Source of the DNA: Marinilabiliaceae bacterium
GTDB lineage: Bacteria > Bacteroidota > Bacteroidia > Bacteroidales > Marinilabiliaceae
Reading direction: 5' to 3'
NCBI GenBank assembly: GCA_016342595.1
Contig: JAEINY010000038.1
Location: 3,807-35,806 of the forward strand
Length of the DNA: 32,000 nucleotides
The notes beneath the pieces were generated by a model that saw only the letters and a program-made list of their open reading frames with translations, had not been told where the DNA came from and did not search any database. The position numbers and the translations under genes are program-made. Of this stretch, positions 1 through 32,000 are shown one piece after another. The first letter of the stretch is position 1. Each line of letters begins with the position of its first letter.

Positions 1-1
1 T

Positions 2-448
2 CGTACTGGTGTAGATCCCTCTGCCATTACAGAAGTAACTTACCCTGTTAGTCTGGATGAAATTTTTACGGATATCTATTCCCGACTTGATTTATTTGTT
101 CAATTTAATCAGGATTCTGACCCCAATGTAAATACTTATGTGTCTACGGTAAAAAATTACCTGAACTATTTACGAAAGGGAAAGCAGATGGAATATGGGA
201 TACTGGTTATTGGTACGAAAGATGATGAGGTTCATCCAGTGCTTAAAGTTGGAGACATTGTTTTGGAACGAAAAGGAGAACCGGTGAGATGCACGGATGA
301 CTACATTAAACTTAAGGAGGCTCCTCAGCCTAATACGTTAAAGGTTTTAAGATATACAGCTGAAGGCAAAAAAGCAATCTTTACAAAACTTATCCCGGAA
401 ACAAAAATATTAGTGGGATTTGCTGATTTAGCTGAAATTGATTTATAA
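2..448 (+). CDS. 3' part of a gene entering from upstream of the window; C-terminal PDZ-like beta domain
   Basis: Frame 2 is open from base 2 with no stop, so the GTG at 140 used by the ORF track is probably internal. The tail GILVIGTKDDEVHPVLKVGDIVLERKGEPV...LKVLRYTAEGKKAIFTKL resembles a PDZ fold pattern (G-hydrophobic run, GD-hydrophobic, G-x-x-V). The stop lies 12 nt before the next ATG. Confidence 0.45.
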   Translation, partial: RTGVDPSAITEVTYPVSLDEIFTDIYSRLDLFVQFNQDSDPNVNTYVSTVKNYLNYLRKGKQMEYGILVIGTKDDEVHPVLKVGDIVLERKGEPVRCTDDYIKLKEAPQPNTLKVLRYTAEGKKAIFTKLIPETKILVGFADLAEIDL

Positions 449-459
449 AGAACACCCTT

Positions 460-2628
460 ATGAGAATGCTTTTTATAAAACTCAGAAGTTATTTTGTTTA
501 CCTGTTTGATCGTTCTGCATCGGGTTCGGTATTAAGGAAATTTGGGTTGTTACTATCACTGTTTTTAGTGATGTATTTTTTTTGGTGGGGTGTGGTGACT
601 ATGGTTGTTCCCCCAGCTCATATTCATCAAATAAACAAAGATATACCCAGTAAGAGTTGGAGCATTGTTTCTCAAATGCTGGATCCCGGTAATCAGCATA
701 TGATAGGTGATGTGACAAAAACGACAACGGATGAGGGGGTGGATAATGGCCAGATAACAGTCAACCATCGGCTGAGGTTGATTGTGTTGTTGATTTCCCT
801 GACAGGTACTTTTATATTTAGCGGACTTCTTATATCGACGTTTACGAATATTTTTGAGCAGCGCGTTAGTATAGTGCGTGAAGGCAAAATGAATTATCAT
901 TACCGGGATCATATTGTTCTGGTAGGTTTTCATTATACCTTACCAGGTATACTTCACCAGATACTAAATAAGACTGAGTACAGGAAATGTAAGATTGTTC
1001 TGCTTACCTCACATAGCTTATTGGAAGTAAAACAAACACTTTTGTCTGAAATGGATGCTTCCGCAGTTAAAAGAATCCATTTGTTATCCGGAAACAGAAC
1101 CAGTCCATCTGATCTGAAAAGGTTGTGGTTACCTTTCGCAAAAGAGATATTTGTGCTGGGGGAAACCAATGAAGCTGATCATGATTCAAGGAATATCAGT
1201 TGCCTGAATGAAATGAATGAAATCATCTGGGGTTTTCGTAAAAAGGGTAGAAAGGCAGGTAAAGCTAACGGTATAATGACCAAGACTTGTCATGTGCTAT
1301 TTGAATCACAGACGACTTATGCCATGCATCAGTTTAATAATTTTCGACCTCTGCAAGCTAATGGGAAAGCCAATTTGACTTGTCTGAATATCCATGCTTT
1401 CAGTTTCTATGAAAAATGGGCTCAAAAGGTATTTGTAGGATGCCGTCATGCTGAAATGGAATACCCACCACTTGATTTTGAGCCAATAACAGAGGATTCA
1501 GATAAATATGTGCATCTGATTGTAGCCGGTATGACCCGTATGGGGCTGGCTATGGGATTGCAGGCTGCCCGATTAGGGCATTATGCCAATCATGAACGGA
1601 AAAAGACCCGAATTACTTTTATAGATATTGATGCAGAGCGGCAAATGAATTATTTCGCCAGCCGTTTCCCAAGCTTCTTTGAAGCCGTTGATGTTACTGA
1701 GATTGATTTACTGAGAGGAACAACTCACCTTAAGCTGGGAGACCATTCGTTTATAAATGTTGAACTTTGTTTTGTTAAGGGGAGTTTTGAACAACCTGAA
1801 ACCCTGAAGAAACTGGATGTATGGACATCAGATTTAAATGCGCTGACCACGATAGCTGTTTGTTATAATGAACAGGATATCAATCTGGCGGCGGGTCTCT
1901 ATCTGCCAAAAGAGATCTATGACAGAAAGGTTCGTATCTTAATCAGGCAGCAAGCTCAACATACGATACTCAATTTACTTCAGGCAGATGAAAAGAAAGT
2001 AGACAACAGATATGCGAATACTTATGCATTTGGTATGACAAATGATTGCTTTGAGATTAATCTACATGATGATTCAAGGGCCAAAGCCATAAATTATTTT
2101 TATTGTAACGATTACATTCTTCCTGATCTTTTGGATGAGAGAATACAAAAGCAAATGAATGACTATTGGTGGGGCTTAAAAGAGCGTTTTAAGTGGTCGA
2201 GCCGATACAATGCAGAATCGATTCCAACTAAAGTAAGGGCGTTTAATGGAGGAAGGGAAACGCAAACAGAAATGGATGTGCTGTTGCATCCTGATCATGT
2301 GGAATTATTAGCCCGGATGGAGCATGCCCGCTGGAATGCAGATACCTTATTGGCTGGCTATGATGTGCCAGCAGCTGATGTTGCGGAAGAGTCAACTTTA
2401 ACTGCCGACCTTGCATGGAAGGCTTATGTTGCCGGGGGATATGATGATCGTGAGCCGGATTACCTAAAACTAAAGCTGGACCATGAAAACTATGTGGCCG
2501 ACTATAAGAGAAAAATGATTCATCCTTGTCTGGTACCTTATGAACAGCTAAGTGTTTACTATAAGGAGATTGACAGGAGGTTGGTTCGTTGTATCCCTCA
2601 GATTGAGAGAATGTCTGGAAATGAATAA
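460..2628 (+). CDS. Membrane protein: 2 TM helices, two Rossmann/RCK-like domains, C-terminal RyR domain
   Basis: 722-aa ORF. Hydrophobic helices LLLSLFLVMYFFWWGVVTMVV and LIVLLISLTGTFIFSGLLISTF. Two Rossmann-like glycine-rich strands, HIVLVGFHYTLPG and HLIVAGMTRMGLAMG. C-terminal aa 613-715 (nt 2296-2604) read LARMEHARWNADTLLAGY...KMIHPCLVPYEQLSVYYKEIDRRLV, matching the RyR-domain pattern (HxxW...G[WY]...hPxlvPYxxLs...k..Dr). No TVGYG-type selectivity filter seen. Confidence 0.65.
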   Translation: MRMLFIKLRSYFVYLFDRSASGSVLRKFGLLLSLFLVMYFFWWGVVTMVVPPAHIHQINKDIPSKSWSIVSQMLDPGNQHMIGDVTKTTTDEGVDNGQITVNHRLRLIVLLISLTGTFIFSGLLISTFTNIFEQRVSIVREGKMNYHYRDHIVLVGFHYTLPGILHQILNKTEYRKCKIVLLTSHSLLEVKQTLLSEMDASAVKRIHLLSGNRTSPSDLKRLWLPFAKEIFVLGETNEADHDSRNISCLNEMNEIIWGFRKKGRKAGKANGIMTKTCHVLFESQTTYAMHQFNNFRPLQANGKANLTCLNIHAFSFYEKWAQKVFVGCRHAEMEYPPLDFEPITEDSDKYVHLIVAGMTRMGLAMGLQAARLGHYANHERKKTRITFIDIDAERQMNYFASRFPSFFEAVDVTEIDLLRGTTHLKLGDHSFINVELCFVKGSFEQPETLKKLDVWTSDLNALTTIAVCYNEQDINLAAGLYLPKEIYDRKVRILIRQQAQHTILNLLQADEKKVDNRYANTYAFGMTNDCFEINLHDDSRAKAINYFYCNDYILPDLLDERIQKQMNDYWWGLKERFKWSSRYNAESIPTKVRAFNGGRETQTEMDVLLHPDHVELLARMEHARWNADTLLAGYDVPAADVAEESTLTADLAWKAYVAGGYDDREPDYLKLKLDHENYVADYKRKMIHPCLVPYEQLSVYYKEIDRRLVRCIPQIERMSGNE

Positions 2629-2808
2629 ATTAATTATTGAGAACTATAATAAAAAGCTGGATTCTGAGCATATGCGAAGCATTATATAGGGAAGTTGAAC
2701 TTTTCGGTGTGATATATAGATAGTTAGAAGCTGAAGAGTATAAATGTTGGTTATTTTTATACTTTAACGCAAAATAGTATTATTAAATATAAATTTTTCT
2801 TTTTGGGT

Positions 2809-3027
2809 ATGACTGATAATGATTATAAATATTTCGCTTTTATTAGCTATAGTCATGAAGATCTAAAAGTCTGCAAACAAATACATAGAAAACTTGAGGG
2901 TTATAAAGTGCCTAAAAAGTTTAGAGGTATCGTAAACGAAAAAGGTGAGCAAGTTCCTTCGAAATTAAGTCCGATTTTCCGTGATAGGGATGAACTTTCA
3001 GCTTCACCCGAGTTATGGTTAGTTTGA
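2809..3027 (+). pseudogene. Truncated TIR-domain gene (N-terminal ~70 residues only)
   Basis: MTDNDYKYFAFISYSHEDLKVCKQIHRKLEGYKVPKKF...LSPIFRDRDELSASPEL matches the start of bacterial TIR domains (FISYSxxD, FRDxxEL). It stops at TGA 3025-3027, before the part of the domain that carries the conserved catalytic Glu. ATG 2809 is preferred over the TTG at 2803. Confidence 0.65.
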
Positions 3028-3375
3028 AGATTATTGAAGGGCTTAAATGGACTTTACCGGAATGGTAAATGGGCCAAAGTAGACAGGCATTGAAATGGAG
3101 GGAAAGTGCATTTGTGCCTGGTAGGGGTAATTATTAGTGGACAATGTTTAAGGATTAATTAGTTGAGGAATGCCCGGCGGCACGATTGTTTTTTTTTGGA
3201 GATGGTCAGGTTGAAGATTATTGAAAGGCTTAAATGACTTTTGTCGGAATTGGGAATGCCTCAAAGGATAAAAACGTGTTACCAATGGAGGGACAAGATC
3301 ATTTGTGCCTGGCTTCATAATTATGAATGGTCAATGTTTAGTGATTAATGTGTGGAATGATCAATGTAAATAGAC
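3024..3375 (+). repeat. Tandem direct repeat, period 187 bp, two diverged copies (3024-3210, 3211-~3375)
   Basis: Both copies start ttgaagattattgaa[g/a]ggcttaaatg. Both share ...atggaggga(c)aag..catttgtgcctgg...aatg[g/t][a/t]caatgttta[a/g][g/t]gattaat. A third partial copy of the atggaggg.aag..tgtgcc.ggc core sits at ~3718-3745. Confidence 0.8.
3171..3197 (+). terminator. Weak intrinsic-terminator-like element at the end of repeat copy 1
   Basis: tgcc-cggc-ggca mini-hairpin (3171-3182), then cgattg and a T9 run (3189-3197). The stem is only 4 bp and is separated from the T run, so the call is weak. Confidence 0.25.
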
Positions 3376-3760
3376 GGAAGGGACTGGCTGCAAGAGAGTG
3401 TAGCGGAGCGAAACGGTTTGCGCACAGGCCCTGGAGAGGCGCGAGCCGACTGCGAGTGGAGCAAGGGTGACAGGCCGGGAACGGTGAGGTACGAACCGTG
3501 TGGGCTGGCATATGTAGTGGTTTGTGGCTGGCGGGATTATTGCTTATTCTGCAAAAGGCATGACAGGCACAGGCCAACTACACGAGGCTACCTTTGAAAA
3601 AAGCCAGAGCGCAGCGGAGGCAAATCAAATAATATCAGCCGAAGCCCGCCGCGACGAGCAGGCGAGCCAAACACAGGTAGCGGCTAAAAACACAAAGGAG
3701 CTGCCATGACGAAGAGGATGGAGGGCAAGAGGTGTGCCAGGCTGGCGATTGGGAGATAAT
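3370..3760 (+). ncRNA. Candidate structured RNA, unclassified (GC-rich, G-skewed, non-coding)
   Basis: Hand count for 3401-3480: 54/80 G+C with G:C = 35:19, versus 22/80 G+C at 3901-3980. It contains a 10-bp helix 3414-3423/3439-3448 (cggtttgcgc/gcgcgagccg, 2 G-U pairs) and a 5-bp helix 3481-3485/3495-3499. ORFs across it have implausible composition. No class signature recognised. Confidence 0.3.
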
Positions 3761-3893
3761 GAGTAACGATATGTGAGTTTACCAGGCTTATGGGCATTGA
3801 TTTGAAAATATGCTGATTGGATAATTTGATTATTCAGTGGATGACGCTTTCACTATTTTGTTAGTCATCCGATGAAATGGAGAGGAGCCACCT

Positions 3894-4292
3894 TTGGCTT
3901 TGCAGCTTTTATTTTACCTTATAAATAGACCCAAATTAAAAGAAGATGTTGATGAAAGTGTTTCTAAATCCATAGAAAACCTTGATTTAAGTAGTAAGGA
4001 GTTTGATAAGAAAATTGAATTAGTGTTTGTTATTCTGAATGACTTTTTAAAAGATGAGTATAAAATTAATGCAACTTTACTCCCTGAAATACTCGATTTA
4101 TGGAACCCTGAGAGAACAAATTATGCAGCACTAAAAATCAGAGCTTTTGACACTGGAGGGCAAGCGTTACCTTATGTGTCAAAACGGATTACTGAGCTAA
4201 TGACAATAAAAGAACCTGATAACAATACTCTTGCCATAATCCAGAACCTCCAGGAAACTAAAGACCATTTGGAGAAAATAACTAACTCCTAA
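3894..4292 (+). pseudogene. Orphaned 3' end of a longer gene (possibly the C-terminus of the disrupted TIR protein)
   Basis: Coding-like AT-rich frame that opens just after an in-frame TGA at 3873-3875. The track start is TTG and the first internal Met is residue 103. It ends with a normal stop, convergent with the minus-strand array. Confidence 0.4.
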
Positions 4293-4318
4293 TTGGTTCA
4301 TTTAATTCTTCGTAGGAC

Positions 4319-5017
4319 CTAAGCCAACAACCGTTCCAATTTCTCTTTCCATTTTTCCCAGTCAGGCATCATGCGATCCTGGAGTTCGAGGAATTTGGTG
4401 GTGTGATCGTGGTGGATGAGGTGGCAGAGTTCGTGGATGATGACATATTCGATGCAGGGGCGAGGGGCCTTGATGAGTTCGGGATTGAGTATGATTTTCC
4501 CCTTTGGGGTGCAGCTGCCCCAGCGGGTGGCCATTTCCTGGATGTAAAGATCTGAGGGTTCTATCTTGAAACGGGCAAATTTTTCGATGAGGGGCTGTGC
4601 GATCTCCTGAAATTTAACTTTGGCCCTTCTTCTGTACCATTGACTCATCAATTGCTTTACCTTGCTTTTGTCATTGGTGTATACTTCGATGAACCGGCCT
4701 TTGTAACGTACTTCTTCTTTTTTTGCTGCCGTTACTTTCAAGCGGTAGTGACGTCCCATGTAAAGATGCGATTCCCCACTGACAAAAAGCTTTTCCGGCA
4801 TCTTGGGATAAAAGGAGAGAAAATAACTTAATTGCTTAATAACCCATGGCGCCCGCTTTAGAACTTTTTCTCTGATCTTTTCTTGTGACGTACCCTCCGG
4901 TGCTTTCACCAATACTTCCATCTCCGGTGTAATTGTGATGCCCAAGGTTTTTCGTTCGGAAAAACTTATTGTGTAATCAATGGTTTTGGAACCAAATAGT
5001 ATTTCATCCTTCATCAC
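4319..5017 (-). CDS. YgjP/DUF45-like (M48-family) zinc metallopeptidase
   Basis: HExxH motif in VIIHELCHLIHHDHTTKFLELQDRMMPDWEKW, typical of the YgjP-like family often found next to hsdR. The start overlaps the hsdR stop by 4 nt (5014-5017). Confidence 0.8.
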   Translation of the reverse strand: MMKDEILFGSKTIDYTISFSERKTLGITITPEMEVLVKAPEGTSQEKIREKVLKRAPWVIKQLSYFLSFYPKMPEKLFVSGESHLYMGRHYRLKVTAAKKEEVRYKGRFIEVYTNDKSKVKQLMSQWYRRRAKVKFQEIAQPLIEKFARFKIEPSDLYIQEMATRWGSCTPKGKIILNPELIKAPRPCIEYVIIHELCHLIHHDHTTKFLELQDRMMPDWEKWKEKLERLLA

Positions 5018-8000
5018 TTGTATCTCGTTTTGGCCACATCCACCATGCGTGCTGCTATGTGGTCGATATCGCTGAAGCTTAAATTTAATTTCAACTTATC
5101 ACGCACCTCATCGATGAGGTAATCGCCTATCAGGAAGATCATCTTTTTTGATATGTCGAGGTTACTTGGGTTGGTCCAGTCGACTACAATCTGGCTTTTA
5201 ATGATGTCATCAATGGCTATGGCCACATCGACACCACTTTTTTTGATATCGGTTTCCTCCGGCCATTTATCTTTGAATTCTTCGAGTGTGATGCCATAAA
5301 AAGCTTTGGCCACTTCTCGGCTATTTAATGCTTCGGGGATTGAACTGTCGGTATGTGAAAGTACCTTCTCAGAGATGTCTTTTACCTTGTTCAGGCATTC
5401 ATTTGCGGAGATTCTGCCCTCTAAATAATCTTGAATGGTTTCGTTCAATAGTCGTGAGAATTTCTTGTAGAATGTGGGATCTTCCTCCATCTTTTCCGTT
5501 ATGTGACGCGCAGTACGTGATGCGATCTTATCAGCTTTGGCGGCCTCCCCCACTGTTTTTTCTACTTCTTTCTGAAAGGCGTCTTTATCGAAGATGTTGA
5601 CCAATTCAGTTATGATTTCTACTTTCTCAGTGGGGATGTGGGTGTCGATCAGTTTCTGGATCTGGCCTTCGTATTTTTTAAAGTCGATGGTATCAGAATA
5701 ACGTTGGACCACCGCTTTTCGCAATTTCATGAAAAAGGCCAGGTCTTCTTTGTATCGTACAATTGTTTTTGCATCGGTATTTTTGTGGTACTCAATGGAC
5801 GAAAGGGCCAGTTTGAGGATTCGTGCAAATCCTGCCAGCTTATCGTAAAACAGAACCCGCACGGCTTCATCCCGAAGGTGCTGTTGGTATGCTTCAGCAT
5901 CCCGTTTATTGGTTACTGTTTTGAATAGGTCCCATAATTCAGAATGTTTTTGCGGCAGTTTTTTGATCTCTTCATTGATATTGGTAATGGTACCGTCCAA
6001 ATCTTCCAGATCGAACTCCTCAAATGAGGAGTATGTTTCGAGTGCATTATCCAATGCACCCAACACACCATAGTAGTCAATCACGTATCCATAGTCTTTA
6101 TCCGGATAGACCCGGTTCACCCGGGCGATGGCCTGCAAAAGGGTATGTCCCTGTAATTTTCGGGTGAGGTAAAGCACGGTATTACGAGGCGCATCGAAAC
6201 CTGTTAGTAGTTTGTCGACGACTATTATAATCTCCGGATCGTCGCTGTAGGTAAAGCGGTTTATGATGTTTTTCTGGTATTTTTTGGACGTCCCATGTTC
6301 GTCCATCATCTTTTTCCAAAACTGTTTTACCAGGTCTGTTGATTCTCCGTAGGCACTGTCTTCTCCTTCCCGTTCATCGGGTGGCGAAATTACCAGCTCG
6401 GACGTCACAATTCCTATCTCGTCCAGGTAATTCTTGTATTTGACAGCTGCAGCTTTCGATTGACACACCAATTGTCCTTTGAGTGCTGTTTGCCCCTGAA
6501 AGTTTTTCTGATAGTGTCTGCTGATGTCCCAACAGATGGCGTATATTTTCTGATCGGCGATGTTGAGCTGATCTGCCCGGCTGAACTTCTTTTTGAGATC
6601 CGCTTTCTCGTAATCGTTGAGTGGTTCCGATATCATGGAGAAGAAATTATCGAGCGGTGCTTCATTTACTTTCTGATAGGCATGCCGTCCCTCGTAGAGC
6701 AATGGTTTTACGGCTTTATCTTTTACTGCTTTGTCAACGGTATAATCGTCGATGATGGTACCGAATTTGGTCAGGGTACTCTTGTCTTTTTTAAATAGTG
6801 GTGTCCCAGTGAAAGCAATGAAACAGGCATTGGGCAGTGTTTTCTGCATCTCGATGTTAAAGGTTCCATGCTGTGTACGGTGGCCTTCATCCACTAACAC
6901 AAAAATGTCGGGACTTTCCAATGGTTGGGTCATCTTCCTGACCGCCGTTTCAAATTTATTGATGATAGTGGTTACCACGGCATCCTGCTTACTTTGCAGG
7001 TGTTCGACCAGCTGACTGCCTGTTTTGGCGTTTTCCACCTCCTTGCCACATTTGCGGAATGTCTTGGTGATCTGTTCATCCAGATCGGTGCGGTCGGTTA
7101 CAAGTATGATTTTAGGGTTACGAATGGTTTTTTCCATTGCAATAGCCTGTGCCAGCATGACCATGGTTAATGATTTACCACTGCCCTGGGTGTGCCAGAT
7201 GACTCCTCCTCTCCGTTTTCCACCCACTAAATGGGTAACCTGCTTTAAGGTTTTACGGACGGCAAAGTATTGTTGGTAACGAGCAATCTTTTTTTGTCCA
7301 TTATCAAACAGGATGTAATTAAATGCAAAATCCAGCATGCGCTGCGGACGGCATAATCCGTACAAGTAGATATCCTGTTGGGTGTGCAGAACTGGTTCCT
7401 TTTCCAAGGCATCAAAGTATTGCCTGACATAAGCGAAACGGTCCGCAAATAGTTTATTCTTTTCCTTGTTATCTAAAGGCTTATTCTTTAGTTGCTCTAG
7501 TGTGGCCAGGTATGTTTTTTGTTCTTTTTCATTCAATTTCTCTTCCCAATGTGCCCAAAACTCAGCAGGCGTGCCGCAGGAGGCATATCGGCCATAATCA
7601 GTGGCCAGGCTTAACAAGGATTGGGCATAGACATATAGTGAGCGAATACCATTTTCGTGCTGATTGCGCAGGTGCTGTGAGACAGCTTGCGTAATGGGTT
7701 CTTTCATATCGGGACGCTTGCACTCAATAACACAGAGGGGGATGCCATTTACAAAAAGAACGATATCTGGGATGTAGCTTTCTTTGCTTCCTGATCGCAT
7801 CACCGTGTATTCTTCAGTGACATGAAAAATGTTATTCTCCGGTCTTTTCCAATCGATGTATTGGAGTGTGAAGCTTTTCTTATCTCCATCAATGCTTTGT
7901 TCCAGTGCCTTTCCCAGGGCTAAGAGGTTGTAAGCGTATTCGGAAGCTGCAATGTATCCATCTACTAAAGGTATCTCTTTGATGGCCTGAATGCCGGTCT

Positions 8001-8226
8001 CAATGTTATTGTCGGAGAACCTGGCGGTTTTAGCCGATGAAACATTAATGGTATTGATGGCTTTTAATTGGTTGCGTAATACGTTTTCCAGTATCACGTT
8101 AGATGTTTTACCACCACGGGCCTCCAATGCTTCATCGGGTGTGAGGTAATTGTAACCGAGTTTGATCAGTAGTTGCAGTGCCGGTAATTGGGATATGTGG
8201 TCTTCTTTGAATGATGGGGTTTGCAT
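5014..8226 (-). CDS. hsdR: Type I restriction enzyme R subunit
   Basis: 1070 aa. N-terminal PD-(D/E)xK motif (PDIVLFVNGIPLCVIECK). Helicase motifs HTQGSGKSLTM (I), FVLVDEGHRTQ (II), FTGTP (III), LLTGFDAP (V) and QAIARVNR (VI). Confidence 0.95.
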   Translation of the reverse strand: MQTPSFKEDHISQLPALQLLIKLGYNYLTPDEALEARGGKTSNVILENVLRNQLKAINTINVSSAKTARFSDNNIETGIQAIKEIPLVDGYIAASEYAYNLLALGKALEQSIDGDKKSFTLQYIDWKRPENNIFHVTEEYTVMRSGSKESYIPDIVLFVNGIPLCVIECKRPDMKEPITQAVSQHLRNQHENGIRSLYVYAQSLLSLATDYGRYASCGTPAEFWAHWEEKLNEKEQKTYLATLEQLKNKPLDNKEKNKLFADRFAYVRQYFDALEKEPVLHTQQDIYLYGLCRPQRMLDFAFNYILFDNGQKKIARYQQYFAVRKTLKQVTHLVGGKRRGGVIWHTQGSGKSLTMVMLAQAIAMEKTIRNPKIILVTDRTDLDEQITKTFRKCGKEVENAKTGSQLVEHLQSKQDAVVTTIINKFETAVRKMTQPLESPDIFVLVDEGHRTQHGTFNIEMQKTLPNACFIAFTGTPLFKKDKSTLTKFGTIIDDYTVDKAVKDKAVKPLLYEGRHAYQKVNEAPLDNFFSMISEPLNDYEKADLKKKFSRADQLNIADQKIYAICWDISRHYQKNFQGQTALKGQLVCQSKAAAVKYKNYLDEIGIVTSELVISPPDEREGEDSAYGESTDLVKQFWKKMMDEHGTSKKYQKNIINRFTYSDDPEIIIVVDKLLTGFDAPRNTVLYLTRKLQGHTLLQAIARVNRVYPDKDYGYVIDYYGVLGALDNALETYSSFEEFDLEDLDGTITNINEEIKKLPQKHSELWDLFKTVTNKRDAEAYQQHLRDEAVRVLFYDKLAGFARILKLALSSIEYHKNTDAKTIVRYKEDLAFFMKLRKAVVQRYSDTIDFKKYEGQIQKLIDTHIPTEKVEIITELVNIFDKDAFQKEVEKTVGEAAKADKIASRTARHITEKMEEDPTFYKKFSRLLNETIQDYLEGRISANECLNKVKDISEKVLSHTDSSIPEALNSREVAKAFYGITLEEFKDKWPEETDIKKSGVDVAIAIDDIIKSQIVVDWTNPSNLDISKKMIFLIGDYLIDEVRDKLKLNLSFSDIDHIAARMVDVAKTRYK

Positions 8227-8475
8227 GGGTGTTAAGGTTATTTAAAGGTGGTGTGGCTTATCCAAGTATAGCGCAAAATGAAACTGAATTATTTGTAAAG
8301 CTTTGATTTAAATTTCAATTTAGTATCTAACAATTAGACGAACAATGAAATTGATGTCGCAAAAAGTTGACGTTTATGACAAAAATGACATATATTTGCA
8401 ATGCTCATTCTACCATAATCGGAGAAAGGAGTTTCGAAGCTCGATACATCAAGATATGTACCGGGCTTTGCGGTT

Positions 8476-9003
8476 TTAATGCACTTCATCTAATTTTTTC
8501 TTTTGTTTCTTCAGAATTTGTTTTTTTCCACCCTTTTCATTTAAATAATAGGCCGTGAGCAGGTAATAATCCATTCCACTCCTCTGAGGTTCCAAAATTA
8601 TCACGTACTCCTCCACATGATCATAGATATAGGTTCGAATCACATCTTTTCCCTTGATGCGATCTTCATGACTAAAAACGTCGATATTCGCCTTTCTCAA
8701 CTCATCGATATGTGTTTTAATCCAGTGCAACCTGACAGATCGGTGCATATCGAAAGAGCGCGCCCCGGTATTTTTACCTTTCTCGTCTTTATCCTCTTTG
8801 GTCGTCAGATGACCAAAAAGCGTTAACATGGGTGATTCTCCCTCTTTTTTTGTGGGACGAATTGCTTTTGACCTAAATTGAAAACTTACATTTTCCTCAA
8901 TGTCTTGTTTGAAAACACCCATCAATGATTTTTTTCTTTGATGGGGATTAAACTGAGCAATTTCCAACAATTCAGGATATGTTTTAATAAGATTAAACGG
9001 CAT
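8476..9003 (-). CDS. Hypothetical protein, translationally coupled partner of the DUF3800 gene
   Basis: ATG at 9001-9003 lies 7 nt after the DUF3800 stop (9011-9013). The longer track ORF (to 9105) would overlap DUF3800 by 95 nt. 175 aa, basic tail; contains RSVRLHWIKTHIDEL and YYLLTAYYL. No family recognised. Confidence 0.55.
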   Translation of the reverse strand: MPFNLIKTYPELLEIAQFNPHQRKKSLMGVFKQDIEENVSFQFRSKAIRPTKKEGESPMLTLFGHLTTKEDKDEKGKNTGARSFDMHRSVRLHWIKTHIDELRKANIDVFSHEDRIKGKDVIRTYIYDHVEEYVIILEPQRSGMDYYLLTAYYLNEKGGKKQILKKQKKKLDEVH

Positions 9004-9010
9004 ACCTGAA

Positions 9011-9679
9011 CTATTTAAGGTCGATGAAAAAGAGATTAAACTTATCCGCTGTTTTGGGCGTAGATTTTGTGATCGGCACCTTACAATGCTTTTCAATTCT
9101 TTCAATCAGCTTACATTTAGCAACGACCTTATTCTTCCCTCTCAACTTATAATTAATGGCCCCCATAATCAAATCAGCCAATTGCATAAAAACACTTTCG
9201 TGTGATCGAATAAATTGGAAATTACGAATGGATGCATTCCATTTCAACATTTCATTCAGACGATCTAGCTTCTTATAACTACGTGTATCTTTAATGTCGC
9301 AGTAGATGTTGTAGTTGTAACTTTGGTTGATTTTGTGGTGGAGCAACTGATAATACATTCGAAAGTAAAAATCGTCGTAAGTAAACTCCTCTCTGGATTC
9401 ATTAATTTGAGTCTTATCCACAATGATAGACCTGAAATTCATGTCGTTGGAAAAGAAATAATCAATTAAATCAGCATAGAAATAGTATTGGCCATTAGAA
9501 ACGTTTGACCATTTTATTTCTCCTCTTACTTTGTGTTTAGCTCTTATGGCTTTTATACTCTCTTTGTGTTGCTTCAGCTGATTATACGCCACGCTGACAT
9601 ATGCAATCATCATGAAAGGCATCCCATCATTCTGAAGATGGGTACTTTCATCGCAGTACATGTTAAAGGTTTTACTCAT
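9011..9679 (-). CDS. DUF3800-family protein
   Basis: N-terminal MYCDESTH (the family pattern is hydrophobic-DESG/T), GEIKWSNVS, and C-terminal HESVFMQLADLIMGAINY (QLAD motif), as I recall them for DUF3800. Confidence 0.6.
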   Translation of the reverse strand: MSKTFNMYCDESTHLQNDGMPFMMIAYVSVAYNQLKQHKESIKAIRAKHKVRGEIKWSNVSNGQYYFYADLIDYFFSNDMNFRSIIVDKTQINESREEFTYDDFYFRMYYQLLHHKINQSYNYNIYCDIKDTRSYKKLDRLNEMLKWNASIRNFQFIRSHESVFMQLADLIMGAINYKLRGKNKVVAKCKLIERIEKHCKVPITKSTPKTADKFNLFFIDLK

Positions 9680-9910
9680 GGCATTTCAATAACTACTATT
9701 TGACTATATTCCTAATTATTGTCTCTTGTCTCATCCTCACTTATTCCGGCGCATGGGGCTTCCTTGGGGATAACCACAATGCAATTGCGCCAAAAAACTT
9801 TACATCTTTCACCCAGGGCGATGTCCTGGGCTTTGATATCATGCCCTTTCAGGGCGCTATTGAGTGTCATTGTGATCTCATATGTATTCTATTTACTGAA
9901 GCATAACACT

Positions 9911-10102
9911 CTAAATAATGGGTATCTGATTTCGCCACATCCTTACCAGTTGTTCCACTTCGATGATGTTATCATCATTCAATTTAGTTTTAAGTTTTGT
10001 CGCTTTATTAAACGACTTCACTGCTACTTGATCCTTAGTTGTTGCAGCACATTTTGCTGCATGGATTTTTTCAATTTCTCTTTTTAAAATAAATGCTCTC
10101 AT
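9911..10102 (-). CDS. Small hypothetical protein (63 aa)
   Basis: ATG-initiated ORF in the same orientation as its neighbours, between the PIN-like gene and the DUF3800 leader. No recognisable motif. Confidence 0.3.
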   Translation of the reverse strand: MRAFILKREIEKIHAAKCAATTKDQVAVKSFNKATKLKTKLNDDNIIEVEQLVRMWRNQIPII

Positions 10103-10172
10103 AATAAATATTTATTATAAATACTAAAAATTTGAAAAAGCAATCGAAAATTCACTCATCCAGCTAAAAAAA

Positions 10173-10976
10173 TTATTTCTTTTCTTCCGATGTTACCAAC
10201 TTGTCGGAATTTTCTTTTGCTTCCTCCGTTTCCGGGACAAAAAGATACTTCTCCATGCCAGCTCTTTTAATAATATTGACCCATTTGGTATCGGCTGTCC
10301 AATATTTTCTTTGGGGTGTTACATAAATCATGTTAAAAAGGTCGAACCAATCATTTTCTTTTAACACTATCGCTCCTGTTTCCAGATCGTTGAAAACCAC
10401 TTTTAATACATTTTCGAAGAGTTCAATCTGCGACCAGTCGAAGCTATTGCTCAGCTCTGTATCTTTAGTTCTCAGTTGAACACACATGGAGATGAATGCT
10501 CTATTGGCAGGTATAGAGTCTTCTTTGCGATGCTTTTTTTTGTCCTTTATATTTGGCTTAATGGCTGCTGCAGTTGAGTTAAAACTATCGGCGGCTAATT
10601 TTAAATCATCTCGCCGTTTCTGGCAGTGAGCTTTAAAAGCGTCTGCCTTTTCCTCTGCAATATCATGACCTTTGGCCACCAATTTAGTAAACTGCAAGAT
10701 GGGCAGCAGTTCTTGTGCAGGATTGAAAAAGAATCTTGGATTATCCAATCTTTTTAAATAAACGAGAGGGGGTTCATAGATAGTACCCTTCGAATAAGTC
10801 ATTAATGCTTGAATTGCTTTCCGGGTTACTTCCGGATGCTTCAATAAATTCGGCGTACGTGACAATTCATCGATTGAGTGAAATGTTCCAATCAATTTAT
10901 GCTTAGAAAGAAAATCCTCAGTAGGGGGATTTTGCCCCAGGTGGTACCAGACATTTGTATCGCAAACTATTTCCAT
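10173..10976 (-). CDS. PIN-like nuclease-domain protein with a large insertion
   Basis: Starts MEIVCDTNVWYHL (PIN strand-1 D), then SIDEL, NDWFDLF and YWTADTKW, which could supply the remaining acidic residues. About 150 aa lie between the halves. The start is 8 nt after the hsdS stop. Confidence 0.4.
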   Translation of the reverse strand: MEIVCDTNVWYHLGQNPPTEDFLSKHKLIGTFHSIDELSRTPNLLKHPEVTRKAIQALMTYSKGTIYEPPLVYLKRLDNPRFFFNPAQELLPILQFTKLVAKGHDIAEEKADAFKAHCQKRRDDLKLAADSFNSTAAAIKPNIKDKKKHRKEDSIPANRAFISMCVQLRTKDTELSNSFDWSQIELFENVLKVVFNDLETGAIVLKENDWFDLFNMIYVTPQRKYWTADTKWVNIIKRAGMEKYLFVPETEEAKENSDKLVTSEEKK

Positions 10977-10984
10977 ATCGACTT

Positions 10985-12289
10985 TTATTGAATTAATCTT
11001 TTCTTCCCCGTGAGCAACTGCTGCATTAAACCTTTTTTCTGCTCTTTGAGTTTATCCAGTTTGGTTTTTAGCAACTCAATTTCGGTATCGGCAGTTTGCA
11101 GGACTTTGGCGATTAATTTCTGTTCATCGTACTGGGGTAATTTAAAAGCCCACTCTTCCAATGCTTCTTTGTCAAGATTTCGTCTTACAACACTCGCTCC
11201 TTGAACAGACGCCCCTACTAATGCTTTTAGAAATTCTTCACTGCGGACGTAATAACGCATAAACAGGTGATCAATATCGGCTTTCTTAATTTCAAACACT
11301 TTATATGCAGGCGATACAATACCTACATCAAACTTTTCTAAAACATCAATTGATCCCATCCAAAAATTCAATCCACTCATAACCATATCTCCCTTTTCGA
11401 CTATTAAATATGGAGAGGTATCAGCACTAGCAATCTCCTTTTTAAAATATTCCGCTTGTGAAACTATACCATCTTTCGTTACTGAAAGCACTAGAAATTT
11501 TTCATTTCCTGCTTTTTGTTTTTTTGATTGATAAATATCTTTAAATGTTATCAACCTCCACTCTCCACTAAACCCAAGCAACCGTTTTTTACCGGTTAAG
11601 AGTTGCTGCATGAGACCTTTTTTGCGAAGCTCTTTTTGCGCAATGAGTTTAGTGAGGGTTTGGATGGCTTTGTCCCAGGTGGCGAGGCAGGTGATGATGG
11701 TTGTTTGTTCCGTTATGGTGGGGATTGGAACAACGAAGTTTTTAAGTTGTGTAGAGTTTATACTTGCAAGATTTGTACTCTGTTTGGAGCACAATTTGAA
11801 ATAATGCTTACCATATTCACTTGATGAAAAGATGTTTAGGAAATATGGTAGCAGTATGTTACTATCTGTTCTGACAGCGAATACATGATTTTGATGTAGA
11901 CAATTATCAATTTCATCATTCCAAATTGTCCCTCTTCCAAGCTTGTCAAAATCACCTCCTTCCGTCATTAAAACGTCCCCTTTCTTGAGCAAATATCTTT
12001 CTACTTTATCCTCTAATACCTCAATGTATTTTATTTCGGAAAGATTAAGATGTCCATCCTGGACATTAGCGACTCGTAAATAGGGTAGACTTACTTTTTT
12101 CCCTTCTTTTATTGCACCTTTCTGAAGTCCTGTTTGCACTACGGCCGCGTCTTTAATTTTTACTGTGTCCCACTCCTCCGGGATCCACCACCCAAGTTTA
12201 GTGATTTTAAATCCAGGCCTTTTTTTTGTGAGTTGAGGCTGTGATTTTTCAATGCTGTTATTTATAATTTTGTTGTTAACTGTACTCAT
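10985..12289 (-). CDS. hsdS: Type I R-M specificity subunit (two target-recognition domains)
   Basis: Two TRDs, each followed by the conserved helix ...KKGLMQQLLTGKKRL (it occurs twice). ATG at 12287-12289 is preferred because the track TTG start (12319) lies inside a 12-bp hairpin stem. Confidence 0.9.
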   Translation of the reverse strand: MSTVNNKIINNSIEKSQPQLTKKRPGFKITKLGWWIPEEWDTVKIKDAAVVQTGLQKGAIKEGKKVSLPYLRVANVQDGHLNLSEIKYIEVLEDKVERYLLKKGDVLMTEGGDFDKLGRGTIWNDEIDNCLHQNHVFAVRTDSNILLPYFLNIFSSSEYGKHYFKLCSKQSTNLASINSTQLKNFVVPIPTITEQTTIITCLATWDKAIQTLTKLIAQKELRKKGLMQQLLTGKKRLLGFSGEWRLITFKDIYQSKKQKAGNEKFLVLSVTKDGIVSQAEYFKKEIASADTSPYLIVEKGDMVMSGLNFWMGSIDVLEKFDVGIVSPAYKVFEIKKADIDHLFMRYYVRSEEFLKALVGASVQGASVVRRNLDKEALEEWAFKLPQYDEQKLIAKVLQTADTEIELLKTKLDKLKEQKKGLMQQLLTGKKRLIQ

Positions 12290-12352
12290 ATATTCTTTAT
12301 TAAACCTGTTTTTGCACAATAAACCAAGTAGGTTTATTGTGCAGGAGGAGGT

Positions 12353-13825
12353 TTATTGTTGTTTTGATCCGTTTTCTTTTAATTGCTTTCGGTGATACTC
12401 TAAGTGATTGAACAAGGACTCTCCCCAAAGTTTATTTATTTCTTTTAATTCGTCTTTGGTAATTGGTTGATGGAGTAGCTTTTTTGCAAAACTAATTTCC
12501 CTTCGATTTTTAGCCTTAGTATCAAAAACGCCTAGTATTAATTCGTAATGGTATTGTTCGAACTTCACATCCAACCGGTAGTTACAACCAAAGGGATTTA
12601 AACCTCCTTTTTTATAGGCGCTAAAAGAGGTTTGAAATGATATTTCAGCAGACGGCAAGTGATCCTCATATGAGTTTCCTGTCGGTGTTTTTGAATACAC
12701 AATACCATTATCCGTTTTTACTTCGGCACGAGAAAACAAACTTTGTATTTTATCCAATTCAGGATTTTTATCAAACTTTATATAGGGGCCTTTACCATCT
12801 AAATTCAGGCTAATTGTATGTGCCGGCTTATCGTAAAACTCATTGAATTTTGAAGTTGTATTTGCTAATTGTGTTACTAAATCATACCCCCAGCTTTCCA
12901 ACGCGTTTTTTATCGCGCCATAAGTCAAATGATCTTTTATTTCATTTTCATCGTCCTCCTTTTCAATGTCTTGTTTCAGAAGCGCCAATTTTTTGTCCAG
13001 GTCATCCTCTTCATCGATGCTTTCTCCTTTGGCTCCTTTAATCATCAATTCCAACGAGCGATTTACCTGTTCGCAGATATAATTGAAGAAGTAAGCCAGT
13101 TCACCGGCATCCGCTTGTTGTAAAGCGGCCATGTAGTTTTCCTTATCCTCCGTTTTAACGATTGCCGGCGGATATCCCTTTTGCATCAGGATGAAGTTCA
13201 TGAGCAAACGTGCCAGGCGCCCGTTGCCATCATCAAAGGGATGGATACTAATAAAGCGGTAGTGAAATTCAGTGGCGAAAACTACCGGGTGCAGGTCTTC
13301 TTTGTCCTTGTTGTCATTGTACCACTGCAAGAGATCCCTCATCTTAACAGGCGTTTCCTCTGGCGATGCAAAGTGAAAAGTTTCACCTGTTTTGGTCACC
13401 ACATGATTTGGGGCTGTTTTGTATTGCCCCACAGCAATTGTTCGTGTCGTTGATTGACCATCTGCAGTAACGGCTTTAGATTCATATGGTTCTTTAAGAA
13501 TCATGACATGTAATTCACGAATGAACTTTTCTGTCAATGCTATCCCTTGTTTTATATCTTCTACCAACCATTTTATTGCCTCATCGTGCCCGGTCATCTC
13601 CAAATGATCCTTCAATGGTTTGGCTTGAGCAGTCATTCCAAACATGATGAGCGCTTTGGTCTCGCCAAAGGTGAGTTTATTGCCTTCGATGTTAGCCGAA
13701 TGATAGTTCCAGTCTAATCGAAACTTTTGCATGATGCGTTGCTCCACTTCAGCTGACAGGGGCCGAAAGGTATCTAACTCTTCTTTTAATTGTGATGCTC
13801 GTTTGAGGTTTTCTTTATATGGCAT
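12353..13825 (-). CDS. Fic/DOC-family protein (class II layout) with ~270-aa C-terminal extension
   Basis: Canonical Fic motif HPFDDGNGRLAR (aa 195-206, nt 13208-13243). N-terminal inhibitory-helix motif SANIEG fits [ST]xxxE[GN] (aa 43-48). Sits between hsdM and hsdS. Confidence 0.85.
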   Translation of the reverse strand: MPYKENLKRASQLKEELDTFRPLSAEVEQRIMQKFRLDWNYHSANIEGNKLTFGETKALIMFGMTAQAKPLKDHLEMTGHDEAIKWLVEDIKQGIALTEKFIRELHVMILKEPYESKAVTADGQSTTRTIAVGQYKTAPNHVVTKTGETFHFASPEETPVKMRDLLQWYNDNKDKEDLHPVVFATEFHYRFISIHPFDDGNGRLARLLMNFILMQKGYPPAIVKTEDKENYMAALQQADAGELAYFFNYICEQVNRSLELMIKGAKGESIDEEDDLDKKLALLKQDIEKEDDENEIKDHLTYGAIKNALESWGYDLVTQLANTTSKFNEFYDKPAHTISLNLDGKGPYIKFDKNPELDKIQSLFSRAEVKTDNGIVYSKTPTGNSYEDHLPSAEISFQTSFSAYKKGGLNPFGCNYRLDVKFEQYHYELILGVFDTKAKNRREISFAKKLLHQPITKDELKEINKLWGESLFNHLEYHRKQLKENGSKQQ

Positions 13826-13904
13826 GGTATTGTTCTTTTAATAGGGCTAATAGTTGGTTCGGGTAATGCTCCACCGAAAGATACGGTTGGTGTTTCTATA
13901 TATT

Positions 13905-15431
13905 TTAAAAATCCAATTTTTTCAAATACTCTTCCATTTCCACCTGTACCTCCTTGAGTTCACCCTCCAGCTTTTCAATTTCGTCTTGAACGGCTGGGAT
14001 GTTCACCTCTTCTTCTTCTTCAAAGGTATCTACATAACGTGGTATGTTGAGGTTAAACTCATTCTCTTTGATCTCATCAAAAGAGGCTACGTAGCTGTAT
14101 TTGTCTTCGGCAATGCCTTGTAGTAAGTCCCCATTATGAAATTTATTGTAGGTTTTCACTACTTTTTCAATGTCGGCGTCGCGCAGTTTATTCTGATTTT
14201 TGCCCGGTTCACAATCTTTACTGGCATCGATGAATAATACATCGGTCTGCTCTGCTTTTCCTTTGTTGAAGATGAGAATGGCCGCCGGTATACCTGTTCC
14301 AAAAAAGAGGTTGGATGGCAAACCAATCACTGCTTCCAGCATGTTATCCTCAATGGTTCGTTGGCGAATCTTACCTTCGCTGCTTCCTCTAAACAACACC
14401 CCATGTGGTACCACAACCCCCACTTTTCCTTTGCCTTCATAGGCTGATTCGATCATATGGGAGATAAAGGCCCAATCTCCTTTGCTTTTGGGTGGTACGC
14501 CTCGCCAGAAGCGGTTATACTGGTCATTGGCTGCTTCATCGGCTCCCCACTTGTCCAATGAGAAAGGCGGGTTAGCCACCACTGTATCAAATTTCATCAG
14601 CGCATCCCCTTCTTTATGCTTGGGATTACGAATGGTGTCCCCCCATCGAACGGTGGCATTATCGTAACTGTGCAAAAACATGTTCATGACTGCCAAAGCC
14701 CAGGTACTGCCATTGGCTTCCTGACCATATAAAGAGAAGTTATTACTTTCCACTTCTCTGGCTGCTTTGATGAGTAAAGAACCGGATCCACAGGTGGGAT
14801 CATAAATACGTGCACCAGGCTCACTCTTCGTCAGTTTGGCAATGAGGGTGGATACTTCAGCCGGCGTAAAAAACTCACCGGCTTTCTTACCGGCATCACT
14901 GGCAAAGTTAGCTATGAGAAATTCGTAGGCGTCTCCGATGATGTCCTTCCTGGAAAGATGGGAAGGTGTTAAGTCCAGTTCGGAGAAATCGATCAACAGG
15001 TTTTTCAGTCGTGTGTTTTTCCCTTTGGCATCCCCCAGGTTGCTGCTGTTGAATGAGATGTTGCGAAAGATACCTGAACCGTCTTCACTGGTGAGTTTTT
15101 CGCGGTTAGCTTCTTCAAGGTCGGCTAGGGCAATGTCTATTCGTTCCCCGACATTGGCTTCATTTCGGTGCTCATAGAGGTAATCGAAGTAGCTGTTGGC
15201 AGGTACCACAAAGCGCTCCATTTTCATGGCCCGATCGGTCCGTGCTTCATCTCCTTTATACTGCTTCAGGTACTCTTTGCGCTTCTCCTTATTGACATCA
15301 CTCACGTACTTCAAAAACAGCATGGTGAGTATGTAATCTTTATATTGACTTGGATCGATAACCCCTCGAAAAGTATCACATGCTTTCCACACAATTCTAT
15401 TTATATCCTGATCGTTAATTACCTTACTCAT
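13905..15431 (-). CDS. hsdM: Type I R-M N6-adenine DNA methyltransferase subunit
   Basis: HsdM N-terminal pattern (DTFRGVIDPSQYKDYILTMLFLKYVSD), AdoMet motif YDPTCGSGSLL and catalytic VVANPPFS. Confidence 0.95.
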   Translation of the reverse strand: MSKVINDQDINRIVWKACDTFRGVIDPSQYKDYILTMLFLKYVSDVNKEKRKEYLKQYKGDEARTDRAMKMERFVVPANSYFDYLYEHRNEANVGERIDIALADLEEANREKLTSEDGSGIFRNISFNSSNLGDAKGKNTRLKNLLIDFSELDLTPSHLSRKDIIGDAYEFLIANFASDAGKKAGEFFTPAEVSTLIAKLTKSEPGARIYDPTCGSGSLLIKAAREVESNNFSLYGQEANGSTWALAVMNMFLHSYDNATVRWGDTIRNPKHKEGDALMKFDTVVANPPFSLDKWGADEAANDQYNRFWRGVPPKSKGDWAFISHMIESAYEGKGKVGVVVPHGVLFRGSSEGKIRQRTIEDNMLEAVIGLPSNLFFGTGIPAAILIFNKGKAEQTDVLFIDASKDCEPGKNQNKLRDADIEKVVKTYNKFHNGDLLQGIAEDKYSYVASFDEIKENEFNLNIPRYVDTFEEEEEVNIPAVQDEIEKLEGELKEVQVEMEEYLKKLDF

Positions 15432-15433
15432 GG

Positions 15434-15997
15434 TTATTTTGTTAATGCGTTTAATATTTTCTGATCTATCACTTTATCTTTCAGGGCCGTAATTCTATCT
15501 GACAATTGCCTCTCTCTATTTCGAAGTTGCTCGAAATGTAATATTGCTTTTTGCTTGTCCATTGTTGGTACCAACAACTCTAATTCACCAACTGTACTTT
15601 TGTTGATGGAGAGTAGGTTCGTCCCCTTGGCACCGGCCGTTAATTGTTTTTGCACCTTGGGATGGTTGATTTGCCAGGCTAGAAACTGTGGTAGTATCAC
15701 TTGCTGCTTCACCTCTCTCAATACCAAAAACATGGACGAGGCTACAGCCGGCGTCACCTCATCGTGGTATACGGCTGCGAAAAAATCCCCTGCTTTGGCA
15801 GCAATGAGCAGGTTTCCTTTTTGGAGCAGATGCTTACTGACAGAGTTTGAGCCACTAATGTTGGGATTTAGTCCGACCTTCAGCTTGCGCTGTTCATCAA
15901 AATCCCTGGCTTGCAGGTAGTAAACATCACCTACTGCAGAGGTTTTTGTATATATCCCCGTTGATATTATAGATATGTCTTTTACTTTTATCTTCAT
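15434..15997 (-). CDS. hsdS: Half-size type I specificity subunit (single TRD)
   Basis: 187 aa: one TRD-like region plus a C-terminal coiled helix (TMDKQKAILHFEQLRNRERQLSDRITALKDKV). The stop is 2 nt before the hsdM ATG. The helix differs from that of the full HsdS. Confidence 0.65.
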   Translation of the reverse strand: MKIKVKDISIISTGIYTKTSAVGDVYYLQARDFDEQRKLKVGLNPNISGSNSVSKHLLQKGNLLIAAKAGDFFAAVYHDEVTPAVASSMFLVLREVKQQVILPQFLAWQINHPKVQKQLTAGAKGTNLLSINKSTVGELELLVPTMDKQKAILHFEQLRNRERQLSDRITALKDKVIDQKILNALTK

Positions 15998-16019
15998 TTA
16001 ATTCTCAGTATAACGAATA

Positions 16020-16027
16020 CAAAAATA
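16020..16027 (-). promoter_or_regulatory. Candidate Bacteroidota -7 promoter box for the hsd operon
   Basis: The minus strand reads TATTTTTG (TAnnTTTG consensus) 22 nt upstream of the ATG at 15997. A TTGC lies 19 nt further upstream as a weak -33 element. Confidence 0.3.
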
Positions 16028-16153
16028 ATAAACACAGGTTAAACATGCAAGTATATTTTTAAGTATATTTTCTACAAAACTTAAACCGCAACCATACTCT
16101 GCTGACTTAGTGCATCATAAAAATAGATACAAAACAGTACACTTGAATTGCTA

Positions 16154-18829
16154 TCAATAACCAATTACCGTATCTAGAACATGTAATGCCACCTTATAGT
16201 CTTCGGTTTTCACTTTTAATGCAGTTGCTTCTTCTACTGCATAGTATTCATCCTGATGTTCCTCTAATTGCTCAATCAATTTACTGATATCATGATCGCC
16301 ATTCCCATTGCTATGATTGACCAAATGTTGAACCATAAAGCTTGAATATGCTTCATCTAACCAAATGTTTTTGCTATTTGAATTGGAATACTTACGAATG
16401 AGCAGATTTTTGGCTAGTAGGTATCTGTAATAAAACACTCTTATTTGCCGTGGGGTCACGTTTTTCAACAATCGAATCTTCTCTCTGAGAAATGCGACTT
16501 CTTCTTTGGTTAACTTGCCATTTAAATTCCTGATACCAGCTTCTTCTTCAGCGTTTGTGTTAGATGTATTATTAATTTGTTTTACTTCGTTACTAACCGA
16601 ATCCTCCATTGTCAGCTGATCTTCTTCATTTGAAATGGTATCTTCAAATTCAGTTTCTCCACCATTTTCACTAAGTTTTTCTAATTCTGCTGATTCTCTA
16701 TCTTCCTTTGTTAGCTCCAAAAAGAACTCATCTTTATTTTCAGGAGTCAGTTCGTGCAGTTTTAAACCCAGAATAAAAAGTTTATCGATGTATTCGGACA
16801 CCAATAGGTCGATATTCGTTGATTCATCGTTTGACTTCACCAATGTGTCGTACTTATGTCGTATTGCTCTTTTTAACAATCGTTCATCAATCGCAGCGAC
16901 CACAATTAGTTTCCTGGCCAATTCATTATCGTCTAACATCACTCTTAAAGAATCAATTATCTGAATGATTCGTTCTTCGGAGCAGCGATCTATGTCATCT
17001 ACAAAGAGCAGTATTTTACGATCTTTTTTACACCATGCTTTTACAAGGTGTTTTAATTCTTTTTGAACTTCGGCCTGTACTCCTAAAACATTTGAAAAGG
17101 AAGTTTTTCCATAGTATTTTTCAAATAACTCCCTGGCCGAGTTGTTGTATTTAAAGTAGAGAACAAGCGAACTGACAACAGTACTGAAACCTATTGCACT
17201 TACAATTCTATAAACAAAATATACTCTGTCCAGTGGCGGAATAAAGAATGTGATTAATGATGATAGAATAACTGATACAAAGAACCAAATTGCTTTGCTT
17301 ATGCCTATCCTGGCAAAATTTAGTTTAAACCTTCTTAACGGGCTTTTCCAAAATTTAAACCAAGAGTCTTTAGGGTCTTTGTAATAGGCGGATGCGAACT
17401 GTTCATACAGGTAAGCCCAAATAGCCGGTGTTTCCTGGTATTTCCAGGCATGAAAATCAACTCTGGCAAACTTATCATCTTTCTGAAAGCAGTTCCAGGT
17501 TTGATTCATTAAGAAGGTCTTGCCACGGCCCCACTCTCCAAAAATACCAATCATGCGGCCTTGTTCGTAGGGCATCTTTTTGATTATTTCACAAAGCTCT
17601 TCGGCAATGTCTTTTACGCCAATGACACCGTTCAGTGCTTCTTTATCTCGGAAGAGGACATCTGTTTTTTTGAATTTGATTGAGTTATTCTTTGCTATAA
17701 TGTCCCCATCAAAAGAAATAGCGCTTTCTAACTTTTTTGTATTATCAAAATAATCAAGAACTCTAAGTTTCGTTTTATCTTCGAAGAATCTTAAAAAACG
17801 ATTAATTATACTAAGCAATTGCAAACCAGAACCAAAGTTTCTTAATAAAATAATGTTGTAAACATTAGGCAAATCAACTCCTGTTGTCAATAGGTCTACA
17901 GATGTTAACACCCTAATATCTCTAACCCTCCTAAATTCTGAAAGAATATGCTGATTATCCCTGTTTGATTGAGAACTAATTATTGCTTTGGAGTATTGTT
18001 CATTGTTTGTGATACTATTCAACTTTTCAGATAATCTCGTTGCAAACTCTTGATTAGAACAAAATATAACCGTTTGTTGGTCATTAATTTCATTTACTAT
18101 TGATTTGGCTAAGATACTGAGGCTTGAATCATTGTTATAAAATGCATCAGACTTATTAATAGAGGTTGAACTGATACTATCCACTCCTAAAGAAGGTGTA
18201 TCTATATCTGATAATGTATTTATTCTGGAATATTCATATGGAAGAAGATACTTATCTTCAATTGCTTTTTGTAATGAATATCTATATACAAGACCTCCAA
18301 AGAATGATCTAGATTTATCTGGGAACGCATCTATTCCCATAATTGTAGCCGTAGTGAAATGCTCTAAGATCCCCTGAGTTTGACTGTTTTCTTTACCTAC
18401 TCCTAGAAACTCGCATTCAAAAAGTACAATTAATTTAAATGTATCAGACTTGAATTCCTTTAAGACATCAGACTTAGCTAATAATCTACCTATTGTTAGC
18501 ACCGTAATTATTGAATCAGATCTTTCGTCACCCAAAGATGAACTGTCTCTTACTTTATCTTCGCCAAAGAGATTAATAATGCTGGGATTAAAAACACGTT
18601 TAATCTCATTTTTAATTTGTATTTCCTGTAGCTTCGTAGCCACTACTAAAAGTGTTTTTCCTTTGTAGATGTTTGTAATTGAAGCGTAATATTCCTTTAA
18701 AATTTGTAATACTGTGTGATTTCCTCCAACCCCATGTGGAAATTGGAGAAGGATTCTCTTTTGCTTTTCAATAAGCGGGACCACCTTTTTAATGGCTTCA
18801 ATTTGGAAGTATCTAAGTTCGCTTTTCAA
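16154..18829 (-). CDS. Fusion protein: degenerate SF2 helicase-like N-terminal half and KAP-family P-loop NTPase with an intradomain TM hairpin
   Basis: Helicase layout in aa 1-350, but motif I reads PHGVGGNHT and motif II LFECEF. TTGVDLP is kept. KAP half: GEWGRGKT (aa 431-438), hydrophobic helices at aa ~510-531 and ~537-558, LLFVDDIDRC (aa 607-616), and TPRQIRVFYYRY near the C-terminus. Confidence 0.75.
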   Translation of the reverse strand: MKSELRYFQIEAIKKVVPLIEKQKRILLQFPHGVGGNHTVLQILKEYYASITNIYKGKTLLVVATKLQEIQIKNEIKRVFNPSIINLFGEDKVRDSSSLGDERSDSIITVLTIGRLLAKSDVLKEFKSDTFKLIVLFECEFLGVGKENSQTQGILEHFTTATIMGIDAFPDKSRSFFGGLVYRYSLQKAIEDKYLLPYEYSRINTLSDIDTPSLGVDSISSTSINKSDAFYNNDSSLSILAKSIVNEINDQQTVIFCSNQEFATRLSEKLNSITNNEQYSKAIISSQSNRDNQHILSEFRRVRDIRVLTSVDLLTTGVDLPNVYNIILLRNFGSGLQLLSIINRFLRFFEDKTKLRVLDYFDNTKKLESAISFDGDIIAKNNSIKFKKTDVLFRDKEALNGVIGVKDIAEELCEIIKKMPYEQGRMIGIFGEWGRGKTFLMNQTWNCFQKDDKFARVDFHAWKYQETPAIWAYLYEQFASAYYKDPKDSWFKFWKSPLRRFKLNFARIGISKAIWFFVSVILSSLITFFIPPLDRVYFVYRIVSAIGFSTVVSSLVLYFKYNNSARELFEKYYGKTSFSNVLGVQAEVQKELKHLVKAWCKKDRKILLFVDDIDRCSEERIIQIIDSLRVMLDDNELARKLIVVAAIDERLLKRAIRHKYDTLVKSNDESTNIDLLVSEYIDKLFILGLKLHELTPENKDEFFLELTKEDRESAELEKLSENGGETEFEDTISNEEDQLTMEDSVSNEVKQINNTSNTNAEEEAGIRNLNGKLTKEEVAFLREKIRLLKNVTPRQIRVFYYRYLLAKNLLIRKYSNSNSKNIWLDEAYSSFMVQHLVNHSNGNGDHDISKLIEQLEEHQDEYYAVEEATALKVKTEDYKVALHVLDTVIGY

Positions 18830-18954
18830 AATATTTGGATTACTTATGATTATTCTTCTCTTCAGTTAATATGCTATGATGGTCTGGTACCAATAAAACT
18901 CTCTTTTTTATGCAGATATTACTGGAGCAACTTTCTCATGGAAGCTTCATACTA

Positions 18955-20253
18955 TTAAACGACCTGATCTAGTTTTATCTCCATCCATTCCAGGATCAGC
19001 TCATCGGCAATGGTTCTTTGCCAGGTTATCATAGTTTCATCCGGTTCGATAGATAATACACTGCACTCTTTATCTGATAGATTTACACCTGAGGTTTCGT
19101 AATATTTGCCTGAACAAACAGTGGATTTTCCCGGGTAGACCAATGCTACTTTTTGAGCATTGAAATATTGGTGGTAAACATACAACTGCCTCAGGTGATC
19201 GGGCGATGGAACACTTCCTCCCAAATTCTTCCATTTGGTATCGAGGATAAAATGTTTCACCTTTTCTTCCGGATGCTTCTTAATGGTAGATACGAGAATG
19301 TCCGGTCTCATGGTAGAATTTCTGCCACTTTCTGAGTGCCAAAACTTTTTGGATGATTGTTCTTTTACCCATAAATGGCCCCTACCGTATTTTCTCAGGC
19401 TTACATATATGAACTTCTCCCATAGTTTATTCATGTCGAACATTAATGAAAGTACATCTTTTTGGCCTTTACTTACATCGGGATGGTAGTTGAGCAATAA
19501 GAGGCGTGCTATCTCAATGGCATTTTGATAGCCTTTGTTTTTTCGGTTAAAAACTATTTTCTCAAAAGTTGCCTCTGCCACGTTGAAGTCAGGCATCTCC
19601 GGAAAATTCAGAGACAATGCCCCCAACTTACTATTCAATTGAGCATTACTGTTTATCTGCTGAATCAGCTTTAAAGTCTTGTAGATGATCTGGTGAATAA
19701 GATGTTGTTGGTCGTAGGTTGTATATTTGACGAAGAACCTTTCCTGATGCACCAGGTTTTTTTGCAGGTGCTTTCCAAAGTGTAAGGCACCTTTAAGTGC
19801 TGTACTATTTCCTTCTGTCTTCCGGTATTTTTTTATGAGCCCTTTGTGTAACAGGTATTCCACCTCTTTGATAAAGAGTTCGAAATAGAGATCGAGAATA
19901 AAATTGGATTTCAGGCTTAAGGCAGAAGAGGTGGGTGCTTTGATATCAAAAGCACCTACCGCTTTTAGCATGCCGATCAATATCTTACGCCATTGATCCT
20001 TTTTTCTATACCGGTCGGCTTTTGGAAGTACTTCAATAATCAGATTACCTACCTGCAGCACCCCTACGAATTCATTGAATTTAACACCTTTGTGAATGAG
20101 ATTAAAATAGGGCACACCTTTTCCATGGAACTTTTCCAATGCCTCATGATGTTTGGCTGTGAATATTATTTTATCGTAGGTATCACCCACTTTTAGTGAC
20201 TGATGTTCGAATACCGGGATTCTTTGAAATTGGCTAGTTGGCATTGTAGTCAA
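18955..20253 (-). CDS. mcrC: McrC-like nuclease subunit
   Basis: 432 aa, overlapping the McrB stop by 20 nt. C-terminal PD-(D/E)xK signature RPDILVS...FILDTKWK. Confidence 0.85.
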   Translation of the reverse strand: MTTMPTSQFQRIPVFEHQSLKVGDTYDKIIFTAKHHEALEKFHGKGVPYFNLIHKGVKFNEFVGVLQVGNLIIEVLPKADRYRKKDQWRKILIGMLKAVGAFDIKAPTSSALSLKSNFILDLYFELFIKEVEYLLHKGLIKKYRKTEGNSTALKGALHFGKHLQKNLVHQERFFVKYTTYDQQHLIHQIIYKTLKLIQQINSNAQLNSKLGALSLNFPEMPDFNVAEATFEKIVFNRKNKGYQNAIEIARLLLLNYHPDVSKGQKDVLSLMFDMNKLWEKFIYVSLRKYGRGHLWVKEQSSKKFWHSESGRNSTMRPDILVSTIKKHPEEKVKHFILDTKWKNLGGSVPSPDHLRQLYVYHQYFNAQKVALVYPGKSTVCSGKYYETSGVNLSDKECSVLSIEPDETMITWQRTIADELILEWMEIKLDQVV

Positions 20254-22639
20254 TTTCGTTCATTAACTTTCTTAGAGCATCTTTAAAGCTTTCCACACTC
20301 ATAGCTAAAGGATCAGAAATGGTGTACATGGTTTGCTCAAGGAAGCCATCTGTATCGTAATCGCTGGTCACTTTTGCAAAAACTGAATTCCCGTTACTTG
20401 CATCCGCTTTTTCACCTTTGCAGAAACCTTCGCCCAATACCAATGCAATTTTACCATAATCGCCATAGAAATATTCCTGCAGCAATGGAATGATCTCATT
20501 ACTAAAAGAAGCTTGCAGACTTTCTTCATTATGTACTTTCATAAAGAAACTATGGCCAATCAAGTGATCTTTGTCCAGAAGGATGTTGATTCGATTATTG
20601 ATGATGTTTAGCATTTTAGGCAAATCAACTTCATAGTCTCCAATTGATATTTTAGCGTCTGCTTCTTTAAGTTTCCCGTGTTCTCTAATTAAACCGGCAT
20701 CTGGTGGCATTTCTGTAAAGCTAAAACGACGGCGTAAGGCTGTATCCAATGCTTCCACACTGCGGTCGGCCGTGTTCATGGTACCAATGATGTGGAGGTT
20801 TTGAGGCACCCCAAATTCTTTTTTGCTATATGGCAAGGTTACTTTTAGGGCTTCTTCTTTCCCCAGGCGTTTGTTTTCTTCAATAAGAGTGATGAGCTCT
20901 CCAAAAATGGCAGATACATTTCCCCGGTTTATTTCATCAATGATGAGGACGTATTTTTGATTCGAATTGTCGTGTATTTCCTCAGTGAAGTCAGAGGCAT
21001 TAAGGATTTCATTAATTACAACAGCTTCATAAGATTTGTAAATTGGATCTTTACCTTCAAACAATACCTGTTTAAGTTCATTGAAAGACAGACTCATTGG
21101 AGTTTTCTTTTCCCCTGCTTTTACAACGATCGTATTATTCGAGTTTTTATACAGTTTGAAAGATGTTTTGTCATGGACAGTTTTAAGTATTACAGTTGAA
21201 TCTGAAGCGGTATGTAGCGGTAATGAATCTGCAAAACTTTGATAGTATTCTCTAAAGATATCGAGTGTCAACTCTGTCAGTTCATCTTCAATTTGAATTT
21301 TAATATTTTTAGATTGAGTAGCTTCTTTACAAATAAGCTTGAAAACTCCACCTTCCACGGTGTATGTCACCTGCTGACCTTCCTCCTTGGGCTCCTGGGG
21401 TTTGATACCTTCCACAAAATCTTCATAACTCATACTTTGGTGAAAGGTGATGAATACGATTTGGTTGTTATCTACCAGACGGTCGTATTCGTGTTTGATT
21501 ATTTTCCATTCCCGATCCAATTTGAAATCCGGATTGATGATTTCAATGGCTTTTTTTATTGAGTTATAGGTTTTACCGGTTCCGGGAGGGCCGAAGAGGA
21601 TTTGGTTGAGGGGGTGGTTCATGCTTTTTGTATCTGATTCATTAATTTTTTGTGTTGCAGCTTTGGAATGATGGGATCCATTGGACATTAAAAATGGTGA
21701 TAAGTTATCTTGTCTAGGGTAATCGAAGCCGTCAATGGTATTTAGTTTTTCTCTTGAGACGGGTGGTGAAACTTTTTTAAAGTCGCTGCATAAGAAGACA
21801 ATTTTTGCAGATTTGTTATCATCAGCATACTGATCCATTGATTTCCTGAAGTGTAATATTTCATTTTTCTCAGGCCAAGATCTGAGGTGCTCATCTTTGG
21901 TTGCTATTTTTATTATTCGTGCTGTGTAGGTTAGTTCTTTATTCTGAATGTAGGATAAGTCAAAATACCCGAATCTTTTTATCGTTTCATTTAGCTCCTT
22001 TATGGTTTTATTGGTGCCAGATGGTTTTTTACTGTTCCAAATTGTGGAATATTGACCATTCGAGCTTTCACGCTCTTCAATGTGATCATCATGCCATCCC
22101 GTATTGTCAGAGGCTAATAAACCAACTCTTTGTTCTGAAATAGATAGTATTTCAGGAACTGATGGTTTGATTTTACTTTCATAGAAGTCTATTATCTTTT
22201 TAGAAAGGTCATCATAACTATTGAATTCTAATATTTCATCGAAACTAAAATTGGATTCAACTCCCTTAACTTTTCTGAAATTTAATAGTTCACCTCTTTT
22301 ATTTAGTTCTTCATCCCATGTGTCAGAGTCAATTCTTAAGTAAAAATCGTCTTCAACTGAATAGGCTAATGAAATATCCAGGTTAGCCCATTTTTCAGTT
22401 GGGTAAACACGGTACCAGAGGTAATTTTTGATGTTTTTCCCGGTTGGAACAGGATTCCAGGTTTTGCTGTCTTTCTTGTAATTAAATGCATTTAAAGTTT
22501 CTTTAAGAAGATTTGTCAGATATTCTAGCTTCTTATGAAGTTGATTTATTAATTCGAGATCTTCTGAGGAAACCTGTTTTTGGTTTGTCCCTTTGTTATT
22601 TTTAAATGCATTGAGCTCTGCAAGTGTTATATATTCCAT
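20234..22639 (-). CDS. mcrB: McrB-like AAA+ GTPase subunit with a ~340-aa non-canonical N-terminal region
   Basis: ILFGPPGTGKTY (Walker A), YVLIIDEINRGNVSAIFGELITLIE, and IIGTMNTADRSVEALDTALRRRFSF are McrB hallmarks. The N-terminal 340 aa were not recognised. Confidence 0.9.
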   Translation of the reverse strand: MEYITLAELNAFKNNKGTNQKQVSSEDLELINQLHKKLEYLTNLLKETLNAFNYKKDSKTWNPVPTGKNIKNYLWYRVYPTEKWANLDISLAYSVEDDFYLRIDSDTWDEELNKRGELLNFRKVKGVESNFSFDEILEFNSYDDLSKKIIDFYESKIKPSVPEILSISEQRVGLLASDNTGWHDDHIEERESSNGQYSTIWNSKKPSGTNKTIKELNETIKRFGYFDLSYIQNKELTYTARIIKIATKDEHLRSWPEKNEILHFRKSMDQYADDNKSAKIVFLCSDFKKVSPPVSREKLNTIDGFDYPRQDNLSPFLMSNGSHHSKAATQKINESDTKSMNHPLNQILFGPPGTGKTYNSIKKAIEIINPDFKLDREWKIIKHEYDRLVDNNQIVFITFHQSMSYEDFVEGIKPQEPKEEGQQVTYTVEGGVFKLICKEATQSKNIKIQIEDELTELTLDIFREYYQSFADSLPLHTASDSTVILKTVHDKTSFKLYKNSNNTIVVKAGEKKTPMSLSFNELKQVLFEGKDPIYKSYEAVVINEILNASDFTEEIHDNSNQKYVLIIDEINRGNVSAIFGELITLIEENKRLGKEEALKVTLPYSKKEFGVPQNLHIIGTMNTADRSVEALDTALRRRFSFTEMPPDAGLIREHGKLKEADAKISIGDYEVDLPKMLNIINNRINILLDKDHLIGHSFFMKVHNEESLQASFSNEIIPLLQEYFYGDYGKIALVLGEGFCKGEKADASNGNSVFAKVTSDYDTDGFLEQTMYTISDPLAMSVESFKDALRKLMNEIDYNAN

Positions 22640-22686
22640 TTGTCTATTTTTTATCCTCTGTTATTAATATGAGTGGTGTTATGACA

Positions 22687-25600
22687 TTATTCCATTATTT
22701 GCTTTGTTTTTTTTGTGATTAATCTAATGATGTCACCTTCGATTTTATGGCTTGAGATAAATTGTTGTTTTTCCAGTAATGAAGCAAATTCTTTGTTTTC
22801 ATTGGTATGTTTAATTTTTGCATGTAGTCCTTTTTCTTTTGAGATAAGTGGAAAGTCACCGGGAAGTACATTCAACAAGCTCATGATTTGCTTTTTGGTG
22901 AAATGCTTAATTGAGCTATTAAGGATGACTACTTTTTCTTGGACGTTAAAATCTAAATTTAGAACTGAGTGAATAAACTCAAAGTCGCGTGTCCGGATTT
23001 CATTTTCAATGATGTATTCAACCAGCTTTTCGATAAGATGAGTATTGCTGATATCTAAGGCTACTATATTTATTTCTTCGATGAGCTGAATCTTATGCTT
23101 TTTATCCAGATTGCTTTCAAGAAGAACTGCATAATCCGAGTCAGTAATTGGTAGTTGAACTTTGTTGTCAAAAAACTCTAGAATTTCATATGACAAGAAA
23201 AGAATATGCAAATCATTATTATAGGTTTTGAGAGTTGTATAGTTTTGGGCATTAAGTTCTAAAAGAGAATGTACAACTAATATTTCCGCTAATTCAGTTG
23301 ATACGGTATCTTTATTAAAAGTCGGAAACTCCAAAGTAAAAGATTTTGCTAAAATATCAATAGTGCTGATCGATAGCTTGTTACTAAAGAGAATAACTTT
23401 TGCGAGTTCGGTTTCTTTATTGGAATCATTACAATCGCTGGCTTTTTGTTTGCTGAGTTGCTTTATACTATCGGCATTTTCAAGAAAATCTGTTAAAGTA
23501 TCATTTAGTTTAAATTCAAGGTGCTCATAATAAAGCCACACATTGCTCCAGGATGGATATACTTTTGAGTATTGAAATAACAATGGCCACAATTCTTTAT
23601 TTATCGGCGAAATATCATGCATATTGAATTCCAAATCATCAATAATTTCTTCTTTTTTATCAAGGGGTAATGATTGATTCAGGAGTAGACATATGTCATT
23701 GGCATCCATTTTAAATTCATTGATATCCTCTCGTAAAAAAGTATCCGTGTTTAATACAATAAATTGAATATGATGATCTAGGCCATATTCTTTTAAAAGC
23801 TTTTGATTGTTTACATTAAAATCCAGCGCTTTATTCTCAAGAATAATTTGGGCTCTTTCTTGAGTCATGTTTTCGATGTCAAAAGATGAAATTGTGATTG
23901 TATTGTGTTTCAGTAGTGCTTTTAGACTTTCCTCTTTAATTTCGGTAGTTTTAATGATTAATTCTGTCAATACCTGTGCCTCTGAAACAATCTCACCAGC
24001 CATGCTTGATTCAGAAAGAGCTTCGTAGTTTGCTTTTTTATTGAGGAAATCAACTAATTCTTGGTTTAGTTCTTCGGTATGGTTGTAATATGATGCTATA
24101 TTTTGCCAATTGGCTTCTACTTTACCATGCTTAATTAGAGGAATTAGAAGATCTTCATCCGTAATTTTTCTTAGGAAAGTTATTTTAGAATCGATCGAAT
24201 TAATAAGAGTTAGTTTATATTCGAAATGCATATCTCCATTCAGTATGGCAAGGAAAGCTTCAGGACTTTCTTTTTGTGGGCTATCAAATGTTGACCATAC
24301 ATTTTCATAGTAGGTATTTAAGTTAGCGTTTATGTAGGTGATTATATTCTTGTTGTTAGATTGAAGGATGCTGGAATAGTTTTGGGTTTTTAAATCATCC
24401 TTCAGATTCTTTGTTCCAGACTTATCCTCTGAAAGCATCAAATGCAGCATGTGAGGATTTATACCGTAAAAGTTATTTTCACAAATAAATGTTGCCAATT
24501 CATGATGACTTGTAAGTATCAGTTTTTCAAACTTAATATCAAGAACTGCAATGAGTTCAGCCAGTTCGCATCCTTGTGTCTTATTTTCAAACATAAACAA
24601 AAAGTCAGATTCTTGTTCGATGTATTCTTTAAAAGCATATCCAGAATTATTGGATATTTTCTCTAAATCATCTATTTGTAGTTGTGGGTTATTTAGTAAT
24701 AGCTGAATGTAGTATCGTTTGGCATTGAGTTTAGCACTAACGTTCTCGACAAAGCTCCAGAAATTAGGATGCCAAAGCAGTAAGGTGTTAATAAATTTGT
24801 TACACGTGTCAAATGCCTTTTCTTGTTGAAGATGATCTACGTATTGATCTATGAAATCATCAGCTTTTAGGGTATTTAACGAAAATTGTCTCATTAAAAG
24901 ATCCAATTTCATAGTATTGCCGGTTGACGAAAGAAGGTGAGATAGTAATGTAAAATTTAAGGCTGCATCGTTAATGAATTCTTTGTCATCAATTTCTTCT
25001 ATAATATTCTCAATATTGGTAAGTGGAATGTCAAAGGGTTGAGATTTCCAATTCTTTACGTTCATCACAAATTCATAATCCTGTTTGTTTAAAGAGCCTT
25101 CATGAAAAATGGAGATGTTGTGGTAGTAGTTTTCATCAATATAACCATGACGAATAACATAAATAAGAAGGTCATAGTTGTGGCCATTATGAGTCTGTTT
25201 TTTGTTTTTTTGTAATAACGTGTCGATCCATTTATTGTCAGTAGTTATTGATATTAGATCCTTTATGTGAAGCTTATTATGTCTTTCTTTAGATTTTTTC
25301 AGTTGAGCGATTTCTTGATTGAAACTAGAAATAGCCCCTTCCTGTTTTTGGGTGATTTTTGCTTTTCGCTGCTCATAGGTATTAGTTGGGTCTATACTAT
25401 TTTCAATCGATTTGAAATCCACGGAATAAGTATCATTATAACTACCACGGAATTGCATTCCAGTATTAACTAATATTTCAAAATTGTCGTCTTTGTTGAT
25501 TTCACTTATCGAAATGTTCTTTGAATTGTTAATTGTAAAATGCTTGATTTCATTGCGATAAGTACGAATTAAAACTTCAACAATATATTCTTGTTGGAGA

Positions 25601-27063
25601 ATTTTAATACTATCAAATTTTTCTATACTTAGATTGTCTATACTTTTTTTAATTGACTCGATTTTTTCGTCTATTTCTGATGCATGTAGCCTAATCAGTT
25701 TTTGCTTTTTAGTATTAAATATATCCCATAAGAGACCTTCTTTTTGATGTAGTTTGTTAAAATCTTCAGGAAACAGATTTTTATAGAGAATCATACTAAA
25801 GACTTGTTCCGGGTTGTGAGAGATGTTAATTTGTCTATTTTCAGAAGAGGAGATATTGATCTTATCAATGTATATTTTAAACTCATTGACAACATTTGCC
25901 AGCAAGCGCATATCGTAGATGTAGTAGCCAATGTTTCGAATAAATTTCTCGCTTATTGGAAAGTTTTCTTTGTCAAATCCGGCACCAGCCATTAGGTCAA
26001 GTAACTTATCGCGTGAGTTATTGGAGTTTACGTAGGGTACTATGGGAATAATGAAGTCGAAAAACTTGGTTCGCTGGTGGCTATCGGGAAAGAGGTCATC
26101 GCGCACTGCAAATATGAAATTTATGGAGCCACTTTCTTTAATTTCAGGCGATTGATTGAGTAATATATTCAGTTCACGTAACTTGGTAAAGAGGTTGATG
26201 TTTTCAAAGCGATCTAAATCTTCGATAATAACTACTTTCTTCTTGGACGCTTCAAAAAGGTAAATGAGTTCATCCGTATTGGAGGTGAGGACTGATTCTG
26301 TTTGGTTCTGATTTAACTCTATTTCATGAGAGTTGATTTTTAGTTTTTTGATACTGCCTTTTCTGGAGTAATATACAGCGTAATATAATCCTTGATAGAG
26401 AGTATAAACAAGGAATATAAACACTGGTATATTTATGTATTGTATAGGACTAGCCCAAGCTATGTTTTTAAAAAACATAAGAAGGCTATTTGATTTAAGG
26501 AATTCAATATTTTCTTTCAAGGATGAAAATAGGATGGGGCTCCAAAGTATGCACAGAACAGTTACCAATAGAAATACAGTATATTCTTCTCTTTTTTCAC
26601 TTTTTAGATTTCTTACCCTTCTAATTTTCGAATAAATGGTTTGCTCTCGAGGAAGTTGATAAAAAATCTGTTGAATGATGTTTCTTTCTACTTCTTGTTC
26701 TGTCTCCTCTTTGTTGTTAGTGGATCTAATAGAGTCGCTTAAGTCCTCTTTGTCGCTTTTGGCTTCAAGATTATCAGGGTTGTTTGAATTGTGATTTTGG
26801 TTTTTTTCTTCATGTTTATACTTTGTGGTATTACCATTCGTGCAAAAATGCGCTAAAGATATTCTAACAGGCGAGTCTTTATCCTCTACAGACTTAAAGA
26901 ATGAATCCAGAACTGAACTTTTACCGGAACCATAGGGGCCGGTAATGGCTATGTTGTGAATGTCTTTATCCTCTATAGCGTATTTCAGAGCTTTGAAATA
27001 AATATCTTCCTTTAGGTTTTTATTTGCTGTTAGTTTGAGGAATTTGGAGTCGTCTGTTGGCAT
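22687..27063 (-). CDS. Giant YobI/KAP-like P-loop NTPase with a TM hairpin inside the NTPase domain and ~1100-aa helical C-terminal region
   Basis: AITGPYGSGKSS (nt 26917-26943). Hydrophobic helices at aa ~161-181 and ~211-232. Walker B is VVIIEDLDRFENINLFTKLRELN (aa 277-299). The rest is N/I/L/K-rich with an internal duplication. Confidence 0.6.
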   Translation of the reverse strand: MPTDDSKFLKLTANKNLKEDIYFKALKYAIEDKDIHNIAITGPYGSGKSSVLDSFFKSVEDKDSPVRISLAHFCTNGNTTKYKHEEKNQNHNSNNPDNLEAKSDKEDLSDSIRSTNNKEETEQEVERNIIQQIFYQLPREQTIYSKIRRVRNLKSEKREEYTVFLLVTVLCILWSPILFSSLKENIEFLKSNSLLMFFKNIAWASPIQYINIPVFIFLVYTLYQGLYYAVYYSRKGSIKKLKINSHEIELNQNQTESVLTSNTDELIYLFEASKKKVVIIEDLDRFENINLFTKLRELNILLNQSPEIKESGSINFIFAVRDDLFPDSHQRTKFFDFIIPIVPYVNSNNSRDKLLDLMAGAGFDKENFPISEKFIRNIGYYIYDMRLLANVVNEFKIYIDKINISSSENRQINISHNPEQVFSMILYKNLFPEDFNKLHQKEGLLWDIFNTKKQKLIRLHASEIDEKIESIKKSIDNLSIEKFDSIKILQQEYIVEVLIRTYRNEIKHFTINNSKNISISEINKDDNFEILVNTGMQFRGSYNDTYSVDFKSIENSIDPTNTYEQRKAKITQKQEGAISSFNQEIAQLKKSKERHNKLHIKDLISITTDNKWIDTLLQKNKKQTHNGHNYDLLIYVIRHGYIDENYYHNISIFHEGSLNKQDYEFVMNVKNWKSQPFDIPLTNIENIIEEIDDKEFINDAALNFTLLSHLLSSTGNTMKLDLLMRQFSLNTLKADDFIDQYVDHLQQEKAFDTCNKFINTLLLWHPNFWSFVENVSAKLNAKRYYIQLLLNNPQLQIDDLEKISNNSGYAFKEYIEQESDFLFMFENKTQGCELAELIAVLDIKFEKLILTSHHELATFICENNFYGINPHMLHLMLSEDKSGTKNLKDDLKTQNYSSILQSNNKNIITYINANLNTYYENVWSTFDSPQKESPEAFLAILNGDMHFEYKLTLINSIDSKITFLRKITDEDLLIPLIKHGKVEANWQNIASYYNHTEELNQELVDFLNKKANYEALSESSMAGEIVSEAQVLTELIIKTTEIKEESLKALLKHNTITISSFDIENMTQERAQIILENKALDFNVNNQKLLKEYGLDHHIQFIVLNTDTFLREDINEFKMDANDICLLLNQSLPLDKKEEIIDDLEFNMHDISPINKELWPLLFQYSKVYPSWSNVWLYYEHLEFKLNDTLTDFLENADSIKQLSKQKASDCNDSNKETELAKVILFSNKLSISTIDILAKSFTLEFPTFNKDTVSTELAEILVVHSLLELNAQNYTTLKTYNNDLHILFLSYEILEFFDNKVQLPITDSDYAVLLESNLDKKHKIQLIEEINIVALDISNTHLIEKLVEYIIENEIRTRDFEFIHSVLNLDFNVQEKVVILNSSIKHFTKKQIMSLLNVLPGDFPLISKEKGLHAKIKHTNENKEFASLLEKQQFISSHKIEGDIIRLITKKTKQIME

Positions 27064-27217
27064 GTGTGTTGATTTATGGAAGGATAAATATAGTAAATAT
27101 GTTTATTTTACATGATGATTATTTACAAGTTTCGGTACTTCACCTTCATAATTATCTCTCCGTCTTTCTTTCACTTCCTCTTATTTTAAGGGAATAATAT
27201 TAGAAAGGTGTGTTGAA

Positions 27218-27865
27218 TTAATTTCTCTTATCCACTGTATCATCCGGCCAATCAATCAAATTGACCATCTCCCTCAATCGACTGCGTACTCGTTGCCCAT
27301 ATAGTTCTTCAATTTGATCCACATCCAGGTTAGTGGTGATGAGGGTGATGAGGTTATCGGAGATGAAGAGGTCGTAGCGGCTGAGTAGGATTTCGGCTAT
27401 TACGTTGCATTCACTGCCGAAATGTTTGAGGCTTTGTTCGGCTCCCAAGTCATCTAGACAGATGGGTTTTGGTATTTTTCTACCTGGAGAAATAGAAAAG
27501 CTGCGTTTGCTGTAGCGGTGAATGACTTCGAAACCGTCCTTTTGAAATTCGAAGCTGATATCGCGGCAGGGTTTGACCTGGTAGCGGTGTTCAATGGGGA
27601 GTAGGAGTTGCATCAGTTTCATCAGTGAGGTTTTGCCACAGCCGATGGGACCGCAAAGCATGAGGCCTTTTCTGGGATCCAATTCTTGTGATATGGTGGT
27701 GGGATGGTCGCCAATGGTGTAGGCGAAGAGTTTCCGGATGATGGGCATGTCTTCATCGTATAGTTTGAAGGTGGGGCCGTAGATGGTTTGGCCTTTTTTT
27801 GTGATGAAGGATAAGGACTTTTGGAAGTCGTAGATGATGGTGTTGTTTTTTATTTGGTAGTGCAT
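27218..27865 (-). CDS. DnaC/IstB-like AAA+ ATPase
   Basis: Walker A LMLCGPIGCGKTSL. Walker B and following region read ICLDDLGAEQSLKHFGSECNVIAEILLSRYD, the helicase-loader-like pattern. Confidence 0.65.
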   Translation of the reverse strand: MHYQIKNNTIIYDFQKSLSFITKKGQTIYGPTFKLYDEDMPIIRKLFAYTIGDHPTTISQELDPRKGLMLCGPIGCGKTSLMKLMQLLLPIEHRYQVKPCRDISFEFQKDGFEVIHRYSKRSFSISPGRKIPKPICLDDLGAEQSLKHFGSECNVIAEILLSRYDLFISDNLITLITTNLDVDQIEELYGQRVRSRLREMVNLIDWPDDTVDKRN

Positions 27866-27913
27866 GTTTTTTCAGTTTTAAGTTAAAACCTAAAGTGCTC
27901 AAGGAATACTATT

Positions 27914-28177
27914 TTATCTAAGTGCTATAGCCGCACGGGCTTTTACTTTCTCCCTACAGTCGCAGAAAGTAAACAAAGAAGACCGCCGATACTGCCCAAT
28001 TACGCTAAATGATTCCATTACGGCGGAAAGAAAAGAACTCGCTCTGCTCAAACAGCTTTTCTTTCTGATCGCCTTTATTTCATCATTCTTAACGCTATTG
28101 GTCAGAGGCGGATGTTCATATTGAAAAGTTGTATTATCATTTGGTGATTGTGTTGAAACTGCTTTCTTGTATGGCAT
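27914..28177 (-). CDS. Small hypothetical protein (87 aa, internal-Met version of the 164-aa track ORF)
   Basis: ATG at 28175-28177 lies 10 nt after the stop of the upstream gene (28188). The longer form overlaps that gene and is low-complexity T/P/S-rich. Confidence 0.25.
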   Translation of the reverse strand: MPYKKAVSTQSPNDNTTFQYEHPPLTNSVKNDEIKAIRKKSCLSRASSFLSAVMESFSVIGQYRRSSLFTFCDCREKVKARAAIALR

Positions 28178-28187
28178 GACGTTATTT

Positions 28188-28544
28188 TTAGTTGAGTGAA
28201 TATTTGCTGGGGATGGCAATTGGAAAGTTGATGGGTTGAAAGAAGAATGCCATGTGTTTGATGAAGGTGATGATGTTGGCATAGTAGTGCAGGAGGCATT
28301 CGGCATCGGTGTAGGTATTGTAGGGCGGGTCGAATGTGTAGCTGTATTCCTGACCTGATAAATGACAATAAACGGATTGTATCCTGTCGTGAAGATCAAT
28401 GATTTCACATAGGTAGGATTGTTTGTCGATGAATAGTTTTTGCTCGAAGAATTGCTCGGAAAGGTTAACTATCTTATCCAGGATTTGATCGAAGTTTTCG
28501 ATGTTGAACTTGCATTTTAGGTTTTGGTAGAGTAGGTTTTTCAT
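28188..28544 (-). CDS. Hypothetical protein (118 aa)
   Basis: Ordinary amino-acid composition from MKNLLYQNLK (ATG 28542-28544). No motif recognised. Confidence 0.4.
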   Translation of the reverse strand: MKNLLYQNLKCKFNIENFDQILDKIVNLSEQFFEQKLFIDKQSYLCEIIDLHDRIQSVYCHLSGQEYSYTFDPPYNTYTDAECLLHYYANIITFIKHMAFFFQPINFPIAIPSKYSLN

Positions 28545-28585
28545 GATTTCTTTTTTTTGTAACACAGAGAAAAGATAGTAACGCA

Positions 28586-28821
28586 AAGGTTCACAGAGAA
28601 GGCACGGAGGAGCACGGAGTTTGTTTTAGTACCCCTCAGTCCTTCGGACAGCTCCCCTAAACTAGGGGAGCAAAAGCGGAATTGTATTCGTTATCCCCTT
28701 TGTCTTCGGCATCCCGTTACACGGGACCAAGTCTTCCCTCTAAAGGGGAAAGTGTGGAATAAGCGTTTTACCCCCTTTGCCTTCGGCATTTCCCCCTGTA
28801 GGGGGAAAGTGTTGAATATCC
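28586..28821 (+). repeat. Array of three GC-hairpin repeat units preceded by a cacagag/cacggag motif block
   Basis: Units at 28629-28690, 28691-28765 and 28766-28821 share tacccc(c)t.tg.cttcgg.a...tcccc(t)...agggga..gtg..gaat. Each holds small hairpins (tgcc-ttc-ggca, ctcccct/aggggag, tccccc/ggggga). The array abuts the stop codon at 28826. Confidence 0.8.
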
Positions 28822-28825
28822 ATTG

Positions 28826-29692
28826 TTAAAGTGGTTTTCCATAGTTGGTGGATGGTTTGTGGCCGGGTGGTTTGAGTTTGTTACTTTGGTTGCGTTCAGC
28901 ATCCGTGTTGCGGTTTTGTGAGGAACCTGAGGATTTATTGGCGTATTTGTCGATGTTGAGCATCCAGTTGCGGGCTGAGGCTTTCCAGTCTTTCATGCGA
29001 GACTTGCCACCCACTAACCAGCCGTTGGATGTGTAGTGATTGAAAAATCGTTCGGCTTCAGTTTTGGAATGGTTCTTTTCCTGGAAGTAGATTTGGATGT
29101 GTTCCAGTGGCGGAGGGAACCCCTCTGCCCTCCGGGCATCTCCCCTGGAAGGGGAGAGATTCTTTTTCTGCTTTTTCCTTTTTCGTATTTTTTCTTCCGG
29201 AAGGGGTGTTTCTTCGAAGTCGAAAAGGTCTTGTTGGGGGTCTTGATTATTGTTAAGTGACTTCATGGCTATTTTACGTTCTTCTGTATCCATTTTTGTT
29301 GCTTTTTGATTATCATAAAAACTGGGTTCTCCTATAGAGTGTGTATTGTTTGTATGTTTTATATTAGTGTCCATTTTATGGACGAGCTGTGGACGAGTAC
29401 TCGTCCATAAAATGGACAAGTAAACTTTGCTGTTTACATCCGGATCAGTGGATGGTTTGTATTTAACAAAACCATGGTGATTAAGGTCTTTTATTGCATT
29501 TGAAAACGTGGTTGGAGATTTGATGCGTGCCATCTTCATGACTTCCTGTCGGTGTATGATGATGGGATTTTCAAATTGGGCCCAGTTCCACAACCTGAAT
29601 AGTGCTATGTACAGGCTGATGTGATGTGGTTTTAACTCTGGTATCTTATCCATCTTTTCAAAGGCTGCCAATTGATGATGGATATAGTTCAT
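28826..29692 (-). CDS. Winged-helix DNA-binding / replication-initiator-like protein of the mobile element
   Basis: The N-terminal ~100 aa look wHTH-like (HISLYIALFRLWNWAQF...ARIKSPTTFSNAIKDLNHHGFVKY). The C-terminal motif FFNHYTSNGWLVGGKSRMKDWKASARNWM is one I recall from phage/ICE replication-organiser proteins. It sits upstream of a DnaC-like ATPase. Confidence 0.45.
   Translation of the reverse strand: MNYIHHQLAAFEKMDKIPELKPHHISLYIALFRLWNWAQFENPIIIHRQEVMKMARIKSPTTFSNAIKDLNHHGFVKYKPSTDPDVNSKVYLSILWTSTRPQLVHKMDTNIKHTNNTHSIGEPSFYDNQKATKMDTEERKIAMKSLNNNQDPQQDLFDFEETPLPEEKIRKRKKQKKNLSPSRGDARRAEGFPPPLEHIQIYFQEKNHSKTEAERFFNHYTSNGWLVGGKSRMKDWKASARNWMLNIDKYANKSSGSSQNRNTDAERNQSNKLKPPGHKPSTNYGKPL
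29117..29163 (+). repeat. Copy of the GC-hairpin repeat embedded in-frame inside the 28826-29692 CDS
   Basis: gaacccctctgccctccgggcatctcccctggaaggggagagattc matches the intergenic repeat consensus. On the coding strand it reads KNLSPSRGDARRAEGFPPP in the linker between the two domains. Confidence 0.7.
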
Positions 29693-29789
29693 GGTGCTCT
29701 GGTGTTCATTTTATTAGTGATTAGTGAAAAGAAATGAGTCCGGAGATAGAAGTCCGAAGTCCGCTTAGAAAATAGAATTCGATGCACTC

Positions 29790-30059
29790 CTAATTGACTT
29801 TGTGTTCCTCGATCATCTGGTGGATGTCGGCGAAGGCGTAGTAGATGACACCGCCGATTTTGGTGTAGGGCAAAGTGCCATTAACACGGAGGTTCTGCAG
29901 TGTACCCGGGGAGATGTTGAGGATCTGCCGTACTTCCCGGGACTTTAACCATTTTTTGGGATGGGTACCGGCTTGGTCTTGCAGTAGTTTTTGGATGTCG
30001 GCGAGTAATTCGAGTTTGAATTCGCGCAAATCGTCGGTTGTGATAATTTCTGTTGCCAT
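29790..30059 (-). CDS. Excisionase-type helix-turn-helix DNA-binding protein
   Basis: 89 aa. KKWLKSREVRQILNISPGTLQNLRVNGTLPYTKIGGVIYY is the typical MerR/Xis-like HTH of Bacteroidota mobile elements. Confidence 0.8.
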   Translation of the reverse strand: MATEIITTDDLREFKLELLADIQKLLQDQAGTHPKKWLKSREVRQILNISPGTLQNLRVNGTLPYTKIGGVIYYAFADIHQMIEEHKVN

Positions 30060-30114
30060 AATTTGATGTTTAAATTAATTGATAATTCAACTTATTAGTA
30101 GCTTTTTCCAGACA

Positions 30115-30189
30115 ATACCCCCTCTGCCTACGGCATCCCGTTACACGGGACCAAGTCCTCCCCCACAGGTGGAGAGAATTGGGAATACG
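30115..30189 (+). repeat. Fifth copy of the GC-hairpin repeat
   Basis: ataccccctctgcctacggcatcccgttacacgggaccaagtcctcccccacaggtggagagaattgggaatacg. It shares the cggcatcccgttacacgggaccaagtc segment with unit 28691-28765. Confidence 0.8.
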
Positions 30190-30386
30190 ATCTTTCCATT
30201 TTAAATCTGTTTAACTCATATTCATTATTTTCGATTTAAGATTAATACTTGTTTTAGCTGCCAGGCTATTTGATTGATTATGATGTGGTACAAAGGAAGG
30301 AAAACAGGAAATACGAAAATAGTGGTAAAAGGGTGGAACCACCCTAACCACCCCATGTAAATCAAGGAGTTATGAATGAAAAAAGT

Positions 30387-31601
30387 TTAAAATTTATTTT
30401 GCTCTATTAAATCCAATTGGTTTTTAAGCATTTTTTTAACTTTTAGGATCGACGACGGAGGAGTGCAATAGTAACCATTGCTTAAGTTCCCTGGGGAAGG
30501 GTTAATTTTTTTCTTGGACGAGAAATGTTTCGAGAACAGGTTAAAGAGTTCTTGAGGTTCAGCAGATTTAAATATGTCTGTTTTATCCCAAAGACGTATA
30601 ATAAATCCCAATTCCGCTACGGGCAAATTTGTTGGTATTTTATCGTTGTCTTTTGTTTTAAAAGTGGATTGCTCACTTATATGACAGCTAGCTTCTATAA
30701 ATGAAATCTCTTGTCTCAGCCATTTGATTAAGAAGGATCTGATTTTTTTAGCATTGCGGTCGTAGCCTGCCTGGTTTGCTGCTTGTACTTGCTCAACACT
30801 TTTTAAAAATAATCGGAGGACTTCCAATTGTTCGGCTTTACTGTCTTGCAGGTTGCACATTTTAGAAAAGAATTCACTACAGTAGTCCATGCACTCCTGG
30901 GAGTTGAGGTCGTGCCGGATAATAGCTATACAGAGCAATTTTTCAAATTCCTTTTTTGTTTGCGGTTTTTTACAAACTTTCGCCAATTTGATCATCCATG
31001 ATTTCAGAAAGGCTAAGTCGCAAAAGGAATAATGCTCCTTGGTATATTCCAGGAAATCCCAGAAGGGATGAAGCACGACGTTAAGAAGTGGTTTGTTCAC
31101 TTTCTTCATCAGCAGCATATCCCTTAGCAAACCCAGGGATTGTTTGATTTCTTCTTTTTGTCGCTCATAAGCAGGCAAAGGAATGGGTAAGCTGTCGTTA
31201 AATTCTTGTGGGAATTGTTTATGCAGAAAACACAACAATTCAATGAGGGTATTGAGTGTTTTTCTTAATAAACAATCCTCATTTTCATGCTTCTCCTTAC
31301 ATGATATTTGCATCTCAAATAGGCTATTGAGTGTGTATATTAGCATCGATTGGTAGGGCTTGATGAGGTGCTTGAAGGTTTTGCAGAACGCAGGGTCTGC
31401 AGCAAGGTGCTGCAGTTTACGGCGGTGCTTTTGGGTCAGCGTATTAAGATTGCATACAAAAGCTTTTCCGGCAGTCAAATCTGGCTTACTGCATTGGTGG
31501 TTACAATGGTGGTCATGAACTTGATCGACCACCTCACTAAGTTGATCCAGGAGGTTTTGCATCTGTTCAGATTTATTTGATTCATGAAACGCACCACTCA
31601 T
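30387..31601 (-). CDS. Hypothetical protein (404 aa)
   Basis: Long ATG-initiated ORF with normal composition. His/Cys cluster near the N-terminus (VHDHHCNHQC). No family recognised. Confidence 0.5.
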   Translation of the reverse strand: MSGAFHESNKSEQMQNLLDQLSEVVDQVHDHHCNHQCSKPDLTAGKAFVCNLNTLTQKHRRKLQHLAADPAFCKTFKHLIKPYQSMLIYTLNSLFEMQISCKEKHENEDCLLRKTLNTLIELLCFLHKQFPQEFNDSLPIPLPAYERQKEEIKQSLGLLRDMLLMKKVNKPLLNVVLHPFWDFLEYTKEHYSFCDLAFLKSWMIKLAKVCKKPQTKKEFEKLLCIAIIRHDLNSQECMDYCSEFFSKMCNLQDSKAEQLEVLRLFLKSVEQVQAANQAGYDRNAKKIRSFLIKWLRQEISFIEASCHISEQSTFKTKDNDKIPTNLPVAELGFIIRLWDKTDIFKSAEPQELFNLFSKHFSSKKKINPSPGNLSNGYYCTPPSSILKVKKMLKNQLDLIEQNKF

Positions 31602-31743
31602 TTCACCTAATACTAAAAAACTACCACTAGGTTTGTTTCATGGTTTAATGTTATGTTTTTAGTATGACGCACTAAATGCAAATAGGTTGCATCAAAAACA
31701 ATGCCTTTAGTGTACTAAATATTTCATTTAGATAAATTTGAAT

Positions 31744-31787
31744 AAAAAAGCTCCTATTTTAACAATAGTTAAAATAGGAGCTTTTTA
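31744..31787. terminator. Bidirectional rho-independent terminator after the integrase gene
   Basis: Perfect 13-bp stem 31750-31762/31769-31781 (gctcctattttaa / ttaaaataggagc) with loop caatag. It is flanked by an A run (31744-31749) and a T run (31782-31786). Confidence 0.8.
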
Positions 31788-31814
31788 CTGTATCCACAGG
31801 CTTTGAGATAAGTA

Positions 31815-32000
31815 CTATATGGATGCTTTTTTATCTTTATTTTTTTTCTCAGTTAGTTTCACTTGTAGTTGATGCATATCCTCACTCACCTTATTTTCGA
31901 CCACTTGGGCGTAAATCTGTGTTGTTGCAATGCGATGATGGCCCAAGATCTTACTGACTGTTTCAATGGGCACACCATTACTTAAAGTTACGGTGGTTGC
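31815..32000 (-). CDS. Tyrosine recombinase/integrase, C-terminal 61 residues (5' part outside the window)
   Basis: The reverse strand reads ATTVTLSNGVPIETVSKILGHHRIATTQIYAQVVENKV...KKASI*. LGHxxxxTTxIY is the box II region with the catalytic Tyr. The stop is at 31815-31817. Confidence 0.85.
   Translation of the reverse strand, partial: ATTVTLSNGVPIETVSKILGHHRIATTQIYAQVVENKVSEDMHQLQVKLTEKKNKDKKASI

Follow-up and report, generated by a model that had tools for sequence, protein, structure and literature searches.

The locus studied here raises the question of whether a bacterial membrane channel can receive the nucleotide signal of a TIR-domain protein, in parallel with the link between cADPR and the ryanodine receptor (RyR) of animals. 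For decades it has been debated whether, and at which site, cADPR-type molecules bind to RyR repeats in animals. The window, by which we mean the whole 32,000-nucleotide stretch of a Marinilabiliaceae bacterium contig that was analyzed, encodes near its start a 722-aa protein that the original prediction regarded as a possible TIR-signal-gated membrane effector, with two TM helices, two RCK/KTN-like Rossmann units and an RyR-like C-terminus, placed directly upstream of a truncated TIR gene. The features of this region are as follows.

2-448, + strand: 3' end (last 148 codons) of a gene for a TIR-TM protein; the frame is open from nt 2 and the rest lies before the window
460-2628, + strand: channel gene, 722 aa, coding for a P-loop pore (2TM), two RCK domains in tandem and, at the C-terminus, an RyR repeat
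529-879, + strand: pore module of TM1, pore helix, loop and TM2 (AF2 secondary structure, column conservation, profile alignment)
904-1449, + strand: RCK1, about aa 149-330 (Pfam PF22614, profile matches)
1501-2040, + strand: RCK2, about aa 348-527 (AF2 beta-alpha-beta pattern, Foldseek)
2077-2622, + strand: C-terminal helical domain, aa 540-721 (AF2, hhalign, conservation)
2290-2622, + strand: core of the divergent RyR repeat, aa 611-721, with an insert of about 40 aa (hhalign, conservation)
2803-3027, + strand: remnant of a second TIR gene, a 74-aa ORF and pseudogene fragment (Pfam, tblastn)
3015-3745, + strand: non-coding; insert or rearrangement point at which the TIR remnant stops (repeat search)

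The product of the ORF at 460-2628 is 100% identical to JEZ14_07485, an NCBI MAG protein of Marinilabiliaceae bacterium, and belongs to a family of 1,033 clusters (50% identity) at E<=1e-30. This family gave one match in IMG/VR, which suggests that it is host-borne rather than phage-borne. The AF2 single-chain model of the whole protein reached a pLDDT of 88 and a pTM of 0.80, and with this model Foldseek returned GsuK as the best match (E 8.8e-9), followed by Slo1, CASTOR/DMI1, MthK and TrkA. NCBIfam gave no match to the channel protein, and PADLOC gave no family for it at E<=1; the downstream TIR stub and the flanking ORFs were also without a PADLOC match.

In the AF2 model, the pore consists of TM1 (aa 24-49), a pore helix (65-74) and TM2 (103-140). 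When compared with the PDB, the family profile matched the pore and RCK1 of BK (residues 222-449, E 2.4e-6), with S5-S6 aligned, and the pore of GsuK (residues 9-158, E 1e-4). The pore loop (conserved part 75-81 in the model) reads LDPGNQH at aa 74-80 of the window protein and [ILF][DN]PG[NSG] in the family, with P76 present in 39 and G77 in 41 of 42 sequences; the K+ selectivity filter TVGYG is absent from the loop in both the window protein and the aligned family. The filter of CASTOR, which is Ca2+-selective, reads AD(S/A)GNHA (PMC6697748), and the channel loop [IL]DPGNQH, with its D-x-G-N..H pattern, resembles this Ca2+ filter more than it does K+ channel filters.

Behind the pore, Pfam PF22614 (Slo-like_RCK) was detected on aa 149-246 (E 2.7e-7; 30.7 bits against a cut-off of 24), and the family profile matches the RCK1 domains of DMI1, CASTOR and BK. 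The Foldseek alignment to GsuK, which itself has two RCK domains, extends over 517 columns. In RCK2, the loop AGMTRMG is rich in glycine and beta2 ends with Asp389, which hardly varies; the invariant or near-invariant residues of the domain are G357, M358, M361, G362, I388 and D389. The loop and Asp389 may form a second nucleotide site. The ORF, the AF2 pore and the BK pore match thus confirm a channel-like 2TM protein, and the Slo-like_RCK and GsuK matches confirm its two predicted RCK/KTN-like units, for which the structural comparison led to GsuK and the BK/CASTOR gating rings.

The C-terminus was expected to resemble an RyR domain at nt 2296-2604, and this expectation was borne out by profile-profile comparison and by the retention of ligand residues. 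An hhalign comparison of the channel C-terminus with 38 stand-alone RyR proteins, drawn from a set of 62 of which 60 pass Pfam RyR, gave a probability of 95.6% and an E of 1e-8, and the family profile A1 matched the RyR1 chimera 6uhi in the PDB (E 3.5e-5). Pfam RyR (PF02026) itself remained sub-threshold on the channel, scoring 17.4 bits where 27.4 are required and aligning only 28 aa. When the C-terminal domain was modeled separately (pLDDT 90.9), RyR repeats dominated the Foldseek match list, but with non-significant scores (E>=0.9, TM 0.44-0.46), and the search against viral structures (BFVD) yielded nothing meaningful.

The signature of the repeat consists of EH622ARW625, H688PCLVPY and D705R, and E621, H622, R624, W625, H688 and D705 are invariant across 60 species of the channel family. 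In phage RyR-domain proteins, the corresponding H-x-x-W, H and D residues bind 2'/3'cADPR (RyDEP H75/W78/H100/D117; RyR-Tad H129/W132/H154/D171), and these proteins bind the signal with nM affinity or cleave it (PMC13232231; 10.64898/2026.06.04.730250). The stand-alone RyR proteins encoded near the channel carry these residues at the RyDEP/RyR-Tad spacing of 3/25/17; the channel repeat keeps the 3 and 17 spacings, and its W-to-H stretch is lengthened by the insert of about 40 aa. In animal R12, the same residues bind dantrolene. They also bind ATP/ADP there (PMC13232231; 10.64898/2026.06.04.730250), so the ligand of the channel could be an ordinary adenine nucleotide. We consider the channel repeat, judged by its sequence, to be a candidate sensor of an ADPR-derived messenger.

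Which TIR gene would provide such a messenger? The ORF downstream of the channel starts 174 nt past the channel stop and is indeed truncated, as had been proposed: about 65 N-terminal aa remain, the Pfam TIR_2 match covers 22 aa only, and the catalytic WxxxE region is missing from 2803-3027. The remnant corresponds to about residues 2-65 of the TIR proteins that neighbor the channel in other species, and tblastn with the TIR neighbors from loci L003, L005, L069, L072 and L076 matched nt 2815-3015 only, with nothing further downstream. The conclusion drawn earlier from this truncation, that the pair is probably inactive, was wrong, because an intact 644-aa TIR gene ends 11 nt upstream of the channel ATG. 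The window holds only the last 148 aa of its product, and we identified the gene through the orthologous locus L004 and then through P0367, an NCBI TIR domain-containing protein of Marinilabiliaceae bacterium: the fragment is 82% identical to the C-terminus of a 663-aa TIR_2 protein in L004 (Pfam TIR_2 E 2.3e-13) and identical to the end of P0367. The latter has an N-terminal TIR_2 domain with the WxxxE catalytic motif WVRRE at aa 77-81, one TM helix and a C-terminal region without assigned function. The gap between the two genes is 11-14 nt in the window and L004, and an intact TIR gene also directly precedes the channel in L004 and L095. Only eight relatives of the non-TIR part of this protein were found, and in the reverse test, all four readable contexts place this TIR family directly before a membrane protein with an RyR-type C-terminus. 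By sequence, the true partner is therefore the intact upstream gene that is cut by the window edge and not the downstream stub, and this copy of the channel/TIR pair is probably active.

Among 79 species-level loci of the channel family, a TIR gene directly adjoins the channel in 18 and lies within four genes of it in 30 (38%), and a stand-alone RyR-domain gene of about 100 aa lies within four genes in 49 (62%); one or both are found in 64 loci and neither in 15. Pfam supports 42 of 45 TIR and 60 of 62 RyR neighbor calls. The frequency of TIR genes peaks at positions -1/+1 (20/155, compared with 8/278 or 2.9% at a distance of at least six genes; OR 5, p 1.2e-4), with 31 of 35 TIR neighbors on the strand of the channel, and stand-alone RyR genes show the same pattern (38/155 at these two positions, 4/278 from six genes outward), likewise on the channel strand. 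Since TIR genes still occur at 2.9% at the more distant positions, part of the linkage signal may reflect island clustering. TIR linkage is thus frequent, not universal; it reaches 7 of 9 distinct contexts in the subclade of the window protein, and the partner most conserved in the family, the small gene for a stand-alone RyR protein, is missing from this window. An ECF-sigma-like gene of 190 aa also recurs in channel loci.

The neighboring TIR proteins are diverse. The catalytic Glu column is at least 90% conserved across 45 of them, several match PADLOC ThsB models (best E 8e-71), and in 26 of 47 the TIR domain is directly followed by a single predicted TM helix. The C-terminal domains of the neighboring TIR proteins include FGE-sulfatase (10), Lcl_C (4), WG_beta_rep (3) and Fib_succ_major (1). 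Other partners are SIR2-TIR proteins and TIR proteins accompanied by TPR or nSTAND (nSTAND1) sensor genes, which are recurrent in the clusters, and in L001, L092, L094 and L095 the cluster is followed by WG_beta_rep genes. At these loci, fusions of the RyR domain to other outputs occur as well (2TM proteins, a C39-like peptidase and a second large TM family), which is the pattern of a sensor domain. The surroundings of the window form a defense island with type I R-M, McrBC, and KAP and YobI NTPases; locus L003 likewise lies among restriction, Abi and NTPase defense genes. The family is distributed patchily and without synteny, with neighbors that differ between species; one locus (P0007/L006) has redox and arsenic-type neighbors and no TIR gene. 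The original prediction had staked itself on TIR linkage among homologues, a match of the C-terminus to RyR profiles and a context other than housekeeping K+ transport, and on all three points the data agreed with it: TIR genes are linked to the channel, most often at the adjoining positions, the C-terminus matches RyR in profile-profile comparison, and the context is a non-syntenic defense island with variable neighbors.

These findings together lead us to propose, with a probability of about 60%, that the 722-aa protein is the effector of a Thoeris-like TIR nucleotide-signaling module in a defense island; its role would probably be anti-phage. The N-terminus would form a P-loop cation pore, presumably tetrameric, and the two RCK domains of each subunit would assemble into a gating ring of the BK/GsuK/CASTOR type from which the RyR repeat hangs. 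Once triggered, the product of the TIR gene that ends 11 nt upstream would convert NAD+ into an ADPR-derived messenger; this messenger would bind the RyR repeat of the channel, and possibly also the Rossmann site of RCK2; the gating ring would then open the pore, and the resulting ion flux or depolarization would halt growth or phage replication. At loci that have it, the stand-alone RyR protein might pair with the single repeat of the channel and thereby complete a two-fold R12-like module, or it might buffer or cleave the messenger and so set a threshold. A more complete version can be entertained only tentatively, in which the system is a full bacterial pathway from TIR through an ADPR-derived messenger to an RyR-gated, Ca2+-permeable channel, the repeat being the direct receptor and the protein of the 3NRT family a built-in co-receptor or signal-terminating enzyme. 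Several observations count against the effector reading: no more than 38% of loci have a TIR gene within four genes, and in 15 of 79 both the TIR and the RyR neighbor are missing. The window lacks a stand-alone RyR gene, the Pfam RyR score is sub-threshold, Foldseek gave no significant E for the repeat, and PADLOC gave no match.

In a different view, the channel and the stand-alone RyR protein would be a self-contained sensor of metabolic state in ordinary physiology, a cation channel gated by adenine nucleotides or NAD+, and the TIR genes would lie nearby only because genes of both kinds collect in variable islands; the TIRs might be NADases, and the channel would then respond to the loss of NAD+ indirectly, if at all. 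An RyR neighbor is commoner than a TIR neighbor (62% against 38% of loci), P0007/L006 combines redox and arsenic-type neighbors with the lack of a TIR gene, the animal R12 site binds ATP/ADP, RCK2 keeps its Rossmann-type Asp, and ADP and NAD+ activate the closest structural match, GsuK (PMC3510474). Were the channel gated like GsuK through its RCK domains, the RyR repeat would be dispensable. We nevertheless consider metabolic sensing unlikely, because the TIR peak is sharp at adjoining positions and on the same strand, 11-14 nt separate the channel from the TIR gene before it in the window and L004, and that TIR family was found only beside RyR-type membrane proteins (4/4 readable contexts). 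Several unrelated TIR architectures have moreover been recruited independently, and genes for nSTAND and TPR sensors are found repeatedly in these clusters.

The same TIR architectures could instead point outside immunity: the TIR-TM proteins might be Toll-like receptors for an external cue, for instance in envelope stress, in surface behavior or in the sensing of contact or kin, with the messenger gating the channel. This would fit the TM helix that directly follows the TIR domain, the extracytoplasmic FGE-sulfatase, Lcl_C, WG_beta_rep and Fib_succ_major domains, the WG_beta_rep genes after the cluster and the recurrent ECF-sigma-like gene, but it is quite improbable given that the window and L003 lie among restriction, Abi and NTPase defense genes, that nSTAND1, SIR2-TIR and ThsB-like partners are typical of conflict systems, and that the species distribution is patchy and non-syntenic. 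An ordinary K+ channel or K+-transport regulator, with an incidental RyR likeness and a coincidental TIR neighbor, would account for the RCK domains, which are typical of K+ channels and transporters, and for TrkA and MthK among the fold matches. The missing TVGYG filter, the RyR homology at E 1e-8 with invariant ligand residues, the lack of a conserved housekeeping context and the enrichment of stand-alone RyR genes at -1/+1 already contradict such a reading, which we regard as very nearly untenable.

The proposed effector module shares with Thoeris a TIR gene with a catalytic Glu that adjoins a gene combining a putative nucleotide-binding sensor with a membrane output, as well as the defense-island setting and the ThsB-model matches. 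The membrane effectors of Thoeris include Macro-TM (type II), ThsF (V), SLATT (VII) and the 'ion channel' ThsK (X; 10.64898/2025.12.03.692087), and no RyR, RCK or TrkA label appears in the searchable tables of that study. Unlike these effectors, the channel family consists of P-loop channels of about 700 aa with an RCK gating ring and an RyR-repeat sensor; most of its TIR partners are large proteins of several domains (TIR-TM-X, SIR2-TIR), often encoded beside TPR or nSTAND genes, a third component, the stand-alone RyR protein, is frequently present, and TIR linkage is not universal. Identity with type X Thoeris was rejected: the 222-aa multi-TM ThsK of the B. cereus group (L088:3319-3987) gave a probability of 0.05% in hhalign against profile A1. 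A tblastn search of plasmids with the type X ThsB found type II (Macro) operons and no others.

A single chain with a TM-P-TM pore ahead of two RCK domains is likewise found in GsuK, BK/Slo1 and CASTOR/POLLUX/DMI1; the ligands of GsuK are NAD+, ADP and Ca2+, and CASTOR, POLLUX and DMI1 are Ca2+-gated Ca2+ channels. The channel differs from these proteins in its identity of only about 10-14%, its lack of TVGYG, its extra C-terminal RyR domain and its conflict-system context. With the phage proteins RyDEP and RyR-Tad, which bind or cleave 2'cADPR, 3'cADPR and cADPR, the channel has in common the PF02026 family and the H-x-x-W/H/D residues; those proteins are soluble anti-defense sponges or glycosidases, in contrast to a repeat that is host-encoded, fused to a channel and interrupted by the insert, with stand-alone copies in the host locus, and neither report describes host RyR-domain effectors (PMC13232231; 10.64898/2026.06.04.730250). 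Like the animal ryanodine receptor, the bacterial protein is a predicted cation channel with an RyR repeat that bears the same ligand residues and for which a TIR or cyclase product is the candidate ligand; unlike that six-TM giant, it has an unrelated 2TM/RCK pore and one divergent repeat per subunit, and the link to the signal is one of gene neighborhood. The stand-alone bacterial partners match RyR2 R12 at E about 1e-67, and the B. thetaiotaomicron 'putative ryanodine receptor' (PDB 3NRT, 4N05, 6UAG) belongs to their family; the stand-alone RyR gene directly upstream of the channel in L010 matches 3NRT end to end (E 8e-61). The 3NRT protein is an orphan from structural genomics, for which we found no function in the searchable literature, and the window differs from loci of the 3NRT family in having no stand-alone RyR gene. 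Literature searches (RyR with SLOG and TIR; Thoeris with RCK; 3NRT) found no prior description of such a system, and the conflict-systems paper of Kaur et al. (2020) does not mention channels, RCK or ryanodine.

The module, in which the channel gene neighbors TIR genes and small RyR-domain genes in many Bacteroidales, thus looks like an undescribed form of bacterial TIR-to-channel signaling that parallels the animal cADPR-RyR link. If the effector reading is true, TIR/Thoeris-type immunity gains a P-loop channel effector gated by an RCK ring, together with the RyR repeat as a new host-side sensor domain, so far shown only in phage counter-defense proteins. It would also provide a genomic context and a testable function for more than 1,000 uncharacterized protein clusters and for the crystallized orphan 'ryanodine receptor' of B. 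thetaiotaomicron. With enzyme, channel and soluble RyR protein side by side, a small bacterial system could settle the question of cADPR-RyR binding. Should the full Ca2+-channel pathway hold, it would be the prokaryotic equivalent of the animal link between cADPR and the ryanodine receptor, and perhaps its evolutionary origin, and a regulated ion channel would join the TIR immune effectors. The partners that combine TIR, a TM helix and an extracytoplasmic domain hint at a Toll-like receptor topology in bacteria.

Beyond the channel, a search of the window for remnants of a stand-alone RyR gene and for further TIR genes found none. Rfam gave nothing over the whole window at gathering thresholds, nor over 2600-4400 at E<=1; a tRNA scan of the window found none, the RNA fold of 3340-3770 had a z-score of -0.2, with no sign of structured RNA, and promoter/terminator matches were below shuffle expectation and hence uninformative. 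The insert that ends the TIR remnant contains two direct repeats (3015-3166 and 3202-3356) spaced 187-190 nt, followed by a GC- and purine-rich stretch, and a copy of it, 81% identical, is present elsewhere in the orthologous locus (L004:1765-2418).

The channel gene (window 460-2628, + strand) encodes a 722-aa protein that equals, residue for residue, a hypothetical protein from a Marinilabiliaceae MAG. Pfam, structure prediction, Foldseek and the family profile bore out the original prediction that it combines two transmembrane (TM) helices, tandem Rossmann domains and a RyR-like segment. In Pfam, Slo-like_RCK scored above threshold at aa 149-246 (E 2.7e-7), and RyR matched sub-threshold at aa 683-710 (17.4 bits vs a cut-off of 27.4). 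The AF2 model, with 42 homologues as input (pLDDT 88, pTM 0.80), places TM1 at aa 24-49, a pore helix at 65-74 followed by a conserved loop, and TM2 at 103-140; after TM2 come a pair of RCK domains of the beta-alpha-beta type and, at the C-terminus, a helical domain. The top Foldseek match in the PDB was the dual-RCK channel GsuK (E 8.8e-9, 517 aligned columns), followed by human and Aplysia Slo1, the gating rings of CASTOR and DMI1, MthK and TrkA. From sequence alone, the family profile matched the BK pore together with RCK1 (E 2.4e-6), an RyR1 chimera (E 3.5e-5), and likewise DMI1, CASTOR and GsuK. At E<=1e-30 the family numbers 1,033 clusters (50% identity), the majority of them full length; most members are from Bacteroidales and a few from spirochaetes and clostridia, and viral contigs have next to none.

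In the window protein the re-entrant loop reads LDPGNQH, an instance of the channel pattern [ILF][DN]PG[NSG] in which 39 of 42 sequences have the P and 41 the G; the loop is not of the TVGYG type. CASTOR, a Ca2+-selective and Ca2+-gated channel, has the predicted filter AD(S/A)GNHA (PMC6697748); D-x-G-N..H is common to both, a likeness that offers a first hint of permeability to cations or Ca2+. In RCK2, a glycine-rich loop is retained and the Asp that closes beta2 is near-invariant, so that this domain may hold a second nucleotide site, as in GsuK, a channel activated by ADP and NAD+ (PMC3510474).

Profile-profile comparison matched the C-terminus of the channel family with stand-alone RyR proteins (95.6% probability, E 1e-8), pairing EH622ARW625 with HEVW, IH688PCLVPY with HPCLVPY, and D705R with DR; E621, H622, R624, W625, H688 and D705 are invariant in 60 species. 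The phage RyR-domain proteins RyDEP and RyR-Tad (PF02026) either cleave 2'cADPR, 3'cADPR and cADPR or bind them with affinities from nM to sub-µM, the contact residues being H75/W78/H100/D117 and H129/W132/H154/D171, respectively (PMC13232231; 10.64898/2026.06.04.730250). The 3/25/17 spacing of these contacts is exact in the stand-alone RyR neighbours (L001 sequence and consensus of the stand-alone set), and in the channel 3 and 17 are retained on either side of an insert of about 40 aa. Other RyR-domain fusions in the channel loci involve 2TM proteins, a C39-like peptidase and a second TM family; fusion to such varied outputs is how the sensor domain of a signalling system would typically behave. 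One stand-alone RyR protein (about 100 aa; L010:7473-7772, B. thetaiotaomicron MAG), encoded directly upstream of a channel gene, has been crystallised (3NRT, 4N05 and 6UAG) and is annotated 'putative ryanodine receptor'. The match of these bacterial proteins, to which the stand-alone RyR genes in L005-L082 also belong, to Repeat12 of animal RyR2 (E about 1e-67) is unusually close, which suggests horizontal transfer between animals and Bacteroidota.

One genome per species was scanned for channel relatives; 296 species were positive, and 79 loci were analysed with our own ORF calls and iterated HMMs, followed by a Pfam check that confirmed TIR_2 in 42/45 and RyR in 60/62 cases.

Genes linked to the channel gene (n = 79 loci; strand counts within ±4 genes)
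Stand-alone RyR gene (about 100 aa): adjacent (±1) in 37 loci, within ±4 genes in 49, same strand 54/56
TIR gene: adjacent (±1) in 18 loci, within ±4 genes in 30, same strand 31/35
TIR and/or stand-alone RyR: adjacent (±1) in 50 loci, within ±4 genes in 64

The proximity to TIR genes, on which the original prediction had built, thus recurs among the homologues (adjacent in 18/79 loci): TIR genes occupy 20/155 positions at -1/+1 vs 8/278 at >=6 genes away (OR 5.0, p 1.2e-4), and stand-alone RyR genes 38/155 vs 4/278. In the reverse direction, the TIR family encoded upstream of the window's channel stood directly before an RyR-type membrane protein in 4/4 readable contexts, the partner being the channel family in 3/4 and a second large TM family with an RyR-like C-terminus in 1/4 (L094).

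Gene order in the window's own subclade
Window: TIR-channel-TIR stub
L004: TPR-TIR-channel-TIR-TIR
L002: SIR2-TIR / nSTAND1-TPR / channel / RyR
L003, L005: channel-RyR-TIR-TPR
L090: TIR-TPR-channel-RyR
L091: TIR-TIR-channel-RyR
L095: TIR-channel-RyR, stand-alone RyR gene at 4654-4944
L092: M48 / Zn-ribbon / nSTAND1 / channel / RyR, no TIR
L006: channel-RyR only

Among the TIR partners, conservation of the column with the catalytic Glu reaches at least 90%, and several of these proteins hit ThsB models in PADLOC (best E 8e-71). Their C-terminal domains include FGE-sulfatase (10), Lcl_C (4) and WG repeats (3); SIR2 N-termini occur in 4, and Fib_succ, WD40, Macro and SNase once each. This heterogeneity argues for repeated, independent association with the channel over a single inherited arrangement. 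A single TM helix directly follows TIR in 26/47 neighbouring TIR proteins, and about half of the TIR neighbours have an N-terminal TIR, one TM helix and an extracytoplasmic-type domain (FGE-sulfatase, Lcl_C, WG repeats or Fib_succ_major), for example L004:5995-7986, L004:10360-11688, and proteins in L039, L040, L053, L061, L066 and others. This layout is a topology of the Toll-like-receptor type.

In the window, nt 2-448 form an open frame that continues past the window start and corresponds to the C-terminus of a 663-aa protein (82% identical) in the orthologous locus L004, which lies on a 1.1-Mb Marinilabiliaceae contig. The L004 protein has an N-terminal TIR_2 (E 2.3e-13) with one predicted TM helix directly after it. 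A search with its non-TIR part found only eight relatives, among them P0367 (644 aa; 'TIR domain-containing protein [Marinilabiliaceae bacterium]'), whose last 148 residues match the translated window frame exactly and in which aa 77-81 read WVRRE. A TIR gene that is intact and catalytically equipped thus stops 11 nt upstream of the channel's start codon, and the pair is therefore not obviously inactive, which speaks against the earlier view that it probably is. That view had correctly recognised the downstream TIR ORF (2803-3027, 74 aa) as truncated: it is a genuine TIR N-terminus with nothing beyond, and TIR proteins of other loci align to nt 2815-3015 only, with no further TIR sequence past the stub.

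The logic of a TIR enzyme and an effector with a signal-binding domain is that of Thoeris, relative to which a channel effector of this kind is new. Among the described Thoeris effectors, ThsK of type X alone is termed an 'ion channel' (10.64898/2025.12.03.692087). It is a 222-aa multi-TM protein adjoining ThsB in B. cereus-group contigs and has no similarity to the channel family (hhalign probability 0.05%), so that membership of type X was ruled out. The channel protein has no PADLOC or NCBIfam match, our literature search found no publication combining Thoeris with RCK domains, and neither the RyDEP nor the RyR-Tad preprint mentions host-encoded RyR effectors (PMC13232231; 10.64898/2026.06.04.730250). 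Together with the unrelated ThsK, these negatives place the system outside the named Thoeris types.

Alongside the observed architecture, homology, residue conservation and gene linkage, we infer a messenger and its binding, gating, selectivity and a biological role: most likely (probability about 0.6), the protein is a TIR-controlled, RyR-repeat-sensing, RCK-gated cation channel with an effector role in defence or signalling. A channel that senses nucleotides on its own, with TIR genes nearby by chance, would fit the putative RCK2 site and the loci lacking TIR, and is improbable beside the enrichment of TIR genes at -1/+1. Somewhat less probable again is a non-immune, Toll-like transmembrane signalling pathway, to which the receptor-type topology would point and for which the ThsB matches and the genomic setting of the window would be unexpected. 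An ordinary K+ channel, as TrkA and MthK might suggest, is very unlikely with such a pore loop and such neighbours.

The rest of the window is a dense defence island, in which several ORFs (8476-9105, 10173-10976 and 27218-31601) gave no family match.

Genes of the island (all - strand)
4319-5017: YgjP (YgjP-like metallopeptidase)
5014-8226: HsdR (type I R-M)
9011-9679: DUF3800
10985-15431: HsdS, Fic, HsdM; Fic/DOC gene embedded in type I R-M
16154-18829: ResIII helicase fused to KAP P-loop NTPase, 891 aa
18955-22639: McrC and McrB
22687-27063: YobI-like NTPase, 1,458 aa

The frame of the TIR stub ends at the start of a direct-repeat pair spaced 187-190 nt, exactly where a non-coding stretch (3015-3745) begins. 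The repeats (3015-3166 and 3202-3356, about 78% alike) are followed by a segment rich in GC and purines whose GC skew is strongly positive. The stretch gave no Rfam match and no fold signal; an 81%-identical copy of 664 nt lies elsewhere in L004 (1765-2418), upstream of the TIR/channel cluster, and the stretch could represent a small element that is mobile or promotes recombination. Just past it, a 132-aa ORF (3894-4292, + strand), for which family searches gave a single weak Pfam match below threshold, has no relatives in any compared locus and may be spurious or an orphan.

A recurrent cassette adjoins channel/TIR genes in L092:1281-5905, L094:3322-5008, L057, L065, L072, L063 and L035; its members are a zinc-ribbon-bearing M48 peptidase of 292 aa, a protein of 85-86 aa and a zinc-ribbon protein of 168-172 aa, and in some cases an nSTAND1 NTPase comes next. 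Among Bacteroides, several loci (L028, L032, L037, L008, L015) have a gene for an RyR-2TM protein (205-263 aa) in place of the plain RyR gene. Proteins of 330-383 aa with a weakly C39-like N-terminus and a C-terminal RyR occur in L045, L046, L051, L053, L055, L059, L063, L066 (10657-11799, for example) and L075, and the genes before them usually encode a protein of 190 aa, whose ECF-sigma-like match is sub-threshold, and a membrane protein of 134 aa. The second multi-TM family with an RyR-like C-terminus (EHLRW ... HSCL; roughly 700-790 aa; L094:7960-10056, L080:12648-14816, L050:2327-4651, L057:13065-15425) is only a remote relative of the channel family (E 1e-11 to 2e-7), and in L094 its gene stands between a gene of the upstream TIR family and a stand-alone RyR gene.

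What the first reader, a model, noticed from the sequence alone, without database searches (positions are those of the whole stretch)
16154..27063. McrBC pair bracketed by two different membrane-inserted KAP-type NTPases in one co-directional block
Seen: four consecutive minus-strand genes. They are a 1458-aa YobI-like NTPase, a 47-nt gap, McrB, a 20-nt overlap, McrC, a 125-nt gap, and an 891-aa helicase-like::KAP fusion. Both flanking proteins have a pair of hydrophobic helices inserted between Walker A and Walker B (GSGKSS...EDLDRF and GRGKT...DDIDRC). Established: an intradomain TM hairpin is the defining oddity of the KAP P-loop family, and McrBC is a GTP-dependent modification-dependent restriction system. 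Inference: this may be one composite membrane-linked system built around McrBC, or three stacked independent systems. I do not recognise either arrangement as a described defence system.
Basis: partly seen in the sequence, partly recalled or inferred. Interest (0 to 1): 0.8.

Follow-up and report, generated by a model that had tools for sequence, protein, structure and literature searches.

The report
Stacked defence genes, not one system
The four genes are real, but they are best read as three separate anti-phage modules lying side by side in a defence island: a known Tmn membrane NTPase, an ordinary McrBC restriction pair, and a rare, undescribed KAP NTPase with a degenerate helicase-like head.

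Summary
Four minus-strand genes lie at the stated coordinates, with the stated gaps, motifs and hydrophobic hairpins.

The composite-system reading is not supported.
- The 1458-aa protein is Tmn, an experimentally characterised single-gene defence. About 25 other Tmn loci have no McrBC pair and no KAP gene beside them.
- McrB and McrC are a standard type IV pair.
- The 891-aa protein ("HelKAP") has about 16 sampled lineages in Bacteroidota. McrBC lies within 10 kb in 3 of them, in three different arrangements. Type I restriction-modification lies nearby in 4. Tmn lies nearby only in the window's own lineage. Several copies sit alone among housekeeping genes.

Every ORF of at least 100 aa from 4319 to 31601 is on the minus strand, apart from a few plus-strand ORFs that lie inside or overlap these genes. 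This run includes a type I system carrying Fic and PDC-M04 cargo. Shared orientation therefore says little.

The new part is HelKAP. It joins an HsdR-like two-RecA head with no nuclease domain to a conserved membrane-inserted KAP NTPase. The window copy lacks the Walker A lysine, and no family member has a canonical DExH. I found no description of this architecture, although KAP NTPases fused to variable regions were shown to be anti-phage in 2026.

Interest is modest.

The parts
22687..27063 (-). [quoted passage not shown] It is an unusually long and divergent variant.
   Evidence: PADLOC Tmn 8.4e-83, residues 18-1081. Pfam YobI-ATPase 7.7e-99. At least 5907 homologues at E<=1e-10, typically about 1220 aa. 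The nearest homologue outside the island is 33% identical.
26368..26580 (-). Hydrophobic hairpin of Tmn (residues about 162-232), lying between Walker A (26914-26940) and IIEDLDRF (26206-26229).
   Evidence: Hydropathy peaks at 162-180 and 201-219. Motif positions.
22690..23820 (-). C-terminal 377 aa of Tmn (residues 1082-1458), not covered by the PADLOC Tmn profile and with no Pfam family. This is the presumed trigger-recognition region.
   Evidence: The C-terminal end still aligns with homologues. Variable C-terminal regions are reported to set Tmn specificity.
20234..22639 (-). McrB-type AAA+ GTPase of 801 aa. It has Walker A GPPGTGKT (residues 350-357), Walker B LIIDE (565-569) and the MNTADRS signature (621-627).
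   Evidence: AAA_5 1.8e-15. Solved McrB structures 6ut3 8.4e-57 and 6hz4 1.9e-30. Motifs.
20975..21382 (-). Insertion of about 135 aa inside the McrB AAA+ domain, between Walker A and Walker B. It is hypervariable between the window and its 91% relative.
   Evidence: Aligned columns 400-600 are 41-42% identical, with gaps. The rest of McrB is 88-100% identical.
18955..20253 (-). McrC of 432 aa, with PD-(D/E)xK nuclease motifs RPD (residues 316-318) and DTK (338-340).
   Evidence: Pfam McrBC 8.4e-56 over the full profile. Motifs.
16154..18829 (-). HelKAP, an 891-aa fusion of an HsdR-like helicase head and a KAP NTPase.
   Evidence: KAP_NTPase 6e-28, ResIII 6.9e-13, Helicase_C 6.3e-9. About 45 full-length homologues, all with source names from Bacteroidota.
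17675..18829 (-). Degenerate two-RecA SF2 head (residues 1-385). It resembles the EcoAI/EcoEI-type HsdR motor, has no nuclease domain, and carries GVGGNHT and LFECEF in place of GxGKT and DExH.
   Evidence: NCBIfam EcoAI R-subunit model positions 156-550 match residues 3-383. PDB 3h1t 1.6e-21. Foldseek hits RadD, HsdR and SauUSI. Motif counts.
16550..17632 (-). KAP P-loop NTPase domain (residues about 400-760) with invariant Walker A and Walker B.
   Evidence: G431, W433, G434, R435, G436, K437, D612, D614, R615 and C616 are invariant in 30 homologues.
17150..17293 (-). Hydrophobic hairpin inserted in the KAP domain (residues 513-560).
   Evidence: Hydropathy peaks. Long helices at 510-528, 532-546 and 548-574 in the AF2 model.
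4319..15997 (-). Adjacent type I restriction-modification operon with embedded cargo.
- Half-HsdS: 15434-15997
- HsdM: 13905-15431
- SoFic-like Fic: 12353-13825
- HsdS: 10985-12319
- Unknown 267-aa ORF: 10173-10976
- PDC-M04A: 9011-9679
- PDC-M04B: 8476-9105
- HsdR: 5014-8226
- YgjP-like: 4319-5017
   Evidence: An exact Bacteroidetes-type -7 motif TAnnTTTG lies 30 nt upstream of the half-HsdS ATG.
27218..30059 (-). Upstream genes of mobile-element type: a DnaC-like P-loop protein at 27218-27865 and an HTH_17 protein at 29790-30059.
   Evidence: The same DnaC-like gene precedes Tmn in the 91% relative.

Best explanation
The block is part of a defence island, probably cargo of an integrative element. 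At least three self-sufficient immune modules lie head to tail in it, followed by a type I restriction-modification operon that carries cargo of its own.

1. Tmn. By homology it is a membrane-anchored oligomeric NTPase. Its variable C-terminal arm recognises a phage protein. It then raises ATP turnover and causes ion export and plasmolysis, which stops the infection.

2. McrBC. McrB is a GTP-driven AAA+ ring with an N-terminal DNA-reading region. It recruits the McrC PD-(D/E)xK nuclease, which cuts modified foreign DNA.

3. HelKAP. This is a single-polypeptide KAP NTPase held at the membrane by a hairpin inserted in its P-loop domain. Its N-terminal head derives from the motor of an EcoAI/EcoEI-type HsdR. 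The head has lost the nuclease domain and, in this copy, the catalytic Walker A lysine and the DExH box. It most likely acts as a binding or sensor module for DNA or for a phage protein. The conserved KAP NTPase would then drive a membrane-level abortive response, as reported for PifA and Tmn. No nuclease or other enzymatic effector domain is detectable.

What is shown: domain identities, motifs, hairpins, degeneracy of the head, and lack of conserved linkage.
What is inferred: the sensor role of the head, the membrane output, and anti-phage function for this particular protein.
For: Identity of the parts.

Tmn acts as a single gene, and its mechanism is published.

Tmn contexts.
- Homologues sit alone among housekeeping genes (L170 and L175).
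- One sits in another island next to type I RM and a TIR-NTPase (L174).
- 23 viral-contig loci have no McrBC pair and no KAP gene. One (L177) has a McrB-like AAA gene 2.3 kb away.

HelKAP contexts, 16 lineages at 60% identity.
- McrBC lies within 10 kb in 3 lineages. In the window lineage it is upstream and co-directional. In L003 it is on the opposite strand beyond a type I operon. In Pedobacter L008/L015 it is convergent and downstream.
- Type I RM is nearby in 4 lineages.
- Tmn is nearby in 1 lineage, the window's own.
- L084 lies after metabolic and transport genes and L085 lies between an ECF sigma gene and fecR. Neither has McrBC or a type I system within 10 kb.

Discordant similarity.
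- L003: HelKAP head 36% and KAP part 49% identical to the window (43% overall), but McrC only 28%.
- L008: HelKAP head 25% and KAP part 38%, but McrC 46%.

The whole 27-kb run is co-directional and holds further systems: type I RM, SoFic-like Fic, and PDC-M04A/B.

The 91% relative keeps the same order but shows mosaic divergence: Tmn 72%, McrB 81%, McrC 96%, HelKAP 91%, HsdS 61%. In that relative Tmn and McrB overlap by 1 nt instead of being 47 nt apart, and a Pycsar pair sits in place of PDC-M04.

Degeneracy of the head.
- The Walker A lysine is kept in 15 of 30 homologues.
- A canonical DExH is present in 0 of 30.
- Mean conservation is 0.36 for the head and 0.60 for the KAP domain.

KAP NTPases fused to variable regions protect against phage, and protection depends on Walker B.
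Against: - McrBC is nominally more frequent beside HelKAP (3 of 15 lineages) than beside KAP-only relatives (2 of 105). Fisher p = 0.014. This count includes the lineage that prompted the question, and the numbers are small.
- One KAP-only relative (L054) has KAP, McrB and McrC co-directional with a 12-nt gap.
- I found no terminator-like site on the minus strand and no recognisable promoter in the 47-nt or 125-nt gaps. Co-transcription of the four genes cannot be excluded.
- Tmn is reported to synergise with other defence systems. Functional cross-talk without physical integration remains possible.
- No experiment exists for this HelKAP family.
Confidence: 0.8

Rival explanations
1. One composite, membrane-linked system. 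Tmn and HelKAP would be obligatory accessory subunits that tether or regulate McrBC, and the four genes would form one operon with one function.
For: - Spacing is tight: a 47-nt gap, an 11-20-nt overlap and a 125-nt gap.
- No terminator-like sites lie on the coding strand.
- The same four-gene order is kept in the 91% relative.
- L054 has a KAP gene 12 nt upstream of McrB-McrC.
Against: - The four-gene order is seen only in one closely related pair of genomes.
- Tmn lies next to a HelKAP homologue in no other lineage, and about 25 other Tmn loci have no McrBC pair.
- HelKAP occurs alone.
- Where McrBC is near HelKAP, its position and strand differ each time, and the similarity rankings are discordant.
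- Tmn works alone experimentally.
- The neighbouring 20 kb are equally co-directional and hold unrelated systems.
Confidence: 0.04
2. HelKAP is functionally tied to restriction systems, while Tmn is independent. Its HsdR-derived, catalytically dead head would act as a decoy or guard. It would bind what normally binds a restriction motor: unmodified or foreign DNA, or a phage anti-restriction protein. It would then trigger the KAP membrane response when restriction is being subverted. This is analogous to PrrC, which guards a type I enzyme.
For: - The head is closest to type I HsdR motors but is degenerate.
- 6 of 16 HelKAP lineages lie within 10 kb of type I RM and/or McrBC.
- KAP-only relatives sit next to or inside type I operons in 9 of 105 lineages. 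An example is L025, with HsdM-KAP-HsdS-HsdR at 1-nt and 12-nt spacing.
- Other heads in the clade include the EVE modified-base reader and a region shared with this window's McrB N-terminus.
Against: - 10 of 16 HelKAP lineages have no restriction system within 10 kb.
- Clustering of defence genes next to RM loci is generic for defence islands.
- The window's own HsdR belongs to a different HsdR family (HSDR_N, SWI2_SNF2, T1RH-like_C; 1070 aa) from the EcoAI-like head.
- The head lacks the C-terminal part of HsdR.
- The commonest heads among KAP relatives are LRR repeats (13 of 113), which do not point to DNA.
- There is no experimental support.
Confidence: 0.14

Closest known systems
Tmn (YobI-family transmembrane NTPase; Millman et al. 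2022 as cited; mechanism in PMC13001434)
   Same: The 1458-aa protein matches the PADLOC Tmn profile and Pfam YobI-ATPase. It has the two helices inserted between Walker A and Walker B. Like many homologues, it needs no conserved partner gene.
   Different: It is about 240 aa longer than typical homologues (about 1220 aa). It is only 33% or less identical to anything outside its own island lineage. Its last 377 aa fall outside the PADLOC profile. The trigger is therefore unknown and probably differs from the T2 RIIB trigger described for E. coli Tmn.
McrBC type IV restriction (E. coli K-12; Thermococcus gammatolerans structures 6ut3 and 6hz4)
   Same: It has an AAA+ GTPase with Walker A, Walker B and the MNTADRS signature. 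Its partner McrC has a PD-(D/E)xK nuclease. The two genes overlap.
   Different: The N-terminal 340 aa match no Pfam family, so the reader domain is neither the E. coli DUF3578/ADAM domain nor an EVE domain. A hypervariable insertion of about 135 aa sits inside the AAA+ domain. Scores are far below the NCBIfam equivalog cut-offs.
KAP P-loop anti-phage NTPases (PifA of the F plasmid; EF_KAP and relatives, PMC13552941)
   Same: HelKAP has a KAP NTPase domain with intact Walker A and Walker B and membrane helices. The domain is fused to a variable non-catalytic region in a single polypeptide, and homologues occur as solitary genes.
   Different: The fused region is N-terminal and is a degenerate HsdR-like two-RecA head. 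The regions described so far are C-terminal and of unknown fold. PifA is reported to lack the transmembrane helices.
QatA of QatABCD
   Same: There is weak similarity in the KAP domain: PADLOC QatA 1.4e-11 and NCBIfam QatA 56.7 bits.
   Different: The score is far below the QatA cut-off of 600 bits. No QatB, QatC or QatD genes are present. QatA has no helicase head.
Type I HsdR of the EcoAI/EcoEI families
   Same: The HelKAP head aligns with the two RecA-like motor domains (model positions 156-550), and its fold matches HsdR, RadD and SauUSI.
   Different: It has no N-terminal nuclease domain and no C-terminal HsdR region. Motif I and motif II are degenerate. It is fused to a membrane NTPase.
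Defence islands that combine mcrBC and hsd, such as the E. coli K-12 immigration control region (own knowledge), and type I operons with embedded guards such as PrrC
   Same: McrBC lies next to a type I operon, and additional defence genes are embedded in or abut the hsd genes.
   Different: The cargo differs (Tmn, HelKAP, SoFic-like Fic, PDC-M04), and the host is a Marinilabiliaceae bacterium (Bacteroidota).

Membership tests
Tmn (YobI-family defence NTPase) | Match to the family profiles above threshold | tested here: met
   Pfam YobI-ATPase scores 332 bits against a cut-off of 27. PADLOC Tmn gives 8.4e-83 over residues 18-1081.
Tmn (YobI-family defence NTPase) | Two transmembrane helices inserted inside the P-loop domain, between Walker A and Walker B | tested here: met
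   Walker A lies at residues 42-50, hydrophobic peaks at 162-180 and 201-219, and IIEDLDRF at 279-286. This rests on hydropathy only; no topology predictor was run.
Tmn (YobI-family defence NTPase) | Long solenoid-like C-terminal arm | tested here: inconclusive
   About 1000 aa follow the NTPase domain. Pfam finds nothing in the last 378 aa. The region aligns with homologues to the C-terminal end. No structure was predicted for it.
Tmn (YobI-family defence NTPase) | Functions without a conserved partner gene | tested here: met
   Homologues are solitary or have varied neighbours. Published single-gene activity is cited.
Tmn (YobI-family defence NTPase) | Protects against phage | not testable with these tools
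   This needs a phage challenge.
McrBC (type IV restriction) | McrB AAA+ GTPase with Walker A, Walker B and the MNxxDR signature | tested here: met
   AAA_5 1.8e-15. PDB McrB chains 8.4e-57. GPPGTGKT at 350, LIIDE at 565, MNTADRS at 621.
McrBC (type IV restriction) | McrC with the McrBC/DUF2357 region and a PD-(D/E)xK nuclease | tested here: met
   PF10117 scores 190 bits over profile positions 1-318 of 318. RPD at 316 and DTK at 338.
McrBC (type IV restriction) | mcrB immediately followed by mcrC in one operon | tested here: met
   The genes overlap by 11-20 nt.
McrBC (type IV restriction) | Recognisable modified-DNA reader at the McrB N-terminus | tested here: inconclusive
   No Pfam family matches residues 1-340. 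Residues 173-320 are 32% identical to the head of a KAP NTPase, P0110.
McrBC (type IV restriction) | Equivalog of E. coli McrB and McrC by NCBIfam cut-offs | tested here: not met
   McrB scores 117.7 bits against a cut-off of 637, and McrC 85.1 against 338. The proteins are distant family members, not orthologues of the E. coli pair.
KAP P-loop NTPase (for the 891-aa protein) | KAP_NTPase profile above threshold with intact Walker A and Walker B | tested here: met
   98.4 bits against a cut-off of 20. GxWGRGKTF and DDIDRC are invariant in 30 homologues.
KAP P-loop NTPase (for the 891-aa protein) | Transmembrane segments inserted within the NTPase domain | tested here: met
   Hydrophobic peaks at 513-531 and 539-560 lie between Walker A (431) and Walker B (609). 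The AF2 model has helices there.
QatABCD | QatA equivalog score and QatB/C/D partner genes | tested here: not met
   NCBIfam QatA scores 56.7 bits against a cut-off of 600. No Qat partner was found among the window proteins scanned.
Type I restriction R subunit (HsdR) | N-terminal nuclease domain, catalytically intact SF2 motifs I and II, and C-terminal HsdR region | tested here: not met
   The alignment begins at model position 156, at residue 3 of the protein. Motif I reads GVGGNHT and motif II reads LFECEF. The C-terminal half is a KAP domain.
Hypothetical composite 'McrBC plus two membrane NTPases' system | Linkage of the components conserved across lineages in a fixed order | tested here: not met
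   The four-gene order is seen only in the window and its 91% relative. HelKAP has McrBC nearby in 3 of 16 lineages, in three different arrangements. Tmn lies next to an McrBC pair in none of about 25 further loci.

The most novel reading that the evidence does not exclude
HelKAP defines a new single-gene immune sensor. A catalytically dead copy of a type I restriction motor serves as bait, either for foreign DNA or for phage anti-restriction proteins that target such motors. It is wired to a membrane-inserted KAP NTPase that shuts the cell down. It would thus be a guard of restriction systems, which would explain why it and its KAP relatives so often sit next to or inside type I and McrBC loci.
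Probability: 0.14. Interest if true: 0.7.

Novelty: new variant of a known kind. Interest (0 to 1): 0.33.

Why it matters
As stated, the finding would have meant a new multi-component, membrane-tethered form of McrBC restriction. The evidence says it is not that. This avoids a false lead and shows that two of the three modules are already understood.

What remains of value is modest but concrete.
- A rare, Bacteroidota-restricted architecture links a degenerate restriction-motor head to a KAP membrane NTPase. This class was shown experimentally to be anti-phage only in 2026.
- The architecture offers a testable case of how KAP NTPases get their input.
- The recurring placement of KAP NTPases inside type I operons could be checked for a guard relationship.

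Tried and rejected
- The sigma-70 promoter and intrinsic-terminator scan of 15300-28000 gave counts no higher than shuffled sequence and no minus-strand terminator. It does not settle co-transcription, and Bacteroidota use other promoters (own knowledge).
- I searched for the Bacteroidetes -7 motif TAnnTTTG. There are 12 minus-strand matches in the window against about 10 expected. Within 200 nt upstream of the nine gene starts checked there are two: one 30 nt upstream of the half-HsdS gene and one 175 nt upstream of hsdS, inside the Fic gene. There is none upstream of Tmn, McrB, McrC or HelKAP. This is weak evidence either way.
- The Rfam and tRNA scans of the window found nothing.
- The Foldseek search of the full HelKAP model returned only helicase-head matches, so it said nothing about the KAP or C-terminal parts.
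- The original 2004 KAP family paper could not be retrieved. Whether it mentions helicase fusions is therefore unchecked.
- Literature searches for a helicase::KAP fusion or a KAP-McrBC link found nothing.
- I considered HelKAP as a QatA or PifA homologue. It shares only partial KAP-domain similarity with them.
- I considered the head as a recent duplicate of the neighbouring HsdR and rejected this, because the neighbour belongs to a different HsdR family.
- I considered whether the HelKAP-McrBC enrichment (p = 0.014) shows a partnership. I judged it insufficient because of ascertainment, small numbers, variable arrangement and discordant similarity.
Full report
**Observation.** On the minus strand the order is: a 1458-aa ORF at 22687-27063, a 47-nt gap, an 801-aa ORF at 20234-22639, a 20-nt overlap, a 432-aa ORF at 18955-20253, a 125-nt gap, and an 891-aa ORF at 16154-18829. 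The overlap falls to 11 nt if McrC starts at the ATG three codons in, which is how the gene was called in a close relative. Profile matches are strong: YobI-ATPase 7.7e-99, AAA_5 1.8e-15, McrBC 8.4e-56, and KAP_NTPase 6e-28 together with ResIII and Helicase_C. The quoted motifs and a pair of hydrophobic helices between Walker A and Walker B are present in both flanking proteins. The deposited names of the identical proteins show that the window comes from a Marinilabiliaceae metagenome-assembled genome.

**What the genes are.**
- The 1458-aa protein is Tmn. It matches the PADLOC Tmn profile at 8.4e-83 over residues 18-1081. Tmn is a described single-gene defence. A 2026 study reports a decameric membrane NTPase of the YobI family. 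Its variable C-terminal arm recognises a phage protein (T2 RIIB). It then raises ATP turnover, exports Mg2+ and causes plasmolysis. It synergises with the ATP-sensitive systems Gabija, Septu I and PrrC. Neither Tmn paper mentions McrBC at all (0 occurrences).
- The window's Tmn is a long, divergent variant. It has 1458 aa against about 1220 aa for typical homologues. It is 33% or less identical to anything outside its own island lineage. Its last 377 aa lie outside the PADLOC profile and have no Pfam family.
- McrB and McrC are a standard pair. McrB has GPPGTGKT, LIIDE and the MNTADRS signature. McrC has RPD...DTK nuclease motifs. McrB matches solved McrB structures.
- The 891-aa protein, here called HelKAP, has a two-RecA SF2 head at residues 1-385, a KAP NTPase with the inserted hairpin at about 400-720, a disordered acidic linker, and a helical C-terminal region.

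**Surroundings.** The four genes are not a distinct co-directional unit. Every ORF of at least 100 aa from 4319 to 31601 is on the minus strand, apart from a few plus-strand ORFs that lie inside or overlap these genes. Downstream of HelKAP lies a type I restriction-modification operon: half-HsdS, HsdM, HsdS and HsdR. It carries embedded cargo: a SoFic-like Fic protein, the candidate pair PDC-M04A/B, and a YgjP-like protein. Upstream lie a DnaC-like P-loop protein and an HTH_17 protein, which are typical of integrative elements. This is a defence island.

**Linkage test for HelKAP.**
- The protein search gave about 45 full-length homologues. All with source names are from Bacteroidota.
- I collected 169 loci of HelKAP and its KAP-only relatives from genomes and metagenomes, together with gene-context look-ups. 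I annotated them with iterated profiles seeded from the window's proteins and dereplicated them at 60% identity.
- Among 16 HelKAP lineages, McrBC lies within 10 kb in 3. In the window lineage it is upstream and co-directional. In L003 it is on the opposite strand beyond a type I operon. In Pedobacter L008/L015 it is convergent and downstream.
- Type I restriction-modification is nearby in 4 lineages: the window, L003, L087 and L089. Tmn is nearby only in the window's own lineage.
- L084 follows metabolic and transport genes, and L085 lies between an ECF sigma gene and fecR. Neither has McrBC or a type I system within 10 kb. L086 lies beside an integrase and unknown genes. L199 lies beside a large DEAD/MZB helicase system.
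- The similarity rankings disagree. In L003 the HelKAP head is 36% and the KAP part 49% identical to the window (43% overall), but McrC is only 28% identical. In L008 the head is 25% and the KAP part 38% identical, but McrC is 46% identical. The neighbours were therefore acquired independently.
- McrBC adjacency is nominally higher for HelKAP (3 of 15 lineages) than for KAP-only relatives (2 of 105), with Fisher p = 0.014. The count includes the discovery lineage, and the arrangements are not conserved. I read this as clustering within defence islands, not as an operon.
- L054 and L008 are themselves multi-system islands on mobile elements.

**Linkage test for Tmn.**
- Three look-ups of the closest named homologues gave two solitary genes in housekeeping contexts and one in another island, next to type I RM and a TIR-NTPase.
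- None of 23 further loci from viral contigs has an McrBC pair or a KAP gene. One has a McrB-like AAA gene 2.3 kb away.
- In the 169 KAP loci, Tmn appears only in the window lineage and once about 10 kb away.

**The close relative.**
- A genome with a 91% identical HelKAP keeps the same order, but divergence is mosaic: Tmn 72%, McrB 81%, McrC 96%, HelKAP 91%, HsdM 97%, HsdS 61%.
- Within Tmn, segments of 38-64% identity alternate with segments of 85-97%.
- Within McrB, a patch of about 135 aa inside the AAA+ domain is 41-42% identical, while the rest is 88-100% identical.
- In the relative, Tmn and McrB overlap by 1 nt instead of being 47 nt apart. A Pycsar pair sits in place of PDC-M04 inside the type I operon.
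- This is the behaviour of separately evolving immune modules.

**Anatomy of HelKAP.**
- The head is closest to the motor of EcoAI/EcoEI-type HsdR subunits. NCBIfam model positions 156-550 match residues 3-383. PDB 3h1t matches at 1.6e-21. An exhaustive search finds proteins of about 780 aa in which the match starts near residue 160. Foldseek hits RadD, an HsdR fragment and SauUSI.
- The head has no nuclease domain, and its catalytic motifs are degenerate. Motif I reads GVGGNHT in the window, and the lysine is kept in only 15 of 30 homologues. Motif II reads LFECEF, and no homologue has a canonical DExH.
- Conservation is 0.36 in the head against 0.60 in the KAP domain. The KAP Walker A and Walker B residues are invariant.
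- Relatives with the same KAP domain carry other N-terminal heads: LRR in 13 of 113, DUF5648 in 5, EVE in 4, TIR in 3, and single cases of HU, Schlafen/AlbA_2, TPR and others. One carries a region 32% identical to residues 173-320 of this window's McrB.
- KAP-only relatives lie next to or inside type I operons in 9 of 105 lineages. An example is L025, with HsdM-KAP-HsdS-HsdR.

**Most likely mechanism.**
- Tmn and McrBC are expected to work as published for their families. This is an inference from homology with intact motifs.
- For HelKAP, I propose that the degenerate head is a binding or sensor module. The membrane-anchored KAP NTPase would convert binding into an NTP-dependent membrane-level abortive response. 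No nuclease or other effector domain is detectable. The characterised relatives act this way: PifA causes membrane depolarisation and leakage, and Tmn causes plasmolysis.
- KAP NTPases fused to variable regions were shown to protect against phage in a Walker B-dependent way in 2026.
- The sensor role, the ligand and the output are inferences.

**Comparison with known systems, and novelty.**
- Tmn and McrBC pass their membership tests as family members. Neither is an orthologue of the E. coli proteins.
- HelKAP is a KAP NTPase. It is not QatA (56.7 bits against a cut-off of 600, and no Qat partners), not an HsdR, and not any PADLOC system.
- I found no paper that describes a helicase::KAP fusion or a KAP-McrBC link. 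The 2004 KAP family paper could not be read.
- The block as a whole is an ordinary defence island. The HelKAP architecture is a new variant of a known kind.

**Limits.**
- The numbers of independent HelKAP lineages are small.
- Co-transcription could not be judged from sequence.
- No background rate for McrBC adjacency of other defence genes in the same genomes was computed.
- Transmembrane calls rest on hydropathy and an AF2 model with mean pLDDT 75.
- The guard-of-restriction idea remains open at roughly 14%.

Noticed in passing
window 2803-3750 (+): A 74-aa ORF with a TIR-like N-terminus (FISYSHED...) ends early at 3027. It is followed by two tandem direct repeats of about 188 nt (3015 to about 3390, 78-79% identity). 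After these comes a GC-rich, strongly G-skewed stretch with no ORF of at least 100 aa. There is no Rfam match even at E<=1 and no tRNA. It may be a disrupted TIR gene with an inserted repeat element or an unknown RNA. It is unexplained.
   Followed up: partly
window 4319-15997 (-): The type I restriction-modification operon carries embedded cargo: a SoFic-like Fic protein (12353-13825), the candidate defence pair PDC-M04A (DUF3800, 9011-9679) and PDC-M04B (8476-9105), an unknown 267-aa ORF, an extra half-HsdS (15434-15997), and a YgjP-like metallopeptidase after HsdR. In the 91% relative L001, a Pycsar pair (Guanylate_cyc plus PycTM) occupies the PDC-M04 position.
   Followed up: partly
window 20975-21382 (-), McrB residues about 420-555: An insertion of about 135 aa sits between Walker A and Walker B of the McrB AAA+ domain. 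It is only 41-42% identical, with gaps, to the copy in the 91% relative, while the flanking McrB sequence is 88-100% identical. It is a hypervariable patch inside the motor, not in the N-terminal reader.
   Followed up: no
window 21680-22123 (-), McrB residues 173-320; protein P0110 / locus L044: This part of the McrB N-terminal region is 32% identical (2e-17) to the region just upstream of the KAP domain in a Fluviicola KAP NTPase. McrB and KAP NTPases therefore share at least one head module of unknown fold.
   Followed up: partly
loci L025, L041, L052, L060, L061, L065, L120, L131, L135, L156, L049/L051: KAP NTPases related to the HelKAP KAP domain, but with other heads, are repeatedly found inside or abutting type I restriction-modification operons. 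An example is L025, with HsdM-KAP-HsdS-HsdR at 1-nt and 12-nt spacing. This holds for 9 of 105 dereplicated lineages.
   Followed up: partly
locus L054, 9008-15847: In a Prolixibacteraceae genome, a KAP NTPase with a 329-aa head of unknown family lies 12 nt upstream of McrB (1022 aa) and McrC, all co-directional. They are flanked by a DUF4011-helicase-REase protein, a PDDEXK_4 protein and a WYL regulator. This is the single case that looks operon-like.
   Followed up: partly
window 22687-27063 (-) compared with L001 1902-6227: Tmn shows mosaic divergence between two otherwise close islands. Blocks of 38-64% identity are interleaved with blocks of 85-97% identity. This suggests recombination or diversifying selection in the sensing arm.
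   Followed up: no
window 460-2628 (+): A 722-aa protein has N-terminal hydrophobic segments and a Slo-like RCK domain (2.7e-7). It has no PADLOC match. It sits on the opposite strand at the edge of the island.
   Followed up: no

Follow-up and report, generated by a model that had tools for sequence, protein, structure and literature searches.

An 891-aa protein of a Marinilabiliaceae bacterium joins a two-RecA SF2 helicase module (residues 1–375) to a KAP P-loop NTPase (residues ~400–891) that carries a two-helix membrane hairpin. Its gene lies in the window, the whole 32,000-nucleotide stretch of DNA analysed here. Comparison with relatives gives good support to the N-terminal helicase half being a pseudo-enzyme without a working ATPase site; judged from its sequence, the KAP NTPase is intact in its catalytic motifs. 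We propose that the protein is a single-gene, membrane-anchored switch that works on its own against phages (or mobile elements), its pseudo-helicase being the sensor and its KAP ATPase both switch and effector, a reading to which we give about an even chance of being correct.

Architecture and ancestry of the helicase-like half

The ORF runs from a TTG start at position 18829 to a stop codon at 16154–16156, and its features are listed in Table 1. All Pfam matches to the protein exceeded their curated cut-offs: ResIII (residues 3–171, 49 bits), Helicase_C (residues 241–347, 36.5 bits), and KAP_NTPase (PF07693; residues 407–753, 98.4 bits against a cut-off of 20, profile positions 3 to 280 of 293). 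Together with the ORF listing, these matches agree with the initial annotation of the sequence, which had described a helicase layout followed by a KAP domain. The worry raised there, that two genes had been joined by an assembly error, was dispelled by the recurrence of the same full-length fusion in about 45 homologues from independent assemblies, including a 91%-identical orthologue on an 866-kb contig. The protein is 100% identical to one from a Marinilabiliaceae MAG, and all homologues with a taxon name are Bacteroidota.

Table 1. Features of the fusion gene, with positions counted from the first nucleotide of the window
Feature	Position	Strand	Basis
Whole gene, pseudo-helicase and KAP NTPase fusion	16154..18829	-	ORF listing and homologues
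RecA1-like lobe, aa 1-200, begins at Q-motif LRYFQ	18230..18829	-	ResIII, NCBIfam EcoAI-type HsdR, AF2
Motif I (Walker A) remnant PHGVGGNHT, aa 31-39	18713..18739	-	Aligned to 3H1T ATGTGKTVV
Motif II remnant LFECEF, aa 136-141	18407..18424	-	Alignment to 3H1T, family, outgroup
Motif III remnant IMGIDAFP, aa 163-170	18320..18343	-	Alignment to 3H1T, family, outgroup
RecA2-like lobe, aa 225-375	17705..18157	-	Helicase_C aa 241-347; AF2 pLDDT 80-93; Foldseek best hits 3H1T, RadD, SauUSI
Motif V LLTTGVDLP, aa 313-321	17867..17893	-	Retained here, not conserved family-wide
Motif VI remnant LSIINRFLRF, aa 339-348	17786..17815	-	Alignment to 3H1T, family, outgroup
KAP P-loop NTPase core, aa 400-720	16670..17632	-	Pfam, conservation, AF2, fold search
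KAP Walker A GEWGRGKTF, aa 431-439 (K437)	17513..17539	-	Family alignment
Predicted membrane hairpin, helices ~508-531 and 538-560	17150..17308	-	Hydropathy and AF2 helices
KAP Walker B LLFVDDIDRC, aa 607-616	16982..17011	-	Family alignment
Acidic linker, aa 700-770, 31% D+E, 7% K+R	16520..16732	-	Composition; AF2
C-terminal helical domain, aa 771-891, near-invariant TPRQIR-FYYRY	16157..16519	-	Alignment, dN/dS, AF2

The N-terminal half has the tandem RecA-like lobes and the motif order of SF2 proteins. Its RecA1-like lobe, predicted by AF2 with pLDDT mostly 75–93, is not preceded by a nuclease domain. In Foldseek, the N-terminal half returned 3H1T, RadD, SauUSI, and XPB, each with a probability of 1.00; the match to 3H1T, a solved fragment of Vibrio vulnificus HsdR, had an E-value of 4e-14 and an rmsd of 3.8 Å, and HMMER aligned the two at 1.6e-22. 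The best model for residues 1–380 was NCBIfam restrict_EcoAI (E 5.9e-38). The Q-motif and motifs I–VI follow one another in the module as they do in HsdR of the EcoAI/EcoEI type (type IB), with equal spacing, but the module lacks the N-terminal PD-(D/E)xK nuclease and the C-terminal domain of those enzymes and has non-canonical motifs I, II, III, and VI. The EcoAI/FtnUII-family HsdR model NF046051 was matched over positions 156–550 of 768 and scored 130.8 bits against a cut-off of 550. With so low a score and both the N-terminal nuclease and the HsdR C-terminal domain missing, identity as a bona fide HsdR was rejected. These comparisons indicate a module derived from a type IB HsdR translocase, yet not an HsdR itself.

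To place the motifs, the protein was aligned with HMMER against 3H1T and against over 100 HsdR proteins of the EcoAI/EcoEI type. Both agreed with the positions assigned earlier by eye to motifs I, II, V, and VI, which disposes of the possibility that these had been misplaced. Relative to 3H1T, motif I has changed from GTGKT to GVGGN (Lys to Gly, Thr to Asn), motif II from DECH to FECE (F137-E-C-E140), and motif III from TAT to DAF (D167-A-F), the last a loss absent from the initial annotation. In motif VI, SIINRFLR stands opposite QIVGRGTR; both Arg residues stay, and the Gln and both Gly are gone. None of the signatures of an active helicase (GxGK[ST], hhhhDE, TAT/SAT, and QxxGRxxR) was found in the protein when compared with 3H1T.

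The losses are family-wide. Among 40 aligned members, none combines motifs I, II, III, and VI into a complete helicase ATPase site. GK[ST] is kept in 10 of the 40, most of which have motif II deleted entirely. The family consensus at motif II is hhhh-x-x-C-E, never hhhhDE; an adjacent 'DE' occurs near it in one member only (P0043), out of Walker B register. Neither [ST]A[ST] at motif III nor a canonical motif VI was present in any of the 40 members. The erosion takes different forms in different members, and the DNA-contact motifs Ia, IV, and V show no family-wide conservation. An exhaustive search for relatives of the N-terminal half yielded about 130 matches outside the family, nearly all with canonical GTGKT, DE[CA]H, TAT, and QxxGRGxR; the few exceptions are partly degenerate proteins of other lengths. 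Because these nearest HsdR relatives are nearly all canonical, the erosion is not a product of chance. With the motif residues replaced and the full site missing throughout the alignment, the earlier view that this half has probably lost ATP hydrolysis is well supported at the level of sequence.

The KAP half and the uneven conservation of the protein

The second half of the protein has the PF07693 match, the intact Walker A and B motifs, and the transmembrane helices inserted between them that characterise KAP NTPases. In Walker A, G431, W433–K437, and F439 are invariant in 40/40 members and position 438 is Thr or Ser in all of them; in Walker B, F609, D612, D614, R615, and C616 never vary within the family and residue 611 is Asp or Glu. 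The hairpin was called from Kyte-Doolittle windows above 1.6, flanking charges, and AF2 helices (510–528 and 532–560). Its two hydropathy peaks fall between K437 and D611, seven Lys or Arg residues lie just before the first helix, and both AF2 models make the segments helical. Pfam, alignment, hydropathy, and AF2 therefore concur with the previous description of a canonical KAP NTPase with K437, two transmembrane helices, and DDIDRC.

The AF2 model of the KAP half had a pLDDT of 81.6 and a pTM of 0.75. Its nearest solved folds in Foldseek were RdrA and then ORC/Cdc6; sequence and profile searches found no solved KAP structure. The acidic segment, also noticed before, was borne out by its composition. 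AF2 predicts disorder over residues 720–769, and the net charge lies between -5 and -20 in 40/40 members, so that acidity is kept and sequence is not. Pairing of this linker with a basic helicase surface was considered and found unsupported: no net basic charge was found on the N-terminal module, whose median net charge of -3.5 equals that of real HsdR motors. Beyond the linker, the C-terminal domain (with TPRQIR at residues 792–797) is under the strongest constraint in the gene, with a dN/dS of 0.05.

All invariant columns of the 40-member alignment lie at residue 402 or later and none in residues 1–401, and mean pairwise identity is 24% in the helicase half versus 51% in the KAP core. Against the 91%-identical orthologue, dN/dS was about 0.55 for the helicase half and 0.18 and 0.05 for the other parts. 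The RecA2 lobe gave about 1.3, a value based on only 3 synonymous versus 15 non-synonymous changes. Such divergence of the N-terminal module, about twice as fast as that of the KAP core, is a pattern typical of specificity or sensor domains; the high divergence and the RecA2 value could instead come from a relaxation of constraint, with no sensor arms race behind them.

Related KAP proteins differ in what they carry at this end. Among the 120 closest KAP relatives there are at least 17 distinct N-terminal modules, including EVE, TIR, Clp_N, and PG-binding domains; 79 sibling proteins were clustered and 10 representatives scanned against Pfam, and most of the modules scanned matched no Pfam family. 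As to a single fusion event, the helicase-fused members did not form one pure clade in an unbootstrapped NJ tree of the KAP half. One KAP chassis swaps N-terminal modules (EVE, TIR, helicase-like, and many unknown) as STAND/Avs proteins swap sensors.

Genomic context and comparison with known systems

The gene is flanked by McrBC and Tmn genes on one side and by a type I R-M system with Fic and PDC-M04 genes on the other, its immediate neighbours being McrC and a half-size HsdS. Both here and in the 91% orthologue it lies directly upstream of the hsdS-half gene and hsdM. A Bacteroidetes-type TAnnTTTG element precedes the hsdS-half gene and weakly suggests that it is transcribed separately. A sigma-70 promoter and terminator scan around the gene, a method unsuited to Bacteroidota, gave nothing above shuffled expectation.

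Across eight annotated contexts, no conserved partner gene was found. In about 4 of 11 lineages R-M genes are found no more than 10 kb away, and type I R-M is nearby in only 2 of about 11; KAP siblings with other N-terminal modules lie near R-M in 14 of 71 cases. With a rate similar to that of the siblings, an obligate link to type I R-M or McrBC was ruled out. The contexts are mainly defence islands or mobile regions, and several homologues lie near an integrase, a relaxase/MobC, or RteC. Some are no defence islands at all: an ECF sigma factor and a FecR anti-sigma factor flank one copy, and another has an unremarkable Pedobacter neighbourhood. The distribution is patchy and rare, with the fusion in about 10 of 185,579 species representatives.

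The proposal that KAP NTPases are defence proteins is twenty years old. They were shown to protect against phages only in 2026, when EF_KAP and three gut-metagenome proteins, KAP NTPases with transmembrane helices and a variable, otherwise unannotated fused region, proved anti-phage (PLoS Biol 2026; PMC13552941). Their defence requires the Walker B motif and the fused region, and EF_KAP is reported not to work through abortive infection (PMC13552941). Like the present protein, they are single polypeptides combining a KAP NTPase, transmembrane helices, and a fused module; in contrast, their variable region lies at the C-terminus and shows no fold that can be recognised (PMC13552941), whereas the module here is an N-terminal SF2 motor with a dead ATPase site. 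They come from Firmicutes or gut metagenomes (PMC13552941) and the present clade from Bacteroidota; the likeness drawn here is one of architecture. Only this architecture and residence in a defence island are features of the class found in the 891-aa protein, and by analogy our best reading is that the dead-helicase fusion would belong to it as a new variant.

Tmn is likewise a single-gene defence system built on a P-loop NTPase with two transmembrane helices between Walker A and Walker B; experimentally, its variable domain senses a phage protein, and its output is at the membrane, where its decamer exports Mg2+ (PMC13001434). A Tmn homologue of 1458 aa (YobI 7.7e-99, Tmn 8.4e-83) lies three genes upstream. 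Tmn shares with our protein the single gene and the TM-inserted P-loop NTPase, but it belongs to the YobI family and has no helicase-like module, whereas the fusion matches Pfam KAP_NTPase; neither YobI-ATPase (PF20693) nor the PADLOC Tmn model appeared among the Pfam and PADLOC matches of the fusion. PifA, a KAP-family protein of the F-plasmid that excludes phage T7, is a single protein with a membrane-associated abortive phenotype (PMC13552941, PMC13001434). The PADLOC PifA model gave a weak match confined to the Walker A region (residues 404–495, 4.7e-10), and PifA, unlike the fusion, has neither transmembrane helices (PMC13001434) nor a helicase module.

QatA is also a KAP-type ATPase, but it is part of the four-gene QatABCD system and has no helicase module. 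Its NCBIfam model matched residues 392–755 at E 1.8e-15 with 56.7 bits against a cut-off of 600 (PADLOC 1.4e-11), and the genes adjacent to the fusion, McrC and the half-size HsdS, include none like QatB, QatC, or QatD; identity as QatA was discarded on both counts. Among solved folds the KAP half comes nearest, though distantly, to RdrA (8HRB, 8HR8; Foldseek E 1.4e-5, TM 0.25–0.41, 13–21% identity), the ring-forming, oligomerising sensor and scaffold ATPase of the RADAR anti-phage system. RdrA is a soluble protein that works together with the deaminase RdrB and lacks a TM hairpin, whereas a membrane hairpin is predicted here. The initial annotation had known of no characterised protein with this architecture, and our searches bear this out: PADLOC has no system model for it, no full-length copy was found among 72,556 plasmids or 50,697 phages, and no description appeared in the literature searched, a search that did not include the founding KAP paper (Aravind et al. 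2004).

Proposed function and alternative readings

In the switch that we propose, the pseudo-motor (residues 1–375), which keeps the fold but not the ATPase site, the nuclease domain, or the HsdR C-terminal domain, would serve as a ligand-binding sensor that determines specificity. Its ligand may be nucleic acid of an invader or else a phage protein of the sort that such motors normally meet. The KAP NTPase, held by the hairpin at the cytoplasmic face of the inner membrane, would receive the signal of binding and would use ATP binding and hydrolysis to oligomerise or shift conformation. By analogy with PifA and Tmn, it might then perturb the membrane or the ion balance and so stop phage development; KAP mechanisms may differ, given that abortive infection is reported not to be how EF_KAP works (PMC13552941). 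This reading is supported by the architecture and fold, the motif erosion, the fixed KAP motifs, the fast-evolving and swappable N-terminal modules, the variable context, the R-M and other defence genes nearby here and in some lineages, and the precedents of the anti-phage KAP fusions and Tmn, and it is weakened by the non-defence contexts and by the possible relaxation of constraint.

The first annotation had suggested a nucleic-acid sensor tethered to a membrane NTPase. A sensor role is plausible but unproven, given the kept fold, the fast divergence, and the other N-terminal modules found on related KAP chassis; that the enzymatic site is off and the fold kept points to a pure binding role. 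Nucleic acid as the ligand has no specific support, because motifs Ia, IV, and V are unconserved and the module is not net basic. The ligand may just as well be a phage protein. A decoy would be a special case of the sensor model, with a protein as ligand: the pseudo-motor would mimic a type I translocase, trap phage anti-restriction proteins that target such motors, and trigger KAP once restriction is disabled. The closest relatives of the module are bona fide EcoAI/EcoEI-type HsdR motors, the gene adjoins type I R-M and/or McrBC in several lineages, a fast-evolving surface with dispensable catalysis suits a decoy, and the related membrane NTPase Tmn is triggered by a phage protein. We nevertheless hold it to be doubtful: proximity to R-M is no higher than for the KAP siblings and is missing in most lineages, the resident HsdR of the window (SWI2_SNF2, HSDR_N, T1RH-like_C) is of another family than the mimicked type IB motor, and the well-studied anti-restriction proteins Ocr and ArdA act on the methyltransferase core and are not known to act on HsdR. 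An elaborated version, which we offer as a long shot, has the pseudo-motor imitate the translocases of type I restriction, its catalysis given up so that it can bait the phage factors or invading DNA which HsdR would normally meet, and the conserved acidic disordered linker as an intramolecular DNA mimic that would hold the bait closed until a ligand displaces it and releases KAP to assemble in the membrane. That the fusion is instead an alternative R subunit, coupling DNA recognition by the R-M system to a membrane ATPase through an HsdR-like module bound to the neighbouring type I methyltransferase (M2S), would fit its HsdR ancestry, its place before hsdS-half and hsdM, and the further type I system near the P0020 copy. 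This is very improbable, with type I R-M near so few lineages and the region beyond the HsdR motor, where in EcoR124I the C-terminal domain contacts the methyltransferase, missing from the model match; the P0020 R-M operon, moreover, lies on the opposite strand past a toxin-antitoxin pair, and the TAnnTTTG element argues weakly for separate transcription.

Other explanations concern whether the helicase half works at all, and for what. It could be a decaying, functionless leftover, with KAP doing everything; the lack of invariant columns, the low identity, the dN/dS values, and the differing erosion among members would all be expected of a relic. We consider this improbable, as the module is full length, without truncation or frameshift, in about 40 lineages diverged to 31–43% identity, and bacteria would be expected to delete a useless 1.1-kb segment. 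Both lobes are also predicted as folded RecA domains (pLDDT 80–93), eight positions are at least 90% conserved (G35, L60, F177, G178, A189, N271, L308, and D359), and the RecA1 dN/dS of 0.41 is below neutrality. Cryptic activity, in which the N-terminal half hydrolyses ATP through non-canonical residues or binds it as a regulatory switch, could draw on E138 at the catalytic Glu position of DExH, on the two motif VI Arg residues, and on the relatives with GK[ST], some of which may still bind nucleotide. It is barely credible for a protein with neither the Lys and Thr of Walker A nor the Asp that coordinates Mg, in a family where none of these positions is conserved, where the GK[ST] keepers mostly lack motif II, and where no member has the four motifs together. 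A role outside immunity, in which the membrane-tethered protein handles DNA or passes signals for mobile elements or the host (for example in conjugative entry or exclusion, or in envelope signalling), is suggested by the homologues near integrase, relaxase/MobC, or RteC genes, by the copy beside FecR, and by the original proposal that KAP NTPases regulate membrane-associated complexes (as cited in PMC13552941). It too seems unlikely to us: plasmids and phages gave no full-length copy, the distribution is patchy and rare, a variable context with no conserved partner marks defence genes rather than housekeeping or transfer machinery, and the window is densely packed with defence genes.

Should the fusion prove not to be defensive, it would still be a clean example of family-wide pseudo-enzyme evolution. 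As a defence switch, it would offer a readable case for infection sensing by KAP proteins, since the fused module has a known fold and ancestry in a type IB restriction motor, and it raises two testable questions: what the pseudo-motor binds, and whether binding drives ATP-dependent assembly at the membrane. If the elaborated decoy reading were true, the failure of restriction would for the first time be tied mechanistically to a response at the membrane, and a dead helicase would for the first time be seen to form a bacterial immune sensor. The family would also set a prokaryotic pseudo-helicase, used as an immune sensor, beside those of eukaryotes such as Utp25.

Domain architecture and eroded helicase motifs

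The 891-aa open reading frame of the fusion protein, with a TTG start, was borne out as real, and a Marinilabiliaceae MAG encodes a hypothetical protein 100% identical to it, which places the window in a Bacteroidota genome. Its N-terminus is a helicase Q-motif (LRYFQ) with nothing ahead of it. The N-terminal half is nearest to EcoAI/FtnUII-type type I HsdR subunits (NCBIfam, E 5.9e-38), a match confined to positions 156-550 of the 768 in that model and scoring far below its 550-bit cut-off.

Residues 6-374 were aligned by HMMER to the Vibrio vulnificus HsdR fragment 3H1T (E 1.6e-22), and the motif calls are based on this alignment. Motif I changes from ATGTGKT in 3H1T to PHGVGGN, replacing the Lys with Gly and the Thr with Asn, while motif II changes from DECH to FECE. 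Motif V (TTGVD) is retained, and motif VI (QIVGRGTR to SIINRFLR) keeps two Arg and loses the Gln and both Gly. The initial annotation had placed the motifs by eye, and the placement was right, since the alignment puts them likewise; it also revealed a further loss at motif III (TAT to DAF).

An exhaustive phmmer search with aa 1-385 against 1.84 billion representatives returned 3320 matches at E ≤ 1e-3, 279 of them at E ≤ 1e-10. After the family's own members came proteins of 750-830 aa aligned at about residues 150-560, which is the type IB HsdR layout; in plasmids, proteins hit by the same stretch of the query carry EcoAI/FtnUII family HsdR annotations. Extraction of the motif columns found GTGKT, DE[CA]H, TAT, and QxxGRGxR in nearly all of these outgroup proteins. 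The listed matches with an eroded pattern (motif II ending CE-like, motif III IGxD) were further KAP-fused members. The erosion is specific to the KAP-fused family.

Within a 40-sequence family alignment, motif I of the helicase half keeps GK[ST] in 10 members, has Lys without Ser/Thr in 8, and lacks the Lys in 22. The Sphingobacteriia-type members that keep GKT have motif II deleted outright, and an adjacent 'DE' near motif II occurs only in homologue P0043, out of Walker B register. Neither the motif III TAT nor a canonical motif VI is present in any of the 40. With motifs I, II, III, and VI eroded, these data support the earlier proposal that the helicase ATPase site is probably dead.

An AlphaFold2 model built on the family alignment had a mean pLDDT of 76, mostly 80-93 for both RecA lobes and the KAP core, with disordered segments at aa 86-103, 207-226, 375-384, and 720-769. 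In a Foldseek search of the PDB, 3H1T was the best match (E 4e-14, rmsd 3.8 Å), ahead of RadD and SauUSI. When aa 391-891 were modelled on their own (pLDDT 81.6, pTM 0.75), the nearest solved folds were the RADAR ring ATPase RdrA (E 1.4e-5, TM about 0.4), then ORC/Cdc6 and BrxC; sequence and profile searches detected no solved KAP structure. Two hydrophobic helices (~aa 508-531 and 538-560) follow Walker A (K437) and precede Walker B (D611/D612), and seven Lys/Arg stand directly ahead of the first. This pair is a predicted KAP-type membrane hairpin, which would place the pseudo-helicase on the cytoplasmic side together with the NTPase.

Family-wide conservation and exchange of modules

Besides one orthologue at 91% identity, ~45 proteins, each 31-43% identical and drawn from independent assemblies, have the full architecture, and this recurrence rules out an assembly artefact. 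In the 40-sequence alignment all invariant columns fall at residue ≥402, and the KAP Walker A (WGRGK[TS]F), Walker B (FV[DE]DxDRC), and TPRQxR motifs are essentially fixed. Pairs of members share on average 24% identity over the helicase half, 51% over the KAP core, and 40% over the C-terminal domain. Nei-Gojobori dN/dS against the 91% orthologue drops from 0.55 over aa 1-385 to 0.18 over aa 386-700 and 0.05 over aa 771-891, values that come from a single sequence pair with small counts (RecA2: 3 synonymous versus 15 non-synonymous changes). In the same pair dS is very uneven, at 0.08 in the helicase half (RecA2 0.03) and 0.32 in the KAP core, a hint that the halves recently recombined or that a module was exchanged within the gene.

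Ahead of Walker A, the 120 closest KAP relatives carry at least 17 unrelated groups of N-terminal region. EVE, TIR, Clp_N, and PG-binding are among their precomputed Pfam hits, and the majority of the remaining modules have no Pfam family. A rough, unbootstrapped neighbour-joining tree of the KAP half interleaves helicase-fused proteins with those bearing other modules. Together, the interleaving and the uneven dS suggest that N-terminal modules are swapped on a conserved KAP chassis.

Asp and Glu make up 31% of residues 700-770, a segment predicted to be disordered, and Lys and Arg 7%. In every one of the 40 members the corresponding linker is acidic (net charge -5 to -20, median -12.5), with D+E at 25% against a background of 13.6%, at a sequence identity of only ~20%. 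KAP siblings with other N-terminal modules have linkers of similar length and a median net charge of -4.5 (Mann-Whitney p 4e-11, which is no true probability, the sequences being non-independent). A charge-based regulatory element is a possibility. Simple electrostatic pairing with the N-terminal module is unsupported, because that module is not net basic (median net charge -3.5, equal to that of genuine HsdR motors).

Genomic context

All genes in window 4319-27865 share the minus strand. Read in the direction of transcription, the fusion gene is preceded by a 215-aa weak P-loop ORF, Tmn/YobI, McrB, and McrC and followed by a half-size HsdS, HsdM, a Fic/SoFic-like protein, HsdS, a 267-aa ORF, the PDC-M04 A/B pair, HsdR, and a YgjP-like peptidase. 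The 91% orthologue sits in the same island (L001).

Features of the fusion protein, its neighbourhood, and homologous loci
Feature	Location	Strand	Remarks
Helicase-KAP fusion, 891 aa	window 16154-18829	-	
ResIII	aa 3-171		Pfam, above curated threshold
Helicase_C	aa 241-347		Pfam, above curated threshold
KAP_NTPase	aa 407-753		Pfam, 98.4 bits vs cut-off 20
Tmn/YobI-family TM NTPase, 1458 aa	window 22687-27063	-	
McrB, 801 aa (long)	window 20234-22639	-	
Intergenic repeat and promoter-like element	window 16030-16075	- (reading)	
Half-size HsdS-like ORF, 187 aa	window 15434-15997	-	directly upstream of hsdM; additional to full 444-aa HsdS
Fic-domain protein, 490 aa	window 12353-13825	-	PADLOC PDC-S04 / SoFic-like; between hsdM and hsdS
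267-aa ORF and PDC-M04A (DUF3800) / PDC-M04B pair	window 8476-10976	-	hsdS-hsdR slot
YgjP-like metallopeptidase	window 4319-5017	-	PF01863, 3.1e-56; overlaps hsdR end by 4 nt
Counterpart of the fusion gene (91% orthologue)	L001 10001-12658		
Pycsar-like set: Guanylate_cyc cyclase, 319-aa protein, PycTM	L001 18743-21119		hsdS-hsdR slot
Locus of helicase-KAP homologue P0011	L003 7340-12323		between ECF sigma-factor and FecR-type anti-sigma genes, upstream of TonB-dependent receptor/SusD pair

Tmn and the KAP fusion, P-loop NTPases of two distinct kinds that are both membrane-inserted, stand on either side of McrBC in one co-oriented block, an arrangement conserved in L001. The mcrB and mcrC genes overlap by 20 nt. 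The AAA_5 domain of McrB begins only at ~aa 340-560, and the ~340 aa ahead of it, for which Pfam gave no match, could form a DNA-reading domain of an unusual kind.

The type I R-M operon has features of its own. The cargo of its hsdS-hsdR slot differs between the two closely related genomes, with no detectable similarity between the two sets, and the slot looks like a cargo-exchange hotspot inside the operon. Between hsdM and hsdS, where the 490-aa Fic protein is encoded here, the related genome has a second Fic gene (288 aa). The YgjP-like gene appears translationally coupled to the restriction subunit because of its overlap with hsdR. Ahead of the half-size hsdS, a direct repeat (AAAATATACTT) is present in two copies 3 nt apart, and a TATTTTTG element, which fits the Bacteroidetes TAnnTTTG -7 consensus, lies ~30-35 nt upstream of the ATG; the R-M genes may have a promoter or operator of their own here.

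Seven further annotated homologue contexts have no recurrent neighbour. P0011 occupies an odd, non-defence insertion site. Others lie in an unremarkable Pedobacter region, beside a Panacea toxin-antitoxin pair and type IB R-M, beside an integrase, near an Mrr gene and a relaxase, or beside a 1922-aa DEAD+MZB protein and RteC. In a pattern scan across 185,579 species, each represented by one genome, 115 KAP-clade relatives emerged; only ~10 of them have the helicase half, and all classified ones were Bacteroidota. R-M genes occur within 10 kb in ~4 of 11 helicase-KAP lineages and at 14 of 71 KAP-sibling loci, which is defence-island behaviour and no specific partnership.

A probable membrane-anchored immune protein

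From the observed anatomy, conservation pattern, and context, the most economical reading, held with moderate confidence, is a one-gene, membrane-anchored immune switch. Here the HsdR-derived pseudo-motor would be a fast-evolving sensor or specificity module and the intact KAP ATPase a nucleotide-driven switch, with output probably at the membrane. A nucleic-acid sensor is plausible for the N-terminal half; for the protein as a whole we infer the sensing role, ligand, oligomerisation, and effector step.

A 2026 study showed that KAP NTPases with unannotated fused regions defend Enterococcus faecalis against phages, and that this defence depends on the Walker B motif as well as on the fused region (PMC13552941). 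The YobI-family NTPase Tmn, whose TM insertion is of the kind seen in the KAP half, assembles as a decamer; a variable domain lets it recognise the phage protein RIIB, and it exports Mg2+ (PMC13001434). The KAP-family protein PifA excludes T7, with membrane leakage, as described in PMC13552941 and PMC13001434.

Among the alternatives, a pseudo-motor serving as a decoy for anti-restriction factors would also draw on the HsdR ancestry and rapid divergence of the N-terminal half; we consider it unlikely. The same divergence could describe a functionless relic domain, a rather improbable reading of a fusion recurring across the family. A non-immune or mobile-element function, likewise rather improbable, may be set beside the P0011 site and the neighbouring integrase and relaxase; the plasmid and phage collections searched contained no full-length copies. 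It is very unlikely that the protein serves the neighbouring type I system as a substitute R subunit. Least credible is a cryptically active helicase, given the state of its motifs other than motif V.

For the helicase-KAP fusion, the initial annotation had recognised no characterised protein of this architecture. This holds: the literature searched, whose coverage is incomplete, gave no description of a helicase-KAP fusion, and PADLOC 2.0 has no model for one, its hits to type I REase, PbeA, QatA, and PifA being only partial. Since each of the two modules, like the overall principle of such fusions, is already known, the protein belongs with the KAP-fusion defence proteins as a variant and is not categorically new. 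The helicase-KAP family is small and rare, yet an unusually interpretable entry to infection sensing by KAP NTPases, and it is a clear-cut instance of a probable immune protein that has taken in a pseudo-helicase.
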